From an uncultured Eubacteriales bacterium (GTDB taxonomy: Bacteria > Bacillota > Clostridia > Oscillospirales > CAG-272), in contig CAKSZH010000008.1 of the NCBI GenBank assembly GCA_934525675.1, positions 21,914 through 85,913 of the forward strand: DNA of 64,000 nt. The letters run 5' to 3'. How positions within the stretch are numbered: the first letter of the stretch is position 1; every line of letters begins with the position of its first letter. Shown here piece by piece: positions 1 to 64,000 of this stretch. The notes under the pieces are model-generated. The model had not been told where the DNA came from, made no database searches, and saw nothing but the letters and a program-made list of their open reading frames with translations. The translations under genes were made by a program, and so were the position numbers.

Positions 1-1
1 G

Positions 2-229
2 CGTCTCACCGTCCCGGCACGCATCGTTGCCAAGCGCACACAGATCGGCGGACGTGCGGGCAGTACCGGTACGCACGGGTATATGACCAGATATTTTGCC
101 ACCTTTGAGGTGGAGAGCGGCGACCGGATGGAGCTTACGGTCCCGGAGAACGAATACGGGTATCTGATTGAAGGCGACGAGGGGACCCTTACGTTTCAGG
201 GAAACCTGTTTCTCAGCTTTACCCGTTGA
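2..229 (+). CDS. DUF2500-like small protein, C-terminal part (5'-truncated by the window edge)
   Basis: Frame 2 is open from the window edge to TGA 227-229. The translation ...YMTRYFATFEVESGDRMELTVPENEYGYLIEGDEGTLTFQGNLFLSFTR fits my memory of the DUF2500 C-terminal pattern (TFe.esGeR.el.v...eGD.G.LtfQG). It is absent from the ORF track because no start lies in the window. Confidence 0.6.
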   Translation, partial: RLTVPARIVAKRTQIGGRAGSTGTHGYMTRYFATFEVESGDRMELTVPENEYGYLIEGDEGTLTFQGNLFLSFTR

Positions 230-257
230 CCGGGAACCTTGAAAGGAGTAACACAGA

Positions 258-710
258 ATGGCTAATTACAGACGCGGACGCATCAACGAAGAGATGATGA
301 AGGAGACCGCGATGATTCTGCGCGAGGTCAAGGACCCGCGCGTTTCGGACGCCTTCATCAGCGTGACGGGCGCGGAGGTGACGGCGGATCTCAAATACGC
401 GAAAATCTTCTATTCCGCTATGCGCGGCGATAAAAAAGAGGTCACAAAGGGGCTGAAGGCGGCGACGGGCTTCATCCGCCGTGAGATCGCAAGGCGGCTC
501 AATCTGCGCATCACGCCGGAGCTTTCCTTCGTCGAGGATACCTCCATTGCCTACGGCGCGCACATTTCCGAGATCTTAAGCAAGATCACCTATGCACCCG
601 AGACCGAAGAGACGGACAGTGCGGAAGAGGAGAACAGCGTGTCTGTTCCCGGCGGACAGACCGGGGAACCGGATGTGACGGAGGAAAAGGAGACGAAAAA
701 TGGAAACTGA
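258..710 (+). CDS. rbfA: ribosome-binding factor A
   Basis: 150-aa ORF with AAGGAG RBS upstream. MANYRRGRINEEMMKE...VSDAFISVTGAEVTADLKYAKIFYS is the classic RbfA N-terminal core. Acidic C-terminal tail. Confidence 0.9.
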   Translation: MANYRRGRINEEMMKETAMILREVKDPRVSDAFISVTGAEVTADLKYAKIFYSAMRGDKKEVTKGLKAATGFIRREIARRLNLRITPELSFVEDTSIAYGAHISEILSKITYAPETEETDSAEEENSVSVPGGQTGEPDVTEEKETKNGN

Positions 711-1725
711 CCGTGCGATGACCGGAGTTTCGCCGGAACACGAATGGGAACGCCTCGGCTTTGACGAGCTTTGCGACCGGCTGGAGATTCCCATGAAGAC
801 CCTCTTGCTCATGCACACCTCGCCGGACGCGGATACGCTCGGTTCCTGCCTTGCGCTTTCGTCGCTCTTGTCGGCGGCGGACAGCGCTGTGTACTGCGCT
901 TGTGCCGATCCGATGCCGGAGCACCTGCATTTTCTTTCCGATGAACAAAAATGTCTTGACATCCCTGCCGGGTTTGCGCCCGACCGCGTGATTGCGGTGG
1001 ACGTCGCGTCCCCGTCACAGCTCGGCGTACTGCGGGAAAAATACGAGGGCAAGGTCAGCCTCATGATCGACCATCACGGCATGGGAACGCCGTTTGCGGA
1101 TCACTTTGTGGATCCCGACGCGGCGGCAACCGGGGAGATCATTTTTGACATCGCAAAGGAATTCCTGCATGACGGCATCATCTGCCGTGTGCCGGAGGTC
1201 TTCTGGACCTATTGCTATGCGGCGATCGCGGGGGATACGGGCGGATTCCGTTTCTCCAACACCACTCCCGCCACCATGCGCCGTGCGGCGGTGCTCCTGG
1301 AGCACGGCGTGGACGCGGCTGAGGTCAACTATCAGCTCTTCAGCCAGAAATCGCTTTCCCAGTTGCGGGCGGAGTGCGTCGGCTTTGAACGGATGAAACT
1401 GTCCCTTGATGGGCGGCTTGCGATCATGACCATGCCGTATAAGGTCATCGCAGAAAACGGTTTTCGGGACGGCGACCTCGGGACGCTCATTGACGTGGCG
1501 CGCTCGGTACGCGGCGTGGAGGTCGCGGCGGTCGTCAAGCAGCTGACTGCGGAAAAGAAATTCCGCGCCTCGCTTCGTTCCTCGGTGGATTTCGACGTGG
1601 CAGAGGTCGCGGCGGAGTTCGGCGGCGGCGGGCATACCCGCGCGGCGGGCTGTACCATTCTTGCAGACAGTATCGACGAGGCGGCGGAGAAACTGCAAAA
1701 CGCCATCGCCGCACGGCTTGAGTGA
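700..1725 (+). CDS. nrnA: DHH/DHHA1 family phosphoesterase (NrnA-like oligoribonuclease / pAp phosphatase)
   Basis: 341 aa. DHH motif (LMIDHHGMG) and DHHA1 motif (FGGGGHTRAAG). The start overlaps the rbfA stop, as in rbfA-nrnA operons. RBS AAGGAGA upstream. Confidence 0.85.
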   Translation: METDRAMTGVSPEHEWERLGFDELCDRLEIPMKTLLLMHTSPDADTLGSCLALSSLLSAADSAVYCACADPMPEHLHFLSDEQKCLDIPAGFAPDRVIAVDVASPSQLGVLREKYEGKVSLMIDHHGMGTPFADHFVDPDAAATGEIIFDIAKEFLHDGIICRVPEVFWTYCYAAIAGDTGGFRFSNTTPATMRRAAVLLEHGVDAAEVNYQLFSQKSLSQLRAECVGFERMKLSLDGRLAIMTMPYKVIAENGFRDGDLGTLIDVARSVRGVEVAAVVKQLTAEKKFRASLRSSVDFDVAEVAAEFGGGGHTRAAGCTILADSIDEAAEKLQNAIAARLE

Positions 1726-2029
1726 GAGGATTTTATGCCGGACGAAAGAAATCGTGCCCGGCAGAAGCTTGCGCCCGACAAAAAATGTACGTCGGGTGTA
1801 AAGCGCCCACGGCGGATCGCTCTGCAATCGGGCAGAAAAATCGCGGCTGTCACCGGAATTTTCGGAAATCTTCCGGATCACGAATAAAAAGAGCCCGTTC
1901 GGGGGGATACTGAAGTATCTTCCCGGGCGGGCTTTTTGTCTGCTTCCGGCGAGAAATCCCTTGCGGAAATCCGTGCTGTCACAGGATACTGTTATCCTGC
2001 TTTGCGGGAAAAAGAAAGGACCTTCCGAA

Positions 2030-2650
2030 ATGAAAAAATCAGTGTTACTTATCCTTCTGACCATTCTTCTGCTTGCCGGTGCGACCGTGGCAAGCCTGTT
2101 TTTGCCGGTGCACGGCGAGGGTGCGGTATACGACACGGTCGTGCGGCTCCATGTGCTTGCCAACTCGGACTCCGAGGAGGATCAGGCACTAAAACTGAAG
2201 GTGCGCGACGCGCTTCTTGCGGTCACTTCTCCTCTGATCGAAGGCTGTACCGACCGCGCCGAGGCGGAACGCATCCTCCGCGACGCCGAGCCGCAGCTGC
2301 TGCGCGCCGCGCAGGCAGTCATTGCCGACGAGGGGTACGACTACCCGGTGGCGATCACCTTCTGTGAGGAGGAGTATCCCGAACGGGAGTACGGGGAATT
2401 CACCTTTCCCGCAGGAACGTATCTTTCCATGCGGGTACTGATCGGCGAAGGGGAAGGGCACAACTGGTGGTGCGTGCTGTTCCCGCCGCTCTGCCTCAGC
2501 GCGGCAACCAAAAACAAGGAAGAGACCGAGGATGCATTTACCTCGGTGGGGTTGACCAAGGAGCAGTACGGTGTGATTACCGAGACAGACAAGACGACCT
2601 ACCGGGTGCGCTTCCGGATCCTCGAAATGGTGCAGGACTGGTTCCGGTGA
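2030..2650 (+). CDS. spoIIR: stage II sporulation protein R
   Basis: Signal/anchor MKKSVLLILLTILLLAG, then VVRLHVLANSDSEEDQALKLKVRD... and NWWCVLFPPLC, both SpoIIR hallmarks. I chose ATG 2030 (RBS AAAGAAAGGA) over the longer ORF start at 1961. Confidence 0.85.
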   Translation: MKKSVLLILLTILLLAGATVASLFLPVHGEGAVYDTVVRLHVLANSDSEEDQALKLKVRDALLAVTSPLIEGCTDRAEAERILRDAEPQLLRAAQAVIADEGYDYPVAITFCEEEYPEREYGEFTFPAGTYLSMRVLIGEGEGHNWWCVLFPPLCLSAATKNKEETEDAFTSVGLTKEQYGVITETDKTTYRVRFRILEMVQDWFR

Positions 2651-2716
2651 CGGAACCGGCAAGCACGCCGGGCACTTGCGGGGGTACGGTACCGTTATCC
2701 GCCGATCCTCCGTCCC

Positions 2717-3670
2717 TCAGAACGACAGCGCGGCGGCGACGATGTACAGAATCAGGCAAAGCAATGTCGAAAGATACCCTGCCGCGTCGAAAAAACGCCG
2801 GGGAAGCTGTCGCAAGGACGGTTTGTCCTCCGGAAAATCGGAGGGAAGGTTCCGCGCGGCATAACCGCGGTAGAACCGCACCGCCTGTCCGCAGAACACG
2901 GCGGCGGCAAGGAGCAGGATGGTCACGAGCAGGAACACGAACATCGCCGTGCTTCCCGTGTAGGCATAAAACGCGGTGATGTAGGGCTGACCGAACAGGC
3001 AGAACAGGTTGTAGAGAAAGTGCACTGCCATGACGGCAAACAGGCTCTTTGTCGCGTAATAGGTAACGGACAGGACCAGCCCCGCAAAAAGATATACCGG
3101 CAGATTTGCAAAGCTGAAATGCAGAAGCGCAAAAAACAGGGAGGACAGGCAGACCGACACGACCGCGCCGTACCGCTCGAACTCCGCCGAAAGAATGCCC
3201 CGGAAAATCAGCTCCTCCGAGAATGCGGGGAGTGCGGCGTAGGCGAGAATCAGATAGATGACACCCCCCGCCGTGCCGTTGTTTTTGGAAATGAAGGTCT
3301 CGTAGAGCGTGAACGAACCGGACAGCGACTGCATGCCGTTTAAGGCAAGGCTGATAAAAAGACAGCCCGCGGCAAGCACCAGCGCCGCTGACAGAATGGA
3401 CGGGATGCGGTCGATCCCCGCGAGCTTCAGCTTGAACACCCGTCCGTAGCCCTCCCCGCGGATGCGGCAGAATACTGCGGCGGGGATGAGAAAGATCATG
3501 ATCTGCAGTAGCACGACGGCAAGATATTCGTTGTCGTGCGTCAGATAGGATGCGTCCACAAAGCGGGAGAAAAGCAGAAGAAGGTATGAGGAAAAGACCA
3601 GCCAGATACACCCGCCGCCCAAGAGCCGGCGGAAGCGGCTTACGTATTCTCCGGATGTCTTTTCAGTCAT
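2717..3670 (-). CDS. CPBP (CAAX/Abi) family intramembrane metalloprotease
   Basis: 317-aa polytopic membrane protein with EELIFRG and FALLHF motifs typical of CPBP proteases. Overlaps the upstream gene by 8 nt, so likely in an operon. Confidence 0.8.
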   Translation of the reverse strand: MTEKTSGEYVSRFRRLLGGGCIWLVFSSYLLLLFSRFVDASYLTHDNEYLAVVLLQIMIFLIPAAVFCRIRGEGYGRVFKLKLAGIDRIPSILSAALVLAAGCLFISLALNGMQSLSGSFTLYETFISKNNGTAGGVIYLILAYAALPAFSEELIFRGILSAEFERYGAVVSVCLSSLFFALLHFSFANLPVYLFAGLVLSVTYYATKSLFAVMAVHFLYNLFCLFGQPYITAFYAYTGSTAMFVFLLVTILLLAAAVFCGQAVRFYRGYAARNLPSDFPEDKPSLRQLPRRFFDAAGYLSTLLCLILYIVAAALSF

Positions 3671-4376
3671 GCGCCGTCATTGCTCCTTTCTCGCTTAAAA
3701 TCAGGGAAACGGGCAGGTCGTACCTGCCGTGCGGCAGAGGAATTTCCGAAATCAGGCGGGAATATACCGCGCCGACGGTCATGGGGAACAGGCGGGGATT
3801 TCCCGCGTCCGCCGCTCTCCTTGCGCACTCCGACAGAAACCGGTCGTAATACCCGCCGCCGTAGCCGAGGCGGAACCCGCTTGTGTCATAGGACAGGGCG
3901 GGAACGAGACAGAAGGTCTTTTCGTCGGGGGTGATCTCCTTCGCGTCCGCGGGCGGCTCGGGGATCCCGTGAAAGCCGGGGACGAGGTCCTTTGTGTCTG
4001 CCACACGGTAAAACGTAATCCGATGCGACACGGGATCGGTTCTCGGGTACGCAAGAATCTTTCCGTGCCGGAGCGTCTCTCCGGCAACGTGCGAGGTGTC
4101 CGGCTCCGAAGCGTAGGATGCGTAGAGGAAAACGGTTTCGGCATTCCTGAATTCCGCAAGCGAGACGACCTCTCTGGAAAGGGCAAGGTCGAGCGCTTCT
4201 TTTTCTTTTGGAGAAATCGCCGCGCGGAGTGCGCCGTACTTTTTACGGAGGCGCTTTTTGGCTTTTGCGATGTCCGCGTCAGTGAGGGTTTCGGCTTCGG
4301 GAAAGGAAGCCGTCGTGTGGGCGGATGAGTTTTTCCGGGTTTCGGAAAAGGGAGCCGCCATGTCGTCCGTCCTCAT
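3663..4376 (-). CDS. 5-formyltetrahydrofolate cyclo-ligase
   Basis: 237 aa. KKRLRKKYGALR...VFLYASYASEPDT...GYGGGYYDRFL matches the MTHFS family signature. Has an N-terminal extension of about 35 aa; an alternative ATG lies at 4361. Confidence 0.85.
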   Translation of the reverse strand: MRTDDMAAPFSETRKNSSAHTTASFPEAETLTDADIAKAKKRLRKKYGALRAAISPKEKEALDLALSREVVSLAEFRNAETVFLYASYASEPDTSHVAGETLRHGKILAYPRTDPVSHRITFYRVADTKDLVPGFHGIPEPPADAKEITPDEKTFCLVPALSYDTSGFRLGYGGGYYDRFLSECARRAADAGNPRLFPMTVGAVYSRLISEIPLPHGRYDLPVSLILSEKGAMTAHD

Positions 4377-4386
4377 AAGTCAGTCG

Positions 4387-4926
4387 TCAATCGGAGATAA
4401 AGCCGCGGCGAAGTTCGTCCGCCTTGTCTTTTCCCGCGAGCAGTTCCACAAGGAGAAATCCGTATTCCACCGCGACGCCGGGACCCATGGCGGTCACGAA
4501 GCTGCCGTCCTTTACCAGTCGCTCACCCGTGACGGTGGCACCGGTAAGCTCGGATTCGAAGCCGGGGTAGCAGGTTGCCTTTCTGCCCTTCAGCAGTCCT
4601 CTCTTGCCGAGCAGATAGGGCGCGGCGCAGATGGCGCAGACATACCCGCCTTTTTTTGCGGTGACGCGGATGGCGGTGTCCACCACGGGCGACGCGTCAA
4701 GATTTTTCGCTCCGGGCATTCCGCCGGGAAGCAGGATGGCTTCGGGGTCCGGGTCGCGGAAAAGTACATCGGGAATGTCCGCGCGGACGGTAATTCCGTG
4801 TGCTCCCTGAATTTCTTCTCCGCCGATACCGACGAGCGTCACCTGCTTTCCCGCACGGCGCAGCAGATCGACCGGCGCGAGCGCCTCGACCTCTTCAAAT
4901 CCGGTTGCCAGAAATACATAAATCAT
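4387..4926 (-). CDS. DJ-1/PfpI family protein
   Basis: 179 aa. MIYVFLATGFEEVEA... with nucleophile-elbow Cys in VCAICAAP. RBS AGGAGG 6 nt upstream. Confidence 0.85.
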   Translation of the reverse strand: MIYVFLATGFEEVEALAPVDLLRRAGKQVTLVGIGGEEIQGAHGITVRADIPDVLFRDPDPEAILLPGGMPGAKNLDASPVVDTAIRVTAKKGGYVCAICAAPYLLGKRGLLKGRKATCYPGFESELTGATVTGERLVKDGSFVTAMGPGVAVEYGFLLVELLAGKDKADELRRGFISD

Positions 4927-5032
4927 GATGTTCCTCCTGTACCCGGCGGTTGTTTTGCCGGGGCATTGCTTTCGGTACCATTCCGTGTATGGTTTCTTTC
5001 GGCGTACCCGTCGCTGTCGGGAAATTTTCCGG

Positions 5033-6337
5033 TTACTTTTTGAAAAATCCGCCGAGCTCTGCGTGGGAAACGACCGTTTCCTCGCGCGTGGAAAGATTCT
5101 TTACCTTGACCACGCCCGCTGCGTATTCGTCGCCGCCCATGATGACAACGTGGGAATAGCTGTCCTTCACGGCGTAGTCGATCTGCTTGCCGAATTTCTT
5201 TTGCCCGAGGTACACCGAAGCAGGGACGCCTGCGGTGCGAAGCTCGTCCGCCAGTCCGGCGTATGCGGCAAACGGCACGTCGGGGAAGCGGGTGACAAGC
5301 ACCCTGGTGCCGCCCGAATACACGTCTGCGGGAATCAGCCCGTGCGCACGGAGGAACAGCTCAAGCGTGACGTCGCCCATGCCGAAGCCGACGCCGGATA
5401 CCTTCGCGTCCTTGACGAACAGCCCGACTAAGTTGTCGTACCGTCCGCCGCCGAACATGGCGCGGTTGTTTTCGGGATCCTCGTCGAACACCTCAAACAC
5501 GGTGCCCGTGTAGTAATCCAGTCCGCGGATGATACCGAAATCGAACACACAGTATTTTTCAAGGTCCATCGTGCGGAGCGCCGCGAAGAGGTCGCGCAAT
5601 TCTCCCGAGCCGACCGAATCGGGGCAGAGGGCAGTCGCCTCCTCCACGCTCATGCCGTAGAGTGCGTCGATCTTTGCAATCTGCTCCCCGCTGAGTCCAA
5701 GCGCCTGCATTTCGGTCTCGTAGGTTTCCCGGTCGATCTTGTCCTTGCGGTCCACCACCTTGGAGACCGCCTTGGCGCCCTCTCCGTCGGTTCCCGCGAT
5801 GGCGGCGATGACGTCGTTGAAGAAACGGCGGTTGTTCACGTGTACGCGGAACATGGTCTCGTCCGCGCCGAGCGCCTGCATAATGCGGATGGCGACCGCG
5901 ACGGTCTCCAGGTCCGCCTCGTAGCTGTCCACACCGAAAATATCGACGTTCAGCTGCCAGAATTCACGCAGTCTGCCCCTCTGGGCGCGCTCGTAACGGT
6001 ACATATTGGGAATGGAGAACCACTTGAGCGGGAAGTTGAGCTCTCCCAGCTTTGCCGCGACCATGCGCGCGACGGTCGGGGTCATTTCGGGGCGGATGGC
6101 AAGACGGCGGTCGCCGCGGTCCACAAAGTTATAGGTCTGCTTTGCCGCGATCTCCTCGCCGGACTTTGCCTCATAAAGCTCAAGAGCTTCCAGCATCGGT
6201 CCGTTGTATTCGTCAAACGCCGACAGGATCAGTGCCTCGCGGATTCTTCCGAAGAACCAGTTGCGCAGCTTCATGTCGTCGGGGTAAAAGTCTCTTGTGC
6301 CCTTGTAGGGATTGGTCGATAATTTCACGTTGCTCAT
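5033..6337 (-). CDS. hisS: histidine--tRNA ligase
   Basis: Class II aaRS motifs (GTRDFYP, MYRYERAQRGRLREFWQ, FGGGRYDNL) and a C-terminal anticodon-binding domain. Start set at MSNVKL (ATG 6337). The upstream 22 codons of the ORF look non-coding. Confidence 0.93.
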   Translation of the reverse strand: MSNVKLSTNPYKGTRDFYPDDMKLRNWFFGRIREALILSAFDEYNGPMLEALELYEAKSGEEIAAKQTYNFVDRGDRRLAIRPEMTPTVARMVAAKLGELNFPLKWFSIPNMYRYERAQRGRLREFWQLNVDIFGVDSYEADLETVAVAIRIMQALGADETMFRVHVNNRRFFNDVIAAIAGTDGEGAKAVSKVVDRKDKIDRETYETEMQALGLSGEQIAKIDALYGMSVEEATALCPDSVGSGELRDLFAALRTMDLEKYCVFDFGIIRGLDYYTGTVFEVFDEDPENNRAMFGGGRYDNLVGLFVKDAKVSGVGFGMGDVTLELFLRAHGLIPADVYSGGTRVLVTRFPDVPFAAYAGLADELRTAGVPASVYLGQKKFGKQIDYAVKDSYSHVVIMGGDEYAAGVVKVKNLSTREETVVSHAELGGFFKK

Positions 6338-6425
6338 GTTCAGCCTCTTATACAGATAGAATATAGTTATAACTAATATAACATGAACCCGTGAAATTGT
6401 CAAGAAAGAATCCGTCCCCTACCTG

Positions 6426-6454
6426 TTGACAAGGTCCGGACTTCTGTGTATAAT
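6426..6454 (+). promoter_or_regulatory. candidate sigma-A promoter for the MATE gene
   Basis: TTGACA (6426-6431), 17-nt spacer, TATAAT (6449-6454), read directly. Confidence 0.5.
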
Positions 6455-6534
6455 ACCTTCGTCCGGTGTTTTGCCGGAGGGAAAGGGAAACTGAAATCGT
6501 GAAAGTCAAAAGCATATTCCGTCAGGAGATCAAC

Positions 6535-7977
6535 ATGACGGAGGGGCCGCTGCTTGGCAAGATCCTCCTTTTCGTTTTGCCGCTTGCCCTGACCAACCTG
6601 CTTCAGGTGTTGTATAATGCGGCGGACATGGTGGTCGTCAGCCTGTCGCGGGAACCGGACGCAGTCGGCGCGATCGGAACGACGGGCGCCTTCATCAACC
6701 TGATTCTCAATATTTTTATCGGCTTCTCGGTCGGAGCGAACGTGGTGGTCGCCCGGCACCTCGGCAGCGGAAACGCGGAAAAAGCGTCCCGCGCGGTACA
6801 TACCTCGCTCTGTATGAGCGTGCTCTTCGGCGTGGCGGGAACCGTTGTCGGTCTTCTCATCACGCGCCCGGTACTTGCCGCGATGGGAAACACGGGAAAA
6901 CTGCTTGACCTTGCGGTGCAGTACACCGTCATTTATTTCATCGGTGTGCCGTTTTCTTCGCTTGCCAACTACGCCATCGCGATCCTGCGTGCCAAGGGGG
7001 ATACCCGCACGCCGCTGTATATCCTGACCGCGACGGGACTGCTCAACGTCGGGCTGAATTTCTTCTTTGTGCTTGCTCTCGACATGTCGGTGGACGGAGT
7101 GGCGTATGCGACCTCCATCTCCAACGCGGTCTCGGCGGTCCTCCTTGTCATCTGCCTGTCAAAAGAGAAGGGCGCCTGCCGGTTTTCGTTCCGGAAGCTC
7201 GGCATGGATCGGAGCGCGTTCAGTGATATCCTTTATGTGGGACTTCCCGCAGGACTTCAGGGCGCTTTGTTCTCGCTTTCCAACATGCTCATCCAGTCCT
7301 CGATCCTTCAGGTCAACAACGCCATGTGCCCTGCGGACAGCGCGTATCAGCCGGTCGTCAAGGGCAACGCCGCCGCGTCAAACCTGGAGAACTTCGCCTA
7401 TACCGCGACCAACTCGGTGCATCAGGCATCGGTCACCTTCACGAGCCAGAACGTCGGCGCGGAGAAGTATGAGCGCGTGTCCCGCGTCATGAAGTGTTGC
7501 TATTTCGTGACCTTCCTCATTGCCGTGCTCATGTCCGGAATCGTGCTTCTCCTCAGGGAGCCGCTGCTTGCCCTCTACGGAGTGAAGGCGGGTGCCGACG
7601 GCAGCCTTGACAGCATTGCCATGAGCACCGCTGTCACTCGGATGTTGTATATGCTGACTACCTATTTCCTCTGTGCTTTCATGGAGGTCGGCTCGGGCGT
7701 TCTCCGCGGGCTCGGCAAGTCAGTGACCTCGACGGTCGTGTCGCTGATCGGCTCCTGCGTGCTCCGCATCGTCTGGATCTTTACGGTATTCCGCCTGAAT
7801 CCGACGCTCGGCGTGATCTATTTTTCCTATCCGCTTTCCTGGGGACTGACGGCGCTGATTCACTTTACCTGCTGTATCGTCACCAAGAACAAGCTGATCC
7901 GGCAAAAGAAAGAGCGCGACGCATCAGCCGCCGTGCGTCAGAATGCCGAAAAGACAACAGAAACGTCCGTCGGCTGA
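6535..7977 (+). CDS. MATE family efflux transporter
   Basis: 12-TM-type protein. The N-terminus MTEGPLLGKILLFVLPLALTNLLQVLYNAADMVVVS is a typical MATE opening. ATG 6535 has AGGAG 6 nt upstream. GTG 6499 or 6466 are possible but lie too close to the predicted promoter. Confidence 0.88.
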   Translation: MTEGPLLGKILLFVLPLALTNLLQVLYNAADMVVVSLSREPDAVGAIGTTGAFINLILNIFIGFSVGANVVVARHLGSGNAEKASRAVHTSLCMSVLFGVAGTVVGLLITRPVLAAMGNTGKLLDLAVQYTVIYFIGVPFSSLANYAIAILRAKGDTRTPLYILTATGLLNVGLNFFFVLALDMSVDGVAYATSISNAVSAVLLVICLSKEKGACRFSFRKLGMDRSAFSDILYVGLPAGLQGALFSLSNMLIQSSILQVNNAMCPADSAYQPVVKGNAAASNLENFAYTATNSVHQASVTFTSQNVGAEKYERVSRVMKCCYFVTFLIAVLMSGIVLLLREPLLALYGVKAGADGSLDSIAMSTAVTRMLYMLTTYFLCAFMEVGSGVLRGLGKSVTSTVVSLIGSCVLRIVWIFTVFRLNPTLGVIYFSYPLSWGLTALIHFTCCIVTKNKLIRQKKERDASAAVRQNAEKTTETSVG

Positions 7978-7993
7978 CGGAATTCAAAGAAAA

Positions 7994-8022
7994 GCGATCC
8001 TCGGCGAGAGGGTCGCTTTTTT
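7994..8022 (+). terminator. Rho-independent terminator after the MATE gene
   Basis: Hairpin GCGATCCTC-GGCGA-GAGGGTCGC followed by TTTTTT. Confidence 0.7.
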
Positions 8023-8119
8023 GTGCCGGCATTTTCCGGGCTGGCGCTCTTTGCCTGTGCTGTCTTTCACGGTAAAGGAGCACTCCCGGGTCAGCGCGGT
8101 CTTCGGTTTGTTTTTGGCG

Positions 8120-8557
8120 CTATCTCCTCGTAAACACCCGCCGCCGGAGCGTGCGACAGACCGCCATGGCGGGGAGACTCACGAGGTACCACAGTCCCGT
8201 GAAGGGCAGGCAGATCTGCCCGAGAAAGGAAAACGGGAGCGCGGAGTAATCCCACACGCCAAGACCGAGGACAAGGTTGACGAGCACGCCGAACAAAAAT
8301 TCCCACGCGGTGATGACGAGCGCGCCGGACACGGCGCGGAGGAGGAGCGGGGTACGGGGCATACACGCGTCGAGCGCATAGAGCGAAAGAAAGCACAGCC
8401 CGCCGCAGATCGCCATGCTGACGTGCGAGTACCCGCGGAACAGCACTTCGAGCAGGTAGTACCCCATGCTGCCGACCGAGAAGAAAAACAGGATCTCCGC
8501 AAACAAACGAAGCCGCGCGAGGGAAGTAACCTCCGCAGGCAAAACCGGAGAACGCAT
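8120..8557 (-). CDS. small polytopic membrane protein (putative 'ABC-transporter type IV'/DUF1113-like)
   Basis: 145 aa from ATG 8557 (RBS GGAGG). GYYLLEVLFRGY...VWDYSALPFSFLGQICLPFTGLW resembles the PF06541-type family as I remember it. The longer ORF to 8869 overlaps the nagA start region and lacks coding character. Confidence 0.65.
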   Translation of the reverse strand: MRSPVLPAEVTSLARLRLFAEILFFFSVGSMGYYLLEVLFRGYSHVSMAICGGLCFLSLYALDACMPRTPLLLRAVSGALVITAWEFLFGVLVNLVLGLGVWDYSALPFSFLGQICLPFTGLWYLVSLPAMAVCRTLRRRVFTRR

Positions 8558-8844
8558 ACCGTGACCTCCCCAAGACCTTTTGTCTTTATTTTCTCCGCCT
8601 GTGCCGGTTTCATGCGGCAACGCGCGGAAAATTGCGGAAATCCCTTGTAAAAACCCGCGCGGTTTGCTATAATAAAAAAGATAGCGGCAGTTTTTTCTCC
8701 GGAAACGGGTCAGCCGGAAACGGGCAAGCCGCCCTTTCGCGCCGGAACGCGCCGCCCGCACCTTTCCCGGATCGAGGGAAGCCCTGTCGTCTTTCCCCGG
8801 CTCATCCGGCTTTTGATGTGTTTTCAGAAAGGAAGCGATTTCAG

Positions 8845-10008
8845 ATGAAAACCCTGATTTACAACGCAAAAGTTTACGATACCGCCCGCCGTGCCTTTAC
8901 GGACGGCGGAATTCTTGCGGAGAACGGCGTTTTTTGCAAGGTGTTCCGTATGCCGGTTGCCGGGGATGAGGTCCCCGCGGACAAGTCGGTGGACGCGCAC
9001 GGCGCTTACCTTGTGCCGGGTCTTGTGGATGTGCATACCCACGGTCGCGCGGGTGGGGATTTTGTCTCGGCGGACGAGGGCAAACTCACCGAGATGGCAA
9101 AGTCCTATCTTGCCTCCGGCGTGACGAGCGTCATGCCGACCTTCGCGTCCGCCCCGCTTGAGGGGCTGTACGCCGCCTGTGACCGGGTCAACCGGGTACG
9201 GGAGCATACCGGCGGCGCGAGGTTTGTCGGCACGCATCTGGAGGGCAGATACCTGAATCCCGCAAAGAGAGGCGCGCACGCGCCGGAACTGCTGGTCAAG
9301 CCGGACGCGGAAGAACTCCGCGGGCTTATGGAGCGCATGGGGCTTCCGTGCCACATCAGTGCGGCGTTGGAGCTTGACACCGACGGCTCGTTTGCAAAAG
9401 CGGCGCTGGACTTTGGTGCGACGCTCTCACTCGGACACACCGCCGCGACCTATGACGAGGCGAGCCTTGCCTTTTCGCGCGGCGCGACGGCGGTCACGCA
9501 TCTGTATAACTGTATGCCGCCGATCCACCACAGAGAGGGCGGCGCGGCGGTTGCCGCAATGACGGGAAACGTGTTCTGCGAGCTGATCGTGGACGGCTTC
9601 CACATTTCGCCCCCCGTGGTGAAGATGACCGAGCGGCTGACCTCCCCCGACCGCCTGACGCTGATTACCGACTCCATGGAGGCGACCGGCTGTCCCGACG
9701 GGGAGTATTCCATCGCGGGAATGCCCGTCACCGTGAAGGACGGAAAAGCGCTGACGCATGACGGCGCGATCGCGGGAAGCACGCTGTCGCTCTTTGACGG
9801 CGTGAAGAATCTTATGCACTTCGCGGACATTTCCTTCGGAAAAGCGCTGTATTACGCAACGGCAACGCCCGCAAAGGAGATCGGCGTTTTCCGCCGGCTC
9901 GGCTCGGTCGCGGTCGGCAAATACGCGGATTTCCTTCTGGTCGATCCCGACACGCTCGATATGCGCGAGGTCTGGCTCGGCGGAGAGCGGAGATTCCCGG
10001 AGTTCTGA
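8845..10008 (+). CDS. nagA: N-acetylglucosamine-6-phosphate deacetylase
   Basis: MKTLIYNAKVYD..., VDVHTHGRAGGDF, HLEGRYLNPAKRGAH and HLYNCM motifs of NagA amidohydrolases. RBS GGAAG upstream of ATG 8845. Confidence 0.88.
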   Translation: MKTLIYNAKVYDTARRAFTDGGILAENGVFCKVFRMPVAGDEVPADKSVDAHGAYLVPGLVDVHTHGRAGGDFVSADEGKLTEMAKSYLASGVTSVMPTFASAPLEGLYAACDRVNRVREHTGGARFVGTHLEGRYLNPAKRGAHAPELLVKPDAEELRGLMERMGLPCHISAALELDTDGSFAKAALDFGATLSLGHTAATYDEASLAFSRGATAVTHLYNCMPPIHHREGGAAVAAMTGNVFCELIVDGFHISPPVVKMTERLTSPDRLTLITDSMEATGCPDGEYSIAGMPVTVKDGKALTHDGAIAGSTLSLFDGVKNLMHFADISFGKALYYATATPAKEIGVFRRLGSVAVGKYADFLLVDPDTLDMREVWLGGERRFPEF

Positions 10009-10090
10009 CGGGATACGTCCGCGAGATCTTCCCGCCAAATAACTTGACACAACCCGCACGCGGCTCATTTGCCCGGCGGCAGAAAGGTTG

Positions 10091-12217
10091 ATGAACATGG
10101 AACAGAAAGCATTTTATATCACAACAGCGATTCCTTACGCGTCCAGAAAGCCGCATTTCGGCAATACCTACGAGGTCATCATGTCCGACGCGGTCGCAAG
10201 GTTCCGGCGTTCGGAGGGCTTTGACGTCGAATTCGGCACCGGTACCGACGAGCACGGACAGAAGGTCGAGGACCTTGCCCGCGCCGCGGGAATCACGCCC
10301 AAGGAATACGTGGACCGCGTGGTCGCCGAGATCCGCGGCGTGTGGGACCGCATGAACACAAGCTACGATCATTTCATCCGCACGACCGACCCTTACCACG
10401 AGCAGGCGGTCAGCAAGATGTTCAAACGGTTTTACGATCAGGGCGATATTTACAAGGGACACTACGAGGGTTGGTACTGCAAGCCCTGCGAGTCCTTCTT
10501 CACTGCCACGCAGGTCACGGACGGCAAATGCCCCGACTGCGGCGCGCCCGTCGAGCAGGCGCGCGAGGAAGCGTATTTCTTTAAGATGAGCAAGTATGCG
10601 GACCGTCTCATCGAGCACATCGGGACCCACCCCGGCTTTATTCAGCCGGAATCCCGCAAGAAGGAAATGCTCAACAATTTCCTCAAAGTCGAAGGCGGTC
10701 TGCAGGATCTCTGCGTTTCGCGTTCCACCTTCACGTGGGGGGTCAAGACCTTCGACCCGAAGCACGTCTGCTACGTCTGGATCGACGCGCTGTCCAACTA
10801 TATCACGGCGCTCGGTTACGATCCCGACAAGACCTATGAGGAGCAGTCGGAAAAGTTCCGGAAATTCTGGCCCTGCGACGTACACGTCATCGGCAAGGAC
10901 ATCCTCCGGTTCCACACCATCTACTGGCCCATCTTCCTCATGGCGCTGGGACTTCCGCTCCCGAAGAAAATTTTCGGGCACCCGTGGTTCAATTTCGGAT
11001 TGGACAAGATGTCCAAGTCCAAGGGCAACGTCATTTACGCGGACGAGCTTGCCGATCATTTCGGCGTGGACGGCGTGAGATACTACGCGCTTGCCGAGAT
11101 GCCCTACAACAACGACGGCTCCATCACCTATGAAAACGTCATCAAACGCTACAACACCGATCTTGTCAACAACCTCGGCAACCTTGTCAAGAGAACGCTG
11201 GATATGCAGAAGAAGTACTTTGACAAGGTCATAGCTGCGCCTACGGCGCCCGAAGCACTGGACGGGGAACTGAAAAACGCCTGCTTCACCGCTTACGGCA
11301 AGGTAAAAGAAGCGGTGGAAAGCTACCACATCGCGGACGCGACGGCGGCGCTCATGGAGCTGTTCAGCCGCGCAAACAAATATATCGACGAGACGACCCC
11401 GTGGACGCTTGCCAAGGACGAAACCAAAAAGGAACGCCTCGGCACGGTGCTCTACGAGCTTCTTTCCGCGATCCGCTTCGGTGCGGTACTGCTCGCTCCC
11501 TTCCTTCCCGAAACATCGAAAGAAATCCTCACGGAGCTTGCGGCAAAGCCGGAGCTTGACGCAATCGGGGAAAGCATGAGGTCGGGCAGGCACGGCGACA
11601 TCCTGTTTGACCGGTTCCTTACGGAGGACGCCTACCACAGCCTTGTTCCCGGCGATACGGTCGGTGACAGCCGCGTGCTGTTCGCCCGCATTGACGAGGA
11701 GAAGAAGCTCACGGAACTGGAAGAGATCCGCAAGGCAAGAATGGCGGCAGCCGCAAAAGCAGCAGAGAAAGCAGCGGACGGAAAATCGGAAACGGAGAAG
11801 CCGGCAGAGAAGACCAAGGACGGTGCGTCCGGCGCTGGCGAGCCGGCAGACGGCGCGAATGCCGCGAAGCAGTCCGGCGGCAAGCCCGAGGGCTGCGCGC
11901 AGATCGGAATCGACGATTTTCTGAACGTGGAGCTACGCGTGGCGGAAATTCTGTCCGCCGAGCCGATCCCCAAGGCAAAGAAACTGCTCCGCCTCCGCGT
12001 CAGTCTCGGCGACGAGGAGCGGCAGGTTGTTTCCGGTATCGCAAAATTCTATCAGCCAAATGACCTCATCGGCAAGAAAGTCATCCTCGTTTCCAACCTG
12101 AAGCCCGCGACGCTCTGCGGCGTGGAATCCTACGGTATGCTGCTTGCGTCCGGCGAGGAGCAGGTGCGCGTTATTTTCCTGGATCCCGAAACGCCGAACG
12201 GCGAGCGGATTCACTGA
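10091..12217 (+). CDS. metG: methionine--tRNA ligase with C-terminal tRNA-binding (EMAP/Trbp111-like) domain
   Basis: HIGH-type PHFGN, KMSKS (DKMSKSKGN), and a Zn knuckle CKPCESF...CPDCGAPV. An A/E/K/G-rich linker (nt ~11730-11890) is followed by IDDFLNVELRVAEILSAEPIPKAKKLLRLRVSLG. The start could also be 10097. Confidence 0.95.
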   Translation: MNMEQKAFYITTAIPYASRKPHFGNTYEVIMSDAVARFRRSEGFDVEFGTGTDEHGQKVEDLARAAGITPKEYVDRVVAEIRGVWDRMNTSYDHFIRTTDPYHEQAVSKMFKRFYDQGDIYKGHYEGWYCKPCESFFTATQVTDGKCPDCGAPVEQAREEAYFFKMSKYADRLIEHIGTHPGFIQPESRKKEMLNNFLKVEGGLQDLCVSRSTFTWGVKTFDPKHVCYVWIDALSNYITALGYDPDKTYEEQSEKFRKFWPCDVHVIGKDILRFHTIYWPIFLMALGLPLPKKIFGHPWFNFGLDKMSKSKGNVIYADELADHFGVDGVRYYALAEMPYNNDGSITYENVIKRYNTDLVNNLGNLVKRTLDMQKKYFDKVIAAPTAPEALDGELKNACFTAYGKVKEAVESYHIADATAALMELFSRANKYIDETTPWTLAKDETKKERLGTVLYELLSAIRFGAVLLAPFLPETSKEILTELAAKPELDAIGESMRSGRHGDILFDRFLTEDAYHSLVPGDTVGDSRVLFARIDEEKKLTELEEIRKARMAAAAKAAEKAADGKSETEKPAEKTKDGASGAGEPADGANAAKQSGGKPEGCAQIGIDDFLNVELRVAEILSAEPIPKAKKLLRLRVSLGDEERQVVSGIAKFYQPNDLIGKKVILVSNLKPATLCGVESYGMLLASGEEQVRVIFLDPETPNGERIH

Positions 12218-12238
12218 ATCACACTTTGGAGGAATCGT

Positions 12239-13198
12239 ATGAAAATCACGGTAATCGGTTGCGGGCGATGGGGATCCCTCATCACCTGGTATCTTGACCG
12301 CATCGGAAACGACGTGACACTTTACGGAATGGAATCCGATCCCGGCTATCAGAGATTTGTGCGCGAGCGCAGAAATGATCTTCTGGTGCTTCCGGAGTCG
12401 ATCGGGCTTTCTTCCGACATTCATTGCACGGAGGGTGCGGAGGTCATTATCATCTCGGTCCCCTCGCAGGCGCTTGCGGGGCTGATGAACGAGCTGAAGC
12501 CGCTGGGGCTTCAGAACAAGACGTTCGTGCTCTGCATGAAGGGAATTGAGATTTCCACGGGCAGACGGCTTTCCGAGATCGTGAAGGAAAACACCGACCC
12601 CTCAAACAAGATCGCAGTCTGGGTCGGTCCCGGGCACGTCCAGGAGTTTTACGCGGGACATCCGAGCTGTATGGTCATCGACTCGGAGGACCCGGAGGTC
12701 ACCCGCCGGCTGGTGGACAGCTTTACGAGCGACCTCATCCGCTTTTATTACGGCAACGACCTTGTGGGAAGCGAGATCGGCGCGGCGTCCAAGAACGTTA
12801 TCGGCATTGCGGCGGGCTTCCTCGACGGACTGGGACTTTCCACGCTCAAGGGCGCACTCATGGCGCGCGGCGCGCATGAGATTGCCCGCCTGATCGGTGC
12901 AATGGGAGGTAACCCCATGTCCGCTTACGGGCTCTGCCACCTCGGCGATTACGAGGCGACGGTTTTTTCCGCGCACAGCCACAACCGCGCGTTCGGTGAG
13001 GCGTATGTCAAGGGCGAAAAATTTGCCGGCGGACTTGCCGAGGGCTATTATACGGCAAAGGCGATGATGGTGCTTTCGGAGCGCTATCACGTCGAGCTTC
13101 CGATCTGCGAGGCGGTCTACCACGTGCTCTATGACGGCGCGGATGTGAAGGAGAGCATTGCACAACTCTTCCGCCGTTCCATCAAGGTGGAATACTGA
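12239..13198 (+). CDS. gpsA: NAD(P)H-dependent glycerol-3-phosphate dehydrogenase
   Basis: MKITVIGCGRWGS Rossmann start, and GIEISTGRRLSEI, NVIGIAAGFLDGLGLSTLKGALMARG typical of GpsA. RBS GGAGG upstream. Confidence 0.85.
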   Translation: MKITVIGCGRWGSLITWYLDRIGNDVTLYGMESDPGYQRFVRERRNDLLVLPESIGLSSDIHCTEGAEVIIISVPSQALAGLMNELKPLGLQNKTFVLCMKGIEISTGRRLSEIVKENTDPSNKIAVWVGPGHVQEFYAGHPSCMVIDSEDPEVTRRLVDSFTSDLIRFYYGNDLVGSEIGAASKNVIGIAAGFLDGLGLSTLKGALMARGAHEIARLIGAMGGNPMSAYGLCHLGDYEATVFSAHSHNRAFGEAYVKGEKFAGGLAEGYYTAKAMMVLSERYHVELPICEAVYHVLYDGADVKESIAQLFRRSIKVEY

Positions 13199-14223
13199 TG
13201 CAGACATTTCCCGCAAAGCACCCGGGGAGCGCGGACGGCGCCCTGCCGGAAAATCCCGGAACGGAAAATTCCGTGCCGGAAGTTTCTTCTGTTTTCCCGG
13301 AAACGTGCGAAGTCTCCGGGGATACTGCCACGAGACACGCGACGGACAAGACTGCATTCGTCTCTCCGGACGCAGGCAAAGCCTCCGGGGCGGAACACAA
13401 AACAGATTTCCCGGCACCCGGAATGTTCGACTCCCACGCGCACTATTACGACAAGAAGTTTGACGCGCTCCCCGGCGGTGCGGACGCGCTGCTGGAAAAG
13501 CTGTTCGAGAGCGGCGAGGTCGAAAAGATCATCAACGTTGCCACCAACCCGGAGAACACGGAGCTGTGCGTGAAGATGGCAGCGCGGTATCCCGGAATGT
13601 ACGTCGCCGCCGGTATTCATCCCGAGGACTGCGAGGCGTACCCCGACACGGACGCGGCGCTCTCTGCACTGTATGAGCGGATTTCCCCGGAGAAGGTCAG
13701 ACGGCGGGACAAGATCGTGGCGATCGGTGAGATCGGGCTGGATTATTATTGGAAGCCGCATGACAAGAAAAAACAAGCGGACTTTTTTGACGCGCAGATG
13801 GCGTTTGCTGCCGGACTGGGGCTTCCCGTCATCATCCACGACCGCGAGGCGCACGGGGACTGCTTTGAGACCGTGCTCCGGTATCCGCAGGTGCGCGGCG
13901 TGTTCCACAGCTACAGCGGAAGCGCGGAAATGGCGCGGGAGCTGATCCGGCGCGGGTGGTATATCTCCTTTTCCGGGGTTGTGACCTTCAAAAACGCTTC
14001 CCGCGTCAGGGAGGTTGCGGCGAGTGTCCCTGCCGACCGGTTGCTCATTGAGACCGACTGCCCGTATCTTGCGCCCCATCCCCACCGCGGGGAAATCAAT
14101 CATTCGGGTTTGATGCGCTATACTGCGGAGGTGCTCGCCGGGGTGCACGGAATGACGGTCGCGGAACTGGTCGGACGCACCAAAGAGAACGCGGAAACGC
14201 TTTTCGGACTACAAGAGAGCTGA
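13198..14223 (+). CDS. tatD: TatD family metal-dependent hydrolase (with possible 75-aa low-complexity N-terminal extension)
   Basis: The TatD core starts at MFDSHAHYYD (ATG 13423) and includes IGEIGLDYYW, VIIHDREAH, GVFHSYSGS and LLIETDCPYL. ATG 13198 overlaps the gpsA stop (TGATG) and has AAGGTGG upstream, so I report the long form. The short form is equally possible. Confidence 0.85.
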   Translation: MQTFPAKHPGSADGALPENPGTENSVPEVSSVFPETCEVSGDTATRHATDKTAFVSPDAGKASGAEHKTDFPAPGMFDSHAHYYDKKFDALPGGADALLEKLFESGEVEKIINVATNPENTELCVKMAARYPGMYVAAGIHPEDCEAYPDTDAALSALYERISPEKVRRRDKIVAIGEIGLDYYWKPHDKKKQADFFDAQMAFAAGLGLPVIIHDREAHGDCFETVLRYPQVRGVFHSYSGSAEMARELIRRGWYISFSGVVTFKNASRVREVAASVPADRLLIETDCPYLAPHPHRGEINHSGLMRYTAEVLAGVHGMTVAELVGRTKENAETLFGLQES

Positions 14224-14371
14224 TTTTCGGGTTGCGGGGGAGCCGACCCGGACACGCCGGAATACTCATTTCCGACGCTCGGAGAATACGCATATGCCGC
14301 CGGGATTCAGTTTCCCATCCGGCGGGAAAAGACACATTGCCGGAAGGGATTTCCGCAGCGACAAACAGAAA

Positions 14372-14415
14372 GAAAGCATACGGTTACGGACTGTGACCGG
14401 TGCTTTCTTTTTTTG
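14372..14415 (+). terminator. possible Rho-independent terminator after tatD
   Basis: Imperfect hairpin GAAAGCA..ACGG/..CCG.TGCTTTC followed by TTTCTTTTTTT. Confidence 0.4.
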
Positions 14416-14555
14416 CCGTCCTTTCGTAACCGGAGTAAAAAATTTTGACCCGCACGACGGTTTGACAAGTTTTGCGCATCAGACGTGATATCATGGGAAC
14501 GAAAACAAGTACAGGAAGCAAATTACAGATTCCGATGACGGAAAGGAAGGAAATT

Positions 14556-14900
14556 ATGCCATTGACCGGGAACGGCGTGAAAACCGAATTCGGCGATCAG
14601 GTACTGACGGTGTATCTGACCGGCGAAATTGACCATCATAACGCGGGAAAGATGCGACTGGAGATTGATGAAGAAATCTGCCGCCGCCGTCCGAAGCGGG
14701 TGATTCTGGATCTCGGGTCCATTGATTTTATGGATTCCTCGGGGCTCGGACTTGTGATGGGCAGATATGCCCTGATCCGCAAAATGAACGGAGATCTGAT
14801 TCTGCGGAACCCGTCCCAACGGGTGAAAAAAATCTTTGATCTGTCGGGGCTTGACCGCATGATTCACATGGAATATGACAAGGGAGGCAAAGCAAATTGA
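14556..14900 (+). CDS. spoIIAA: anti-sigma-F factor antagonist (STAS domain)
   Basis: 114 aa. LTGEIDHHNAGKMR...LGSIDFMDSSGLGLVMGRY contains the phosphorylatable DSSG motif. RBS GAAAGGAAGG before ATG 14556. Confidence 0.9.
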   Translation: MPLTGNGVKTEFGDQVLTVYLTGEIDHHNAGKMRLEIDEEICRRRPKRVILDLGSIDFMDSSGLGLVMGRYALIRKMNGDLILRNPSQRVKKIFDLSGLDRMIHMEYDKGGKAN

Positions 14901-15352
14901 AACGCAAGGAAGCATTGGAGAATGAACTGAAACTCGAATTGCCGTCCCTTTCGGTCAATGAGGGAATCGCGCGGGCAACGGTCGCGGTATTCTGTTCCCA
15001 GCTCGATCCGACGGCGACCGAACTGGCGGACATCAAGTGCGCGGTGTCCGAGGCGGTGACCAACTGTATCGTACACGCATACCGCGGCACGCACGGGAAG
15101 ATCCATATCAATGTGCGCCTGTACGAGGGCAGACTGATCCGCATCCTCATCCGCGACGATGGCTGCGGCATTCCGGACGTAAAGCTGGCACGTCAGCCGC
15201 TCTTCACGACCGACGCGGAAAGCGAGCGGAGCGGCATGGGCTTTACCGTCATGGAGAGCTTCTGCGACCGGGTACGCGTGACCTCGCGCGTCGGCAAGGG
15301 CACCACGGTGATCCTGTACAAAAAACTGGCGGAGAAGTCCTTCGGGCATTGA
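14897..15352 (+). CDS. spoIIAB: anti-sigma-F factor (serine protein kinase)
   Basis: 151 aa. GHKL-type motifs SEAVTNCIVHAY, DDGCGIPD, ERSGMGFTVM. The TTG start overlaps the spoIIAA stop (TTGA). Confidence 0.9.
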   Translation: MKRKEALENELKLELPSLSVNEGIARATVAVFCSQLDPTATELADIKCAVSEAVTNCIVHAYRGTHGKIHINVRLYEGRLIRILIRDDGCGIPDVKLARQPLFTTDAESERSGMGFTVMESFCDRVRVTSRVGKGTTVILYKKLAEKSFGH

Positions 15353-15394
15353 GTGCGCTTCTACATATCCTGAGGAAAAGGACGGGAGGCGCAT

Positions 15395-16261
15395 ATGACC
15401 ATGCTTGAAAAAAGGAATACGGGATGTCTGATTCCCATGACGGACGACGAAATCGGTGAGGACGCGGAAACGGAATGTCCGGATGCGGAACCGGAACAGG
15501 ATAACCCCGACGGGGAAAGCCGGGAGGAGTCGGGGAAGGAACGCATCGCGCGTAACCGCGAATTGCTTCGTGCCGCGCAGCAAGGGGACGAGGGAGCGAC
15601 CGAAACGCTGATCACGGAAAACATGGGACTTGTCCGACGGGTCGCGTCAAGATTTCTTGACAGAGGCACCGAATACGAGGACCTCCTCCAGATCGGCACG
15701 CTCGGCATGCTCCGGGCGGTGCGTTCCTTTGACCTCGAACGCGGGACGGCGTTTTCCACCTACGCGGTTCCGCTCATCATCGGGGAGATCCGCCGCCATT
15801 TGCGGGACGACGGGATCATCCGGGTCAGCCGTACCTATAAGCGTACCGGTGCGATCCTGATGCGTGAGCGGGCAAAAATCCTGTCGGAGGAAGGCAGGGA
15901 ACCCGGTATCGCGGAGCTTGCCGCGCGAGCCGGAGTGAGCACCGAGGACGCGGCAATTGCGCTCGACGCGCTGACCCCCGTGACCATGCTGTCGGAAACC
16001 GTGTACGGCGAGGAATCCGGTATGACGCTGGAGAGCACCGTCACGGACGGGGAAGAGAACGAAATGGAACGCATCTGCGATCGTGTTGCGCTCTCGCAGG
16101 CGATCGGAAAAATGCAGCCGCTCTGGCAGAAGATCGTCCTGCTCCGGTATTACCGCGATATGACCCAACAAGAGGTCGCGGACAATCTCGGGCTGTCGCA
16201 GGTCAAGGTGTCGAGAGAGGAAAAGAAGATCATGGCGTTTCTCCGCGCCGAGCTTGCATAA
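15395..16261 (+). CDS. sigF: sporulation sigma factor SigF (acidic N-terminal extension of ~45 aa)
   Basis: Third gene of a spoIIA-type operon. Sigma-70 regions 2-4 are present (YEDLLQIGTLGMLRAVRSFD, FSTYAVPLIIGEIRRHLRD, MTQQEVADNLGLSQVKVSREEKK). RBS GGGAGG 5 nt before ATG 15395. Confidence 0.9.
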   Translation: MTMLEKRNTGCLIPMTDDEIGEDAETECPDAEPEQDNPDGESREESGKERIARNRELLRAAQQGDEGATETLITENMGLVRRVASRFLDRGTEYEDLLQIGTLGMLRAVRSFDLERGTAFSTYAVPLIIGEIRRHLRDDGIIRVSRTYKRTGAILMRERAKILSEEGREPGIAELAARAGVSTEDAAIALDALTPVTMLSETVYGEESGMTLESTVTDGEENEMERICDRVALSQAIGKMQPLWQKIVLLRYYRDMTQQEVADNLGLSQVKVSREEKKIMAFLRAELA

Positions 16262-16369
16262 GGCGGGCGTCTGGAACGATCCGGACCGGGTACCGGCGAC
16301 GCTTGCCCGGCAGGCGGGGACAAGGTTCGGCGGCGCCGGAAACGGTGGAAGACAGATTCAAAAAAGAAG

Positions 16370-16407
16370 GCATCCAACCAAAGCGGGCGGTTGGATGCTT
16401 TCTTTTG
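16370..16407 (+). terminator. Rho-independent terminator after sigF
   Basis: Perfect 10-bp stem GCATCCAACC/GGTTGGATGC, 9-nt loop, then TTTCTTTTG. Confidence 0.75.
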
Positions 16408-16669
16408 ATAATCCCGTATCCGGTGTGTTGCCCGGAAATACTGTTCTGCGCGGGGACGTTCCCGGAAGGTTCCGCGCCGCCCCCGGCGACTTCCGCCCGC
16501 GCTTTCCGGCTCTCCGCCCGGCGAAAACCAAAGAATCCCGCAATTCCCGAGCCGCAATCGCGGACTTCCGCCGCCCGGCGGCTTTTTTCGTTGTCCGTGT
16601 ACATCGCCGCGCGCCCCGCCGCCGGATCCCCGCTTTGCGGGTGACCGCCGCCCCGCGGGGCGCTTTTTG

Positions 16670-18088
16670 TCAGTCAAACTCCAACAGATCAAACAGCTTG
16701 TAAATATCCCCCGCGCCCATTACGATCAGTCCGTCGCCCGGACGCAATTCCCGGTTCAGATACCCGGCAATCCGGGAAAGATCCCCCGGCGCCCCGGCAA
16801 AGATACGCCCCTCCTTTTCGTTGATCGCATCTGCAAGCTTTTCCGGCGTCACGCCGAGCGTGTCCGTCTCCCGCGCCGCGTAGATCGGCGCAATCAGAAG
16901 ATGGGTGCAGGGAGAAAAGGCGGTCAGAAATTCGTTCCACAGCCCCCTCGTCCGGCTGTATGTGTGCGATTGAAATACGCAGAAGAGCCGCTCAAACCCC
17001 ATTTCTCCCGCGCCTCTGAGTGTGGCGCGCACCTCGGTCGGGTGATGCCCGTAGTCATCGTATACGTCCGCGCCGTGCAGAGTCCCCTTGTGCTCCATGC
17101 GGCGGAGCGCCCCCGGAAAGGCGGAAAGTCCTGCCCCGATCTTCTCGGAAGAGATGCGGCAGAGATCACACGCCGCTGCCGCGGCAAGCGCGTTCAGAAT
17201 CTGAAATTCTCCCGGCACGCGGAGCGTGACATGGCAGAAAAAGCTCCCGCTTTTCAGAATGTCAAACGTCGCCCGCCCGCGCTCCATTGTCAGATTCCCG
17301 GCGGTGTAGTCCGCGCCCTCCGTCCGTCCGAAGGTCACAAGGTGCCCGCGGTATCCCGATACGGCGGACATGACGTTTTTGTCGTCCGCGTTCACGACCG
17401 CAAAGCCGTCCTCGCCCGTCAGGGACGCAAACCGCCCGAAGGAGGTGCGGATCTGCTCCATATCGTGAAAATAGTCCACGTGATCCATTTCAATGTTGAG
17501 AAGCACGGCGATGTTCGGGGAAAAATCGAGAAACGAATCCATGTACTCGCAGGCTTCAAACAGAAAATCCTCTCCGTCTCCGATGCGGGTGGACCCGTCC
17601 ATTGCCCGCATTTCCGCGCCGGAAAGCACCGTCGGATCGACGCCCGCGTCCATGAGAATTTCCGCGCACATGGAGGTGGTACTGCTCTTGCCGTGCATTC
17701 CGGAAATACCGATCCGCCGGGGGTACGCGGACATGAGATACCCCATGTAATCCGCACGGGAAAGCACCGGAAGCCCCCGCCGGAGGGCTTCCAGATACTC
17801 CGGATTGTCGTTTTGAATGGCAACGGTGTAGACTACCGCGTCGGCGTGTACCTCGTCGAGGTGCGACGCGTCGTGCGTGTCAAAGACCCGGATGCCGGCG
17901 GCACGCAGATGTTCGGTCAGCGCGGTCATCTGGCGGTCGGAGCCGCTGACGGCAAAGCCCCGCTTTTTGGTCAGCAGAGCAAGCGACGAGACGTTGATCC
18001 CGCCGATCCCGATGAAATAAAACGAACGGCAGCCCGCAAGCATACGCCCGGCTTTCGCCGCGCCGTAATGAGTGTTCGGAACAGACAT
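16670..18088 (-). CDS. murC: UDP-N-acetylmuramate--L-alanine ligase
   Basis: FIGIGGINVSSLA, GISGMHGKSSTTSM and Mur ligase middle and C-terminal motifs. ATG 18088 has GGGAG upstream. The ORF extension to 18238 was rejected. Confidence 0.92.
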   Translation of the reverse strand: MSVPNTHYGAAKAGRMLAGCRSFYFIGIGGINVSSLALLTKKRGFAVSGSDRQMTALTEHLRAAGIRVFDTHDASHLDEVHADAVVYTVAIQNDNPEYLEALRRGLPVLSRADYMGYLMSAYPRRIGISGMHGKSSTTSMCAEILMDAGVDPTVLSGAEMRAMDGSTRIGDGEDFLFEACEYMDSFLDFSPNIAVLLNIEMDHVDYFHDMEQIRTSFGRFASLTGEDGFAVVNADDKNVMSAVSGYRGHLVTFGRTEGADYTAGNLTMERGRATFDILKSGSFFCHVTLRVPGEFQILNALAAAAACDLCRISSEKIGAGLSAFPGALRRMEHKGTLHGADVYDDYGHHPTEVRATLRGAGEMGFERLFCVFQSHTYSRTRGLWNEFLTAFSPCTHLLIAPIYAARETDTLGVTPEKLADAINEKEGRIFAGAPGDLSRIAGYLNRELRPGDGLIVMGAGDIYKLFDLLEFD

Positions 18089-18473
18089 GATAAACTCCCT
18101 TTTTGAGTGAATTTCAGAATATTGTTGTCGGGTGCCGGGAATTCCGCGGCAGATGTCAGACGGCTTTGCCGACTTTCTTGCCCCGGCCCGGAACGTCCGG
18201 TGGGTCTGCGGATGGTGGGGCTTTTTTGTCGGAAACACTGTCCCGGCTTGCCCTCTCCGGGGACCGATACGGGATTATCCCCGCCTGCCGCTGTACTTTC
18301 GCCCGTTTTCTGGGCGGAAAATCTTTCGCGGATGTCACCCGGCTTTCCCGAATCTTCACAAAAAAACCTCTTTGCCGTTGAATAATTATCACAATACGCC
18401 TTTATACTGTAGATAAAGAAACCCCGTCCACAGATTATGCCATGGCATTTGACACATGAAGGAGGAATAAAAA

Positions 18474-18818
18474 ATGCAGATCACAGACGTCAAGGTGAGA
18501 AAATTGTTTGATGAAGGCCCCATGAGAGCCATCGTTTCGGTTACGTTTGACAACCAGTTGGCAGTGCATGACATCAAGGTCATTCACGCACGGGAAAAAT
18601 ATTTCATCGTTATGCCGAGCCGCAAGAATCAGGACGATACCTACCGCGATATCGTACACCCGATCAACGCGCAGTTCCGTTCGGTTCTGGAAACCGCGGT
18701 AATCGACGCGTATGACCGTGCCGTGGAAGCGGCAAAGGTTGCCGAGACAGCTGCCGAAACAGAGGGAGCAAGCGCCGAAACCGCCGAAACGGCAGTTCCG
18801 GACACGACGACCGTCTGA
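18474..18818 (+). CDS. spoVG: septation/sporulation regulator SpoVG
   Basis: MQITDVKVRKL...MRAIVSVTFDNQLAVHDIKVIHAREKYFIVMPSRK...DIVHPIN is near-canonical SpoVG. RBS GGAGG upstream. Confidence 0.93.
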   Translation: MQITDVKVRKLFDEGPMRAIVSVTFDNQLAVHDIKVIHAREKYFIVMPSRKNQDDTYRDIVHPINAQFRSVLETAVIDAYDRAVEAAKVAETAAETEGASAETAETAVPDTTTV

Positions 18819-18977
18819 CGGAAGTCCGTTCGGATACGGCGGATCGGGACGGTATCCGGGCTAAACGATTCCGGAGAGCGCCGATCATTCAGAAGAACAC
18901 AACGACCGGTGGGGGGAAGAACACCGGAATAAACCGAGAGGCATCGGGTGACCGATGCCCGACACAAAGGGAGAGGG

Positions 18978-19008
18978 GTTGCCGCACGGTTGTGCGGCAA
19001 CTTTTTTT
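18978..19008 (+). terminator. Rho-independent terminator downstream of spoVG
   Basis: Perfect 10-bp stem GTTGCCGCAC/GTGCGGCAAC, loop GGTT, then TTTTTTT. Confidence 0.8.
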
Positions 19009-19168
19009 CTGTGGTTCTGCTGTGCGGCGCTTCGGGTGACCGGGGTATCGCTGTTTTTGCACACGACGCTTTGGATTTTTGAAGGCGCAATTGCTTTTTG
19101 CACAGCACCGGGCTTTCCGGGGAACCGCCTTTGTTTGCCAAGCCGTGTTTCCGTTTCCGCTCCGCCAA

Positions 19169-19672
19169 TCAGAGCGAGCCGTGGCTGAGATGCGGCACGC
19201 CGTCCCGGACGGTCAGCACCGCGAAGCCGTTCCCGTACCCGATACTGCCGGGATTGAGTACATAGAGCGGACGCGGGAGCGTGACCCCGCCGACTGTTTC
19301 CCCCTTGTCGATCGTTTCGTAAAACGTCTCGTGCGTATGCCCGAACAGCAGCACGTCCGCCCCCTCCCGCGCTGCATGCGCAATTGCCGCGCCGGGACCG
19401 GATTTGACGCCGTACAGGTGCCCGTGCAGAAGCAGAACGCGTACCCCCTCGACGGTGACCAGCCGCTCTTGGGGGCTGGTATCGCCAGGCGAAAGAAATC
19501 CGTCGCAGTTGCCCGAAACGGCATAAAGCGGGATACCCCCGACCGCGTCCTTTGCGTCGGCAACGCCGTCGCCGAGGAAAAACACGCCGCGCGGGCGGGA
19601 AATCTGGCGGGACAGCACCTCGCGGATTTTTTCGGGGTGCCGGTGAGAATCGGAAAAAATCAGATAATCCAT
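19169..19672 (-). CDS. YfcE/MJ0936-type metallophosphoesterase
   Basis: 167 aa. MDYLIFSDSHRH, FLGDG, VSGNCDG, LLHGHLY and LLFGHTHE form the calcineurin-like phosphoesterase motif series. Confidence 0.85.
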   Translation of the reverse strand: MDYLIFSDSHRHPEKIREVLSRQISRPRGVFFLGDGVADAKDAVGGIPLYAVSGNCDGFLSPGDTSPQERLVTVEGVRVLLLHGHLYGVKSGPGAAIAHAAREGADVLLFGHTHETFYETIDKGETVGGVTLPRPLYVLNPGSIGYGNGFAVLTVRDGVPHLSHGSL

Positions 19673-19848
19673 AAAGCCCCCCGGTCAGAAAAGATGGTAC
19701 TGACAGTATAGCATGATTGTGTGCGGAATGCAAGGGAAGCGGGGAAAATCCACGTGCGAACCGCAAAGAGCGGGCGGTCATATACTGGCATGAAAGCCGG
19801 AACGGGGACGGATGACGGATCCCTTTACCGAGCGCGGAGGAGGAGCAC

Positions 19849-20112
19849 ATGAAGCTTGACAAACGGGCACTGGAGAGGCTGCTTGCCCTGTCGGACGATC
19901 AGTTTATGCAGGTGGTGGAGAAGCTGGCGGCGGAGTCGGGGATCAATCTCAGTGCGATGAACATCGGAAAGGGAGACCTTGCGCGCCTGCGGGCGGCGCT
20001 TCACGGCGCGGACGATGAGGATGTGGAACGCATGAAGCGGCAGTTTGGGCAGTTTGGAAAGAACGGCAGAAATCCGGTGGGTGGGAACTCCGCAAACGGA
20101 GGGACGGACTGA
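19849..20112 (+). CDS. hypothetical small protein (first of three translationally coupled genes)
   Basis: 87 aa with GGAGGAGGAG RBS. Helical-looking N-terminal part (LERLLALSDDQFMQVVEKLAAESGINL), G/N-rich tail. The stop overlaps the next start (TGATG). Confidence 0.6.
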   Translation: MKLDKRALERLLALSDDQFMQVVEKLAAESGINLSAMNIGKGDLARLRAALHGADDEDVERMKRQFGQFGKNGRNPVGGNSANGGTD

Positions 20113-20705
20113 TGGAGCCGGGAGATTCCCGCCTGACGGATACGCTGTCCATGCTGATGGCGCACCCGGAAATGCTCCGGGGCTTTGCTTCGCTCATCGG
20201 CGGGATGGGTGCGGGCGGGAAAAACGGTGACAGCGGGATATCCGACACCGGGCGACAACCGACGGCAGGCGACAGGAAACCCGGCGTCGGCGGTACGGGC
20301 GGTGATTCCGGCGCGGAATCATCCGGCACCGGCGACCGGCAGTCGTCCCGTGACAGGCTGTCGGAGATCATTGATTCGGTGGTGGCAGAGGGGAGTGCGG
20401 CGTCCGCCGGGGATCGGGAAACCTTCTCCGCCGATGCGGGAGCCGGTGAAACCGGCGGGTACGGCAGGGAGTCAGCCGGAGGAGCCGGTGCGGACGGCGC
20501 AAGCGTTGCGGCAGGGGGGGTCTCCGGGGGAAACTCCAGTGGGAAACGGCAGTTCCGGCTTCCCGGCGACAAGCGGCTGACGCTTCTGGTCGCGCTCAAG
20601 CCTTACTTATCCCCGCGCCGTGCCGCGGCGGTGGACAGCATGGTGCGCTTCGGCAAGATCGGCGAACTTCTGGAAGGGTTTCTGCCCGGAAACGGAGGAA
20701 AATGA
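20112..20705 (+). CDS. hypothetical G/S/D-rich protein with conserved-looking C-terminal helix
   Basis: 197 aa. Ordered ends (MLMAHPEMLRGFASLIGG ... KRLTLLVALKPYLSPRRAAAVDSMVRFGKIGELL) flank a low-complexity core of about 130 aa. Coupled to both neighbours. Confidence 0.6.
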   Translation: MEPGDSRLTDTLSMLMAHPEMLRGFASLIGGMGAGGKNGDSGISDTGRQPTAGDRKPGVGGTGGDSGAESSGTGDRQSSRDRLSEIIDSVVAEGSAASAGDRETFSADAGAGETGGYGRESAGGAGADGASVAAGGVSGGNSSGKRQFRLPGDKRLTLLVALKPYLSPRRAAAVDSMVRFGKIGELLEGFLPGNGGK

Positions 20706-21533
20706 ATGTATTACCGGACTCCTGATGACAGACGGCGTGTGCGGTATCCGTCGGACGACGTGGCGGTGCCGGAGAATTACGGCGGAAACGTGTTCCACAC
20801 GAGCGGCGGGAAGACGACTTTCTCACCGCTGGAGGAGCAGGTGACCCCGGCGGACATTTCCCCCGGGGAGGCGGAACGGGCGGACGGCATGGGCAGTCCC
20901 CCGGCAGGGCCGGATGGGCGTACCGACGGATCGGACGGCACGGGCAGCGGTTCCGACAACCGCAACATGGGTACTTCCGGGGCGGAAAGAGCGACCGGGC
21001 AGTATGACATGGGGCAGGGCAACGGGTTTACGGATGGACCCGGGGGCGACCGCGGGATGTGGCAATCCGGCGGGGGGGCCGATGAGGCGGATTCTTATGG
21101 CGCAGATTACGGGGAAAACCGGAGTTTCCCGGGTTCCGGAGCGGAGCCGTGGGGCGCGGGGCGGGCGGCGGAAGGGGCGCGTGAGCGCGGCGGAAGTCGC
21201 CCGACGGCGGCACACGGCGATGGGGGGAGCGGGGCATGGGAAGCCCCGGGGTTCGGTTACGACGCGCCGGGACAATCTGGTTCCGGATACACGGACCCGG
21301 GAGACAGCGGAACTTCCCGTAAGGGCGTGGATTGCACGGAGAACGGGGACGCGATTGCGGGAGAGCCTCTGCCGCGTTCCTTGCCGAAAACACCGGGGTT
21401 TCTGGAGCATTTTTCGCTTCCCCACGCGCTCGGTTCCGAGGAGCTGCTTCTGCTCGGGCTGATGTACCTGACGGCACAGAAGCCGGGCGACGACCTGTGG
21501 ATTTACCTGTTGGTACTCCTGTTCTGCGGATGA
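20706..21533 (+). CDS. hypothetical G/D/P-rich protein with C-terminal hydrophobic segment
   Basis: 275 aa. The ATG follows the upstream TGA directly. N-terminal motif VPENYGGNVFH, long G-rich core, C-terminal LLLLGLMYLTAQKPGDDLWIYLLVLLFCG. Confidence 0.6.
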   Translation: MYYRTPDDRRRVRYPSDDVAVPENYGGNVFHTSGGKTTFSPLEEQVTPADISPGEAERADGMGSPPAGPDGRTDGSDGTGSGSDNRNMGTSGAERATGQYDMGQGNGFTDGPGGDRGMWQSGGGADEADSYGADYGENRSFPGSGAEPWGAGRAAEGARERGGSRPTAAHGDGGSGAWEAPGFGYDAPGQSGSGYTDPGDSGTSRKGVDCTENGDAIAGEPLPRSLPKTPGFLEHFSLPHALGSEELLLLGLMYLTAQKPGDDLWIYLLVLLFCG

Positions 21534-21584
21534 ATGCTTCCCGGGTACGTGTTCCGTACATGATCCGGTATTCTCACATACAAA

Positions 21585-21618
21585 GCCCCCCGGCGGACCG
21601 TCAGGTCCGCCGGGGGGC
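21585..21618. terminator. GC-rich hairpin between convergent genes (probable bidirectional terminator)
   Basis: Perfect 15-bp stem GCCCCCCGGCGGACC / GGTCCGCCGGGGGGC with loop GTCA. The flanking T/A tracts are weak. Confidence 0.55.
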
Positions 21619-21690
21619 GTGTTTCAATCTATGCTGTCCGGGTGGCTTTCTGTCTTTATACAGCCCCGTTGGAATCCGGTAATCCGGAAA

Positions 21691-22593
21691 TCAGTCCGGC
21701 AGAATCTGAAAATCCGTATACCCGTTTTCCCGGAGCCATGTACGCGCCGCTTCGTCGGATGTGCGGAGAAGCAGACGCACGGGGAAGGCGCGGAGACAGT
21801 AGGACGCACCGTCGAGCAGATCGGTAAGCTCTTCCGTGTCGCCGATCCCGCGGAGATCGAGCGCAAAGAAATCCGCCGACCGGAGGTAGCGCCGGAGTGT
21901 CGCTTCCGCGTTGCCGTTCCGGAAGAACTCCGCGGGGAGCACGGCTCCGATTGCGGTATCTCCCGTGTCCCGACGGAGCGCGGCGAGGTACGCAAGCGAA
22001 GCGCTCTCGTTTTCTCCGTCAAAGTTCAGTCCGTCAAACAGAATCGCGTCGATCCCGTTCCCGGCGATCTCGGCGGCAAGCGAGCGCTCGTAGTATTCCT
22101 CGGCAGACTTTGCCTGTCCGTCCAGTCCCGCAGAGAGCACCCGGAAGACCCCGCAGACATACATTCCGTTTTCATGAAGGTAGGAAATCTCCGTTCCGGC
22201 GTTTTCGGCTACCGCGCCGTCCGCCTGTCGCTTCATGTGGATCGCGGTCTCCGAGCGGTACCCGAGCGTATCGTCCGCGCCCCGGAGAACGACCGAGACG
22301 GCATTGGTTCCGTTTGCCTTCATGTTGTCCACCGCGTATCCGAACGCGAACGCCTCGCAGGTCACACCCGGTACCCGGATATTTCCGTAGGTTACGGAGA
22401 TATCGTCTCTCCCTGCGGGAAGTCCCTCCGTCTGTTTCCCGAGCACGTTCCCGAGCAGAATGGCGAGCCCGAGACCGAGGAGCACCGCTCCGCCGAGGAT
22501 CAGCCACGGCAGGTATCTTTCTCTGTTTCCGGCTCCCCCCATGCGCATGGCGCGCCGGCGGCGGAGCCTTCTCTGTCTTGCACCGTTCATCAT
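21691..22593 (-). CDS. hypothetical membrane-anchored protein
   Basis: 300 aa. Arg-rich N-terminus, one TM (WLILGGAVLLGLGLAILLG), then an extracytoplasmic domain of about 240 aa. The ATGA overlap with the upstream gene implies an operon. Confidence 0.65.
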   Translation of the reverse strand: MMNGARQRRLRRRRAMRMGGAGNRERYLPWLILGGAVLLGLGLAILLGNVLGKQTEGLPAGRDDISVTYGNIRVPGVTCEAFAFGYAVDNMKANGTNAVSVVLRGADDTLGYRSETAIHMKRQADGAVAENAGTEISYLHENGMYVCGVFRVLSAGLDGQAKSAEEYYERSLAAEIAGNGIDAILFDGLNFDGENESASLAYLAALRRDTGDTAIGAVLPAEFFRNGNAEATLRRYLRSADFFALDLRGIGDTEELTDLLDGASYCLRAFPVRLLLRTSDEAARTWLRENGYTDFQILPD

Positions 22594-23786
22594 CTCATGC
22601 TGATTTCCAGCAGATTGAGGCTTTTACCGTATTCATTCAGCTCCACAGAAAGCCCCGCCTTGATTTCTTCAATGTACGATTCCACGAGCGCGCTCTGGTA
22701 TTCTTTCATGAGTGTCTGCACCTCGGCAAGCAGTTTTGCCTCGTCGGGAGCAACGCGGACGGCGACATAGTATCCGCCAGTGGTTTCAATGACGGGGCTG
22801 ACGTCGCCCTCTTTTGCGAGCCCCGATACGCCGTCCCAGAATTCGTCTGTGTAGGTTCCGCGGACAATGAAATAGGGACCGACACCCGTGTAGGCGCAGT
22901 TCTTGTCCGAGCCGATGATGTGACCGATCAGTTCCTCACGTTCCGACGGATCGGCGGCAAGCAGCTGCTCCCGGTAGGAGGCGGCAAGCGCACGGTTGAC
23001 CTCCGGATCCTCGCCCGCGTCATTCTGAATGAAGAAATAATCGACGGGGATCAGGTTGCCCGACGGGATCCGGCTGCTGCCCGACTGCACGGTCAGATAG
23101 TCGTTGTAAAATTTCGCGTAGTCCGCGGGGGCGGTGTAATTGCCATAGAAATCGTAGGTCGTGTCGCCGATCGGCACCTTCCCGATGAAATCGCGGAGCT
23201 GGAAGTAAAGTTCGTTCTGTGCCTGCTCGGCAAGTAGGGTGAAGCGGAAGAGGTGGTCGGTCAGGTAGTATTTCTCAAGCTGTTTTTTGTAGGCGCTGCG
23301 GCTGCCTGCCTCCTTGCGCGTCGCTTCGATCTGCTTCTGCACGGCATCGGTGAGCGCGGAGTCGTTGTAGTTGATCTGATATGCGTCGCACGCCTTGAAT
23401 ACCGCGTAATTGTTGCGGAGTACCGAAAGTACCGTTTCCCGGAACTCCTCGCATTTGTCCGGATCGTTCCAGAATTCCTTCCCGTATGCTTTTTCGTAGG
23501 TGTCCCGATAGGTCATTGCGACAAAGCGGAGTTCCTCGTACTGAATCTCCATGCCGCCGCAGGTCCCGACGACCCGCTTCTCCTCCTCGGTCTGTTTGAT
23601 GGGACGGTCGCCCGTGAGGTACATGACAAGCAGCGTGACGCCGACGGCGACAAGAATCACCGCGAGGATGATCGCCGTGATGAGAATGACCTTTTTCCGG
23701 CTGTTGTGTACCGGTTTCTTTGCGGCTTTGCCCGATGACGCCCTGCCACCGGGAATCCTTTTTTCTTTCAGCACTTTTTCTGCCAT
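22590..23786 (-). CDS. membrane-anchored SurA-N/PrsA-like foldase-type protein (PPIase domain uncertain)
   Basis: N-terminal TM (VILITAIILAVILVAVGVTLLVMYL). The long helical region resembles PrsA/SurA N-domains. The segment GDVSPVIETTGGYYVAVRV resembles the end of a parvulin domain. ATG 23786 is preceded by GGAGG, which lies inside the longer GTG-started ORF. Confidence 0.6.
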   Translation of the reverse strand: MAEKVLKEKRIPGGRASSGKAAKKPVHNSRKKVILITAIILAVILVAVGVTLLVMYLTGDRPIKQTEEEKRVVGTCGGMEIQYEELRFVAMTYRDTYEKAYGKEFWNDPDKCEEFRETVLSVLRNNYAVFKACDAYQINYNDSALTDAVQKQIEATRKEAGSRSAYKKQLEKYYLTDHLFRFTLLAEQAQNELYFQLRDFIGKVPIGDTTYDFYGNYTAPADYAKFYNDYLTVQSGSSRIPSGNLIPVDYFFIQNDAGEDPEVNRALAASYREQLLAADPSEREELIGHIIGSDKNCAYTGVGPYFIVRGTYTDEFWDGVSGLAKEGDVSPVIETTGGYYVAVRVAPDEAKLLAEVQTLMKEYQSALVESYIEEIKAGLSVELNEYGKSLNLLEISMR

Positions 23787-23976
23787 ACTGACCTCCGCCA
23801 CCCGACATTCTTTCCTTGATTATACCGCGATTTTGTGAAGGATGTATGAATTGCCGCCGTATTTTCGCAAAAACACTTTGCAAAATACGGAAAATGTGTT
23901 AAAATGACAGGGAACGGACCGGCTGAAAACAAAGTAAACCGGGAAAGCCCGCACAGGCGGGTGGGGAGGTAAAGGC

Positions 23977-24921
23977 ATGGAAGTCAAATATACCATTCCG
24001 CTTTCGGAAATCGTCAACGAGTTTTCCTTTGAAAAGATTTATCTGCCGGAGGATTACGAGAGTATCAGGATTGTCACGCCGGAGGTCAACCGCCCGGGGC
24101 TTGCCCTGACCGGTTTTTTTGGCGCATTTGAAGAGCAGAGACTGCAGCTGATCGGCAACGCGGAGAACAAGTATCTCAAAAGCCTTGGCGACGAGGACCG
24201 TACCCGCGCCATCCGCCGCTTCATGCACAAGCGCCCTGCGGCGGTGCTGTTTACCTCCAATCTTGAGGTGTATGAGGCGATGATCGACGCGGCAAAGGAC
24301 GAAAACGTCCCCGTGCTCCGTACAAAGGAAAAGACCAGCCCCATCATGTCCTCGCTCATCGCGTCGCTCAATACGCATCTGGCTCCCCGCGTGACCCAGC
24401 ATGGCGTTCTGGTCGAGGTTTACGGCGAGGGAATGCTTCTGCTCGGCGACAGCGGGGTCGGCAAGAGCGAGACCGCGATCGAACTGGTCAAGAGAGGGCA
24501 TCGCCTCATTGCCGATGACGTGGTGGACATCAAGCGCGTTTCTGCCAAGACGCTGGTCGGTACCGCGCCGGAGATCATCCGCCATTATGTGGAGCTGCGC
24601 GGCATCGGCATCATCGACGTCCGCCGGATCTTCGGTATGGGCGCGGTCAAGCAGAGCGAACGCATTGACCTTGTCATCAAGCTGGAGCAGTGGCAGGACG
24701 GCAAGATGTACGACCGTCTGGGGCTTGACGACCAGACCGAGAACATTCTGGGGCTTGAGATTCCGGCAATCACCATTCCTGTCAAGCCCGGCAGAAACCT
24801 TGCCATCATTCTGGAGATCGCCGCCATGAACAACCGCCAGAAGAAGATGGGCTACAACACGGCGGAGGAATTCAACAAAAAGCTCCTGAATCAGATGGGG
24901 CTTGGGGCGGATACGCTGTAA
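23977..24921 (+). CDS. hprK: HPr(Ser) kinase/phosphorylase
   Basis: 314 aa. GVLVEVYGEGMLLLGDSGVGKSETAIELVKRGHRLIADD (P-loop) and the LRGIGIIDV signature. RBS GGAGG upstream. Confidence 0.93.
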   Translation: MEVKYTIPLSEIVNEFSFEKIYLPEDYESIRIVTPEVNRPGLALTGFFGAFEEQRLQLIGNAENKYLKSLGDEDRTRAIRRFMHKRPAAVLFTSNLEVYEAMIDAAKDENVPVLRTKEKTSPIMSSLIASLNTHLAPRVTQHGVLVEVYGEGMLLLGDSGVGKSETAIELVKRGHRLIADDVVDIKRVSAKTLVGTAPEIIRHYVELRGIGIIDVRRIFGMGAVKQSERIDLVIKLEQWQDGKMYDRLGLDDQTENILGLEIPAITIPVKPGRNLAIILEIAAMNNRQKKMGYNTAEEFNKKLLNQMGLGADTL

Positions 24922-25115
24922 CCGCCTGAGGAATCCGCAAAGGGGACCCGGCTGACCGGCAGACGTAATGCCCGGCATCGCGGTCCACTCCGGCGGTTCA
25001 ATCGCGTATCCGGCTGACGAATGAACGTGGTGCCGGCCAAGCGGGCAACGGACTGCCGGGAATACGGCGTGATTCCGGACTTGACAAGGTGACCGGCGCG
25101 CTTCCGGTCAGCGGC

Positions 25116-25427
25116 TCAGTCGGAAAGATCCCCGTAGTCGTAAGTAATCCCGTGCGTGTCGCAGAAGCGGCGGAAGAGGACCAGTGCGTTTTCCCGGGTC
25201 AGCGCCCCGGCGAGCCGCCGGGCAAGATCGTCCGGCGCTACGCCGAGCAGCTTTGCCAGACGGAGCGTCCCGGCGCGGTCAAGGTTGAGATAATATTCCT
25301 CGTATTCCGGATCGGCGCCGGGATTCTGACGGATTCCCGTCATGCTGACGCCGAAAAGCCCGTTTTCCGATAATTCCGCACGCGTTTCACTGTGTAAAAA
25401 GCCGGTATGGGAATCGGTCGGTGTCAT
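25116..25427 (-). CDS. hypothetical protein
   Basis: 103-aa ORF with AAAGGAAG RBS, divergent from the lipoprotein genes. The segment GTLRLAKLLGVAPDDLARRL is vaguely HTH-like (unverified). Confidence 0.5.
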   Translation of the reverse strand: MTPTDSHTGFLHSETRAELSENGLFGVSMTGIRQNPGADPEYEEYYLNLDRAGTLRLAKLLGVAPDDLARRLAGALTRENALVLFRRFCDTHGITYDYGDLSD

Positions 25428-25640
25428 GTATCATGCTTCCTTTCTTTGCTGAAATGTGCGGACAGTGCCGGGGTGCTGACCGCGTTGTCAGTGTACCCGA
25501 AACGGTGTCCGATAAAGCGGACTTGCAGGCATTTTTCGTGAAAGTGAAAAAGTTTACAGATAGAACTTGCATTTTTTTGTGGAATATGATAGGATGAACA
25601 CACTTCCCCCGCCGACGCGGGGAAACTTACGGAGGAATCT

Positions 25641-27383
25641 ATGAAGAGATTGGCAGCGATCCTGCTCGTGTGTCTCATGGTGCTGGGGGCACTTGTGTCC
25701 TGTACCGGAGGCAAGACAACGGAAACCGGGACGGAACCGACGACGGGTAAACCGACGGAATCCGTGACCGAAACCGCAAGCGAAGCTGTGACGGAATCCG
25801 AGTCCGAGTCCTCGACAGAGTCCGCTACGGAAACGGTTCATGAACATACTTACTGGGTGAAGGAGACCCATGCAGCCTCCTGCACCGAAGACGGATACGA
25901 GATTTCGGTCTGTTCCGGCTGTGGGAAGGAGACGCGGGAGGAATTTCCCGCTCTTGGACACCTGCTTGCCGGCAATCGCCACGCATCCGACGGGAAGAGT
26001 GTGGTTTCCTGCGTGCGGTGCCTTTCCGAAATTGAGGTGACGGACGCGGAACGGGAACGCCTGGTTGCCATCGGCGACAGCATCGTCGGCGAGAGACTGC
26101 GGATCACCGCATACGGCACGCCCGACTGCAACAGCCCCATCATTGCGGATCTGTTCAATCGGATCCTTGACATCGGGATCAACACGGTGGTTGCCAACGG
26201 TATGGAGACCTCCAGCGGTCTGTGGTCCGTACTGGAAGCGGCAAACGAAACCGGTATGGATGTGCTTGCCGACGCGACCGCGCTGGCAATCCGGAATCCC
26301 GAAGAGGTCCTGGCAAAGCTGCTCTTCATGGATGAAGAAGAACATCTGGTCGGACTTTATCTGCGCGACGAGCCGTATCCCTTCTGGTTCGGGAACCTGG
26401 GCAAGACTGCCGATCTGCTCCGCAAGGAGTATCCGGGAGTACAGTGGAGCATGGGCGCCAACCTGCTCGGCTGGGGCAATCCCGCGTATGTCTGGAAGGG
26501 CATCTGGGAAGACGGCACGCAGGAGTGGAAGTCCTTCGGCAAAGAGAACCCGGACGGCTCGCCTGCAACGGATGCCAACGGTTCGCTTGCTTTCGGGGAC
26601 GGCATGACCGCAGAGGCGATGCATTACGCGATGAATGTGTACTGGGAGACCGTCAAGCCGGATTTCTTCTGCTTTGACGTGTATCCGTACAACAATCAGG
26701 AATCCGGCAACCTGCCGAACTATCTGGCAAATCTCGCGTTCTTCCAGTATTACGCACTGAAGTATGACGTTCCGATGTGGACCTTCCTCCAGACCGCGAA
26801 CGGCCCCGTGGACGGCTCCGCCGATCCGACCTACACGCAGCTCCGTTGCGAGTCCAACCTGTCTCTTGCCGCCGGCGCCAAGAGCCTGCTCTGCTTCACG
26901 GTGGTGCAGACCTCGGAATGGTCGTACATGATCTCCGCGGACGGTACCGAGATCCGCCCGATCTACTATGACGCAAAGAACGTGTTTACCGGCATTCATC
27001 AGATGAAGGGCGCTTATCTGAGCTATACCTTCGACAAGTACATCGTGAATTCCGCGGATGAGAATTACGGGAAATACTTCACCGAATTTGAAATGGATGG
27101 AATGCTCACGGACACCTACGCGGGGCTTGCCTCCGTGGACGGAGAGGAGATTTTTGTCGGCTGCGGCAAAAACGCCGAGGGCAAGACCGGACTTTACGTG
27201 GTCAATCTCAATTATAAGAAGGACGCCGCTCCGACGACCGCTGTGCTTTACCTGACGGAGGAGCTGTCCTACCGCCTGTGGGGCGATACCGAAGGACTGG
27301 AGGGAGCGGGCGTGACCGACCGTTTCCTGCTTACCCTGGAGCCCGGCGAGGGATGCTTCATTGAGCTGAATCCCGCCGACTGA
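25641..27383 (+). CDS. lipoprotein: Cys-rich N-terminal module plus glycoside-hydrolase-like (TIM-barrel-like) domain, paralog A
   Basis: Lipobox LGALVSC, a T/E/S/G linker, then HEHTYWVKETHAASCTEDGYEISVCSGCGKE. The remainder aligns by eye with the next gene (RDEP/KDEP, ETVKPDFFCFDVYP vs ETVKPDYFCFDRYP, QLRCESNLSLAAGA vs QFRCEVNLSLACGA, both ending ..PAD). RBS GGAGG upstream. Confidence 0.8.
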   Translation: MKRLAAILLVCLMVLGALVSCTGGKTTETGTEPTTGKPTESVTETASEAVTESESESSTESATETVHEHTYWVKETHAASCTEDGYEISVCSGCGKETREEFPALGHLLAGNRHASDGKSVVSCVRCLSEIEVTDAERERLVAIGDSIVGERLRITAYGTPDCNSPIIADLFNRILDIGINTVVANGMETSSGLWSVLEAANETGMDVLADATALAIRNPEEVLAKLLFMDEEEHLVGLYLRDEPYPFWFGNLGKTADLLRKEYPGVQWSMGANLLGWGNPAYVWKGIWEDGTQEWKSFGKENPDGSPATDANGSLAFGDGMTAEAMHYAMNVYWETVKPDFFCFDVYPYNNQESGNLPNYLANLAFFQYYALKYDVPMWTFLQTANGPVDGSADPTYTQLRCESNLSLAAGAKSLLCFTVVQTSEWSYMISADGTEIRPIYYDAKNVFTGIHQMKGAYLSYTFDKYIVNSADENYGKYFTEFEMDGMLTDTYAGLASVDGEEIFVGCGKNAEGKTGLYVVNLNYKKDAAPTTAVLYLTEELSYRLWGDTEGLEGAGVTDRFLLTLEPGEGCFIELNPAD

Positions 27384-27545
27384 TCCCCGGTAAAACACGG
27401 GACGGGAAATCCTCCCGCATACAGGAAGAAGATATACACGGCGGATGTCCGTGACCCGAACCGCTCCATGCGGCTTCCGTCATCTGCCGTTCCCCCGATC
27501 ATACCGGAAATCTGATCCGGAATTCATACATAAGAGGAGAAAACC

Positions 27546-29369
27546 GTGAAAAATATGAAACGAATGACAGCCCTGCTTCTTGCGGTGCTGATGGTGCTTT
27601 CCGCGGCGGCGATCTTTGCGTCGTGCGGCAGAAAAATTCCCGTTCTGCCCGAGGATTCGTCCGGTGCGGCAGACGGGACGGAGCCGAACACCGAGAGGGA
27701 AAGTGAAACGGAAAATCCCGATGAATCCGAAACGCCGGGGCATGTCCATGACTGGAAGGAAGTCGGTCGGAGGGGTGCGACCTGCACGGTTGACGGTTAT
27801 ATTGAAGAGATCTGCAGTATCTGCGGAAATGGCCGCGAGCAGATCACGGAAAAAGCGCTCGGTCATGACTTTGACGACGGCACGGAACACGCGGCAACCT
27901 GCGGCGTGGACGCGTACACCGAATACAAGTGCAGCCGTTGCGGCGAGGTGAAGCGTGATTTCCGGGAAGGCACCGCGACGGGTGAGCACGTTTTCGGCGA
28001 CAAGCCGACCTATGTCAAGGACGGCAACGACAAGGTCTACGCTGTCTGTACGGAGTGCGGATTCCTGAAGGAGCTGTCCGATGACGAACTCCGTCAGGCA
28101 ATCTACAACAGCCTCCGGGACTTCACGCAGGAGGTTGTGGCGTATGACTGCGGAGACGCGGACATCGCGGATTCGTATGTGAAGATCTTTGAACTGATGA
28201 AGGAGGCGGGGATTACCTCGATTGTTTCCTGCTGCCAGGGAATGGGGACGGTGTTGATCCCGCAGTTGCTGGAAGCCTGCGAGGAAGCGGGCATGAATGT
28301 GTATCTGAATATGCACGGCATGGAGCCCGCCGAGATGGTCTATCGCCTCAGCTATTATGCCGAGGGGTACGACTGTGTGCGCGGCATTTACATGAAGGAC
28401 GAACCGGTCCTGAATATGTTTGAGAATCTTGCCGAAGCCAAGCGCCGGATTCTCGAAGAGGTCGAGGGCGCGACCGGTTGGCTGATCGGTGCGAATATGC
28501 TCCCCTATGGTGACCGCGCTTTTGAACCCGGCGACCACGGGTACGGCTATGTCTCCGACGGTTGGTACAATTCCATGGTTTACTATATGGAAACGGTCAA
28601 GCCGGACTACTTCTGCTTTGACCGCTATCCGTGGAACTCCACCGGAGATTTTTCGGAGGCAGCAAATTCCCCCGATCAATACGTTGCAAATCTGCTTGTT
28701 GCCAAGAAGATTGCGGATCTGTACAACGTCCCGCTTCATACCTACCTGCAAACGGTGGCAGTCGGCGGCTACAAGGCTCCGACCGAGACGCAGTTCCGCT
28801 GTGAGGTCAATCTGTCGCTTGCCTGCGGTGCAGACGCTCTCTATCTGTTTACCGTATATGAGGGACACGGGTTTACCGGGTTCATCTCAAGGGAAGGCGA
28901 CGAGCTTGCCGATATGTATTATATCGTGCAGACGGTGATCGAGGAAGTCAACACCATGAAGGGAATTTACGACCTGTTCGATCTCGACAAAGTCATGACG
29001 GTCGGTTGCGACAACTACGCCAAAGCAATGAAGAGCTTCTCCGAGGCGGAGGATTACCTGACCGATTCCTACGGGAAACTGACCTCCGTCACGACCGACG
29101 GCAAGTGCTTTATCGGCTGCATGAAGGACGATGCGGGCAGGGAAGGCTTCTATGTCGTCAACAACAATTATCTGGATGACGGGAACGATACCTATGAGCT
29201 GATATTCGCAGAGGAGACAACCTACCAGCTCTGGACGATGGAGGGACTGGTTGCGATGGGGAAGGCAAGCTCGCTGACGCTGAATCTGATGCCCGGTGAG
29301 GGACAGTTCCTTGTGCTCGGCGGCGAAAATGTGCCGGTGGGTACGACGGAAGTAACTCCTGCCGACTGA
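27546..29369 (+). CDS. lipoprotein: Cys-rich N-terminal modules plus glycoside-hydrolase-like domain, paralog B
   Basis: Lipobox AIFASC. Two to three copies of the H..H..W...C...G......C..CG module. Homologous by eye to 25641-27383 along its C-terminal ~430 aa. GTG 27546 or ATG 27555 as start. Confidence 0.8.
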   Translation: MKNMKRMTALLLAVLMVLSAAAIFASCGRKIPVLPEDSSGAADGTEPNTERESETENPDESETPGHVHDWKEVGRRGATCTVDGYIEEICSICGNGREQITEKALGHDFDDGTEHAATCGVDAYTEYKCSRCGEVKRDFREGTATGEHVFGDKPTYVKDGNDKVYAVCTECGFLKELSDDELRQAIYNSLRDFTQEVVAYDCGDADIADSYVKIFELMKEAGITSIVSCCQGMGTVLIPQLLEACEEAGMNVYLNMHGMEPAEMVYRLSYYAEGYDCVRGIYMKDEPVLNMFENLAEAKRRILEEVEGATGWLIGANMLPYGDRAFEPGDHGYGYVSDGWYNSMVYYMETVKPDYFCFDRYPWNSTGDFSEAANSPDQYVANLLVAKKIADLYNVPLHTYLQTVAVGGYKAPTETQFRCEVNLSLACGADALYLFTVYEGHGFTGFISREGDELADMYYIVQTVIEEVNTMKGIYDLFDLDKVMTVGCDNYAKAMKSFSEAEDYLTDSYGKLTSVTTDGKCFIGCMKDDAGREGFYVVNNNYLDDGNDTYELIFAEETTYQLWTMEGLVAMGKASSLTLNLMPGEGQFLVLGGENVPVGTTEVTPAD

Positions 29370-29383
29370 TTCCGGAATCATTT

Positions 29384-29415
29384 ACGGGCAACCCGCATGG
29401 GTTGCCCGTTTTTTC
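29384..29415 (+). terminator. Rho-independent terminator after lipoprotein paralog B
   Basis: 11-bp stem ACGGGCAACCC/GGGTTGCCCGT, loop GCAT, then TTTTTC. Confidence 0.8.
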
Positions 29416-29628
29416 GTTCCCGGAACTCCGGCAGTTGTGTCTGCGGTTCCCGTTGTCAACGTGTGTGCCCCATGCTTCTTTCCCCGTCCCGCGCTTCGCC
29501 CCTCCGCCGCCCCCCGCTTCTCCCTTGCTCCGAGTGTACCGCTGGACAGCAAGGCGTCGCGATCTCTTGCGTGTACCGCGATCCGGGAATACACCGTCCG
29601 TCGCATGATCGGGAATCCGTGAATTTCA

Positions 29629-29681
29629 TTGACAAAATGGAATAAAGTGTTATAAGACAAAATGGAATAAAGTGTTATAAT
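29629..29681 (+). promoter_or_regulatory. tandemly duplicated candidate promoter upstream of the LRR gene
   Basis: Perfect 25-bp direct repeat GACAAAATGGAATAAAGTGTTATAA at 29631-29655 and 29656-29680. Copy 1 gives TTGACA-16-TATAAG and copy 2 gives AAGACA-16-TATAAT. Confidence 0.5.
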
Positions 29682-29723
29682 GAATGTAAATCTAATCCGG
29701 AAACCGGAGGGACGAAAGACGAA

Positions 29724-32393
29724 ATGAAAAAATATGTTTTGTTGTTTGCGATTTTTCTTGCCTTGGTTCTTTGCCTCGGAACGCTTGCGGCGTGCAAAGG
29801 GGATCAACCAAAGGAGACCGAAACCGCCGGAGCGGGGACGACGGGCAGCGAATCTGATACCGTACCCGGAGAAGAGAACACCGGTTCTTCTCACAAGCAC
29901 GCTTTCGGCGACTGGAAAGTGACCGGAGAAGCAACCTGCACCGAGGACGGAGAAGAGGAGCGTTCCTGCGCCTGCGGGGAAAAGGAAACGAGAAAAATCA
30001 ACGCAAAGGGACATGCCTACGAGGACACGGTGACTCCCCCGACCAAAACCGGGAAGGGCTACACCACGCATACCTGTTCCGCCTGCGGCGATTCCTATCA
30101 GGACAGCTTTACCGACCCGACCGGCTCGATCGGATTGACGTTTTCGTTCGGAACCGACGGAAGGACTGCCACGGTAACGGGAATCGGCACCTGTCAGGAC
30201 AGCGATGTCGTCATTCCGTCAACATATCAGGGTAAAGCGGTGACGGGGATCGGTTTGTGGGCATTTGTCCGCTGTAAAAACATCACAAGCATCACAATCC
30301 CGGACAGCGTGACGTACATTGACAATGAGGCGTTCCGCGAATGTACCGGCTTTACAAGCATCACGATTCCGGACGGTGTGACGAGCATTGGTAAATGGGC
30401 GTTCTATGGTTGCAGTAACCTTACAAGCATCACAATCTCGGACAGTGTGACGCACATTGACTTTGAGGCGTTCTCCGATTGCACGAGCCTTACAAACATC
30501 ACGATCGGAAATGGCGTGACGAGTATTGGCGACGGTGCGTTCAACAACACCGGGTATTACAACAATGAGAGCAATTGGGAAAACGGAGTGCTCTATATCG
30601 GGAAGTGTTTGATTGATGCAAAAGCATCTATATCCGGTTCCTATACCGTAAAAGCGGGAACAAAACTGATTGCTTCTTCTGTGTTCGAAAATTGCACGGG
30701 ACTTACGGACATTACAATCCCGGACAGTGTGACAAGTATTGGCGAATCTGCGTTCGAAAATTGCAATGGCCTTACAGATGTAACGATTCCGGACGGTGTG
30801 ACGTGCATTGGTGCTTTTGCGTTCGAAAGTTGCCAGGGACTTACGAACATTACAATCCCGGGCAGCGTGACGAATATGGGAAAATTCGCATTTTATCAGT
30901 GCCGAAACCTTGCCGGTGTTACAATTGAGAACGGTGTGACGAGCATTGGTGATAGTGCATTCTGCGAATGCACGAACCTTGTCAGTGTTACGATTCCGGA
31001 CAGCGTGACCAGCATCGGTAGTTTTGCCTTTGAGAATTGTACAAGCCTTACAAGTATCACAATTCCGGACAGCGTGACCAGCATCGGTGCTGAAGCATTC
31101 AAGCGTTGTATCGGTTTCATTGATGTTACAATTCCCGACGGCGTGACGGAAATCTGTGATTCTACGTTCGCGGAGTGTAGCAATCTTGCTAGTATTACCC
31201 TCCCGGACGGCTTGACAAGCATCGGTAATTCTGCGTTTTACAGGTGTGCAAGACTTGAAAGCATCACAATCCCAAACAGTGTGACGAGCATTGGCGTTGA
31301 GGCTTTCTCCGGTTGCGGAAAACTTAAAGGTATTATCATCCCGGACGGAGTGACAAGTATTGGGGTTCAGGCGTTCGGAGAATGCTATAGTCTTACAAGC
31401 GTTACGATTCCGGGTAGCGTAACGGCTATCGGCGATTCTGCATTCTGTATGTGCACGAATCTTGTAAGCGTCACCCTTCGGAATGGCGTGTTGTACATCG
31501 GTACAGAAGCATTCAAGGGTTGCAGGGGCATTACGGAAATCAAGGTCCCGGACAGTGTGGAGGTTATCGGCAATTCTGCATTCACGGATTGTACTGGCCT
31601 GATGAACGTCACAATCGGAAACGGCTTGACAAGTATCGGCAGCAATGTATTTCTCAACACCGGGTATTACAATAATGCAGATAATTGGGAAAACGGTGTT
31701 CTCTATCACGGTAAATATCTGCTCGCCGCAAAGGTATCCGGTTCCTGTATCGTGAAAGCGGGAACGGAATTGATTGCCGGTTCTGCGTTCTCCCATTGTA
31801 TCAATCTTACTGATATTACGATCCCGGACAGTTTGATATATATTGACGAATATGCATTCAACGAATGCAGAAGCCTTACGGATGTTACCATTCCCGACAG
31901 CGTGACGAGTATTGGCTGGTTTGCATTCAGTGATTGTATCGGGCTTACTGGTGTTACGATCGGAAAGGGCGTGACAAGCATCGGCGTGAGGGCGTTTGAA
32001 GGGTGCAATCATCTGACAGACGTGTATATTACGGACATGGCAAAATGGTGCGCGATCCGTTTTGAAGGTTACATTTCCAATCCGTTCTTTTATGCACAGA
32101 ATCTGTATCTGAATGGACAATTGGTGACTGATGTCGTTATCCCTGACGGTGTGACGAGTATCGGTGCGAGCGTGTTTCAGAATTACATGAACCTGATCAG
32201 TATCACGATTCCGGACAGCGTGACGTGCATTGGTGAGGATGCATTTTTCGATTGCCGGAATCTGAAAGACATCATTTTTAACGGTACCAAAGCACAGTGG
32301 GAGGCAATTTCAAAGGGGGTCGAATGGACTTTCGACGAGTTTTATCTTGGCTCCTGTACCATCCACTGCACCGACGGGGACATTGTGAAGTAA
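29724..32393 (+). CDS. BspA-type leucine-rich-repeat (LRR_5-like) surface lipoprotein
   Basis: Lipobox LGTLAAC and two Cys-rich modules, then about 27 repeats of ~23 aa with consensus ITIPDSVTSIG..AF..C..LT.. . The gene looks clearly more A/T-rich than its neighbours. Confidence 0.88.
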   Translation: MKKYVLLFAIFLALVLCLGTLAACKGDQPKETETAGAGTTGSESDTVPGEENTGSSHKHAFGDWKVTGEATCTEDGEEERSCACGEKETRKINAKGHAYEDTVTPPTKTGKGYTTHTCSACGDSYQDSFTDPTGSIGLTFSFGTDGRTATVTGIGTCQDSDVVIPSTYQGKAVTGIGLWAFVRCKNITSITIPDSVTYIDNEAFRECTGFTSITIPDGVTSIGKWAFYGCSNLTSITISDSVTHIDFEAFSDCTSLTNITIGNGVTSIGDGAFNNTGYYNNESNWENGVLYIGKCLIDAKASISGSYTVKAGTKLIASSVFENCTGLTDITIPDSVTSIGESAFENCNGLTDVTIPDGVTCIGAFAFESCQGLTNITIPGSVTNMGKFAFYQCRNLAGVTIENGVTSIGDSAFCECTNLVSVTIPDSVTSIGSFAFENCTSLTSITIPDSVTSIGAEAFKRCIGFIDVTIPDGVTEICDSTFAECSNLASITLPDGLTSIGNSAFYRCARLESITIPNSVTSIGVEAFSGCGKLKGIIIPDGVTSIGVQAFGECYSLTSVTIPGSVTAIGDSAFCMCTNLVSVTLRNGVLYIGTEAFKGCRGITEIKVPDSVEVIGNSAFTDCTGLMNVTIGNGLTSIGSNVFLNTGYYNNADNWENGVLYHGKYLLAAKVSGSCIVKAGTELIAGSAFSHCINLTDITIPDSLIYIDEYAFNECRSLTDVTIPDSVTSIGWFAFSDCIGLTGVTIGKGVTSIGVRAFEGCNHLTDVYITDMAKWCAIRFEGYISNPFFYAQNLYLNGQLVTDVVIPDGVTSIGASVFQNYMNLISITIPDSVTCIGEDAFFDCRNLKDIIFNGTKAQWEAISKGVEWTFDEFYLGSCTIHCTDGDIVK

Positions 32394-32420
32394 TCTCCGC
32401 CGCCTCGATTTCAAATCCCC

Positions 32421-32449
32421 AAGCCGCCCTTCGGGGCGGCTTTCTTTTG
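32421..32449 (+). terminator. Rho-independent terminator after the LRR gene
   Basis: Stem AAGCCGCCC/GGGCGGCTT, loop TTCG, then TCTTTTG. Confidence 0.8.
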
Positions 32450-32767
32450 CCGACACCCCCGGTTTGATTCTGTACCCTGTGCTCCCGGAATATTTCAGCG
32501 GGGCGGCATTCATCCGTTTTTCCCTGCGCGGTGTATTTTTCTGCTTCCCCGTCCGCTCTCCGATGGGTGCCCGCCGCCACGCCCCAGGACCGTACCCTCC
32601 GGGCGGGCGGATCCCCATCGGTTCCGCTTGCCCGTAGTCGACTGTCGCCTGTGTCCGTTTCCTGCCCTCCGGACTCTGCGCCTGCCGTTTTTGCCTCCCG
32701 CTTTGTTGCTTTCCCTCGCGATTTTTCCCGAAAGCCGCGTAACCTCCCCGTTTTCCGTCTCCCCCTC

Positions 32768-32796
32768 TTGCAAGACGGCGGATTCTGTGTTACAAT
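32768..32796 (+). promoter_or_regulatory. candidate sigma-A promoter for the PHP-domain gene
   Basis: TTGCAA, 17-nt spacer, TACAAT, with TG at -15/-14. Confidence 0.45.
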
Positions 32797-32851
32797 AAAA
32801 GTTGTTTGAAATGTCCCCACGGTCGAGCGGGGGCAGCCGGAAGGAATCAGC

Positions 32852-33754
32852 ATGATAACGGATCGGAACGGAAAACATTGGTACAAGGTCAACCTGCACA
32901 CCCACACGACGCGCTCGGACGGGCACGTCAGCCCCGAGGAGGCGGCTCGCATTTACCGCGACGCGGGATACGACGCGCTGGCAATCACCGACCACTGGGC
33001 GTGGACGGAGGACGTCCCTGATTTCGGGGGAATTTATCTCATGGGCGGCGCGGAATACGACACGGGGACAAGAGACGGCAGAGCCGGCGTGTTTCACATC
33101 CTTGGGCTTGGCATGAGCGCCCCCGCGGACTGTGAGCGCGGCGCGGATGCACAAACGATCATCCGAAGCATCAGGGAGAAGGGCGGCTACCCCATCCTCG
33201 CGCATCCCGCTTGGTCGCTCAACCGCCCGTCGCAGGTCAAAATGGCGGTGGATGCCGGCGTGATCGCCACCGAGGTCTGGAATTCGGTTTCCGCCATCGG
33301 AATGTCCAACCGCCCCGATTCTTCGCTTTTGATTGATCTGTACGCCTGCGAGGGAATCTTTCTCCCGCTGCTTGCGTCGGACGATACCCATTACTACACG
33401 GGAGACTGTCTGGTCGGCGCGACGTATGTGCAGGCGGACGAGTTGAATTCCCGTGCAATCTGTGAGGCGATCCGCGCCGGCAGAACGCTTGCGACCGAGG
33501 GACCCATCGCAACGCTCACAAGGGAAGGCGACGAGATCATTCTCGACACTACGCCCGTCGACGAGGCGGTGTTCTGCTCCAACATCGTCTGGTGGCAGGG
33601 GAGAAAGCAAACGGCGGACGGCGGCACGCGCTTTGTGTACCAGCCCGCCTACGATGAGGGAGAATTTTACGTCCGCGCCGAGGTGACCGACCGCATGGGC
33701 AGGCGCGCGTGGACGAACTGCCTGAAGCTTGATCGAAATAACGCCGGGCTGTGA
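32852..33754 (+). CDS. PHP-domain metal-dependent phosphoesterase (CehA/McbA-like)
   Basis: 300 aa. [37 protein letters not shown] and later ILAHPAW are PHP-domain His/Asp motifs. Confidence 0.8.
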
Positions 33755-33819
33755 GCGGCAGATTGCCGGCAGATTGCCGCCCGATAGCCGACAGATCCGA
33801 AAAGGAGACAGAAAAGAGT

Positions 33820-35190
33820 ATGGAATACCGCATCGAACACGATTCCATGGGGGAAGTGAAGGTTCCCGCAGATAAATACTGGGGCGCGCAGACTGAGCGC
33901 AGCTTTGAGAATTTCCGCATCGGCGACGTGCTTATGCCGCGTGAGATCATCCGCGCGTTTGCAATCCTCAAAAAGGCGGCGGCGCTTGCCAACCGCGAGC
34001 TTCGCCCGGAGAAAATGACCGAGGAAAAGCTGGACGCGATCGCCTCTGCGTGCGACGCGATCCTGCGCGGCGACCTTGACGACCAGTTCCCGCTTGTCGT
34101 TTTCCAGACGGGAAGCGGCACCCAGTCCAACATGAATGTCAACGAGGTCATCGCAAATTACGGAAACGAGCTGGCAGGCGGCAGACTGCTTCACCCGAAC
34201 GACGACGTGAATATGTCCCAGTCCTCCAACGATACCTTCCCCACTGCCATGCACATCGCGGCGGTGCTCGGCGTGACGGGCGACCTGCTCCCCGAGCTTG
34301 ACCGCATGATTGCCGAAATGAAGCGGCTGGAGGAAGAGAACCGCGGGATCGTCAAGAGCGGGCGGACGCATTTGCAGGACGCAGTGCCGATTTCTTTTTC
34401 GCAAGAGATTTCGGGGTGGCGGACAAGCCTCGAACGCGATAAAACCCTGATTCTGGACGCGACGGTCGATCTGTGCGAGCTGGCGCTCGGCGGAACGGCG
34501 GTCGGGACGGGGCTTAACGCCCCCGCAGGCTTTGATGTGCTTGTGGCGAAGAAGATTTCCGACCTGACGGGCAAGCCGTTTTCCACGGCGGAAAACAAAT
34601 TCCACGCGCTGACCTCGCGCGGCGAGCTGGTCTTTTCGCACGGCGCCATGAAGGCGCTCGCGGCGGATCTGTTCAAGATCGCAAATGACGTGCGGTGGCT
34701 TGCGAGCGGTCCCCGTTGCGGACTTGGGGAGATCCGTATTCCCGAAAACGAACCCGGTTCGTCCATCATGCCGGGCAAGGTCAACCCGACCCAGTGCGAG
34801 GCGATCACCATGCTGTCGGTGCAGGTCATGGCAAACGATACGGCGGTGGGACTTGCCGCGTCGCAGGGCAACTTTGAACTCAATGTCTTTCTGCCCGTGA
34901 TCGCATACAATTATCTGCAGTCGGTGCGGCTTCTGTCCGACGGGCTGCGCTCCTTCAGGGAACACTGCGTGTCCGGAATCGTTGCCAACCGCGAAAAAAT
35001 GGCGGAAAATCTCCACCGTTCCCTGATGCTCGTCACCGCGCTGAACCCGTACATCGGCTATGAGAACGCCGCAAAGGTCGCAAAGACCGCGCACAAGGAG
35101 GGAATCACCCTGAAGGAAGCCTGCGTGAAGCTCGGTTTCCTTTCCTCCGAGCGGTTTGACGAGGTATTCCGCCCCGAGGAAATGGTCTGA
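33820..35190 (+). CDS. fumC: class II fumarate hydratase
   Basis: [28 protein letters not shown] and the [15 protein letters not shown] signature. RBS AAAGGAGA region upstream of ATG 33820. Confidence 0.93.
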
Positions 35191-35277
35191 CCGCCGTGCC
35201 TCAGAAATCCGATTCGTCAGACAGTTTATTTGAATCCGCCCGCGTTTCCCGAAATCCATCAACCGAGGAATGAAATC

Positions 35278-36450
35278 ATGAATATCCGAGAAGAATCCTT
35301 AAAGAAGCATTATGAATGGAAGGGCAAGATCGAGGTCGTGACCCGTTGCCCCATCAACACCCGCGAGGACCTGTCACTCGCGTATACGCCCGGCGTTGCC
35401 GAGCCCTGCCTGGAAATTCAGAAGCACCCCGAAAAGTCCTATGAACTGACAAGACGCTCCAATCTGGTTGCCGTCGTGACCGACGGAACCGCAGTTCTGG
35501 GGCTCGGAGACATCGGTCCAGAGGCGGGGATGCCCGTCATGGAGGGCAAGTGCGCGCTGTTCAAGCGCTTTGCCGACGTGGACGCATTCCCCATCTGTAT
35601 CCGCTCCAAGGATCCGGATGAGATTGTCCGCACCGTGTCGCTCATTGCCGGTTCCTTCGGCGGTATTAACCTCGAAGACATTTCCGCACCGCGTTGCTTT
35701 GAAATCGAAAGAAAGCTGACCGAGGTCTGCGACATTCCCGTGTTTCACGACGACCAGCACGGTACGGCAATCGTGGTCGCCGCCGCGCTCATCAATGCCC
35801 TCAAGGTGGTCGGAAAGAAAATGGATTCCGTCCGCGTGGTCATCAGCGGCGCAGGCGCGGCAGGCATCTCCATAGCGCGGCACCTTCTGCACATGGGCTT
35901 CCCGGACATCACCATGTGCGACCGCTTTGGCATCGTGACCGCAGGCGATGAGCGCAACAATGTGGCGCAGGAGGAGATCGCCGCCCTCACCAATCCGTCC
36001 CATCTGACGGGAACGCTCGCCGACGCGCTTCGCGGCGCGGATATTTTTGTCGGCGTGTCCGCCCCCGGCATTGTGACGGAGGAGATGGTGCGCTCCATGG
36101 CAAAGGATGCAATCGTGTTCCCCATGGCAAACCCCACGCCCGAGATCATGCCTGATCTTGCAAAGAAAGCGGGCGCGCGCATTGTCGGCACGGGGCGCTC
36201 GGATTTTCCAAACCAGATCAACAACGTGCTGGCGTTCCCCGGAATTTTCCGCGGCGCTTTGGACTGCCGCGCGTCGCGTATCAATGAAGAGATGAAGGTT
36301 GCGACCTCGTTCGCGCTTGCGACCCTGATTCCCGACGGGGAACTGAGCGAAGAAAATATCATTCCCGCGGCGCTCGACCGCCGCGTTGCCGAGGTGGTGT
36401 CCGCCGCGGTCGTGAAGGCGGCGCACGAAACGGGCGTCGCGCGGATCTGA
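35278..36450 (+). CDS. NAD(P)-dependent malic enzyme (short, ~390-aa type)
   Basis: LSLAYTPGVAEPC, VVTDGTAVLGLGDIG, FGGINLEDI, ISGAGAAGI and ANPTPEI form the malic enzyme motif series. Confidence 0.9.
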   Translation: MNIREESLKKHYEWKGKIEVVTRCPINTREDLSLAYTPGVAEPCLEIQKHPEKSYELTRRSNLVAVVTDGTAVLGLGDIGPEAGMPVMEGKCALFKRFADVDAFPICIRSKDPDEIVRTVSLIAGSFGGINLEDISAPRCFEIERKLTEVCDIPVFHDDQHGTAIVVAAALINALKVVGKKMDSVRVVISGAGAAGISIARHLLHMGFPDITMCDRFGIVTAGDERNNVAQEEIAALTNPSHLTGTLADALRGADIFVGVSAPGIVTEEMVRSMAKDAIVFPMANPTPEIMPDLAKKAGARIVGTGRSDFPNQINNVLAFPGIFRGALDCRASRINEEMKVATSFALATLIPDGELSEENIIPAALDRRVAEVVSAAVVKAAHETGVARI

Positions 36451-36795
36451 CACCGACCGCCCTGCAAAACACGGTGTACCGCGCAAGCGGCGGAAGGTGA
36501 CCCGCGGCACGACCCGCGGCGCGAGCGGCGGAAGGTGACCTGCGGCACGACCTGTGTTATCTGCGAAGCAAGCACGATACGAGTGGGCGAAAAGTGCCTC
36601 CACGGCACAACCTGCGGCACGGAAAAAGAAACCGTCTGTCGATGCAGCTGCCGGTTCGGGCGGCGCCACCGTCTGCCGGGCGTGTACTTTACGGTGCGGT
36701 CGGTTTGGAAGCCGATTGAGAACGGTGTATATTGCCGGGAAATGAGTCGTGTCCCGGTACATCTTTCCACATGTCAACGGAAGGAGGAGTTTTTT

Positions 36796-37761
36796 ATGAA
36801 CAGTCCCGAACATTCCGGATATTCCGCGAATTTTGCGGATTCCGGTAATTTTGCAAGACCCGCAAATCCCGGAAGCCCTGTAAATGCGGGGAATCCCGGA
36901 TATTCTGCAAATTCCGGCAATCCCGGAAGTCCCGCAGATCCTGAAAATTCCGTCCGGGGAACAGCTTTTTCGCCGGAGACGCTCATGTTTGCCGCAGACA
37001 TCGGAAATTCCAGCGTCCGGTTCGGCGTGGCGGACAGCACGGGAAATCTGTTGTTCCGTTCGCGCGTCTGTACCTCCGAGGCGCGGAGCGCGGACGAATA
37101 CGCGGTGCTTTTTGACAGCCTTCTCCGGATGCACGGTATCGGAAAGCAGGCGGTGACGGGCGCGATCCTTTCTTCGGTCGTGCCGGGAATGACCCACCGC
37201 GTCGCAGATGCCGCCAGACTGGTGTTTGGTGTCAGCGCTATGATCGTCGGAAAGGGGCTGCACACCGGATTCCCCATCCGCACGGATTCTCCCGCCGAGG
37301 TTGGCGCGGATCTGATCGCCAACGCGGCGGCGGTGCTTGAAAAGTTCGGCGCGCCCGCCATCGTTCTCGACTTCGGAACGGCGACCACGCTGTCGGTCAT
37401 CGACGCGTCGCGCGCGTTTGTGGGCGGCTGTATCCTTCCCGGTGTCGCCGTGTCGCTTTCCGCCATGCGGGACAGCGCTGCACAGCTTCCAGGGGTTGCT
37501 CTGGAAAACACGCCGCCGGTGCTCGGCAAAAACACTGCCGACAGTATGCGCTCCGGGTTGATCTTCGGTTCCGCCGCGGCGGCGGACGGTATGATCGACC
37601 GCCTTGCCCGGGAAACGGGGATTTCCCCCGACCGGGGGTATCTCATTGCGACGGGCGGACTTGCTCCTCTGATTGTCCCGCATCTGTCACACGCGGCAAC
37701 GCTTTGTCCCGATCTGACGCTGGAGGGATTGTGCGTACTGTATCGCCGGAACCTCCGCTGA
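36796..37761 (+). CDS. coaX: type III pantothenate kinase (with a possible 63-aa repeat-containing N-terminal extension)
   Basis: The CoaX core begins MFAADIGNSSVRFGV (ATG 36985, GGAG 6 nt upstream) and includes LDFGTATT, ATGG. ATG 36796 has a strong AAGGAGG RBS and stays in frame, so I report the long form. The start is ambiguous. Confidence 0.85.
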   Translation: MNSPEHSGYSANFADSGNFARPANPGSPVNAGNPGYSANSGNPGSPADPENSVRGTAFSPETLMFAADIGNSSVRFGVADSTGNLLFRSRVCTSEARSADEYAVLFDSLLRMHGIGKQAVTGAILSSVVPGMTHRVADAARLVFGVSAMIVGKGLHTGFPIRTDSPAEVGADLIANAAAVLEKFGAPAIVLDFGTATTLSVIDASRAFVGGCILPGVAVSLSAMRDSAAQLPGVALENTPPVLGKNTADSMRSGLIFGSAAAADGMIDRLARETGISPDRGYLIATGGLAPLIVPHLSHAATLCPDLTLEGLCVLYRRNLR

Positions 37762-37908
37762 CGCGATGCTGATTGCATGATGCCGTCATCCGGCACGCGG
37801 AGCTGATTTTTACCTGATCCGGGCATATGCCCGTTTCAAAATTTTATGCGCTGTACCGGAACTCCCGGACGGCAGCACCGGGTGAAAGTCCCGGAAGGAG
37901 TATTCTTT

Positions 37909-38511
37909 ATGCAAAGAACCCATGAAAAGACGCTCAGGATGGTACAATTGGCTATACTTGTTGCGCTCGTCATCGTTCTGCAATTGGTCGGCAGTAACAT
38001 TCATGTCGGTCCCGTCTCGTTTTCGCTCGTGCTCATTCCGATCGCGGTCGGGGGCGTCCTGCTCGGTCCTGCCGCCGGAGCAATCCTCGGCGCCGTATTC
38101 GGTCTGATTACTGTCATCGGCGGTGTCAGCGGTGCGGATGTGTTCACGAATTTTCTGTTTTCCAAGCAGCCTGTTCTGACGGTCGTGCTTTGCCTTGCCA
38201 AAGCGACGCTCGCGGGACTTTGTGCCGGACTTGTGTTCCGTGCGCTGGAAAAGCATAATCGCTGGGTCGCGGTAGTTCTTGCATCGGCGGTCGCGCCGGT
38301 CGTCAATACGGGAATTTTCGTACTCGGCTCGATCACCCTGTTCCACTCAACGCTTGAGGAATATATTCTGAATGTCGGTGCGGGCGTCAGTGTTGTCTAT
38401 TTCATTGTGATTCTGTGCGCCGGAATCAATTTCCTCGCGGAATTCGGCGTCAATCTTATCGCCTCCCCTGCAGTCTACCGCATCTGGACGGCGGTAACGA
38501 AGAAGAAATAA
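37909..38511 (+). CDS. ECF-transporter substrate-specific (S) component, possibly pantothenate (PanT-like) by context
   Basis: 200-aa 5-6 TM protein. RTHEKTLRMVQLAILVALVIVLQL... is a typical S-component opening. Lies adjacent to coaX. RBS GGAAGGAG upstream. No ECF A/T genes in the window. Confidence 0.7.
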   Translation: MQRTHEKTLRMVQLAILVALVIVLQLVGSNIHVGPVSFSLVLIPIAVGGVLLGPAAGAILGAVFGLITVIGGVSGADVFTNFLFSKQPVLTVVLCLAKATLAGLCAGLVFRALEKHNRWVAVVLASAVAPVVNTGIFVLGSITLFHSTLEEYILNVGAGVSVVYFIVILCAGINFLAEFGVNLIASPAVYRIWTAVTKKK

Positions 38512-38513
38512 GA

Positions 38514-38656
38514 GTCGGGGCTTCGCCCCGAACCACCGGGAGGGAGAAAGAGTCGTGGCTCCGCCCCGAACCCCGGGAGGGCGAAGAAAGTCGGGGCTTC
38601 GCCCCGAACCCCCGGAGGGAAAATGTCGTGGCTCTGCCCCGAACCCCGGAAAGGGG
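38514..38656. repeat. four tandem ~35-bp hairpin-containing repeats
   Basis: GTCG(G/T)GGCT(T/C)(C/T)GCCCCGAACC.CCGG(G)A(G/A)GG occurs at about 38514, 38552, 38590 and 38625. Copies 1 and 3 contain the CGGGGC-TTC-GCCCCG hairpin. Confidence 0.8.
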
Positions 38657-38710
38657 ACTTTTTGAAAAAAGTCCCCTTTCATCCCTCAAAAACTTCAGGT
38701 TAAGAAAATC

Positions 38711-38736
38711 AAAAGGGGACGCTTGTCCCCTTTTTT
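38711..38736. terminator. bidirectional Rho-independent terminator between the ECF-S gene and the rlmI-like gene
   Basis: AAAAGGGGAC-GCTT-GTCCCCTTTTTT, with A-tract and T-tract on either side. A second palindrome AAAGGGGACTTTTTGAAAAAAGTCCCCTTT lies at 38650-38679. Confidence 0.8.
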
Positions 38737-38828
38737 GATTCTTTTTAAGTTGCAAGAGTTTTTACAAAACCACGGAGGCGGCGTGGCGGAACCCGGTCGC
38801 TCCTGTTGCGGGATGGTGCCGGGACCTG

Positions 38829-40052
38829 TCACACGATCTGGAAAATATAGAATTTCAGATAGTCCGTCTCCGGCACATTCCAGAGAATCGGGTGATCCGG
38901 TGCCTGCTGACGCGCTTCGATCTGGCGGAGCGACACGCCCGCATCTTCGGCGGCGTTGTGCAACATCTGCTTGAAATAAGTTTCGGTCATGAAGTGGGAG
39001 CAGGAGCAGGTCGCCAGGTACCCGCCGCGCGGGAGCAGTTTCATGGCAAGATAATTGATCTCCCGGTAGCCTTTGATCGCGTTGCGGAGCGTATCGCGGC
39101 TCTTGGTGAAGGCGGGAGGGTCGAGAATGATGAAGTCGTAGTCGGACTTCTTTTCTTTTTGCAGAACCGAGAGCAGGTCAAACACGTCCGCGATCAAAAA
39201 ATCCATGCGGCCGTCCAGTCCGTTTTCTTTTGCGTTGCGCTTTGCCATGGCAATCGCATCGGCGGAAATATCGACCGAGGTGACGTGCAAGGCACCCGCC
39301 GCGGCGGCGTTCAGTCCGAACGAGCCTGTGTGGGTGAAGCAGTCCAGCACCCGCTTGCCCCGGGCGATCTGCCGGATGGCGCGGCGGTTATACTTTTGGT
39401 CGAGGAAGAATCCCGTCTTTTGCCCGTTCACCACGTCCACGAAATAACGGATGCCGTTTTCCGTGATGGTCACTTCGCCGCTTTCCGGATCCGGCAGTCC
39501 CGGAAGCGGAAAGAAGCCGCATCCGGTTTCCATGCCCTCCAGTTTGCGGATGGGGGAATCGTTGCGCTCGTAGATCCCGTCGATTTCCTCGCCCATTTCG
39601 CGCAGGATACGGACAAGGGCGGGGAAGAGCATCTCCTTGATTTTTTCGATACCGAGAGACAGCACCTCGGCGACGAGGATGTTTTCGAACCGATCGACCG
39701 TCAGCCCGGGAAACTGGTCCGCCTCGCCGAAAATCAGCCTGCAGCACCGGAAATCCGTGTCGCCCATGACGGTTTTGCGGTACGCAACCGCGTAGGACAG
39801 GCGGCGCTCCCAGAATTTTTCGTCAAAGGTGTCGTTGGTGTTCTTGGAAATGATCCGCACGCGGATCTTGGAGTGACTGTTGTAAAAGCCGGTGCCGAGG
39901 TATTTTCCCTTACCGGAAAACACGTCCGCGAGTGTGCCGTTCTCCGGCGTCCCCTCCGCGGCAGTGATTTCATCGCCGTATACCCAGACGTGTCCGCCGC
40001 GGAGCAACTTCTCTGCCTTTTCCGTGACCGTCAGCTTCGGATAATTTCTCAT
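38829..40052 (-). CDS. class I SAM-dependent rRNA (cytosine-C5) methyltransferase, RlmI/YwbD-like with PUA domain
   Basis: 407 aa. N-terminal LLRGGHVWVYGDEI (PUA-type), the SAM fold VLDCFTHTGSFGLNAA, and DFIILDPPAFTK. RBS GGGAGG upstream. Confidence 0.85.
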   Translation of the reverse strand: MRNYPKLTVTEKAEKLLRGGHVWVYGDEITAAEGTPENGTLADVFSGKGKYLGTGFYNSHSKIRVRIISKNTNDTFDEKFWERRLSYAVAYRKTVMGDTDFRCCRLIFGEADQFPGLTVDRFENILVAEVLSLGIEKIKEMLFPALVRILREMGEEIDGIYERNDSPIRKLEGMETGCGFFPLPGLPDPESGEVTITENGIRYFVDVVNGQKTGFFLDQKYNRRAIRQIARGKRVLDCFTHTGSFGLNAAAAGALHVTSVDISADAIAMAKRNAKENGLDGRMDFLIADVFDLLSVLQKEKKSDYDFIILDPPAFTKSRDTLRNAIKGYREINYLAMKLLPRGGYLATCSCSHFMTETYFKQMLHNAAEDAGVSLRQIEARQQAPDHPILWNVPETDYLKFYIFQIV

Positions 40053-40637
40053 GTTTCCTCCCGATCGGCGGCAGTAAGCCGCCCCGATTGATGGATCTTT
40101 GTCTCATTCGCCCTATTATAGCATATTGCTCTCCCCTTGGCAAGCAGTGCGACGGATTTCGAGCGCAAAACACGAGCCGACACCGGTTTCGGGCGGCGGA
40201 AATGCCGCTTGGGGTACCCGAGGGCCGGATTTTGGCGGATGTTTGCAGAAAAGGAGCGGAATGTTTACAATTTGTGCATGTTGTATATTTGTAGAAAAAT
40301 CCGCCGCGAAATTGTGCAGACTCAACAATAATTGTAACAAAAAATCTGCCGGCGATCACGCCCCCGTCACGCAAAAGCAGGAAAACGATATTTACATCCA
40401 GAAAATACCGCCGTTTTTGCCCCGAATCCGACTGTCATTTTCACCAAAAACAGCCCGTTTTTCGCCCATCTACACATTTTAACCGTAAATTTCATTTACA
40501 TCTCCCGAAATCCGCGTGAACGGGCAGGCGGAACCGCAAAAAACAGGCGTTCCCGGAAGCGGGGAAATGCACGAAAAAGTTCACGGTTTGTTTTCATTGG
40601 CCGTTTTTCATCATACCCTCCGGCACCGTCTCTTTTC

Positions 40638-40666
40638 TTGACAATTTGTCGATATTATGGTATGAT
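40638..40666 (+). promoter_or_regulatory. strong candidate sigma-A promoter of the ABC-type locus
   Basis: TTGACA (40638-40643), 17-nt spacer, TGgTATGAT extended -10 (TATGAT at 40661-40666). It sits in the only clearly AT-rich stretch of the 800-bp gap. Confidence 0.6.
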
Positions 40667-40852
40667 ATTTCTATCAATTTGGGCATTTTGTAACGTGAAT
40701 TCCCGGAGCGGACGTTCACGGGTCGGTCTGCGGCTGCCGTCAGTACGGCAGCCGCAGTATTCTGCCGGTATCCCGGTGCGGCTGTTTCCGACGCGATTGC
40801 CCGCGGGCGGTGTGTTTCCGTGCCGCTTCCAAAACAAGCAGGAGGAAAACTG

Positions 40853-43800
40853 ATGAAGAGATCCAGAATTCAGAGAGCGCTGGCGCTGATCCTCACCCTG
40901 ACTTTTCTGATCGGAGGTTCCGCGACCGCGGTCCACGCGGCGGACGCGTCCGAAAAGAATCCGACGGTGACAGACAAGACCATCAAGGATTATGAGGCGC
41001 AGCTCAATACCGACACGTACAGCGCTTACCTTGCCGCACGCAAGGATAAATACGGTAAGCCTGCCGAGGAGATCCTCGTTGATGCCGCAGAGGCATTGAA
41101 TCCGGGAAAGACGGATTCGGAGTACGAGATCACCGATAAATACGGAAGAAACGGCGTTTACACGCCGGAGACCGGCACCACCTCCTGGACCTTCCGTGTT
41201 CCGGAGTCCGGCTGGTACAGCATTACCATTGAATATTACCCCGTCGAGGGCAAGAACACCGCCATTGAGCGTGAGTTCTACATCAACGGCGAGGTCCCGT
41301 TCGACGGAGCATATTCGCTGTCCTTCCCGAAGGTGTACGATTTTGTATACAAAAATGCCGCATACCGTATCACCGACAAGACCAAGACCGCCGCGGAGCT
41401 GCTCTCCCGCGCGGAGGAGCTTGGGCTGACGGCGAATACGGAAAACCGCACCGACGGCACCTATGTTGTGTTTGAAATGCCCGAGTACTGGACGGAAGCC
41501 CGCCGGCAGTTCCTCTCGGAGGAGCTGGGACTCCGCTTCTTCCAGACGGATACCGAGGGCAATGAGATCCGCCCGACCAGCGCCCAGACACCGCGCTGGA
41601 GCGAATACTCCCTGCACGATTCTTCCGGATATTCCGCAGAGAACTTCATGTTTGCCCTGGACGAGGGCGACGTGACCATCTCTCTTGCCGGCGTCAATGA
41701 GGCGCTTGTGATTTCCTCCTTCCGTCTGACCCCGTACGGAAGTTACATCAGCTACGCGGATTACCTTGAAAAATACAAGGATGAGAAGCAGGGAACGAGC
41801 GTGGTGAAGCTGGAGTCGGAATATGCCTCCTCCACCTCCTCCAACACCGTTTATGCGGTCGAGGACCGCACGAGTGCCGCAACTTCTCCCGCTGACCCGT
41901 CGAGAACGCTTCTCAATACCATCGGCGGTGAGCAGTGGCAGAATGCGGGACAGTTCATCACCTATAAGTTCCGCGTGGACAACAGCGGACTTTACAACAT
42001 CGACGCCCGTTACCGCCAGAACACGCTGGAAGGTCTTTATGTCTGCCGTAACCTTTACATATACAGCGACGGACTGGAAGAGGGTGCAAAGGGATACTAC
42101 AACGGAATTCCGTTTGCCGAAGCGACCGAGCTGCGCTTCAGGTACGACAGCACATGGCAGACCGGTCATCTGTCGAACGGGACCGACGCTCTTCAGTTTT
42201 ACTTTGAGGCAGGCGTGACCTACACGATCCGCCTGGAGGTGACGCTCGGCTCCATGAGCGAGATCATCCGGAGCATGGAGGCGGCGCTGACCGCTCTTGA
42301 CGCGGATTACCTGACCATCCTCAAACTGACCGGACCCAGCCCCGATACCTACCGTGACTACGGTTTCGCACGTCTGATCCCCTCGACGCTGATCGATATG
42401 TATAATCAGATGGAAGTGCTCGAGAATGCGGCAAAACAGTTCCGCGCACTCGCAGGAACCTCCACTGCCAATATCGCAACGCTTGAAACTATTGCAAACC
42501 TCATCCGCACCATGGTCTCCGACCCCGAAAACGAGGTCGCGAAGAACCTTGACAGCCTCAAGTCCAACCTTGGTACGCTCGGTACTTTTATCGGTGACGC
42601 GAAAACCCAGCCGCTTCAGCTGGATTACCTGATCGTGCAGGGTAACGACAAAGCGTTGCCGCGCGCAGAGGAGAACTTCTTCCGCAATTTCCTGCATGAA
42701 TTCCTCAGCTTCTTCTGGAGCTTCTTCCGTGATTACAACCAGATGGGAAGCATGGTGAAAGGCGGTCAGAACGACACCATTGAGGCGTGGGTGGCATACG
42801 GCCGCGACCAGTCTCAGGTCATCCGGAACCTGATTACCAACGATTTCACTCCTGTTTACAACCTGCCCGTCGCACTCAAACTGGTCACGGCAAGCACCCT
42901 GCTTCCGTCCATCCTGGCGCAGGCGGGACCGGATGTTTACCTCGGTCTTGCACAGGCGGACGTCATCAACTATGCAGTCCGCGGCGCACTGATCCCGATC
43001 GAAAACATGTCCGGCTTTGACGACGCTCTGAAGGATTTCAATGACGCGGCGATGCTGACGATCGGAATCGAAGACTCCGCCGGGCAGATGCATTACTACG
43101 GACTTCCCGAGACCGAATCCTTCTACATGATGTTTGTCCGTCTGGACATTCTCTCCAGCATCGGCGTGGAAATTCCCAAGACGTGGGATGACATTTACGC
43201 CGCGCTTCCCGTGCTCGGTTACAACAACATGGAGCTTGGTATGACGGCTTCGACGCTCGGACTTTCCCAGGCGACGGACTACAAGTTCCTGCTCTACCAG
43301 AACGGCGGTGAGCTGTATGCCGACGGCGGCATGCGGATCAATCTGGATTCCCCGAAGGCGCTGTCCGCTTTTGAGACCATGTGCGACTTCTACACCGCTT
43401 ACTCCTGCCCTTACGCATACGACGCGGCAAACCGTTTCCGTTCGGGCGAAATGCCGATCGTCATTGCCCCCTATACCGAGATGTATAATAAATTGAAGGT
43501 TTTTGCAACCGAAATTGAGGGACTCTGGGCAATGGTTCCCCTGCCGGGCACCGTGGACAAGGACGGCAACATCAATAACTGCTCTATCGCATCGACCACC
43601 GCGGTGGTCATGGTCAAGGGCGTTGCAGAGGAGCGGAAGGAATCCGCGTGGAACTTCATGAAGTGGTACACCGGTGCCGACTGCCAGATTGCATATTCCT
43701 ACGGCATGGCGGCTGTCCTCGGTGAGTCCGGCAAGCAGCCGACCGCAAACCGTACCGCGCTTGCGAGCCTGCCCTGGACGACCGATGAGTACAAAGAAGT

Positions 43801-44245
43801 CGCCAAGCAGTACGAAAATCTGGCGGCAATCCCGAACTACCCCGGTTCCTATTACCTCGACCGTTACGTCAACTTCGCATTCCTCTCCGCGTACAACAGC
43901 GGCGCGGATGCAAGAAGCGCAATTCTTTCCTATATTAATACTATCAATACCGAGATCCGCAGAAAGCGCGAAGAGTTCGGACTCGAAACGCTGGAAATCG
44001 GTCAGACGCTCGCCGAAAAGCGCATGGGACAGGCGGAGGATCTGATGGATGAGCTGAACGGCTCCGCATATACGGGTCTCGTGTCCGCGGCAAAGTACGC
44101 GATTGATAACAACAACATCAAGCTGCTTGGCGAATCCGCCGCCGCTTTCCTTGCGGCTGCCGAAAAGGGCGGCTCGGATGCAGACCGGCTGAAACAGATC
44201 TCCGTATATCTGACGCAGGCGGCAGAAGCCCTGAGTAAATACTGA
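40853..44245 (+). CDS. giant extracellular solute-binding protein: Sec signal, ~600-aa extension with two CBM-like beta-sandwich segments and a helical region, then a family-1 sugar SBP fold
   Basis: RBS AGGAGG. Signal peptide ...GGSATAVHA/AD with no lipobox Cys. The segments SWTFRVPESGWYSITIEYYPVEG and ESEYA...GQFITYKFRVDNSGLYNIDARYRQ resemble CBM6/35-type modules. The C-terminal ~480 aa look like a CUT1 sugar SBP (TIEAWVAYGRDQ..., KTWDDIYAALPVL, NFMKWYTGADCQ). Confidence 0.8.
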   Translation: MKRSRIQRALALILTLTFLIGGSATAVHAADASEKNPTVTDKTIKDYEAQLNTDTYSAYLAARKDKYGKPAEEILVDAAEALNPGKTDSEYEITDKYGRNGVYTPETGTTSWTFRVPESGWYSITIEYYPVEGKNTAIEREFYINGEVPFDGAYSLSFPKVYDFVYKNAAYRITDKTKTAAELLSRAEELGLTANTENRTDGTYVVFEMPEYWTEARRQFLSEELGLRFFQTDTEGNEIRPTSAQTPRWSEYSLHDSSGYSAENFMFALDEGDVTISLAGVNEALVISSFRLTPYGSYISYADYLEKYKDEKQGTSVVKLESEYASSTSSNTVYAVEDRTSAATSPADPSRTLLNTIGGEQWQNAGQFITYKFRVDNSGLYNIDARYRQNTLEGLYVCRNLYIYSDGLEEGAKGYYNGIPFAEATELRFRYDSTWQTGHLSNGTDALQFYFEAGVTYTIRLEVTLGSMSEIIRSMEAALTALDADYLTILKLTGPSPDTYRDYGFARLIPSTLIDMYNQMEVLENAAKQFRALAGTSTANIATLETIANLIRTMVSDPENEVAKNLDSLKSNLGTLGTFIGDAKTQPLQLDYLIVQGNDKALPRAEENFFRNFLHEFLSFFWSFFRDYNQMGSMVKGGQNDTIEAWVAYGRDQSQVIRNLITNDFTPVYNLPVALKLVTASTLLPSILAQAGPDVYLGLAQADVINYAVRGALIPIENMSGFDDALKDFNDAAMLTIGIEDSAGQMHYYGLPETESFYMMFVRLDILSSIGVEIPKTWDDIYAALPVLGYNNMELGMTASTLGLSQATDYKFLLYQNGGELYADGGMRINLDSPKALSAFETMCDFYTAYSCPYAYDAANRFRSGEMPIVIAPYTEMYNKLKVFATEIEGLWAMVPLPGTVDKDGNINNCSIASTTAVVMVKGVAEERKESAWNFMKWYTGADCQIAYSYGMAAVLGESGKQPTANRTALASLPWTTDEYKEVAKQYENLAAIPNYPGSYYLDRYVNFAFLSAYNSGADARSAILSYINTINTEIRRKREEFGLETLEIGQTLAEKRMGQAEDLMDELNGSAYTGLVSAAKYAIDNNNIKLLGESAAAFLAAAEKGGSDADRLKQISVYLTQAAEALSKY

Positions 44246-44327
44246 GGAGGCAAAGACAGTGAACAATCTGATAGCTGCAAAAGCTTCCGCCCGCCGCGCG
44301 GCAGAAAGGACGGGTGACTGATTCGAT

Positions 44328-45272
44328 ATGGAAAAAGTACAGAAAAAGCGAGCTGTCCAGAGAAGCGAAATGAGCCGTGCCGCATGGACGTGGAAGGAAA
44401 TGAAGCGCAACTGGGTCGCGTATCTGATGATCCTGCCTTATGTCGCCATTTTCACCCTGTTTACGGTGGTGCCGGTCATCTTCTCCATCATCTTCAGCTT
44501 TACCAACTTCAACATGCTGGAGATGCCGGATTTCATCTGGTTTGAAAACTACCTCAACCTGTTCTTCAAGGACGACATTTTCCTGATCGCCTGTAAGAAC
44601 ACCCTGATCTTCGCGGGCGTCGTCGGACCGACTTCCTATTTCCTGTCGCTCATCGTGGCATGGTTCATCAATGAGCTGGCTCCCAAGGTCCGCGCGATCG
44701 TCACCCTGATCTTCTACGCGCCGTCCATTTCCGGTTCCGCGTACCTGATCTGGGCAACCCTCTTCTCCTCCGACTCCTACGGCTGGGTCAACTCCACCCT
44801 GATGTATCTGCGGATTATTGACGCACCGATCGCCTGGTTCCAGAACGCATCCTACATCATGCCGCTTTGTATTGTCGTTGCGCTGTGGACCTCTCTCGGC
44901 ACCTCCTTCCTCGCGTTCATCGCGGGCCTGCAGGGAATCGACAAGGCACAGTATGAGGCGGGCGCTGTGGACGGTATCCGCAACCGGTGGCAGGAACTCT
45001 GGCACATCACCCTTCCCAACATGAAAGGTCAGCTCATGTTCGGCGCGATCATGTCCATCACCGGTTCCTTCGGTTTCGGTGCGATTGTTACCGCGCTCTG
45101 CGGAATGCCTTCGACCGATTACGCAGGTCACACGATCATGCACCATCTGGAGGACTACGCGAACAACCGCTATGAGATCGGTTACGCTTCGGCGATCGCC
45201 GTGGTGCTGTTCGCTGTCATGCTGTTCTCCAACTTCTTGGTCAACAGACTTCTTGCAAAGGTAGGTGAGTGA
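44328..45272 (+). CDS. carbohydrate ABC transporter permease (MalF-like), pair A
   Basis: 314 aa, 6 TM. EAA-loop YEAGAVDGIRNRWQELWHITLPNMK. Confidence 0.88.
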   Translation: MEKVQKKRAVQRSEMSRAAWTWKEMKRNWVAYLMILPYVAIFTLFTVVPVIFSIIFSFTNFNMLEMPDFIWFENYLNLFFKDDIFLIACKNTLIFAGVVGPTSYFLSLIVAWFINELAPKVRAIVTLIFYAPSISGSAYLIWATLFSSDSYGWVNSTLMYLRIIDAPIAWFQNASYIMPLCIVVALWTSLGTSFLAFIAGLQGIDKAQYEAGAVDGIRNRWQELWHITLPNMKGQLMFGAIMSITGSFGFGAIVTALCGMPSTDYAGHTIMHHLEDYANNRYEIGYASAIAVVLFAVMLFSNFLVNRLLAKVGE

Positions 45273-46149
45273 CGTGGCGAAGAAACTGAGAACAAGAAAT
45301 CACAAGGTCGTCCTGTCACGTTCCTACGGCGGTGATGCTTTCATCACGGTCCTGCTCGTCATCCTCGGCGCATTCATGTTCCTGCCGATGCTTTACACCA
45401 TCATGCAGTCACTCAAGCCGCTGGATGAACTTTTCCGTTATCCTCCCCGCTTTTATGTGACCAACCCGACACTTTCCAACTTCACGGATCTGTTCACGTT
45501 GCTCAATCAGTCGTGGGTGCCGTTCTCCCGTTACATTTTCAACACGGTGTTCACCACGTTTGTCGGGACTTTCGGGCATCTGTTCATCGCGTCGATCTGT
45601 GCGTACGCGCTGGCAAAGATCCAGTTCCCGGGCAGAAAGTTTGTGTTCAAGACCATCGAATTGTCTCTGATGTTCAACTCGACGGTTACCACGACCATGA
45701 GCTTTATCATCATGAAGTACCTCCACCTGATCGATTCCTACTGGGCAATCATCATTCCCGCGTGGGGCTCGACGCTCGGTCTGTACCTGATGAAAAACTT
45801 CATGGATTCTTCCATCACCGACTCGGTGCTGGAATCCGCGCGACTTGACGGTGCAAGCGAACTCCGTACCTTCTGGGTTATCGCAATGCCGATGGTCAAG
45901 CCCGGCTGGCTGACCCTGATTGTGTACTGCTTCCAGTCGCTCTGGAACGCGGGTTCGTCCATCTTCATCTATTCCGAACAGTACAAATCGTTCAACTACG
46001 CCATTCAGCAGATCACCGCGGGCGGCATCAAGCGTTCCGGCGCAAGTGCCGCGGCAACGGTCGTTATGATGCTGGTGCCGATCATCATCTTTGTCATCAC
46101 TCAGTCCAGTATCATTGAAACCATGGGCTCCAGCGGTATGAAGGATTAA
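45265..46149 (+). CDS. carbohydrate ABC transporter permease (MalG-like), pair A
   Basis: 294 aa. EAA-loop LESARLDGASELRTFWVIAMPMVKP. The GTG start overlaps the upstream stop. Confidence 0.88.
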   Translation: MSDVAKKLRTRNHKVVLSRSYGGDAFITVLLVILGAFMFLPMLYTIMQSLKPLDELFRYPPRFYVTNPTLSNFTDLFTLLNQSWVPFSRYIFNTVFTTFVGTFGHLFIASICAYALAKIQFPGRKFVFKTIELSLMFNSTVTTTMSFIIMKYLHLIDSYWAIIIPAWGSTLGLYLMKNFMDSSITDSVLESARLDGASELRTFWVIAMPMVKPGWLTLIVYCFQSLWNAGSSIFIYSEQYKSFNYAIQQITAGGIKRSGASAAATVVMMLVPIIIFVITQSSIIETMGSSGMKD

Positions 46150-46159
46150 GGAGGAAACA

Positions 46160-48352
46160 ATGAAAATGAGTCAAAGAAAACTGATTTCCGTTGTCTGCAT
46201 TGCGTTTGTCCTCCTGTTTGCGGCATCCGTTCCTGTCAGCGCGGCTTCGGCTTATCAGACTTACACCTATTCCATTTCCGGCGAGATGCTGTATTCGCCG
46301 GACGCGTACACCGCGACGCTCAGCGCCGACTACGCATATATGGGACTCGACGTGACCGACTCCAGCTGGAACAGCCAGCTTTCCAGCCCCTCCGATATGG
46401 TGGTGGACGATGAAAAGAACGTCTACATCGTGACGAGAGGCAGTAAGACCGACGAGGGTTGCGTTGTCGCACTCGACCCGTACCTCAAGGTGCGTTTCGT
46501 CATCTGCGAATTCATCAACGAGCAGGGACTGGTTGACCGCTTCAACCGTCCGCAGGGCATGTTCGTGTCGAAGGACTACATCTGGGTCTGCGACACGGAA
46601 AACCAGCGGATCGTGGTGTTTGACCGCGAGGGCAATTTCGTCAAGCAGCTCTGGAAGCCCGAAAGTCAGCTCTTCCGGGATGACGCCGGATACACCCCCA
46701 TTGCCATCGCGGTGGATAAGTACAACCGCGTGTACGTCGTTTCCAACTCGACGAGCGAAGGTATCATCATGATGACCGAGGATGGGGAGTTCACCGGATT
46801 CGTCGGTGCGCAGGCAACGACCATGTCTACCTGGGAGATCCTGATGCGTCGGTTCCAGTCCTCGACCCAGAGAGAGAATTCCGACTCCAAGGCATCCACC
46901 GAGTACCGCAACGTTTCCATCACCGAAGAGGGCTTCATTTACGCGACGGTTGACGTCAAGAGCGATTCCGACCTCGAGGGTGAGATCGAAAACGGTATGA
47001 CCTCCGGTTCTCTGACCGGTGTGTATTCCCCCGTCAAGCTGCTCAACTCCAAGGGTACGGAGATTATGAAGCGGAACGGCTTCTGGCCCCCGGCAGGCGA
47101 GGTGGACATTGATTCTCTGGATGCGTCCGAAAAGATCGGCGTTTCCAAGCTGACGGATGTCGCGGTCGGTCCCGAAAGAACCTGGACGACCATCGACACC
47201 AAGCGTAACCGTACCTACACCTACGACTACAACGGCAACCTGCTCTTCGCCTTCGGCGATAACAGCGCCATGCTCGGCGGCATCGGAAACGTCGTTGCGG
47301 TTGTGTATCAGGGCAACTCCATGCTGATCCTGGACGGCGGCAATACCAACAGTATCACCGTTTACGACCGGACGGAATACGGAGATCTGATTGTCAAGGC
47401 GCTCAACGCCGAAAACAACATGGAATACGACCTTGCGGTGGAATGCTGGAAGGGCGTGCTCCAGAGAAACTCTAACTATGACGCGGCGTACGTCGGTATC
47501 GGCAATGCGCTTTACCGCGACGGCAGATACAAGGAATCGCTTGATTACTACGAAGCCGCATACGACACGGAGAACTGGTCGAAATCCTGGACGGAGGTTC
47601 GCCGGGACTGGATGTCCAAGTACGTCCTGATCTTTGTGGCGATCATTGTCGCCGTGATCTTTGCCTGGGCGAAGTTCCTCAAGTTTGCAAAGAAAGTCAA
47701 CAAGGCAGCCACGGTGGACGGCAAGGCGCGCAAGACCTTCGGGCAGGAACTCCTGTACGGGTTCTACGTGATATTCCATCCCTTTGACGGCTTCTACGAC
47801 CTCAAGCATGAGCACCGCGGTTCGGTGCGTGCGTCCTTTGTGTTCATCGGCGCCGCCATTCTCACCTTCTTCTATCAGGCGGTGGGTGTCGGCTATGTCA
47901 TGAATCCGACGAGAGAGTTCTCCTCGCTTCTGACGCAGGCGCTGTCCGTTCTGGTTCCGCTGGTTCTGTTCATGGTGGCAAACTGGTGCCTCACCACCCT
48001 GTTTGACGGCGAGGGCAGCCTCAAGGACATCTTCATTGCGTCCTCCTATTCGCTGCTTCCCATCCCGATCCTGATTATCCCCGCGACCATTCTGTCCAAC
48101 TTCGTGACTGTGACCGAGTCTTCTCTGATTACGATGTTTACGGTGATCGCGTTCATCTGGCTCGGTATCCTGCTCTTCCTCGGCACCATGGTGACGCACG
48201 ATTATTCCATCGGGAAAAATTTCCTTACGATTTTCGCAACGGTCGTCGGCATGGTCTGCATCATGTTCCTTGCGATCCTGTTTGTGACGCTGATCGGTAA
48301 GCTGGTCAGCCTGGTTGCCAATATCGTAACGGAATTGCAATTCCGGACCTGA
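46160..48352 (+). CDS. signal peptide + NHL-repeat beta-propeller + TPR + C-terminal Yip1-type 5-TM domain protein
   Basis: RBS AGGAGG and signal ...VPVSA/AS. NHL-like blades (SPSDMVVDDEKNVYIVTRG; RPQGMFVSKDYIWVCDTENQRIVVFDREGNF; TPIAIAVDKYNRVYVVSN). TPR (YDLAVECWKGVLQRNSNYDAAYVGIGNALYRDGRYKESLDYYEAAY). Yip1-like membrane domain (FYVIFHPFDGFYDLKHE..., 5 hydrophobic helices). Confidence 0.8.
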   Translation: MKMSQRKLISVVCIAFVLLFAASVPVSAASAYQTYTYSISGEMLYSPDAYTATLSADYAYMGLDVTDSSWNSQLSSPSDMVVDDEKNVYIVTRGSKTDEGCVVALDPYLKVRFVICEFINEQGLVDRFNRPQGMFVSKDYIWVCDTENQRIVVFDREGNFVKQLWKPESQLFRDDAGYTPIAIAVDKYNRVYVVSNSTSEGIIMMTEDGEFTGFVGAQATTMSTWEILMRRFQSSTQRENSDSKASTEYRNVSITEEGFIYATVDVKSDSDLEGEIENGMTSGSLTGVYSPVKLLNSKGTEIMKRNGFWPPAGEVDIDSLDASEKIGVSKLTDVAVGPERTWTTIDTKRNRTYTYDYNGNLLFAFGDNSAMLGGIGNVVAVVYQGNSMLILDGGNTNSITVYDRTEYGDLIVKALNAENNMEYDLAVECWKGVLQRNSNYDAAYVGIGNALYRDGRYKESLDYYEAAYDTENWSKSWTEVRRDWMSKYVLIFVAIIVAVIFAWAKFLKFAKKVNKAATVDGKARKTFGQELLYGFYVIFHPFDGFYDLKHEHRGSVRASFVFIGAAILTFFYQAVGVGYVMNPTREFSSLLTQALSVLVPLVLFMVANWCLTTLFDGEGSLKDIFIASSYSLLPIPILIIPATILSNFVTVTESSLITMFTVIAFIWLGILLFLGTMVTHDYSIGKNFLTIFATVVGMVCIMFLAILFVTLIGKLVSLVANIVTELQFRT

Positions 48353-48379
48353 CCGCCAAAGCTGAAAGGAGATACAGAG

Positions 48380-51300
48380 ATGAAAAAATCCTATAAGATC
48401 ATTTCCGTGCTTCTGGCGGTTGTGTGTGCGGTCGGCGGGTTCGGCGGTCTGTTTACCGTCGGTACCCATGCCGCAACTACCGATTCCGAAGTCCAGATCA
48501 AGTATGACAACAGTTATTATGCATATCGGTTCAACTCTCCGTCGGAGAAGCTGAACGTGATGACGCCGTACATCGAATCCGATGAGTACAGACTCTACGT
48601 CAACGATGTGACCGGCGAGGTCGCGCTTTACCAGAAGACGACCGGCGAGACCATTTTCTCCAACCCTTATGATGTGTCCGCCTCCAAGGGCTCCAATGAA
48701 ACCAAGTCCCAGCTGATGTCCCAGATCATTGTGCAGTACAAGGAAAACAGCTCGACCGACAGCGTTTCCCAGTACATGTACAGCTTTGAGGAAGCAACGC
48801 TGCGCGATCAGGTGCGCGTCAAGAACATCAAGAACGGTGTCCGTGTGGAATACGTCATCGGACAGGAGACCACCAGAAAACTGGTGCCGCGCATGATTTC
48901 CAAGGACCATTTCGAGCATATGATTCTCGATCTGGTCAAGGAAGGGCTCGGCGATTCCAGACAGGGCAAGAAGGACGCACTCCGCTTTGAGTCCATGTAC
49001 GACCTCCGGAGCTACGCACGGGCGACGTCCGAAGCGGAACGCAAGGCGTTGCTGGCAACCTACCAGGTACTCCAGAACAACCGCGACTTTGAGTTCTACA
49101 TCTTCACGGAAAACGCCTCGGAGGGCGAGATCAACTGGGTCGAATCTCAGATCAAAGCATACTGCCCGAACTACACCTTCGAGCAGATGGAAGCCGACCA
49201 CGCGGAATGTATGTACGAGGAAACCAAGACCGAGTCCCCCGTATTCAAGATGGCTCTTGAATACACGCTGGATCAGAACGGGCTTTCCGTCACGCTTCCC
49301 GCCAACGGTCTGCGTTACAACTCCGGCAAGTACACGTTGGAAAACATCGCCGTGCTTCCTTACATGGGAGCGGGCAACTCCGCGAATACCGGTTACATCT
49401 TTTATCCGGACGGCGCGGGCGCGCTCTTTGACTTCGATTCGCCGGATACCAAATCGACCACGACCATCCGCGGACAGGTCTACGGCAAGGATTTCGCTTA
49501 CCACGATATTTCCACCGGTAAGTATCAGCAGTCCCTGACCAGCGCGGTATTCGGCCTGGTGGAGGAACAGGTCTATTACACCTATTCCTACGAGCAGACC
49601 TTTTACTCGCAGGACGATGTTCGCATCGAAACGCACGACAATTTCACGGTCTCCCGCACGCAGAAATCGCTGGAAAAAATTATGGAGGAGATCAACAATC
49701 CCGCCAATAACATCACACTGACCAGTGAGATCAAGACTACCTCCTACAAGAACGGTTTCTTCGTTATCATTGAGGAGGGCGAGTCGCTTGCGTCGATCGA
49801 GGTGTTCCGCCCCGGCGCACAGAGCAATTACAACTGCGCACGTGCGTACTTCAACCCGCGTCCGAAGGATACCTACGAGCTGACCGACTCCATTTCCGCA
49901 AAGGACGACGACCGCAAGAAATCCACCTGGACAGTCGTTTCTGACCGGAAATACACCGGTAACTTTACCTTGCGCTATGTGATGCTTTCCGATCCGGCTC
50001 TTGCCGCACAGGCGGGCGTCAGCTCTTACTACGAGCCGTCTTACATCGGCATGGCGCAGGTCTACCGCGATTACCTCATCCGCAATGAAGCGCTCACCCG
50101 CCTGACCGAGAAAGACGTGGACAGCGAGCATATCCCGCTTTACATCGAATCCTTCGGCACCATTGAGGCGACCGAGCAGTTCCTCTCCATCCCGGTCACG
50201 GTTCACAAGGCACTCACGACTTTTGACAATGTCGCGCAGATGTACAGGGACCTTTCCGAGGAGGGGATCACCAACGTCAACTTCCGCCTGACCGGCTTTG
50301 CCAACGGGGGCCTCTGGTACACCGTACCGGCGGCGCTCAAGTGGGAAAGTGCAGTGGGCGGCAAGAAGGGCTTCCGGGAGCTGGTGCAGTATTCCGAGAA
50401 AGTGAAGGCGTCCGGAGGGAACCTCGGTATTTACCCCGATTTCGACTTTGCTTACATCAACAAGAATACCGCGACCGACTCGACTTCGATGAAGAAGCAC
50501 GCGGTGCGTACCATCGACAACCGGTACTCCTCCAAGCGGTATTACAGCGCAACCAAGCAGAAGTACATCAGTTACTTCCAGTACGCGCTCTCTCCCGCAT
50601 ATTTCAGTTTCTTCTATGAGAAGCTGGTCGGCAACTACGACGATTACGGCGTCAAGAATATTTCGATCGCGTCGCTCGGTTCTTCGCTCAACTCGGATTT
50701 CGACAACGACGAGCCGTACAACCGCGAGGACAGCAAGTCCTACACGATCGAGGCGTTCCGCTACCTTTCCATCGACAAGGGTTACTCCGTAATGACAGAC
50801 GTCGGAAACTCCTACGTCTGGAAGTACGCGGATCATCTGCTGAACGTGGCGCTGGATTCCAGCCGCTTTACGGTGGCTTCCGCATCCGTTCCGTTTATGG
50901 GAATCGTTCTGCACGGTTATATTCAGTTTGCCGGCACCGCTATGAACATGGAAGGCAACATGGATTACGCAGTGCTCAAGTCCATCGAAAACGGTGCGTC
51001 CCCGTATTTCACGCTGTCCTATCAGAACACCGACCTGCTCAAGGAAGACGAATATTACAGCCGGTACTATTCGGTCCGCTACGACATCTGGAAGGATGAT
51101 CTGATCCGGATTTACCGCGAGATGAACGAGGTGCTTGCCGATGTTCAGCTCAAGCAGATCGTCAATCATGAGATCCTGACCGGTGTCCGTGTACTCGATG
51201 CCGGCGAGATCGCTGCTCTGATCGAAAAGCAGCTCGCAGCCACCGAAAAGGCAGAAAAGAATGCCGCGCTCAATCGGGAATACGAAGCGATCCGCACGCT

Positions 51301-52039
51301 TGCAGAGGCGATGGAATACCTCCGCGGCTCGGTTGACAAGGTCTCCTCGCTGTATTCTTCCGCACTGGTTATTCTGAAGCAACTTGACCGCGATTATGAA
51401 ACGCTCCTGTCCGACCTGGCAAAACTCGATAAGGTGCAGAGCGACCGTAACCGCGCAACCGTCAAGCGTGACGCGACCAAGATGGTGACGACCTATTACC
51501 GCCTTGTTTCGGTCTGCAAGCAGATCGACGACTATGTGAAGAAGGATCAGCAGATCTACGATAAGGTGACTGCCACCGGCGAGATCCTGCCCGATGTCCT
51601 GAAGGAACTGAACGGCTATCTCGACACGATTCGGGTGTTTACCGACAAGCTGGCAAACGGTGAGGACTACACCGGCACCAACTTTACGGGAACCGGTTTC
51701 CCGGCGCTTGCAAAGTCCGCTTACGACGGAACAGTCAGTGCCGTTTCCAGGTACTTCACGGAAGAAGAGATCCGGAACGGCGCGGTGATCCCGTCCGAGG
51801 ACGACTCCGGTTCCGATGAGGATACCGGCAACAACGAGAACGGTTCGGATACGGATCAGTCGCTCATCTGTGACAACGGCAATATTGTCGCGGTCACCTA
51901 TGGCGAGAGAAACGGAAACAACATCGTTGCTTACAAGGTCTTCATTCTCAATTACAACAACTTCACCGTCAAGGTGGAATACAACGGCGTGACATACTCT
52001 ATCCCCGGACAGGGCTATGTCGTAATCAAGATGGATTAA
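48380..52039 (+). CDS. 1219-aa secreted or N-anchored protein of unknown function (resembles what I recall as DUF5696; unverified)
   Basis: RBS AAAGGAG. N-terminal hydrophobic signal/anchor. Long beta-rich region, then a coiled-coil-like segment of about 200 aa (EIAALIEKQLAATEKAEKNAALNREYEAIRTL...), an acidic linker, and a small C-terminal domain. Confidence 0.75.
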   Translation: MKKSYKIISVLLAVVCAVGGFGGLFTVGTHAATTDSEVQIKYDNSYYAYRFNSPSEKLNVMTPYIESDEYRLYVNDVTGEVALYQKTTGETIFSNPYDVSASKGSNETKSQLMSQIIVQYKENSSTDSVSQYMYSFEEATLRDQVRVKNIKNGVRVEYVIGQETTRKLVPRMISKDHFEHMILDLVKEGLGDSRQGKKDALRFESMYDLRSYARATSEAERKALLATYQVLQNNRDFEFYIFTENASEGEINWVESQIKAYCPNYTFEQMEADHAECMYEETKTESPVFKMALEYTLDQNGLSVTLPANGLRYNSGKYTLENIAVLPYMGAGNSANTGYIFYPDGAGALFDFDSPDTKSTTTIRGQVYGKDFAYHDISTGKYQQSLTSAVFGLVEEQVYYTYSYEQTFYSQDDVRIETHDNFTVSRTQKSLEKIMEEINNPANNITLTSEIKTTSYKNGFFVIIEEGESLASIEVFRPGAQSNYNCARAYFNPRPKDTYELTDSISAKDDDRKKSTWTVVSDRKYTGNFTLRYVMLSDPALAAQAGVSSYYEPSYIGMAQVYRDYLIRNEALTRLTEKDVDSEHIPLYIESFGTIEATEQFLSIPVTVHKALTTFDNVAQMYRDLSEEGITNVNFRLTGFANGGLWYTVPAALKWESAVGGKKGFRELVQYSEKVKASGGNLGIYPDFDFAYINKNTATDSTSMKKHAVRTIDNRYSSKRYYSATKQKYISYFQYALSPAYFSFFYEKLVGNYDDYGVKNISIASLGSSLNSDFDNDEPYNREDSKSYTIEAFRYLSIDKGYSVMTDVGNSYVWKYADHLLNVALDSSRFTVASASVPFMGIVLHGYIQFAGTAMNMEGNMDYAVLKSIENGASPYFTLSYQNTDLLKEDEYYSRYYSVRYDIWKDDLIRIYREMNEVLADVQLKQIVNHEILTGVRVLDAGEIAALIEKQLAATEKAEKNAALNREYEAIRTLAEAMEYLRGSVDKVSSLYSSALVILKQLDRDYETLLSDLAKLDKVQSDRNRATVKRDATKMVTTYYRLVSVCKQIDDYVKKDQQIYDKVTATGEILPDVLKELNGYLDTIRVFTDKLANGEDYTGTNFTGTGFPALAKSAYDGTVSAVSRYFTEEEIRNGAVIPSEDDSGSDEDTGNNENGSDTDQSLICDNGNIVAVTYGERNGNNIVAYKVFILNYNNFTVKVEYNGVTYSIPGQGYVVIKMD

Positions 52040-52051
52040 GGAGGTGCGGAT

Positions 52052-53020
52052 ATGACTAAAGGTGAACCTGTCAAGAACACAATGAATACCGCAAGTCCTG
52101 TGAAGAAAAAGAAGAAAAAAGCGGCGTCGCTGGACCGGAAAAAGGCTCGCGCCGGCTGGCTCTTCGTTCTTCCCTTCGTCATCGGTCTGATCGTCATTTA
52201 TCTTCCGCTGATCTACAATTCCATCTCGCTCAGCTTCTGCACCAATACCAGCACCTCCGCCGGCACGGTTTATACCTTCGTCGGATGGGAGAATTACCGT
52301 AATGCACTCTTGAAAGATACCCAGTTCGTGCCGACCCTGCTCTCAGGGCTCGGCGAACTGGTACTCCAGATCCCGGCGATCGTCATTTTCGCTCTGTTCA
52401 TGGCGGTGCTCCTGAACCAGAAGATGGCGGGTCGTGCCGCGTTCCGTGCGATCTTCTTCATCCCGGTCGTGATTTCAACCGGTATTATGGAGTCGATCAA
52501 TGCCGCGGACGTGGTGACCGGTTCCTCGCAGGCGGGAGTCGATACCGGTGCGGACACGTCAAACAGTATCGTCAACGTCATGGACCTGGAACGATTGTTC
52601 AGCAACATGAAGATCGGCAGTCAGCTTGCCACTTACGTGGTGGACATTGTCAATAACATTTATGACATCGTCAACAAGGCGGGCGTGCAGATGCTGATCT
52701 TCCTCGCAGGTCTTCAGGCGATCTCTCCCGCAATCTACGAGTCCTGTAAGATCGACGGCGCGACCGGTTGGGAAACCTTCTGGAAGATCACCTTCCCGAT
52801 GATCAGCCCGATGATCCTTGTCAACGGGGTGTACACCATCATTGACTCCTTTACATCGGAAACCAATACCGTGATGGCGTATATCAGCGAGATTTACAGT
52901 ACGAGTGAAGTCAAGAGTTCGGCAATGGCGTGGATTTACTTCCTGATCGTCATGCTGATCGTCGGTATCATCGCCGCGATCATTTCCGCCAATGTGTTCT
53001 ATCAGCGGCGGGAACGCTGA
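52052..53020 (+). CDS. carbohydrate ABC transporter permease (MalF-like), pair B
   Basis: 322 aa. EAA-loop YESCKIDGATGWETFWKITFPMISP. RBS AAGGAGG upstream. Confidence 0.88.
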   Translation: MTKGEPVKNTMNTASPVKKKKKKAASLDRKKARAGWLFVLPFVIGLIVIYLPLIYNSISLSFCTNTSTSAGTVYTFVGWENYRNALLKDTQFVPTLLSGLGELVLQIPAIVIFALFMAVLLNQKMAGRAAFRAIFFIPVVISTGIMESINAADVVTGSSQAGVDTGADTSNSIVNVMDLERLFSNMKIGSQLATYVVDIVNNIYDIVNKAGVQMLIFLAGLQAISPAIYESCKIDGATGWETFWKITFPMISPMILVNGVYTIIDSFTSETNTVMAYISEIYSTSEVKSSAMAWIYFLIVMLIVGIIAAIISANVFYQRRER

Positions 53021-53037
53021 GAGAGGAGGAGTCAGTT

Positions 53038-54219
53038 ATGAACGCACAAAACACAAGTCCGAAGGTCGTGCGGGAATCCAAGAACCGGATCCGAGTGGAC
53101 TTCGAAAGAACTCCTCTCAAGGACCGGCTCAAGGCGAAATTTCTTAATGTTGCCTTCCTTTCCAAAGCGGTGGTCTACATTTTCCGCCTGCTCCTTCTGA
53201 TCGGCATTTCCTACGTGGTGCTGTATCCGTTCATCGCAAAGATCTGCGCGTCCTTCATGGCAGGGCAGGACTTTATCGATGCCACGGTCCGGCTGATTCC
53301 CAAGAATTTCACGCTGGAACAGTATCAGAAGATTATTTCGGAGCTTGGGTATTTCGACGCCTTCAAGAACACGTTTATCCTTTCCTTTACCTGTGCGGTT
53401 CTGCAGACCTTCATTTGCTGTCTGATCGGCTATGGTCTTGCAAAGTTCCGCTTCAAGGGAAACAAGATTCTGTTCCTTCTGGTGATGCTGACCATGATTA
53501 TTCCTCACCAGACGCTCCGGCTTTCCATGTATTACAACTTCCGTCATTTTGACATCCTCGGTATCTTCCAGCTACTCGGCGGCGGCGGATTCTCCATTCT
53601 CGGCGGTATCAAGTCGGATGCGGGCGGATTCCTCGGGGCGCTTTACAACTTCAACGAAGCGGTCAAGGGAGCGATCAATATCGCGCCGCATACCATTTCC
53701 CAGAGCACCGGTGCCATTGTCTACACCTCCATCTGGGATGCGGGCGGTCTCAACCTGACCAATACCTACGCGCCGCTGATCCTGCTTTCCATGACGGGAC
53801 TTGCGTTCAAGAACGGTCTGTATATTTTCCTGCTCCGTCAGTTCTTTTGCGGAATCCCGGATGAATTGGAAGAGTCTGCGTATATCGATGGCGCGGGAAC
53901 CTTCCGGACCTTTGTCCAGATTATTCTTCCGATCTCCATTCCGATGATGATTACGGTGTTCCTGTTCTCCTTCTGCTGGCAGTGGACGGACAACTTCTAC
54001 ACCAATGTCTTCTTCACAAGCAATTCCAAGATCAAACTGCTTGTGAACATCGTCGGTGTGCCGCGATCCATTCTGAATGGGACGAATTACGGTGTCAAGT
54101 ATCAGTCGGCGATCAAGAATACCTGCGGTCTGATGATTATCGCTCCTCTTGTGGTAATCTACCTCTTCCTGCAGAGATATCTGGTCGAAGGCATCGAACG
54201 GTCCGGTATCACGGGTTGA
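53038..54219 (+). CDS. carbohydrate ABC transporter permease (MalG-like, with extra loop), pair B
   Basis: 393 aa from ATG 53038 (RBS GAGGAGGAG). EAA-loop EESAYIDGAGTFRTFVQIILPISIP. Confidence 0.88.
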   Translation: MNAQNTSPKVVRESKNRIRVDFERTPLKDRLKAKFLNVAFLSKAVVYIFRLLLLIGISYVVLYPFIAKICASFMAGQDFIDATVRLIPKNFTLEQYQKIISELGYFDAFKNTFILSFTCAVLQTFICCLIGYGLAKFRFKGNKILFLLVMLTMIIPHQTLRLSMYYNFRHFDILGIFQLLGGGGFSILGGIKSDAGGFLGALYNFNEAVKGAINIAPHTISQSTGAIVYTSIWDAGGLNLTNTYAPLILLSMTGLAFKNGLYIFLLRQFFCGIPDELEESAYIDGAGTFRTFVQIILPISIPMMITVFLFSFCWQWTDNFYTNVFFTSNSKIKLLVNIVGVPRSILNGTNYGVKYQSAIKNTCGLMIIAPLVVIYLFLQRYLVEGIERSGITG

Positions 54220-54248
54220 TCCCGCGAAACGGATATCCGAATCATCAA

Positions 54249-54290
54249 GAGCCCCGCACACCTTGGTGTGCGGGGCTCTTTGACGTTTTG
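54249..54290 (+). terminator. Rho-independent terminator ending the ABC-type locus
   Basis: 14-bp stem GAGCCCCGCACACC/GGTGTGCGGGGCTC followed by TTTGACGTTTT. Confidence 0.75.
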
Positions 54291-54527
54291 AGCGAGCGGG
54301 GTGCAGGCGGTACTGTGTTCCCCGATCGGGAAAAATGACAGGGAATCGGTGTAGGGCAACGGCTTTTCCGGTGAAAAATTGTATGCAGAAATTTCCGGGG
54401 AGTATTTATCGGCATCCGTGCGGTACGGGGCGACTTCCGCCCGCCCCGCGGCACATTCTGCGCCAGGGTGCGGACTTCCGCCGCCCTGTACCGCACGTCG
54501 CCTACGCCCACCGCATGAAATCCCTGC

Positions 54528-55490
54528 TTACTCCGTTTTTTGTATTCCCTCCGATGTTGCGCCCGTTTTGGGGAGGCTCTGCTCCTTGTCCTGCGGATCT
54601 TCCCACAGATTCCACGGGTACCGGTCCATGGGCGGGGCGCTGCATACCTCCACCCGTTCTCCGGTCACCGGATGCAGGAACGAGATCCGGTGCGACCAAA
54701 GTGCCGCCGCGGGACTTTGGTTGTCCCTTCCACCGTACTTGCCGTCCCCCGCAAGCGGACAGCGGCGGGCGGCAAACTGCGCCCGGATCTGGTGCGTCCG
54801 CCCCGTGTGAAGCAAAACGCGGCAGAGGGAAAGCGGATTTCCTTTGTCATTGATCCGGCTGTCCTGTACGCGGTAGTCGAGAACCGCCCGCTTGGCGCCC
54901 TTGCGCTCGCCTTTTACGACAAATACCTTGCCGCGCGTGCGGTCGAAGAACAGGAAGTCTTCCATCCGTCCCTCGGGCGGCTCCGGAATTCCTTCCGCAA
55001 CCGCGAGATATTCTTTTTCAAATCTGCCGTCGTGCGCGGCAATGGCTTCGGAGAGCTTTCCCGTGACCTTCGGGTCACGGGAAAAGAGCATTGCCCCGCC
55101 CGTCGTGCGGTCCAGCCGGTGTACCGAGCCGATATACCCGCCCACCTGCGCTTCCAGAAGCGAGAGAATGTCCCGCCCGTCCGCGCTTTTTTCGGAGAGA
55201 ACGCCGATCGGTTTCTCCGCTACGAGCAGATACGCGTCACGGTAAAGAATTTTCAGGGAAGCCACTGTGCCGGAAGTCGCCGCACCGGAAGCAATTTTAA
55301 CGGGACCGGGGTTGACGGATTTTTTCGTAGATGTGGTGCCTGCCGCAACAGCGCGATTTCCCGGAAATTTGTCGTTCTCCGTCACGGAACCGTTTTCCGC
55401 AACGGCGTCAGTCGTAACTTTATTGCTCCCGCCCGTGCCGTTCTTCGTTCGGGCAGATACCTGATACAATTGTTCTTTTTTCTGCTTCAT
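54528..55490 (-). CDS. RluA-family pseudouridine synthase with ~85-aa low-complexity N-terminal region
   Basis: Core ILYRDAYLLVAEKPIGVLSE, GSVHRLDRTTGGAMLF (catalytic Asp), HTGRTHQIRAQF. The ATG overlaps the upstream stop (ATGA). Confidence 0.85.
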   Translation of the reverse strand: MKQKKEQLYQVSARTKNGTGGSNKVTTDAVAENGSVTENDKFPGNRAVAAGTTSTKKSVNPGPVKIASGAATSGTVASLKILYRDAYLLVAEKPIGVLSEKSADGRDILSLLEAQVGGYIGSVHRLDRTTGGAMLFSRDPKVTGKLSEAIAAHDGRFEKEYLAVAEGIPEPPEGRMEDFLFFDRTRGKVFVVKGERKGAKRAVLDYRVQDSRINDKGNPLSLCRVLLHTGRTHQIRAQFAARRCPLAGDGKYGGRDNQSPAAALWSHRISFLHPVTGERVEVCSAPPMDRYPWNLWEDPQDKEQSLPKTGATSEGIQKTE

Positions 55491-56323
55491 TTGTCGCAGT
55501 TCCTCATTTTGTGCCGGAAGAGCAGTGCCGCCGCAATCGCCGCCAGAACAAGATACGCGCAGACGGTCAGAAGATCCGGCACGAGGCGGTCTCCTGTCTG
55601 AAGATTTCCCGTGATAGTCTGCCTTCCGAGATTGACAGCCGGATAAAAGGGGAAAAAACGGCAGACGGCTTCAAAATCCCCCATGGTTTCAAGCGGCATC
55701 CACGCACCGCTCATCAGCCCGCCGACCGAAAGGATTGCGGACGACACGCCGGGCGCCGCGTTTTCGTTCAGCGCACTGCCGATGAATATTCCCGCCGCAA
55801 CACAGAAGAGAATCATCGGCAGATAGGCAAGGAAAGACAAAAGAACCTTTCCGTAGGTGACGGTCATTTCCTTCGTCAACACCCTCCCGAATTCGTCGAG
55901 CGCATACCCGTACACACCCGTAATGCCGGCGACGGTCAGCCGGCTGCCCGAGGTGAGGAGCAGGATCAGCGCGGTCAGATAACAGAGAACGACCTGTGCA
56001 AGTCCGACGACGGTTCCGGGAATCGCATAGCCGAGCAGATAATCCGATACGGTCATGCGGGTCGTGTAAAGCCGCGTGAGAAACGCGGTTGACCGGTCGC
56101 GGGACACGAGCAGTGCCATAAAGAGAATAACAAACAGGAAGGAAAACACGCAGATTCCCGGCGCCAGCCGGTACATCTCAAACCAGTAGGTCTGCCCGGT
56201 GAACCCTGCAATCATCTGAAACAAAAGCAGCATCAGAACGGGGAATCCCACACAGAAGATGTAACTGAGCGGCGAGCGCAAAATTTCCATGAGATTTCTT
56301 TTTGCAAAAATCAATGCACGCAC
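55487..56323 (-). CDS. ABC-2 type exporter permease
   Basis: 278 aa, 6 TM. The opening MRALIFAKRNLMEILRSPLSYIF is typical of the ABC-2 family. Confidence 0.85.
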   Translation of the reverse strand: MRALIFAKRNLMEILRSPLSYIFCVGFPVLMLLLFQMIAGFTGQTYWFEMYRLAPGICVFSFLFVILFMALLVSRDRSTAFLTRLYTTRMTVSDYLLGYAIPGTVVGLAQVVLCYLTALILLLTSGSRLTVAGITGVYGYALDEFGRVLTKEMTVTYGKVLLSFLAYLPMILFCVAAGIFIGSALNENAAPGVSSAILSVGGLMSGAWMPLETMGDFEAVCRFFPFYPAVNLGRQTITGNLQTGDRLVPDLLTVCAYLVLAAIAAALLFRHKMRNCDK

Positions 56324-56324
56324 G

Positions 56325-57065
56325 TCAGTGCACCTCCCCTCTCACATATGCGACAAACGCGTCTTCAAAACGGTCCTTGCCGGCACGCACCCTGAGCTCT
56401 TCCGCCGTGCCGAGCGCGGTGAGCTTTCCGTCTGCGAGGATCCCGATCCGGTCGGACAGCTCCTCCGCTTCTTCCATGTAATGCGTCGTCAGGATGACGG
56501 TGACGCGCCCGTGCAGGGAAGAAATGACGTCCCACAGCTCGCGCCGGGCAAGCACGTCAAGTCCGAGCGTCGGCTCGTCGAGAAACAGCACCCCGGGGTC
56601 GGAGATGAGCGCCATGGCGATGGACAGGCGGCGCATAAGTCCTCCGGACAACGTTTTCGCCGTGTTTTTGAGGTGCCCCGTCAGCCCGAACCGCTCCGCC
56701 AGTTCCATGGCGTGCGCCTTTGCCGTTTTTTTGTCCTCCCCCGCGATCCGCGCCATGAACACGAGATTTTCGAATACCGTCAGCTTTTCCGCGACCGCAG
56801 TTTCCTGCATGGAGATGCCGATGATCTTTTTGACCGCTTCGCCCTCCGTGCGGATACTGTGTCCCTCAATCCATGCATCTCCCGCCGTGGGGGCGATCAG
56901 ACCGGACAGCATCCGTACCGTGGTCGTTTTGCCTGCGCCGTTGACGCCGAGCAGGGAAAAGAGTTCCCCGCGATGCACACTCAGGTCCAGCCCTCTGACC
57001 GCTTCGCGTCCGCCGTAGCGCTTGCAAAGTCCCTTGATGACGATCGCGTCAGTCAATGCTTCCAT
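56325..57065 (-). CDS. ABC transporter ATP-binding protein
   Basis: Walker A GVNGAGKTT, signature LSGGLMRRLS, Walker B VLFLDEPT. Confidence 0.92.
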   Translation of the reverse strand: MEALTDAIVIKGLCKRYGGREAVRGLDLSVHRGELFSLLGVNGAGKTTTVRMLSGLIAPTAGDAWIEGHSIRTEGEAVKKIIGISMQETAVAEKLTVFENLVFMARIAGEDKKTAKAHAMELAERFGLTGHLKNTAKTLSGGLMRRLSIAMALISDPGVLFLDEPTLGLDVLARRELWDVISSLHGRVTVILTTHYMEEAEELSDRIGILADGKLTALGTAEELRVRAGKDRFEDAFVAYVRGEVH

Positions 57066-57363
57066 CCGTGTCGCCTCCGCTTATTCTGTCGCTTTGGGTG
57101 TCTTCACTGTTCTCGCCTGTTTTGCCGCCGTTTTCCGGCTCCTCCGTCCCCCTGCTCTGGAAGATACGTTCCGCAAACGGCTGGAACACCTCTGTCTTGC
57201 AGAGCGCCAGCCCCTGGTTGATGTCCCCGAAGAGCAGCATGGAGTCGCCCGGCTTCAGCCCGAACACCTCTCTTGCTTCCTTGGGAATCACGATCTGCCC
57301 CTTGTCGCTTAATCTGACAACGCCGAAAATATATTTTCCGGCTTGCTTCGGATCTGTAATCAT
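57049..57363 (-). CDS. AbrB/MazE/SpoVT-domain DNA-binding protein with acidic tail
   Basis: 104 aa from ATG 57363 (RBS GGAAAGGTGGG). VVRLSDKGQIVIPKEAREVFGLKPGDSMLL is a SpoVT-AbrB swapped-hairpin motif. Overlaps the ATPase gene start by 17 nt. Confidence 0.8.
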   Translation of the reverse strand: MITDPKQAGKYIFGVVRLSDKGQIVIPKEAREVFGLKPGDSMLLFGDINQGLALCKTEVFQPFAERIFQSRGTEEPENGGKTGENSEDTQSDRISGGDTDGSID

Positions 57364-57485
57364 GGTTATCCCACCTTTCCAACTTTTCCAACTTATCAAA
57401 ATAATTATACGCCGACGTGTCGCGCTTGTCAAGAAATTTTGTGAGATTTTTCAAAAATCAAATGGAATTTTGTGGGATATGCACA

Positions 57486-57514
57486 TTGACGGGTGGAAGG
57501 GAATATGCTATAAT
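57486..57514 (+). promoter_or_regulatory. candidate sigma-A promoter of the T-box leader
   Basis: TTGACG (57486-57491), 17-nt spacer, TATAAT (57509-57514). Confidence 0.6.
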
Positions 57515-57520
57515 ACAAAA

Positions 57521-57796
57521 AACCGATGAGGAAGAGTAAGTAGAGACTGACGGAACGTCACAGAGAGCCGCGGGTGGTGGGATCGCGGTACGGGAAACGG
57601 TTTTGAATGGGCTTCCGAGGGCGAACCGAACCGGAAACGGTAGGCAAGACGGAGTGGACGCTTCGTTAAAAAAGGTCTGTGTATCAGAGTGGTACATGAA
57701 AAGGCGGACGCGTAAGCGTCAAGCAGGGTGGCACCGCAGGAGATCTGAATGTTCAGCTCTTGTCCCGGCAAACAGCACGGGACGGGGGCTTTTTTC
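57521..57796 (+). promoter_or_regulatory. T-box riboswitch leader, predicted tRNA-Trp specific (UGG specifier)
   Basis: K-turn/GA motif GATGAGGAAGAGTA (57525-57538). AGAGAG (57562-57567) and GGTGGTGGGA distal-loop motifs. Specifier context GAG-TGG-A-CGCTTCG, with TGG at 57655-57657. T-box sequence AGGGTGGCACCGCA (57725-57738). Terminator hairpin 57755-57790 plus TTTTTT. Confidence 0.8.
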
Positions 57797-57850
57797 GTTC
57801 TTTCCCTCTCCCGCTGACAAGATTACGAAGAACCGGAAAGGAGTAACATC

Positions 57851-59221
57851 ATGGAAAAACAGCAGATCCCCTACAAGATTTACCTCACGGAAGAAGAGAT
57901 GCCGCGCAGATGGTACAACCTGCGGGCAGACATGAAGAAAAAGCCCGCGCCGCTCCTGAACCCCGCAACCGGCAAGCCGGTTACCTTTGACGACCTCCGT
58001 CCCGTATTCTGCGACGACCTCATCCGCCAGGAGCTGGACGACACCACGCCGTATATCGACATTCCGGACGAAATCTGCGACTTCTACAAGATGTATCGCC
58101 CGTCCCCCCTGGTGCGCGCGTACTGCCTAGAAAAGAAGCTGGACACCCCAGCGAAGATTTATTACAAATTTGAAGGCAACAACACGAGCGGCAGCCATAA
58201 GCTCAATTCCGCCATCGCACAGGCATACTACGCCAAGCGGCAGGGGCTTACCGGTGTGACGACCGAAACGGGCGCAGGGCAGTGGGGCACGGCGCTCTCC
58301 ATGGCGTGTGCATACCTGGGACTTGACTGCAAGGTATTCATGGTCAAGTGTTCCTATGAGCAGAAGCCGTTCCGCCGCGAGGTCATGCGGACCTACGGTG
58401 CGGACGTGACTCCCTCCCCCTCCATGACGACCGAAATCGGCAAGAAGATCCTCTCGCAGTTCCCCGGAACGACCGGCTCGCTCGGTTGTGCGATCTCCGA
58501 GGCGGTGGAATCCGCTCTCACCCATGAGGGATACCGCTATGTGCTCGGCAGTGTGCTCAATCAGGTGCTTCTGCACCAGTCTGTGATCGGACTGGAAACC
58601 AAGACCGCGCTTGACAAATACGGAGTCAAGCCGGATATCATCATCGGCTGTGCGGGCGGCGGCTCCAACCTCGGCGGACTGATCTCTCCGTTTGTCGGCG
58701 AACAGCTTCGCGGAAAAGCAAAGTACCGCTTTATCGCGGTGGAGCCCGCGTCCTGCCCCAGCCTGACCCGCGGCAGATTCGCCTATGACTTCTGTGATAC
58801 GGGACACGTTTGCCCGCTTGCCAAGATGTATACGCTCGGTTCTGAATACATCCCGTCGGCGAACCACGCAGGCGGACTCCGGTACCACGGCATGAATACG
58901 GTGCTTTCCCAGCTTCATGAAGAAGGCATCCTCGAAGCGCGCGCGGTCGAGCAGACCTCGGTGTTTGAGGCAGCGGAGCTGTTCGCACGGGTCGAAGGGA
59001 TCCTTCCTGCGCCCGAATCCAGCCACGCAATCCGCGGAGCGATTGACGAGGCGATGAAGTGTAAGGAGACGGGGGAGGAGAAGACCATTGTCTTCGGGCT
59101 GACCGGCACCGGTTACTTTGACATGGTTGCCTACGAGAAGTTCAACAACGGCACGATGACGGATTATATCCCCTCGGATGAAGAGCTTGCCGCGAGTTTC
59201 GCAAAACTGCCGCAGGTATAA
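57851..59221 (+). CDS. trpB2: TrpB2-type tryptophan synthase beta-like PLP enzyme (stand-alone)
   Basis: 456 aa. IPYKIYLTEEEMPRRWYNL and FEGNNTSGSHKLNSA (PLP lysine) match the long TrpB2 class. No trpA or other trp genes are adjacent. RBS AAAGGAG upstream. Confidence 0.88.
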   Translation: MEKQQIPYKIYLTEEEMPRRWYNLRADMKKKPAPLLNPATGKPVTFDDLRPVFCDDLIRQELDDTTPYIDIPDEICDFYKMYRPSPLVRAYCLEKKLDTPAKIYYKFEGNNTSGSHKLNSAIAQAYYAKRQGLTGVTTETGAGQWGTALSMACAYLGLDCKVFMVKCSYEQKPFRREVMRTYGADVTPSPSMTTEIGKKILSQFPGTTGSLGCAISEAVESALTHEGYRYVLGSVLNQVLLHQSVIGLETKTALDKYGVKPDIIIGCAGGGSNLGGLISPFVGEQLRGKAKYRFIAVEPASCPSLTRGRFAYDFCDTGHVCPLAKMYTLGSEYIPSANHAGGLRYHGMNTVLSQLHEEGILEARAVEQTSVFEAAELFARVEGILPAPESSHAIRGAIDEAMKCKETGEEKTIVFGLTGTGYFDMVAYEKFNNGTMTDYIPSDEELAASFAKLPQV

Positions 59222-59230
59222 AACAATACA

Positions 59231-59262
59231 GCCGCCGCGCCATCCGGCGCGGCGGCTTTTTG
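59231..59262 (+). terminator. Rho-independent terminator after trpB2
   Basis: 11-bp stem GCCGCCGCGCC/GGCGCGGCGGC, loop ATCC, then TTTTTG. Confidence 0.8.
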
Positions 59263-59486
59263 TATCCGGCAGGAAATTTTCGTAAAAGGGTGAAAGAGGT
59301 GGTTCGCCGGAGGCGGCTTTTTCGCTTTTGCAGAAATGACACGGCGCGAGAGAAACGCGTGCCACTGCGCGGCGGCTTTTTCGCGTTTGCCGCGGGGTTC
59401 CCACATGGGGATGACAGAAGAGCGTACCCGGTGCGGCGAAACGACCCGTATATTCGCACGTTTTTTCAAAAATTTCAGAAAACCTA

Positions 59487-59547
59487 TTGACAAGTAAAGC
59501 AGTCCGTGCTATACTGCAAACAGTTGAACAACAATTCAAATGTTCAA
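59487..59547 (+). promoter_or_regulatory. candidate promoter plus ArsR/SmtB-type operator
   Basis: TTGACA (59487-59492), 17-nt spacer, TATACT (59510-59515). Just downstream is the inverted repeat TTGAACA-N10-TGTTCAA (59524-59547), overlapping the predicted transcription start region. Confidence 0.55.
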
Positions 59548-59566
59548 TTGAAATGGAGGGAGATAA

Positions 59567-59965
59567 ATGCACGATTCCGAATGCACGACGGAAAAGACCG
59601 GAAACACCGGTTCCGTTTCCGAAAAGAATCCCGAATTCATGCACGCGCACGAAGCGACGGTCGAGCAGGTACGGAACATCATGCCGGAGGAGGAAACGCT
59701 CTTCCGTCTGTCGGAGCTGTTCCGCGTCTTCGGTGACAGCACACGGATCCGGATTCTGTACGTCCTCTTTGCCTCCGAAATGTGCGTCTGTGACATTGCG
59801 GGACTGCTTGGCATGACCGTTTCGGCAATCTCCCATCAGCTCCGCGTGCTCAAGGCGGCGGATCTGGTACGCTCCAGACGGGATGGTAAGACCGTGTTCT
59901 ACGCGCTTGCGGACGATCACGTCAGAACCATCATCGGGCAGGGCATGGATCACGTCAACGAGTGA
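59567..59965 (+). CDS. ArsR/SmtB-family metal-sensing repressor (CadC-like, CVC motif)
   Basis: 132 aa. FRVFGDSTRIRILYVLFASEMCVCDIAGLLGMTVSAISHQLRVLKAADLV is a winged HTH with the alpha3 CxC metal site. RBS GGAGGGAG upstream. Confidence 0.88.
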   Translation: MHDSECTTEKTGNTGSVSEKNPEFMHAHEATVEQVRNIMPEEETLFRLSELFRVFGDSTRIRILYVLFASEMCVCDIAGLLGMTVSAISHQLRVLKAADLVRSRRDGKTVFYALADDHVRTIIGQGMDHVNE

Positions 59966-60032
59966 CGGCGCGCTCCCAATCTGATTTCAAACCGACGGAC
60001 CGCACGACCGGCGCCGGAGAAAGGATGTTCCC

Positions 60033-60254
60033 ATGAGAAAAACGTTTGAACTGGAAGACCTGGATTGCGCGGTATGCGCCGGAAAGATGGAGGAAGCCAT
60101 CAAAAAAATCGACGGTGTTACCGACGCGTCGGTTGTGTACATGACGCAGAAAATGACGGTGGAAGCACCCGATGCGGACTTCGACAAAATCATGAAGCAG
60201 GTCGTCAAGGTCTGCCGCAAGGTGGAACCGGACTGCACCATCAAGGGAGTGTGA
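60033..60254 (+). CDS. heavy-metal-associated (HMA) domain protein
   Basis: 73 aa. The ferredoxin-like HMA pattern with LDCAVCAGKMEEAIKKIDGV (CxxC). Ends at TGA 60252-60254, in frame with the ATPase ORF that starts 9 nt later. Confidence 0.8.
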   Translation: MRKTFELEDLDCAVCAGKMEEAIKKIDGVTDASVVYMTQKMTVEAPDADFDKIMKQVVKVCRKVEPDCTIKGV

Positions 60255-60263
60255 GCTTCGGTT

Positions 60264-62153
60264 ATGACCAAAAAACAGAAAAAAGCGCTCGCCCGTATCC
60301 TGATAGCGACAGTGTTGCTCGGCGTCGCGGTGCTTCTCGACAAGCTCGGCGTGTTCGCGGGGCTTGCGTGGTACATTGTCATGCCGATCTACCTCGTGCC
60401 GTACTTTATCGTCGGCTGGCAGGTGCTCCGCAAGGCGGGGATCAACATTGCGCACGGGCAGATCTTTGATGAAAATTTTCTCATGGCGATTGCAACCGTC
60501 GGCGCGCTCTGCATCGGTTTTCTGCCCGACGCGGAACCGGAATACGCCGAGGCGGTATTCGTCATGCTCTTCTATCAGGTCGGCGAGCTGTTTGAGAGCA
60601 TTGCCGTCGGCAAGAGCCGCAAGTCCATTTCGTCGCTCATGGATATCCGTCCCGACAGTGCAAACGTGGAGCGGAACGGCGAGGTCCTGACGGTCGCGCC
60701 GGATGAGGTGGCGGTCGGCGAGATCATTCTGGTCAAGCCGGGCGAAAAAATTCCCCTCGACGGTACCGTGATCGAAGGGCAGTCGTCCCTCAACACGGTT
60801 GCCCTGACGGGTGAATCGGTTCCGCGTGACGTGACGGTGGGCGACGATGTTATCAGCGGCTGCATCAATCAGTCGGGCCTTATCCGGATCCGGGTGACCA
60901 AGCCGTTCGGCGAATCGACGGTTTCAAAGATTCTTGCACTCGTGGAGAGCGCGGGCGAGAACAAGTCCCGCTCCGAAAATTTCATTACGCGGTTCGCGCG
61001 TTGGTACACTCCCGCCGTAGTCATCGGCGCCGTGGTGCTTGCGGTGGTTCCGCCGCTGGTCTCCGGTTCCTTTGATTTCGGGAAATGGGTGTTCCGCGCA
61101 CTGGAATTCTTAGTAATCTCCTGTCCCTGCGCACTGGTCATCTCGGTGCCCTTGTCCTTCTTCGGAGGTATCGGCGGCGCGTCGCGCAAGGGAATTCTCG
61201 TAAAAGGCTCCAATTTCATGGAAGCGCTTGCCGACTGTCATACGGTGGTCTTTGACAAGACGGGAACCCTGACCAAGGGTAACTTCCGCGTGACCGGGGT
61301 CAAGCCTGCGGACGGCGTGGAAGCAAACCGGATTCTGGAGCTTGCCGCACACGCGGAATACGCATCGGATCACCCCGTGGCAAGATCCTTGACCGAGGCA
61401 TACGGCAAAGAGCCTGACCGTTCCCGGGTATCCTCCGTGGAGGAGCTGTCCGGCAGAGGAGTCCGCGCCGTTGTGGACGGACTTGTCGTACTTGCCGGCA
61501 ACGGAAAGCTGCTTGATGAAGCGGGGATCGCACACCCCGATGCCGACGCGATCGGCACGGTCGTGTACCTTGCCGAAGACGGCAACTATCTTGGAGAGAT
61601 CGTTATTTCCGACGAGCCGAAGGAGGACGCCAAAGAGGCGATCTGCGACCTGAAGCAGTCCGGTGTCGGGAAAACCGTCATGCTGACGGGCGACCGCCGC
61701 GCGGTTGCCGACGCGGTTGCAGGGCAGCTCGGAATTGATGAGGTGCGCTCGGAGCTTCTGCCTGCCGGGAAGGTGGCTGAGGTGGAACGTCTGCTTTCGG
61801 AAAAGCCTGCGAAATCCACGCTTGCCTTTGTCGGCGACGGCATCAACGACGCCCCCGTCCTGACCCGCGCGGATGTCGGCGTGGCAATGGGTGCATTCGG
61901 TTCGGACGCGGCGATTGAAGCAGCAGACGTGGTGCTGATGGACGACAAGCCGTCCAAGCTTGCCGAGGCGATCCGGATTGCGCGCAAGACGCTCCGGATT
62001 GTCAGAGAGAACATCGTGTTTTCGCTGGCGGTCAAATTCGTTGTGCTGATTCTGTGTGCCGTGGTGGGGATCCCCATGACGCTTGCGATCTTTGCGGACG
62101 TCGGCGTGCTGGTGCTCGCCATCCTCAACGCGATGCGGGCGCTCCGTATCTGA
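60264..62153 (+). CDS. cadA: P1B-type heavy-metal (Cd/Zn/Pb-type) translocating ATPase lacking its own N-terminal HMA domain
   Basis: SCPCALVIS (TM6 CPC), DKTGTLT, GDGINDAP, and a conserved Asp in the last TM (FADVGVLVLAILNAMRAL), as in ZntA/CadA-type pumps. Confidence 0.9.
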   Translation: MTKKQKKALARILIATVLLGVAVLLDKLGVFAGLAWYIVMPIYLVPYFIVGWQVLRKAGINIAHGQIFDENFLMAIATVGALCIGFLPDAEPEYAEAVFVMLFYQVGELFESIAVGKSRKSISSLMDIRPDSANVERNGEVLTVAPDEVAVGEIILVKPGEKIPLDGTVIEGQSSLNTVALTGESVPRDVTVGDDVISGCINQSGLIRIRVTKPFGESTVSKILALVESAGENKSRSENFITRFARWYTPAVVIGAVVLAVVPPLVSGSFDFGKWVFRALEFLVISCPCALVISVPLSFFGGIGGASRKGILVKGSNFMEALADCHTVVFDKTGTLTKGNFRVTGVKPADGVEANRILELAAHAEYASDHPVARSLTEAYGKEPDRSRVSSVEELSGRGVRAVVDGLVVLAGNGKLLDEAGIAHPDADAIGTVVYLAEDGNYLGEIVISDEPKEDAKEAICDLKQSGVGKTVMLTGDRRAVADAVAGQLGIDEVRSELLPAGKVAEVERLLSEKPAKSTLAFVGDGINDAPVLTRADVGVAMGAFGSDAAIEAADVVLMDDKPSKLAEAIRIARKTLRIVRENIVFSLAVKFVVLILCAVVGIPMTLAIFADVGVLVLAILNAMRALRI

Positions 62154-62170
62154 CCGGATTTCTTCGCGGT

Positions 62171-62210
62171 AAAAAACAAAGCCGACGCGGAACGCGTCGG
62201 CTTTTTTATT
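62171..62210. terminator. bidirectional Rho-independent terminator between the ATPase and DMT genes
   Basis: AAAAAACAAA-GCCGACGCG-GAA-CGCGTCGGC-TTTTTT. Confidence 0.8.
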
Positions 62211-62317
62211 GTGCCCGGTCGGACACAGGAACCTGCCAGGTACAGAGAAACGGGTTCGGAGAAACTGCCGGAGCATTCCCCGGCGGGAACCCGGAACGAA
62301 CGGCGGATCCGTCCGAG

Positions 62318-63271
62318 TCAGGAGTTCTGTCTGTCCGGTGGGATTTCGGGCTTTGCTTCTTCCTTTCTTCCGAACATCTGTGCGCCGATGACGCCCGCGA
62401 CGATGAGGACGATACAAAGCGCGGTCAGCCAGGTGAAGTTTGCGCGTTCGGTGGGGAAGATGATGACGCTGAACACGGCGGTCGTGACGGTGGAGATTCC
62501 CGAAAACAGCATTGCCTGCGACACGGGGAGGTAGGTCATGGAGTAGTTGTAGGCGACATATTCCACAGCGGAGGACAGGATACCGAGCGCCAGGACGCAA
62601 AGCACGAACCTGGGGTTTGCGAGCGGGCGGACGAGTGCGGAGAGGTCGCCGATATTTTCAATGACGGCGAGAAGATCGACGAGCACCATGCCCGAGAAGA
62701 AACAGCCGAAGGTGCGTTCAAACGCGCCGAATTCCTTGGCGCTTCCGCGGCTGATAAGCCCGTAGCCGACGCCTGACGCGACGGTGAGAAGCAGAAACAG
62801 GACACCCTCAAGTGACACCGAGCCGTCGTTCTTTCCCTGAAGCGAGAGAATGACGACGCCGGCGACCGAGAGCACGCTGAACACGATCTGCAAAGCGGTC
62901 GGGATCTCACGCAGGAAGATGGCGCCGAAGGCGAGCGCGAAGACCGGCATGAGTGCGACCATGACGGCGGTGAAGGTGGTGCTTGTGTTGCATTTGAGCG
63001 CGTAGTTGGTACCGATGTAATAAAGGAGCGGGTCGCACACGCCCATAAAGAGGAGCGGGAGCAGCTTTTTGCCTCTGCCGCGAAGGTTACATTTCACGAT
63101 GGGGAGGGGAATACAGACCGCCATGGCGAGTACGCAGATGGTACACTGGTAGGCAAGCAGGACGATGGGGGAAACCTCGTCGATGATGAGGTTTGAAAAA
63201 ATAAAGTTGAAGCCGAGGATCGCATTCGCGCCGACCCCGGCGACGATCGCGGTCAGTTTGCGGTGTTTCAT
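62318..63271 (-). CDS. DMT-superfamily (EamA-like) transporter
   Basis: 317 aa from ATG 63271. 10 TM helices in two similar halves. MKHRKLTAIVAGVGANAILGFNFIFS is a typical EamA opening. Confidence 0.8.
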   Translation of the reverse strand: MKHRKLTAIVAGVGANAILGFNFIFSNLIIDEVSPIVLLAYQCTICVLAMAVCIPLPIVKCNLRGRGKKLLPLLFMGVCDPLLYYIGTNYALKCNTSTTFTAVMVALMPVFALAFGAIFLREIPTALQIVFSVLSVAGVVILSLQGKNDGSVSLEGVLFLLLTVASGVGYGLISRGSAKEFGAFERTFGCFFSGMVLVDLLAVIENIGDLSALVRPLANPRFVLCVLALGILSSAVEYVAYNYSMTYLPVSQAMLFSGISTVTTAVFSVIIFPTERANFTWLTALCIVLIVAGVIGAQMFGRKEEAKPEIPPDRQNS

Positions 63272-63577
63272 AGAGTACCTTCTTTCAAAAGTATGGAAGA
63301 CGAGGGGGACAAACACTTTATTTTAGCACATCCGGGAAAGAAAAGCAAGGGATACGGGAAAGAAACGCTCCGCCTGCCGGCGGGGCACCCGCGAAGCGGG
63401 GATCCGGCGGCGGAGCGAGGGGAGGGGATGAACTTGAAAATCCGGGGGTAGTCGGTTCCGGGGAGAAAACCGGGAGGGCGGGGAAAAGAAACCGGGGGGA
63501 ACAAGCCCGTTTCAACGGAAGTATCCTGCACGCATGAAACACGCGGATGCGGGCAAAACTGAATCCGAGGTGATACA

Positions 63578-64000
63578 ATGCCGGACTTGCTGAATCTTTT
63601 GTGGGTGTTTCTTTCGTCGGTGCTTGCCGTCGCATACCTGTTTTTGATTACCAAGATCCTTGGGTACAGACAATTGTCCCAGCTCTCGCCGTTTGATTAC
63701 GTCAACGGCATTTCCATCGGTTCGATCGCGGCGAATCTTGCGACCAACCCGGAGGACTGGGCGGAGCATTTGGTGGCGCTCACCGTGTTCGGCGCCCTGA
63801 CGCTGCTCGGTTCCTTCCTGACCGACCGTTTCATCCGTGTCCGCCGCTTTATATCCGGAACGCCGCTGGTACTCCTGGACCACGGGAAGCTGTTTGAAAA
63901 GAACTTCCGGCGGGGAAAGCTCGATCTCGGCGAATTCCAGACGCTCTGCCGCGCGGCGGGGTATTTTGACCTGTCTGCGGTTTCCACGGCGATCCTGGAG
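63578..64000 (+). CDS. DUF421/YetF-like membrane protein, N-terminal part (3'-truncated by the window edge)
   Basis: ATG 63578 with GAGG 7 nt upstream. MPDLLNLLWVFLSSVLAVAYLFLITKILGYRQLSQLSPFDYVNGISIGSIAA matches the YetF-N/DUF421 opening. The frame is open to the window end, so it is absent from the ORF track. Confidence 0.7.
   Translation, partial: MPDLLNLLWVFLSSVLAVAYLFLITKILGYRQLSQLSPFDYVNGISIGSIAANLATNPEDWAEHLVALTVFGALTLLGSFLTDRFIRVRRFISGTPLVLLDHGKLFEKNFRRGKLDLGEFQTLCRAAGYFDLSAVSTAILE

Follow-up and report, generated by a model that had tools for sequence, protein, structure and literature searches.

A conserved seven-gene ABC-importer cassette of Bacillota with a giant solute-binding protein, two permease pairs, an NHL-TPR-Yip1 protein and a DUF5696 protein

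The window (the whole stretch of DNA analysed, 64,000 nucleotides of contig CAKSZH010000008.1 from an uncultured Eubacteriales bacterium) contains seven plus-strand genes (40853-54219), closely spaced between a promoter and a terminator hairpin (Table 1). The successive intergenic gaps are, from 5' to 3', 82, -8, 10, 27, 12 and 17 nt, and GGAGG-type ribosome-binding sites precede most of the genes. An earlier note, made from the sequence alone, had described seven packed same-strand genes between one promoter-like site and a strong terminator. The open reading frames (ORFs) match this description in their coordinates, and the gene sizes and domains it gave agree with the ORFs and with the Pfam scan that it proposed, in which SBP_bac_1/8, BPD_transp_1 (four times) and NHL, TPR and Yip1 were all found. 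The flanking genes are unrelated and mostly on the opposite strand (an RlmI-like methyltransferase, an ECF S component and an RluA-type pseudouridine synthase).

Table 1. Features of the cassette, with positions in the window
Feature	Position	Strand	Basis and details
Sigma-70-type promoter	40638..40666	+	TTGACA-17 nt-TATGAT with extended TG; 11/12 matches
5' leader, ~186 nt	40667..40852	+	Perfect 13-bp hairpin at 40728-40757; promoter-proximal part conserved
Giant solute-binding protein (SBP), 1130 aa	40853..44245	+	Pfam SBP_bac_1/8, residues 683-949 only
Permease A1, MalF/UgpA-like, 314 aa	44328..45272	+	BPD_transp_1; NCBIfam GlcT/UgpA-like
Permease A2, MalG/UgpE-like, 294 aa	45265..46149	+	BPD_transp_1, NCBIfam; GTG start; 8-nt overlap with A1
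NHL-TPR-Yip1 protein, 730 aa	46160..48352	+	Pfam Yip1, NHL, TPR
DUF5696 protein, 1219 aa	48380..52039	+	Pfam DUF5696 (PF18952), E 1.6e-139
Permease B1, MalF/UgpA-like, 322 aa	52052..53020	+	Pfam BPD_transp_1, NCBIfam
Permease B2, MalG/UgpE-like, 393 aa	53038..54219	+	Pfam BPD_transp_1, NCBIfam
Intrinsic terminator	54245..54291	+	17-bp G+C-rich hairpin (54245-54283), then TTTGACGTTTT

Of the two top-scoring sites in a 19-kb scan, the promoter is the one on the plus strand. Its sequence is kept in the closest relative (locus L001), though the adjacent intergenic DNA there has diverged. The leader hairpin occurs only once in the window and is also conserved in L001; a comparison of the leader with Rfam gave no family match. 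The terminator hairpin with its T-run has a folding energy of -43.7 kcal/mol (z -6.25), and none of 200 shuffled sequences folds equally well.

The order SBP-A1-A2-YIP-DUF-B1-B2 is identical in 78 of 78 related loci, which come from a set of at least 563 stretches matched across GTDB species genomes and were counted where the contig reaches far enough. Judged from the sequences, an order that is the same in every locus reaching far enough is far beyond chance. It was also found in all ten further places in Clostridia and Bacilli, in cultured Butyrivibrio, Paenibacillus, Neobacillus and Cohnella as well as in other assemblies. Butyrivibrio fibrisolvens pNP243 and a Paenibacillus cellulosilyticus plasmid, for example, carry the same cassette at ~24% DUF5696 identity. 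The flanking genes differ among these distant carriers, and clustering of the flanking ORFs revealed no conserved eighth gene in the 78 loci. The gene order is fixed across hundreds of Gram-positive species. The idea of an uncharacterised multi-component system had been put forward with a proposal to look for co-occurrence of the two large genes with doubled permease pairs; they co-occur in all 78 informative loci and in the ten further places. The cassette is one conserved unit, and neither of the testable findings named as counting against the idea (a gene order known from a characterised transporter, or large genes occurring apart from ABC permeases) was encountered. In our literature search, DUF5696, PF18952 and the seven-gene cassette were not mentioned in any paper found.

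The giant SBP begins with a signal peptide without a lipobox. In its AlphaFold2 (AF2) model (pLDDT 81, pTM 0.77), two CBM6/35-like beta-sandwiches (residues ~74-300 and ~318-464) and a helical bundle (466-584) precede a CUT1 SBP fold (589-~1016) and a helical tail (1020-1129). Within the 1130-residue protein, just one domain has the SBP_bac_1 (cluster D-like) fold. By Foldseek, this domain matches oligosaccharide SBPs (E 1e-16, TMt 0.72-0.81), the nearest being 5ysb, 5ci5 and MalE. Weak matches to CBM_35, CBM_6 and Golvesin_C recur among divergent members.

Permease pairs A and B are mutually only 24-26% identical (A1 versus B1, 24%). In both pairs, conservation of the EAA loop at its E, G and P residues reaches 98-100% (72-79 sequences per permease; A1, 78; B1, 76; B2, 72), and the ATPase-coupling loops are intact in all four permeases. 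The two EAA-loop permeases that mark a CUT1 importer (TC 3.A.1.1) are present twice, as pair A and as pair B. Among the cassette proteins, permease A2 is the most conserved; its identity is 70-79% in the majority of the 78 loci. Permease B2 carries a loop insertion of ~60 residues (181-240) that is variable, poorly conserved and missing from distant homologues.

The NHL-TPR-Yip1 protein consists of a signal peptide, an extracellular NHL beta-propeller, a TPR region, a transmembrane helix (489-507), a K/R-rich cytoplasmic loop and a Yip1 domain (536-706). The latter scores 52.8 bits against a Pfam cut-off of 28.6 and contains five hydrophobic segments in a transmembrane scan; the NHL and TPR parts match PDB chains. 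In other lineages the protein is split into an NHL protein with a terminal transmembrane helix and a Yip1 protein of 206-210 aa.

The 1219-aa protein, to which no function could be assigned at first reading, matches a named but uncharacterised Pfam family, DUF5696, with a score of 466.6 bits (curated cut-off, 25.6). The family includes 4231 clusters at 50% identity (E<=1e-3). The protein is extracytoplasmic and its AF2 model (pLDDT 78) shows an N-terminal beta-sandwich, a (beta/alpha)8 barrel and a C-terminal beta-sandwich, which is split by an alpha-helical insertion of ~200 residues (~940-1135). This insertion is very variable in length, the whole protein ranging from 1208 to 2043 aa. N-terminal signal peptides or anchors are present, and one homologue of DUF5696 has a lipobox.

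The best Foldseek matches of the DUF5696 model are 5opq and 5wzn/5wzp/5wzr (E 8e-18 to 2e-13), with E 8e-18 for 5opq, E 5e-16 for NagBb 5wzp and TMt 0.59-0.67. GH129 enzymes are built as a beta-sandwich, a (beta/alpha)8 barrel and a second beta-sandwich (PMC5698469), and the model shares this three-domain architecture with GH129 and GH129-like proteins (the alpha-N-acetylgalactosaminidase NagBb of Bifidobacterium bifidum and the 3,6-anhydro-D-galactosidase DagB of Zobellia). The single sequence gave no match in the PDB. A profile of the diverse DUF5696 family was then compared with the GH129-like chains and retrieved DagB (E 4e-12) and NagBb (E 2e-10). By predicted fold and profile, DUF5696 is a remote homologue of the GH129(-like) glycosidases. 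Because the homology is remote (~10% identity), it should be considered a separate family and not a member of GH129. It also differs in its invariant motifs PDGSG, YGxD and NSDFD, which are absent from GH129, in always lying within an ABC-importer operon and, in this clade, in its long helical insertion.

Four carboxylates (D344, D371, D773 and E870) are conserved throughout the DUF5696 family, and the motif NSDFD-EPYNRED, which follows beta4, is highly conserved. The nucleophile of GH129 is Asp486 in DagB and Asp435 in NagBb (PMC5698469), and its position is not clearly matched in DUF5696. In both hmmsearch and hhalign alignments, which stop before the acid/base region, D486 pairs with Ser768/769 at low local confidence. 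The conserved D773 falls 4-5 residues downstream of the aligned position, in the same post-beta4 loop. As the GH129 nucleophile thus aligns 4-5 residues upstream of D773, catalysis by DUF5696 is unproven.

In the close clade (the window and the 78 loci), no known-family glycoside hydrolase (GH), regulator, ATPase or second SBP adjoins the cassette. It is found instead among housekeeping genes (RlmI, SufCB, alanyl-tRNA synthetase and a sigma factor, in the 78 loci). This agrees with the earlier note in two respects: neither locus nor flanks contain a regulator, and two translocators are accompanied by a single recognisable SBP. Two other statements need qualification. The first, that no ATPase lies next to the locus, is correct for the MalK/MsmX type, of which there is none in the window, but an ABC ATPase of 246 aa, the only one there, is encoded nearby (56325-57065, minus strand). 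It is without MalK-type C-terminal domains, is syntenic in the closest relative only and, with an ABC-2 membrane protein (55487-56323, minus strand), is a separate exporter. A MalK/UgpC-type ATPase is encoded directly upstream of the cassette in Paenibacillus and also adjoins it in Neobacillus, so that the missing ATPase is not odd. In Firmicutes importers the ATPase gene is commonly encoded elsewhere. The second, that the locus has no GH of a known family, is true of the adjoining genes, but DUF5696 itself is remotely GH129-like by fold and profile, which makes a role in processing no less likely for it than one as a receptor.

Distant carriers present a different picture. LacI, AraC or histidine-kinase regulators adjoin the cassette, as do genes for GH43, GH26, GH113, GH9, GH2, GH38, GH95, GH10, GH30 and GH35. 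DUF5696 is constant while these GH families vary between loci, which, on this sequence comparison, would not be expected for a substrate-specific enzyme. In a sister branch, the cassette repeatedly has an eighth gene, for a conventional lipoprotein SBP, by which the second translocator of those species could be explained in an ordinary way. A Gram-positive polysaccharide utilisation locus combines a degrading enzyme, a transporter and a regulator. All three are present in the Butyrivibrio and Cohnella loci and also in loci L086 and L088; the window locus has the transporter, DUF5696 as a putative enzyme and no regulator.

The cassette resembles CUT1 importers (MalEFGK2, MsmEFGK and the Listeria Lin1841 sophoro-oligosaccharide system) in its MalF/MalG-like BPD_transp_1 permeases with EAA loops, in the oligosaccharide-type SBP fold and, in Bacilli, in the adjoining MalK/MsmX-type ATPase. 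It differs in having two permease pairs per operon, an SBP of 2.5-3 times the usual size (which includes CBM-like as well as helical modules but no lipid anchor) and, between the permease pairs, the extra conserved NHL-Yip1 and DUF5696 proteins. We know of no type I importer with four different permeases, nor of one in which a single SBP serves two translocators. In Bacteroidota Sus-like 'utilisomes' and Gram-positive polysaccharide utilisation loci, the genes for a glycan-binding protein, a surface glycosidase and their transporter occur together, and the products act as a unit. The cassette shares this concept and, in cultured carriers, lies among GHs and regulators in the Gram-positive style. 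Unlike the Sus-like systems, it has no SusC/SusD, TonB-dependent transporter or outer membrane. Finally, the Yip1-family protein YknW of Bacillus is encoded with the ABC transporter YknWXYZ and is needed for its assembly (PMC4887032), and the cassette too encodes a bacterial Yip1-domain membrane protein with an ABC transporter. YknYZ, however, is a MacB-type exporter with a membrane-fusion protein (MFP). In the cassette the Yip1 domain accompanies permeases of a type I importer, and an extracellular NHL propeller is either fused to it or lies next to it. Neither Pfam nor the flanking genes revealed MacB or MFP genes at the window locus, and the resemblance to YknW is one of role only.

Our preferred reading, to which we attach a probability of roughly 0.55, is that the operon encodes a composite cell-surface machine of Bacillota for carbohydrate capture, probable processing and import. 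The giant SBP would hold the glycan through its two CBM6/35-like modules and deliver oligosaccharide from its CUT1-type domain. The remotely GH129-like DUF5696 ectoprotein, held at the membrane surface, would trim the chain or at least grip it. The NHL-TPR-Yip1 protein would be a membrane-embedded scaffold tying the extracellular parts to the transporters. Translocators A and B, as separate MalFG-type units, would carry the products in, both powered by a MalK/MsmX-type ATPase encoded elsewhere in this organism. We infer the physical complex, the hydrolytic activity of DUF5696 and the scaffold role of the Yip1 protein; for a Yip1-family protein acting in the assembly of an ABC transporter, YknW is a precedent. 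The operon anatomy, the fixed gene order, the sugar-related neighbours in distant carriers, the GH129-like and oligosaccharide-SBP-like folds, the CBM-like modules and the conserved EAA loops speak for this reading. The misaligned nucleophile, the constancy of DUF5696 amid changing GH families, the lack of an adjoining known-family GH, regulator, ATPase or second SBP in this clade and the absence of any known importer so built speak against it.

A bolder proposal, which we consider less likely, is a stable, utilisome-like super-complex on the Gram-positive cytoplasmic membrane, in which the GH129-like protein and the NHL-Yip1 scaffold would be integral parts of an ABC importer with two translocators and DUF5696, not a classical SBP, would feed the second translocator. 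Such a complex, if real, would represent a new architectural class among ABC import machines, and a family of more than 4000 protein clusters would gain a founding function.

It is unlikely, in our view, that translocator B is served by DUF5696 as an inactive GH-like glycan receptor, acting by itself or together with the NHL propeller, and translocator A by the giant SBP. This reading, which takes up the alternative receptor suggested in the earlier note, would account for the position of its gene, directly upstream of pair B in every locus, where an SBP gene would stand, and for the single SBP beside two intact translocators in the window and the 78 close loci. In the alignments, which are of low confidence at this point, no conserved carboxylate falls opposite the GH129 nucleophile, and the constancy of DUF5696 amid variable GH neighbours points the same way. 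However, the invariant carboxylates and the conserved NSDFD-EPYNRED motif resemble an active site, and the lipoprotein SBP of the sister branch suggests that an ordinary SBP can serve pair B. To our knowledge, gating by a fold other than that of an SBP is without precedent among type I ABC importers.

We consider it improbable that in gut Clostridia the cassette acts on an envelope glycan of the cell itself (such as wall polysaccharide or capsule), in its turnover or recycling, rather than in foraging for external nutrients, with DUF5696 cutting the polymer and the translocators recovering the fragments. The near-consensus promoter and the isolation of the cassette among housekeeping genes in the 78 close loci, with neither regulator nor known GH, are consistent with such a role, and the length-variable helical insertion of DUF5696 would suit a spacer through the wall. 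In cultured carriers, however, the surroundings of the cassette are those of a typical sugar-utilisation locus, with GHs for plant polysaccharides and regulators of the LacI or AraC type. In addition, Paenibacillus hamazuiensis (P0300 and P0306) and Paenibacillus sp. 32352 (P0287 and P0292) each have two different DUF5696 proteins which, if they lie in their own cassettes, would fit substrate-specific nutrient systems.

The low identity between pairs A and B, each of which resembles a complete MalFG-type unit, might suggest two ordinary independent sugar importers beside two unrelated surface-protein genes by chance, but this is strongly disfavoured by the single promoter and terminator, the small or overlapping gaps and an order fixed in 78 loci and ten further places, in both Clostridia and Bacilli, even where DUF5696 identity is down to 24% and the flanks are unrelated. 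Export or assembly of an extracellular polysaccharide, as might be imagined from the helical stalks of the large extracytoplasmic proteins and from the exporter in which YknW works, is hardly credible, since glycosyltransferase and polymerase genes are absent from the flanks of the close loci and from the distant carriers, and the BPD_transp_1/EAA-loop permeases, the SBP fold and the cis-encoded MalK/UgpC-type ATPases are hallmarks of a type I importer.

The cassette consists of seven genes on the forward strand. In order, these encode a giant SBP (1130 aa), the permeases A1 and A2 (pair A; 314 and 294 aa), an NHL-TPR-Yip1 protein (730 aa), a DUF5696 protein (1219 aa) and the permeases B1 and B2 (pair B; 322 and 393 aa). 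They are separated by spacers of 82, -8, 10, 27, 12 and 17 nt, and most are preceded by GGAGG-type ribosome-binding sites. The gene structure proposed in the earlier note was recovered in full, as were its promoter (TTGACA-17-(TG)TATGAT), which scores 11/12, is one of the two top sites in a 19-kb scan and is the sole 11/12 site on the forward strand, and its terminator, a 17-bp G+C-rich hairpin followed by a T-run (-43.7 kcal/mol, z -6.25). The domain assignments made there for the SBP, the four permeases and the NHL/TPR/Yip1 protein agree with those of Pfam and NCBIfam. The 1219-aa protein, which had been called unknown, proved to match a Pfam family, DUF5696 (E 1.6e-139).

When one genome of each GTDB species was scanned with two DUF5696 motifs, at least 563 stretches encoding relatives came up; among the matches listed, the sources are nearly all uncultured gut or rumen Clostridia, Eubacteriales or Oscillospiraceae. 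Gene order was determined in 78 fetched loci by tblastn with the seven window proteins. The order SBP-A1-A2-YIP-DUF-B1-B2 (YIP and DUF being the NHL-TPR-Yip1 and DUF5696 proteins) was found in 78/78, wherever the contig was long enough, which bears out the expectation that both large genes co-occur with doubled permease pairs. The cassette is also present, with a DUF5696 identity of ~24%, on pNP243 of Butyrivibrio fibrisolvens D1 and on a replicon of Paenibacillus cellulosilyticus (tblastn of plasmids), and seven further divergent DUF5696 proteins (including those of Neobacillus kokaensis, Cohnella luojiensis and several assemblies) show the same arrangement each time. The distant contexts are a sample of 10 places, 10/10 positive, and not a census. 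With the DUF5696 core as query, a search of 1.84 billion cluster representatives yielded 4231 clusters at E<=1e-3 and, at the stricter E<=1e-30, 1623. The seven genes form a single conserved unit, whose carriers range from soil Bacilli to Clostridia of gut and rumen, the latter uncultured and numbering in the hundreds. The origin of the cassette long predates the gut/rumen clade.

ABC sugar importers are usually pictured as a pair of permeases with a single binding protein and an ATPase. We consider, with a probability of roughly 0.55, that the present operon encodes a composite machine for glycan capture, processing and import. The giant SBP would capture the glycan and deliver oligosaccharides, the GH129-like ectoprotein (DUF5696) would act on the surface of the membrane by trimming or holding the chain, the NHL-Yip1 protein would tie the extracellular parts to the membrane components, and the two translocators would be powered by one shared MalK/MsmX-type ATPase encoded elsewhere. 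Such a machine would work as CUT1 ABC importers do, and its permeases and SBP are of the kind that defines CUT1. It differs from every described CUT1 member, however, in its doubled translocators, in the size and modules of the SBP, in having no lipid anchor and in its two extra conserved components. In concept it resembles the utilisomes of Bacteroidota, with which it has no component in common, and Gram-positive PULs, although the locus in the window is without a PUL regulator and a recognised GH.

The AlphaFold2 model of the DUF5696 protein, built from 51 homologues (pLDDT 78, pTM 0.69), predicts N-terminal beta-sandwich domains, a (beta/alpha)8 barrel and a C-terminal beta-sandwich broken by an alpha-helical insertion of ~200 residues. 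This agrees with the three-domain layout described for DagB, the GH129-like 3,6-anhydro-D-galactosidase of Zobellia (PMC5698469), which also ranks first in a Foldseek comparison of the model with the PDB (5opq, E 8e-18). Among sequence searches of the PDB, that with the single sequence gave no match and that with a clade-level profile (A2) gave coiled-coil artefacts only. GH129 was reached only by the diverse profile A5, made from divergent members with the insertion left out, which matches DagB (E 4e-12) and NagBb, the GH129 alpha-N-acetylgalactosaminidase of Bifidobacterium bifidum (E 2e-10). Since the profile matches both enzymes, the relation goes beyond a shared fold to remote homology; DUF5696 is a separate family remotely related to GH129 and not a member of it.

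Five residues show little or no variation throughout the family: D344 (PDGSG), D371 (YGxD), D773 (NSDFD, following strand 4 of the barrel), N856 and E870. The single catalytic residue common to NagBb and DagB (Asp435/Asp486; PMC5698469) aligns, by hmmsearch and hhalign and with low alignment confidence in this region, to a serine that precedes D773 by 4-5 residues. Conservation within the family is highest in two motifs, TIDNRYSS..YSATQQ.YVSF.QLAISP and LNSDFDEDEPYNRED. Both lie within the only long low-confidence stretches of the barrel in the model (pLDDT <50), and might serve as active-site loops, or as a partner interface ordered only once a complex forms.

The unmatched GH129 nucleophile, the SBP-like position of the gene and the presence of a single SBP in the gut clade would all suit a non-catalytic DUF5696 protein acting as the receptor for pair B. 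We regard this as unlikely, because the conservation is active-site-like and because cassettes in which NHL and Yip1 are encoded by separate genes have a more obvious candidate. In four of these (L081, L084, L086 and L087) a gene next to the cassette encodes a conventional lipoprotein SBP (458-501 aa); this extra gene is recurrent, and the four proteins are mutually homologous (24-31% identity). Such an SBP is missing beside the fifth split cassette (L088), as it is from the window and the 78 close loci.

The DUF5696 proteins of Butyrivibrio and Paenibacillus/Bacilli lack the helical insertion. In the gut clade its length is highly variable, with whole proteins of 1208-2043 aa (for example, L035, L046 and L078), while the SBP and Yip1 proteins remain constant in length. 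Cluster representatives reach 2545 aa. The longest relatives were considered as fusions to other domains, an idea discarded when Pfam showed DUF5696 alone in four of the longest; in P0436, a relative for which the full sequence was read, the extra length is an A/E/K-rich helical stretch. The insertion might serve as a spacer or stalk on which diversifying pressure acts. Co-variation in length with the helical tail of the SBP, a possible hint of contact, was rejected (Spearman -0.20, p 0.33, n 26); the sole support for such a link is that both are missing in the distant branch, which is one event.

In the giant SBP, Pfam SBP_bac_1/8 is confined to residues 683-949. Its model (pLDDT 81, pTM 0.77) predicts a signal peptide, two beta-sandwiches, a helical bundle, the SBP fold and a helical tail, in that order. 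The predicted SBP fold superposes on binding proteins of the sophoro-oligosaccharide, cyclo-isomalto-oligosaccharide and MalE types (E ~1e-16 to 1e-13, target TM 0.72-0.81). In divergent members the beta-sandwiches give recurrent weak matches to CBM_35, CBM_6, Golvesin_C and GH115_C, and one homologue passes the CBM_35 threshold. The giant SBPs examined have cleavable-looking signal peptides or N-terminal anchors and no lipobox, unlike the ordinary SBPs adjoining some cassettes, which are classical lipoproteins.

The NHL, TPR and Yip1 domains of the 730-aa protein were confirmed with Pfam/NCBIfam. The protein has a signal peptide and, following its helix at 489-507, a stretch rich in K/R, and split versions elsewhere consist of an NHL protein with a C-terminal TM helix and basic tail, followed by a Yip1 protein of 206-210 aa; together these place the propeller and TPR outside the cell. 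YknW, the one bacterial member of the Yip1 family studied so far, modulates the assembly of an ABC transporter (PMC4887032). All four permeases carry BPD_transp_1 and are of the MalF/UgpA or MalG/UgpE type (Pfam/NCBIfam). Pairs A and B are 24-26% identical and are therefore not a recent duplication. Both look like working, ATPase-coupled translocators, since E, G and P in the EAA loop of each permease are 98-100% conserved (72-79 sequences, distant ones included). An insertion in B2 was considered as a conserved docking site, but no part of B2 is less conserved (0.17-0.25 identity) and distant homologues lack the insertion; as far as the alignments tell, this extra loop is variable and dispensable.

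In Paenibacillus and Neobacillus, a MalK/UgpC-type ATPase lies directly upstream of the cassette. Cultured carriers also have regulators beside it (LacI, AraC-type response regulators or histidine kinases), and the accompanying glycoside hydrolases differ by locus (GH43; GH26+GH113+GH9; GH2+GH38; GH95+GH10; GH30+GH35). Clustering of all flanking ORFs of the 78 loci gave no conserved eighth gene (ATPase, GH or regulator), and SufC/SufB or RlmI, upstream in subsets of these loci, were dismissed as partners, being clade synteny only. In the window the cassette is surrounded by unrelated housekeeping genes, most of them on the opposite strand (among them RlmI-like methyltransferase, ECF S component, type III pantothenate kinase, RluA-type pseudouridine synthase and PLP enzyme). 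The earlier statement that no ATPase lies near the locus needs qualification: an ABC ATPase is encoded 2 kb downstream, but it belongs to a separate ABC-2-type exporter, which is outside the cassette and syntenic with it only in the nearest relative, L001.

A cassette that stands alone, lacks a regulator, is flanked by housekeeping genes and has a variable stalk might also be expected if the gut clade used it to recycle the cell's own envelope glycan, a reading to which we attach little probability. Coincidental neighbours and an export system are both very improbable in view of the synteny and the hallmarks of an importer.

This is a genuine, widespread and mechanistically unexplained finding, though one assembled from recognisable parts. 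In the searchable literature (supplementary tables and subscription journals aside) there is no mention of DUF5696, PF18952 or such a combination of components. Should the components assemble into one machine, Gram-positive bacteria would have a counterpart of the Bacteroidota utilisome, DUF5696 and bacterial NHL-Yip1 proteins would gain a first function, and complex-glycan uptake by many abundant uncultured gut Clostridia could be explained. Cultured carriers, among them B. fibrisolvens D1, P. cellulosilyticus KACC 14175, N. kokaensis and C. luojiensis, make the idea directly testable.

Coordinates of the cassette, of neighbouring features in the window and of the extra SBPs in other loci
Feature	Position	Strand	Remarks
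Identical G+C-rich hairpins	38515-38531 and 38591-38607	-	76 nt apart
Terminator-like hairpin	38711-38734		bidirectional
Promoter	40638-40666	+	
Antisense ORF	40655-44410	-	1251 codons; opposite SBP
Leader	40667-40852		186 nt
Leader hairpin	40728-40757		perfect, 13 bp
Seven-gene cassette	40853-54219	+	
Antisense ORF	46112-51382	-	1756 codons; opposite Yip1/DUF5696
Most conserved DUF5696 motifs	50450-50600 and 50672-50735		residues 691-740 and 765-785
Helical insertion of DUF5696	~51200-51870		residues ~940-1165
Terminator	54245-54291		
ABC-2-type exporter pair	55487-57065	-	278-aa membrane protein and 246-aa ATPase with LSGGL signature; 1.3 kb downstream (Pfam)
ATPase of exporter pair	56325-57065	-	
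Extra lipoprotein SBP, L081	16552-18057		
Extra lipoprotein SBP, L084	1555-2931		
Extra lipoprotein SBP, L086	1660-3042		
Extra lipoprotein SBP, L087	10096-11511		

The window and L001 (CAKVOU010000006.1) have not diverged evenly. Identity is 98% for the RlmI-like and ABC-2 ATPase proteins of the flanks, compared with 82-88% for the extracellular proteins of the cassette (DUF5696 82%, SBP 84%, Yip1 88%) and 86-93% for its permeases; the RluA-type gene is only ~60% identical. This suggests quicker evolution or recombination of surface-exposed parts.

The two long antisense ORFs are not genes. In the cassette TTA, CTA and TCA are nearly absent and third-position A is low (8.5% against 11% in other window genes), so these are shadow ORFs that arise from codon usage; homologous loci behave likewise (median longest antisense ORF, 1018 codons).

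No Rfam family matched the whole window or the leader. The leader hairpin, found once in the window, is kept in L001 together with the promoter-proximal 45 nt, while the adjoining leader sequence has diverged; a role as operator or regulatory leader is possible. The two identical G+C-rich hairpins (TCGGGGCGAAGCCCCGA) are situated downstream of the ECF S-component gene, and a terminator-like hairpin is also present in this part of the window.
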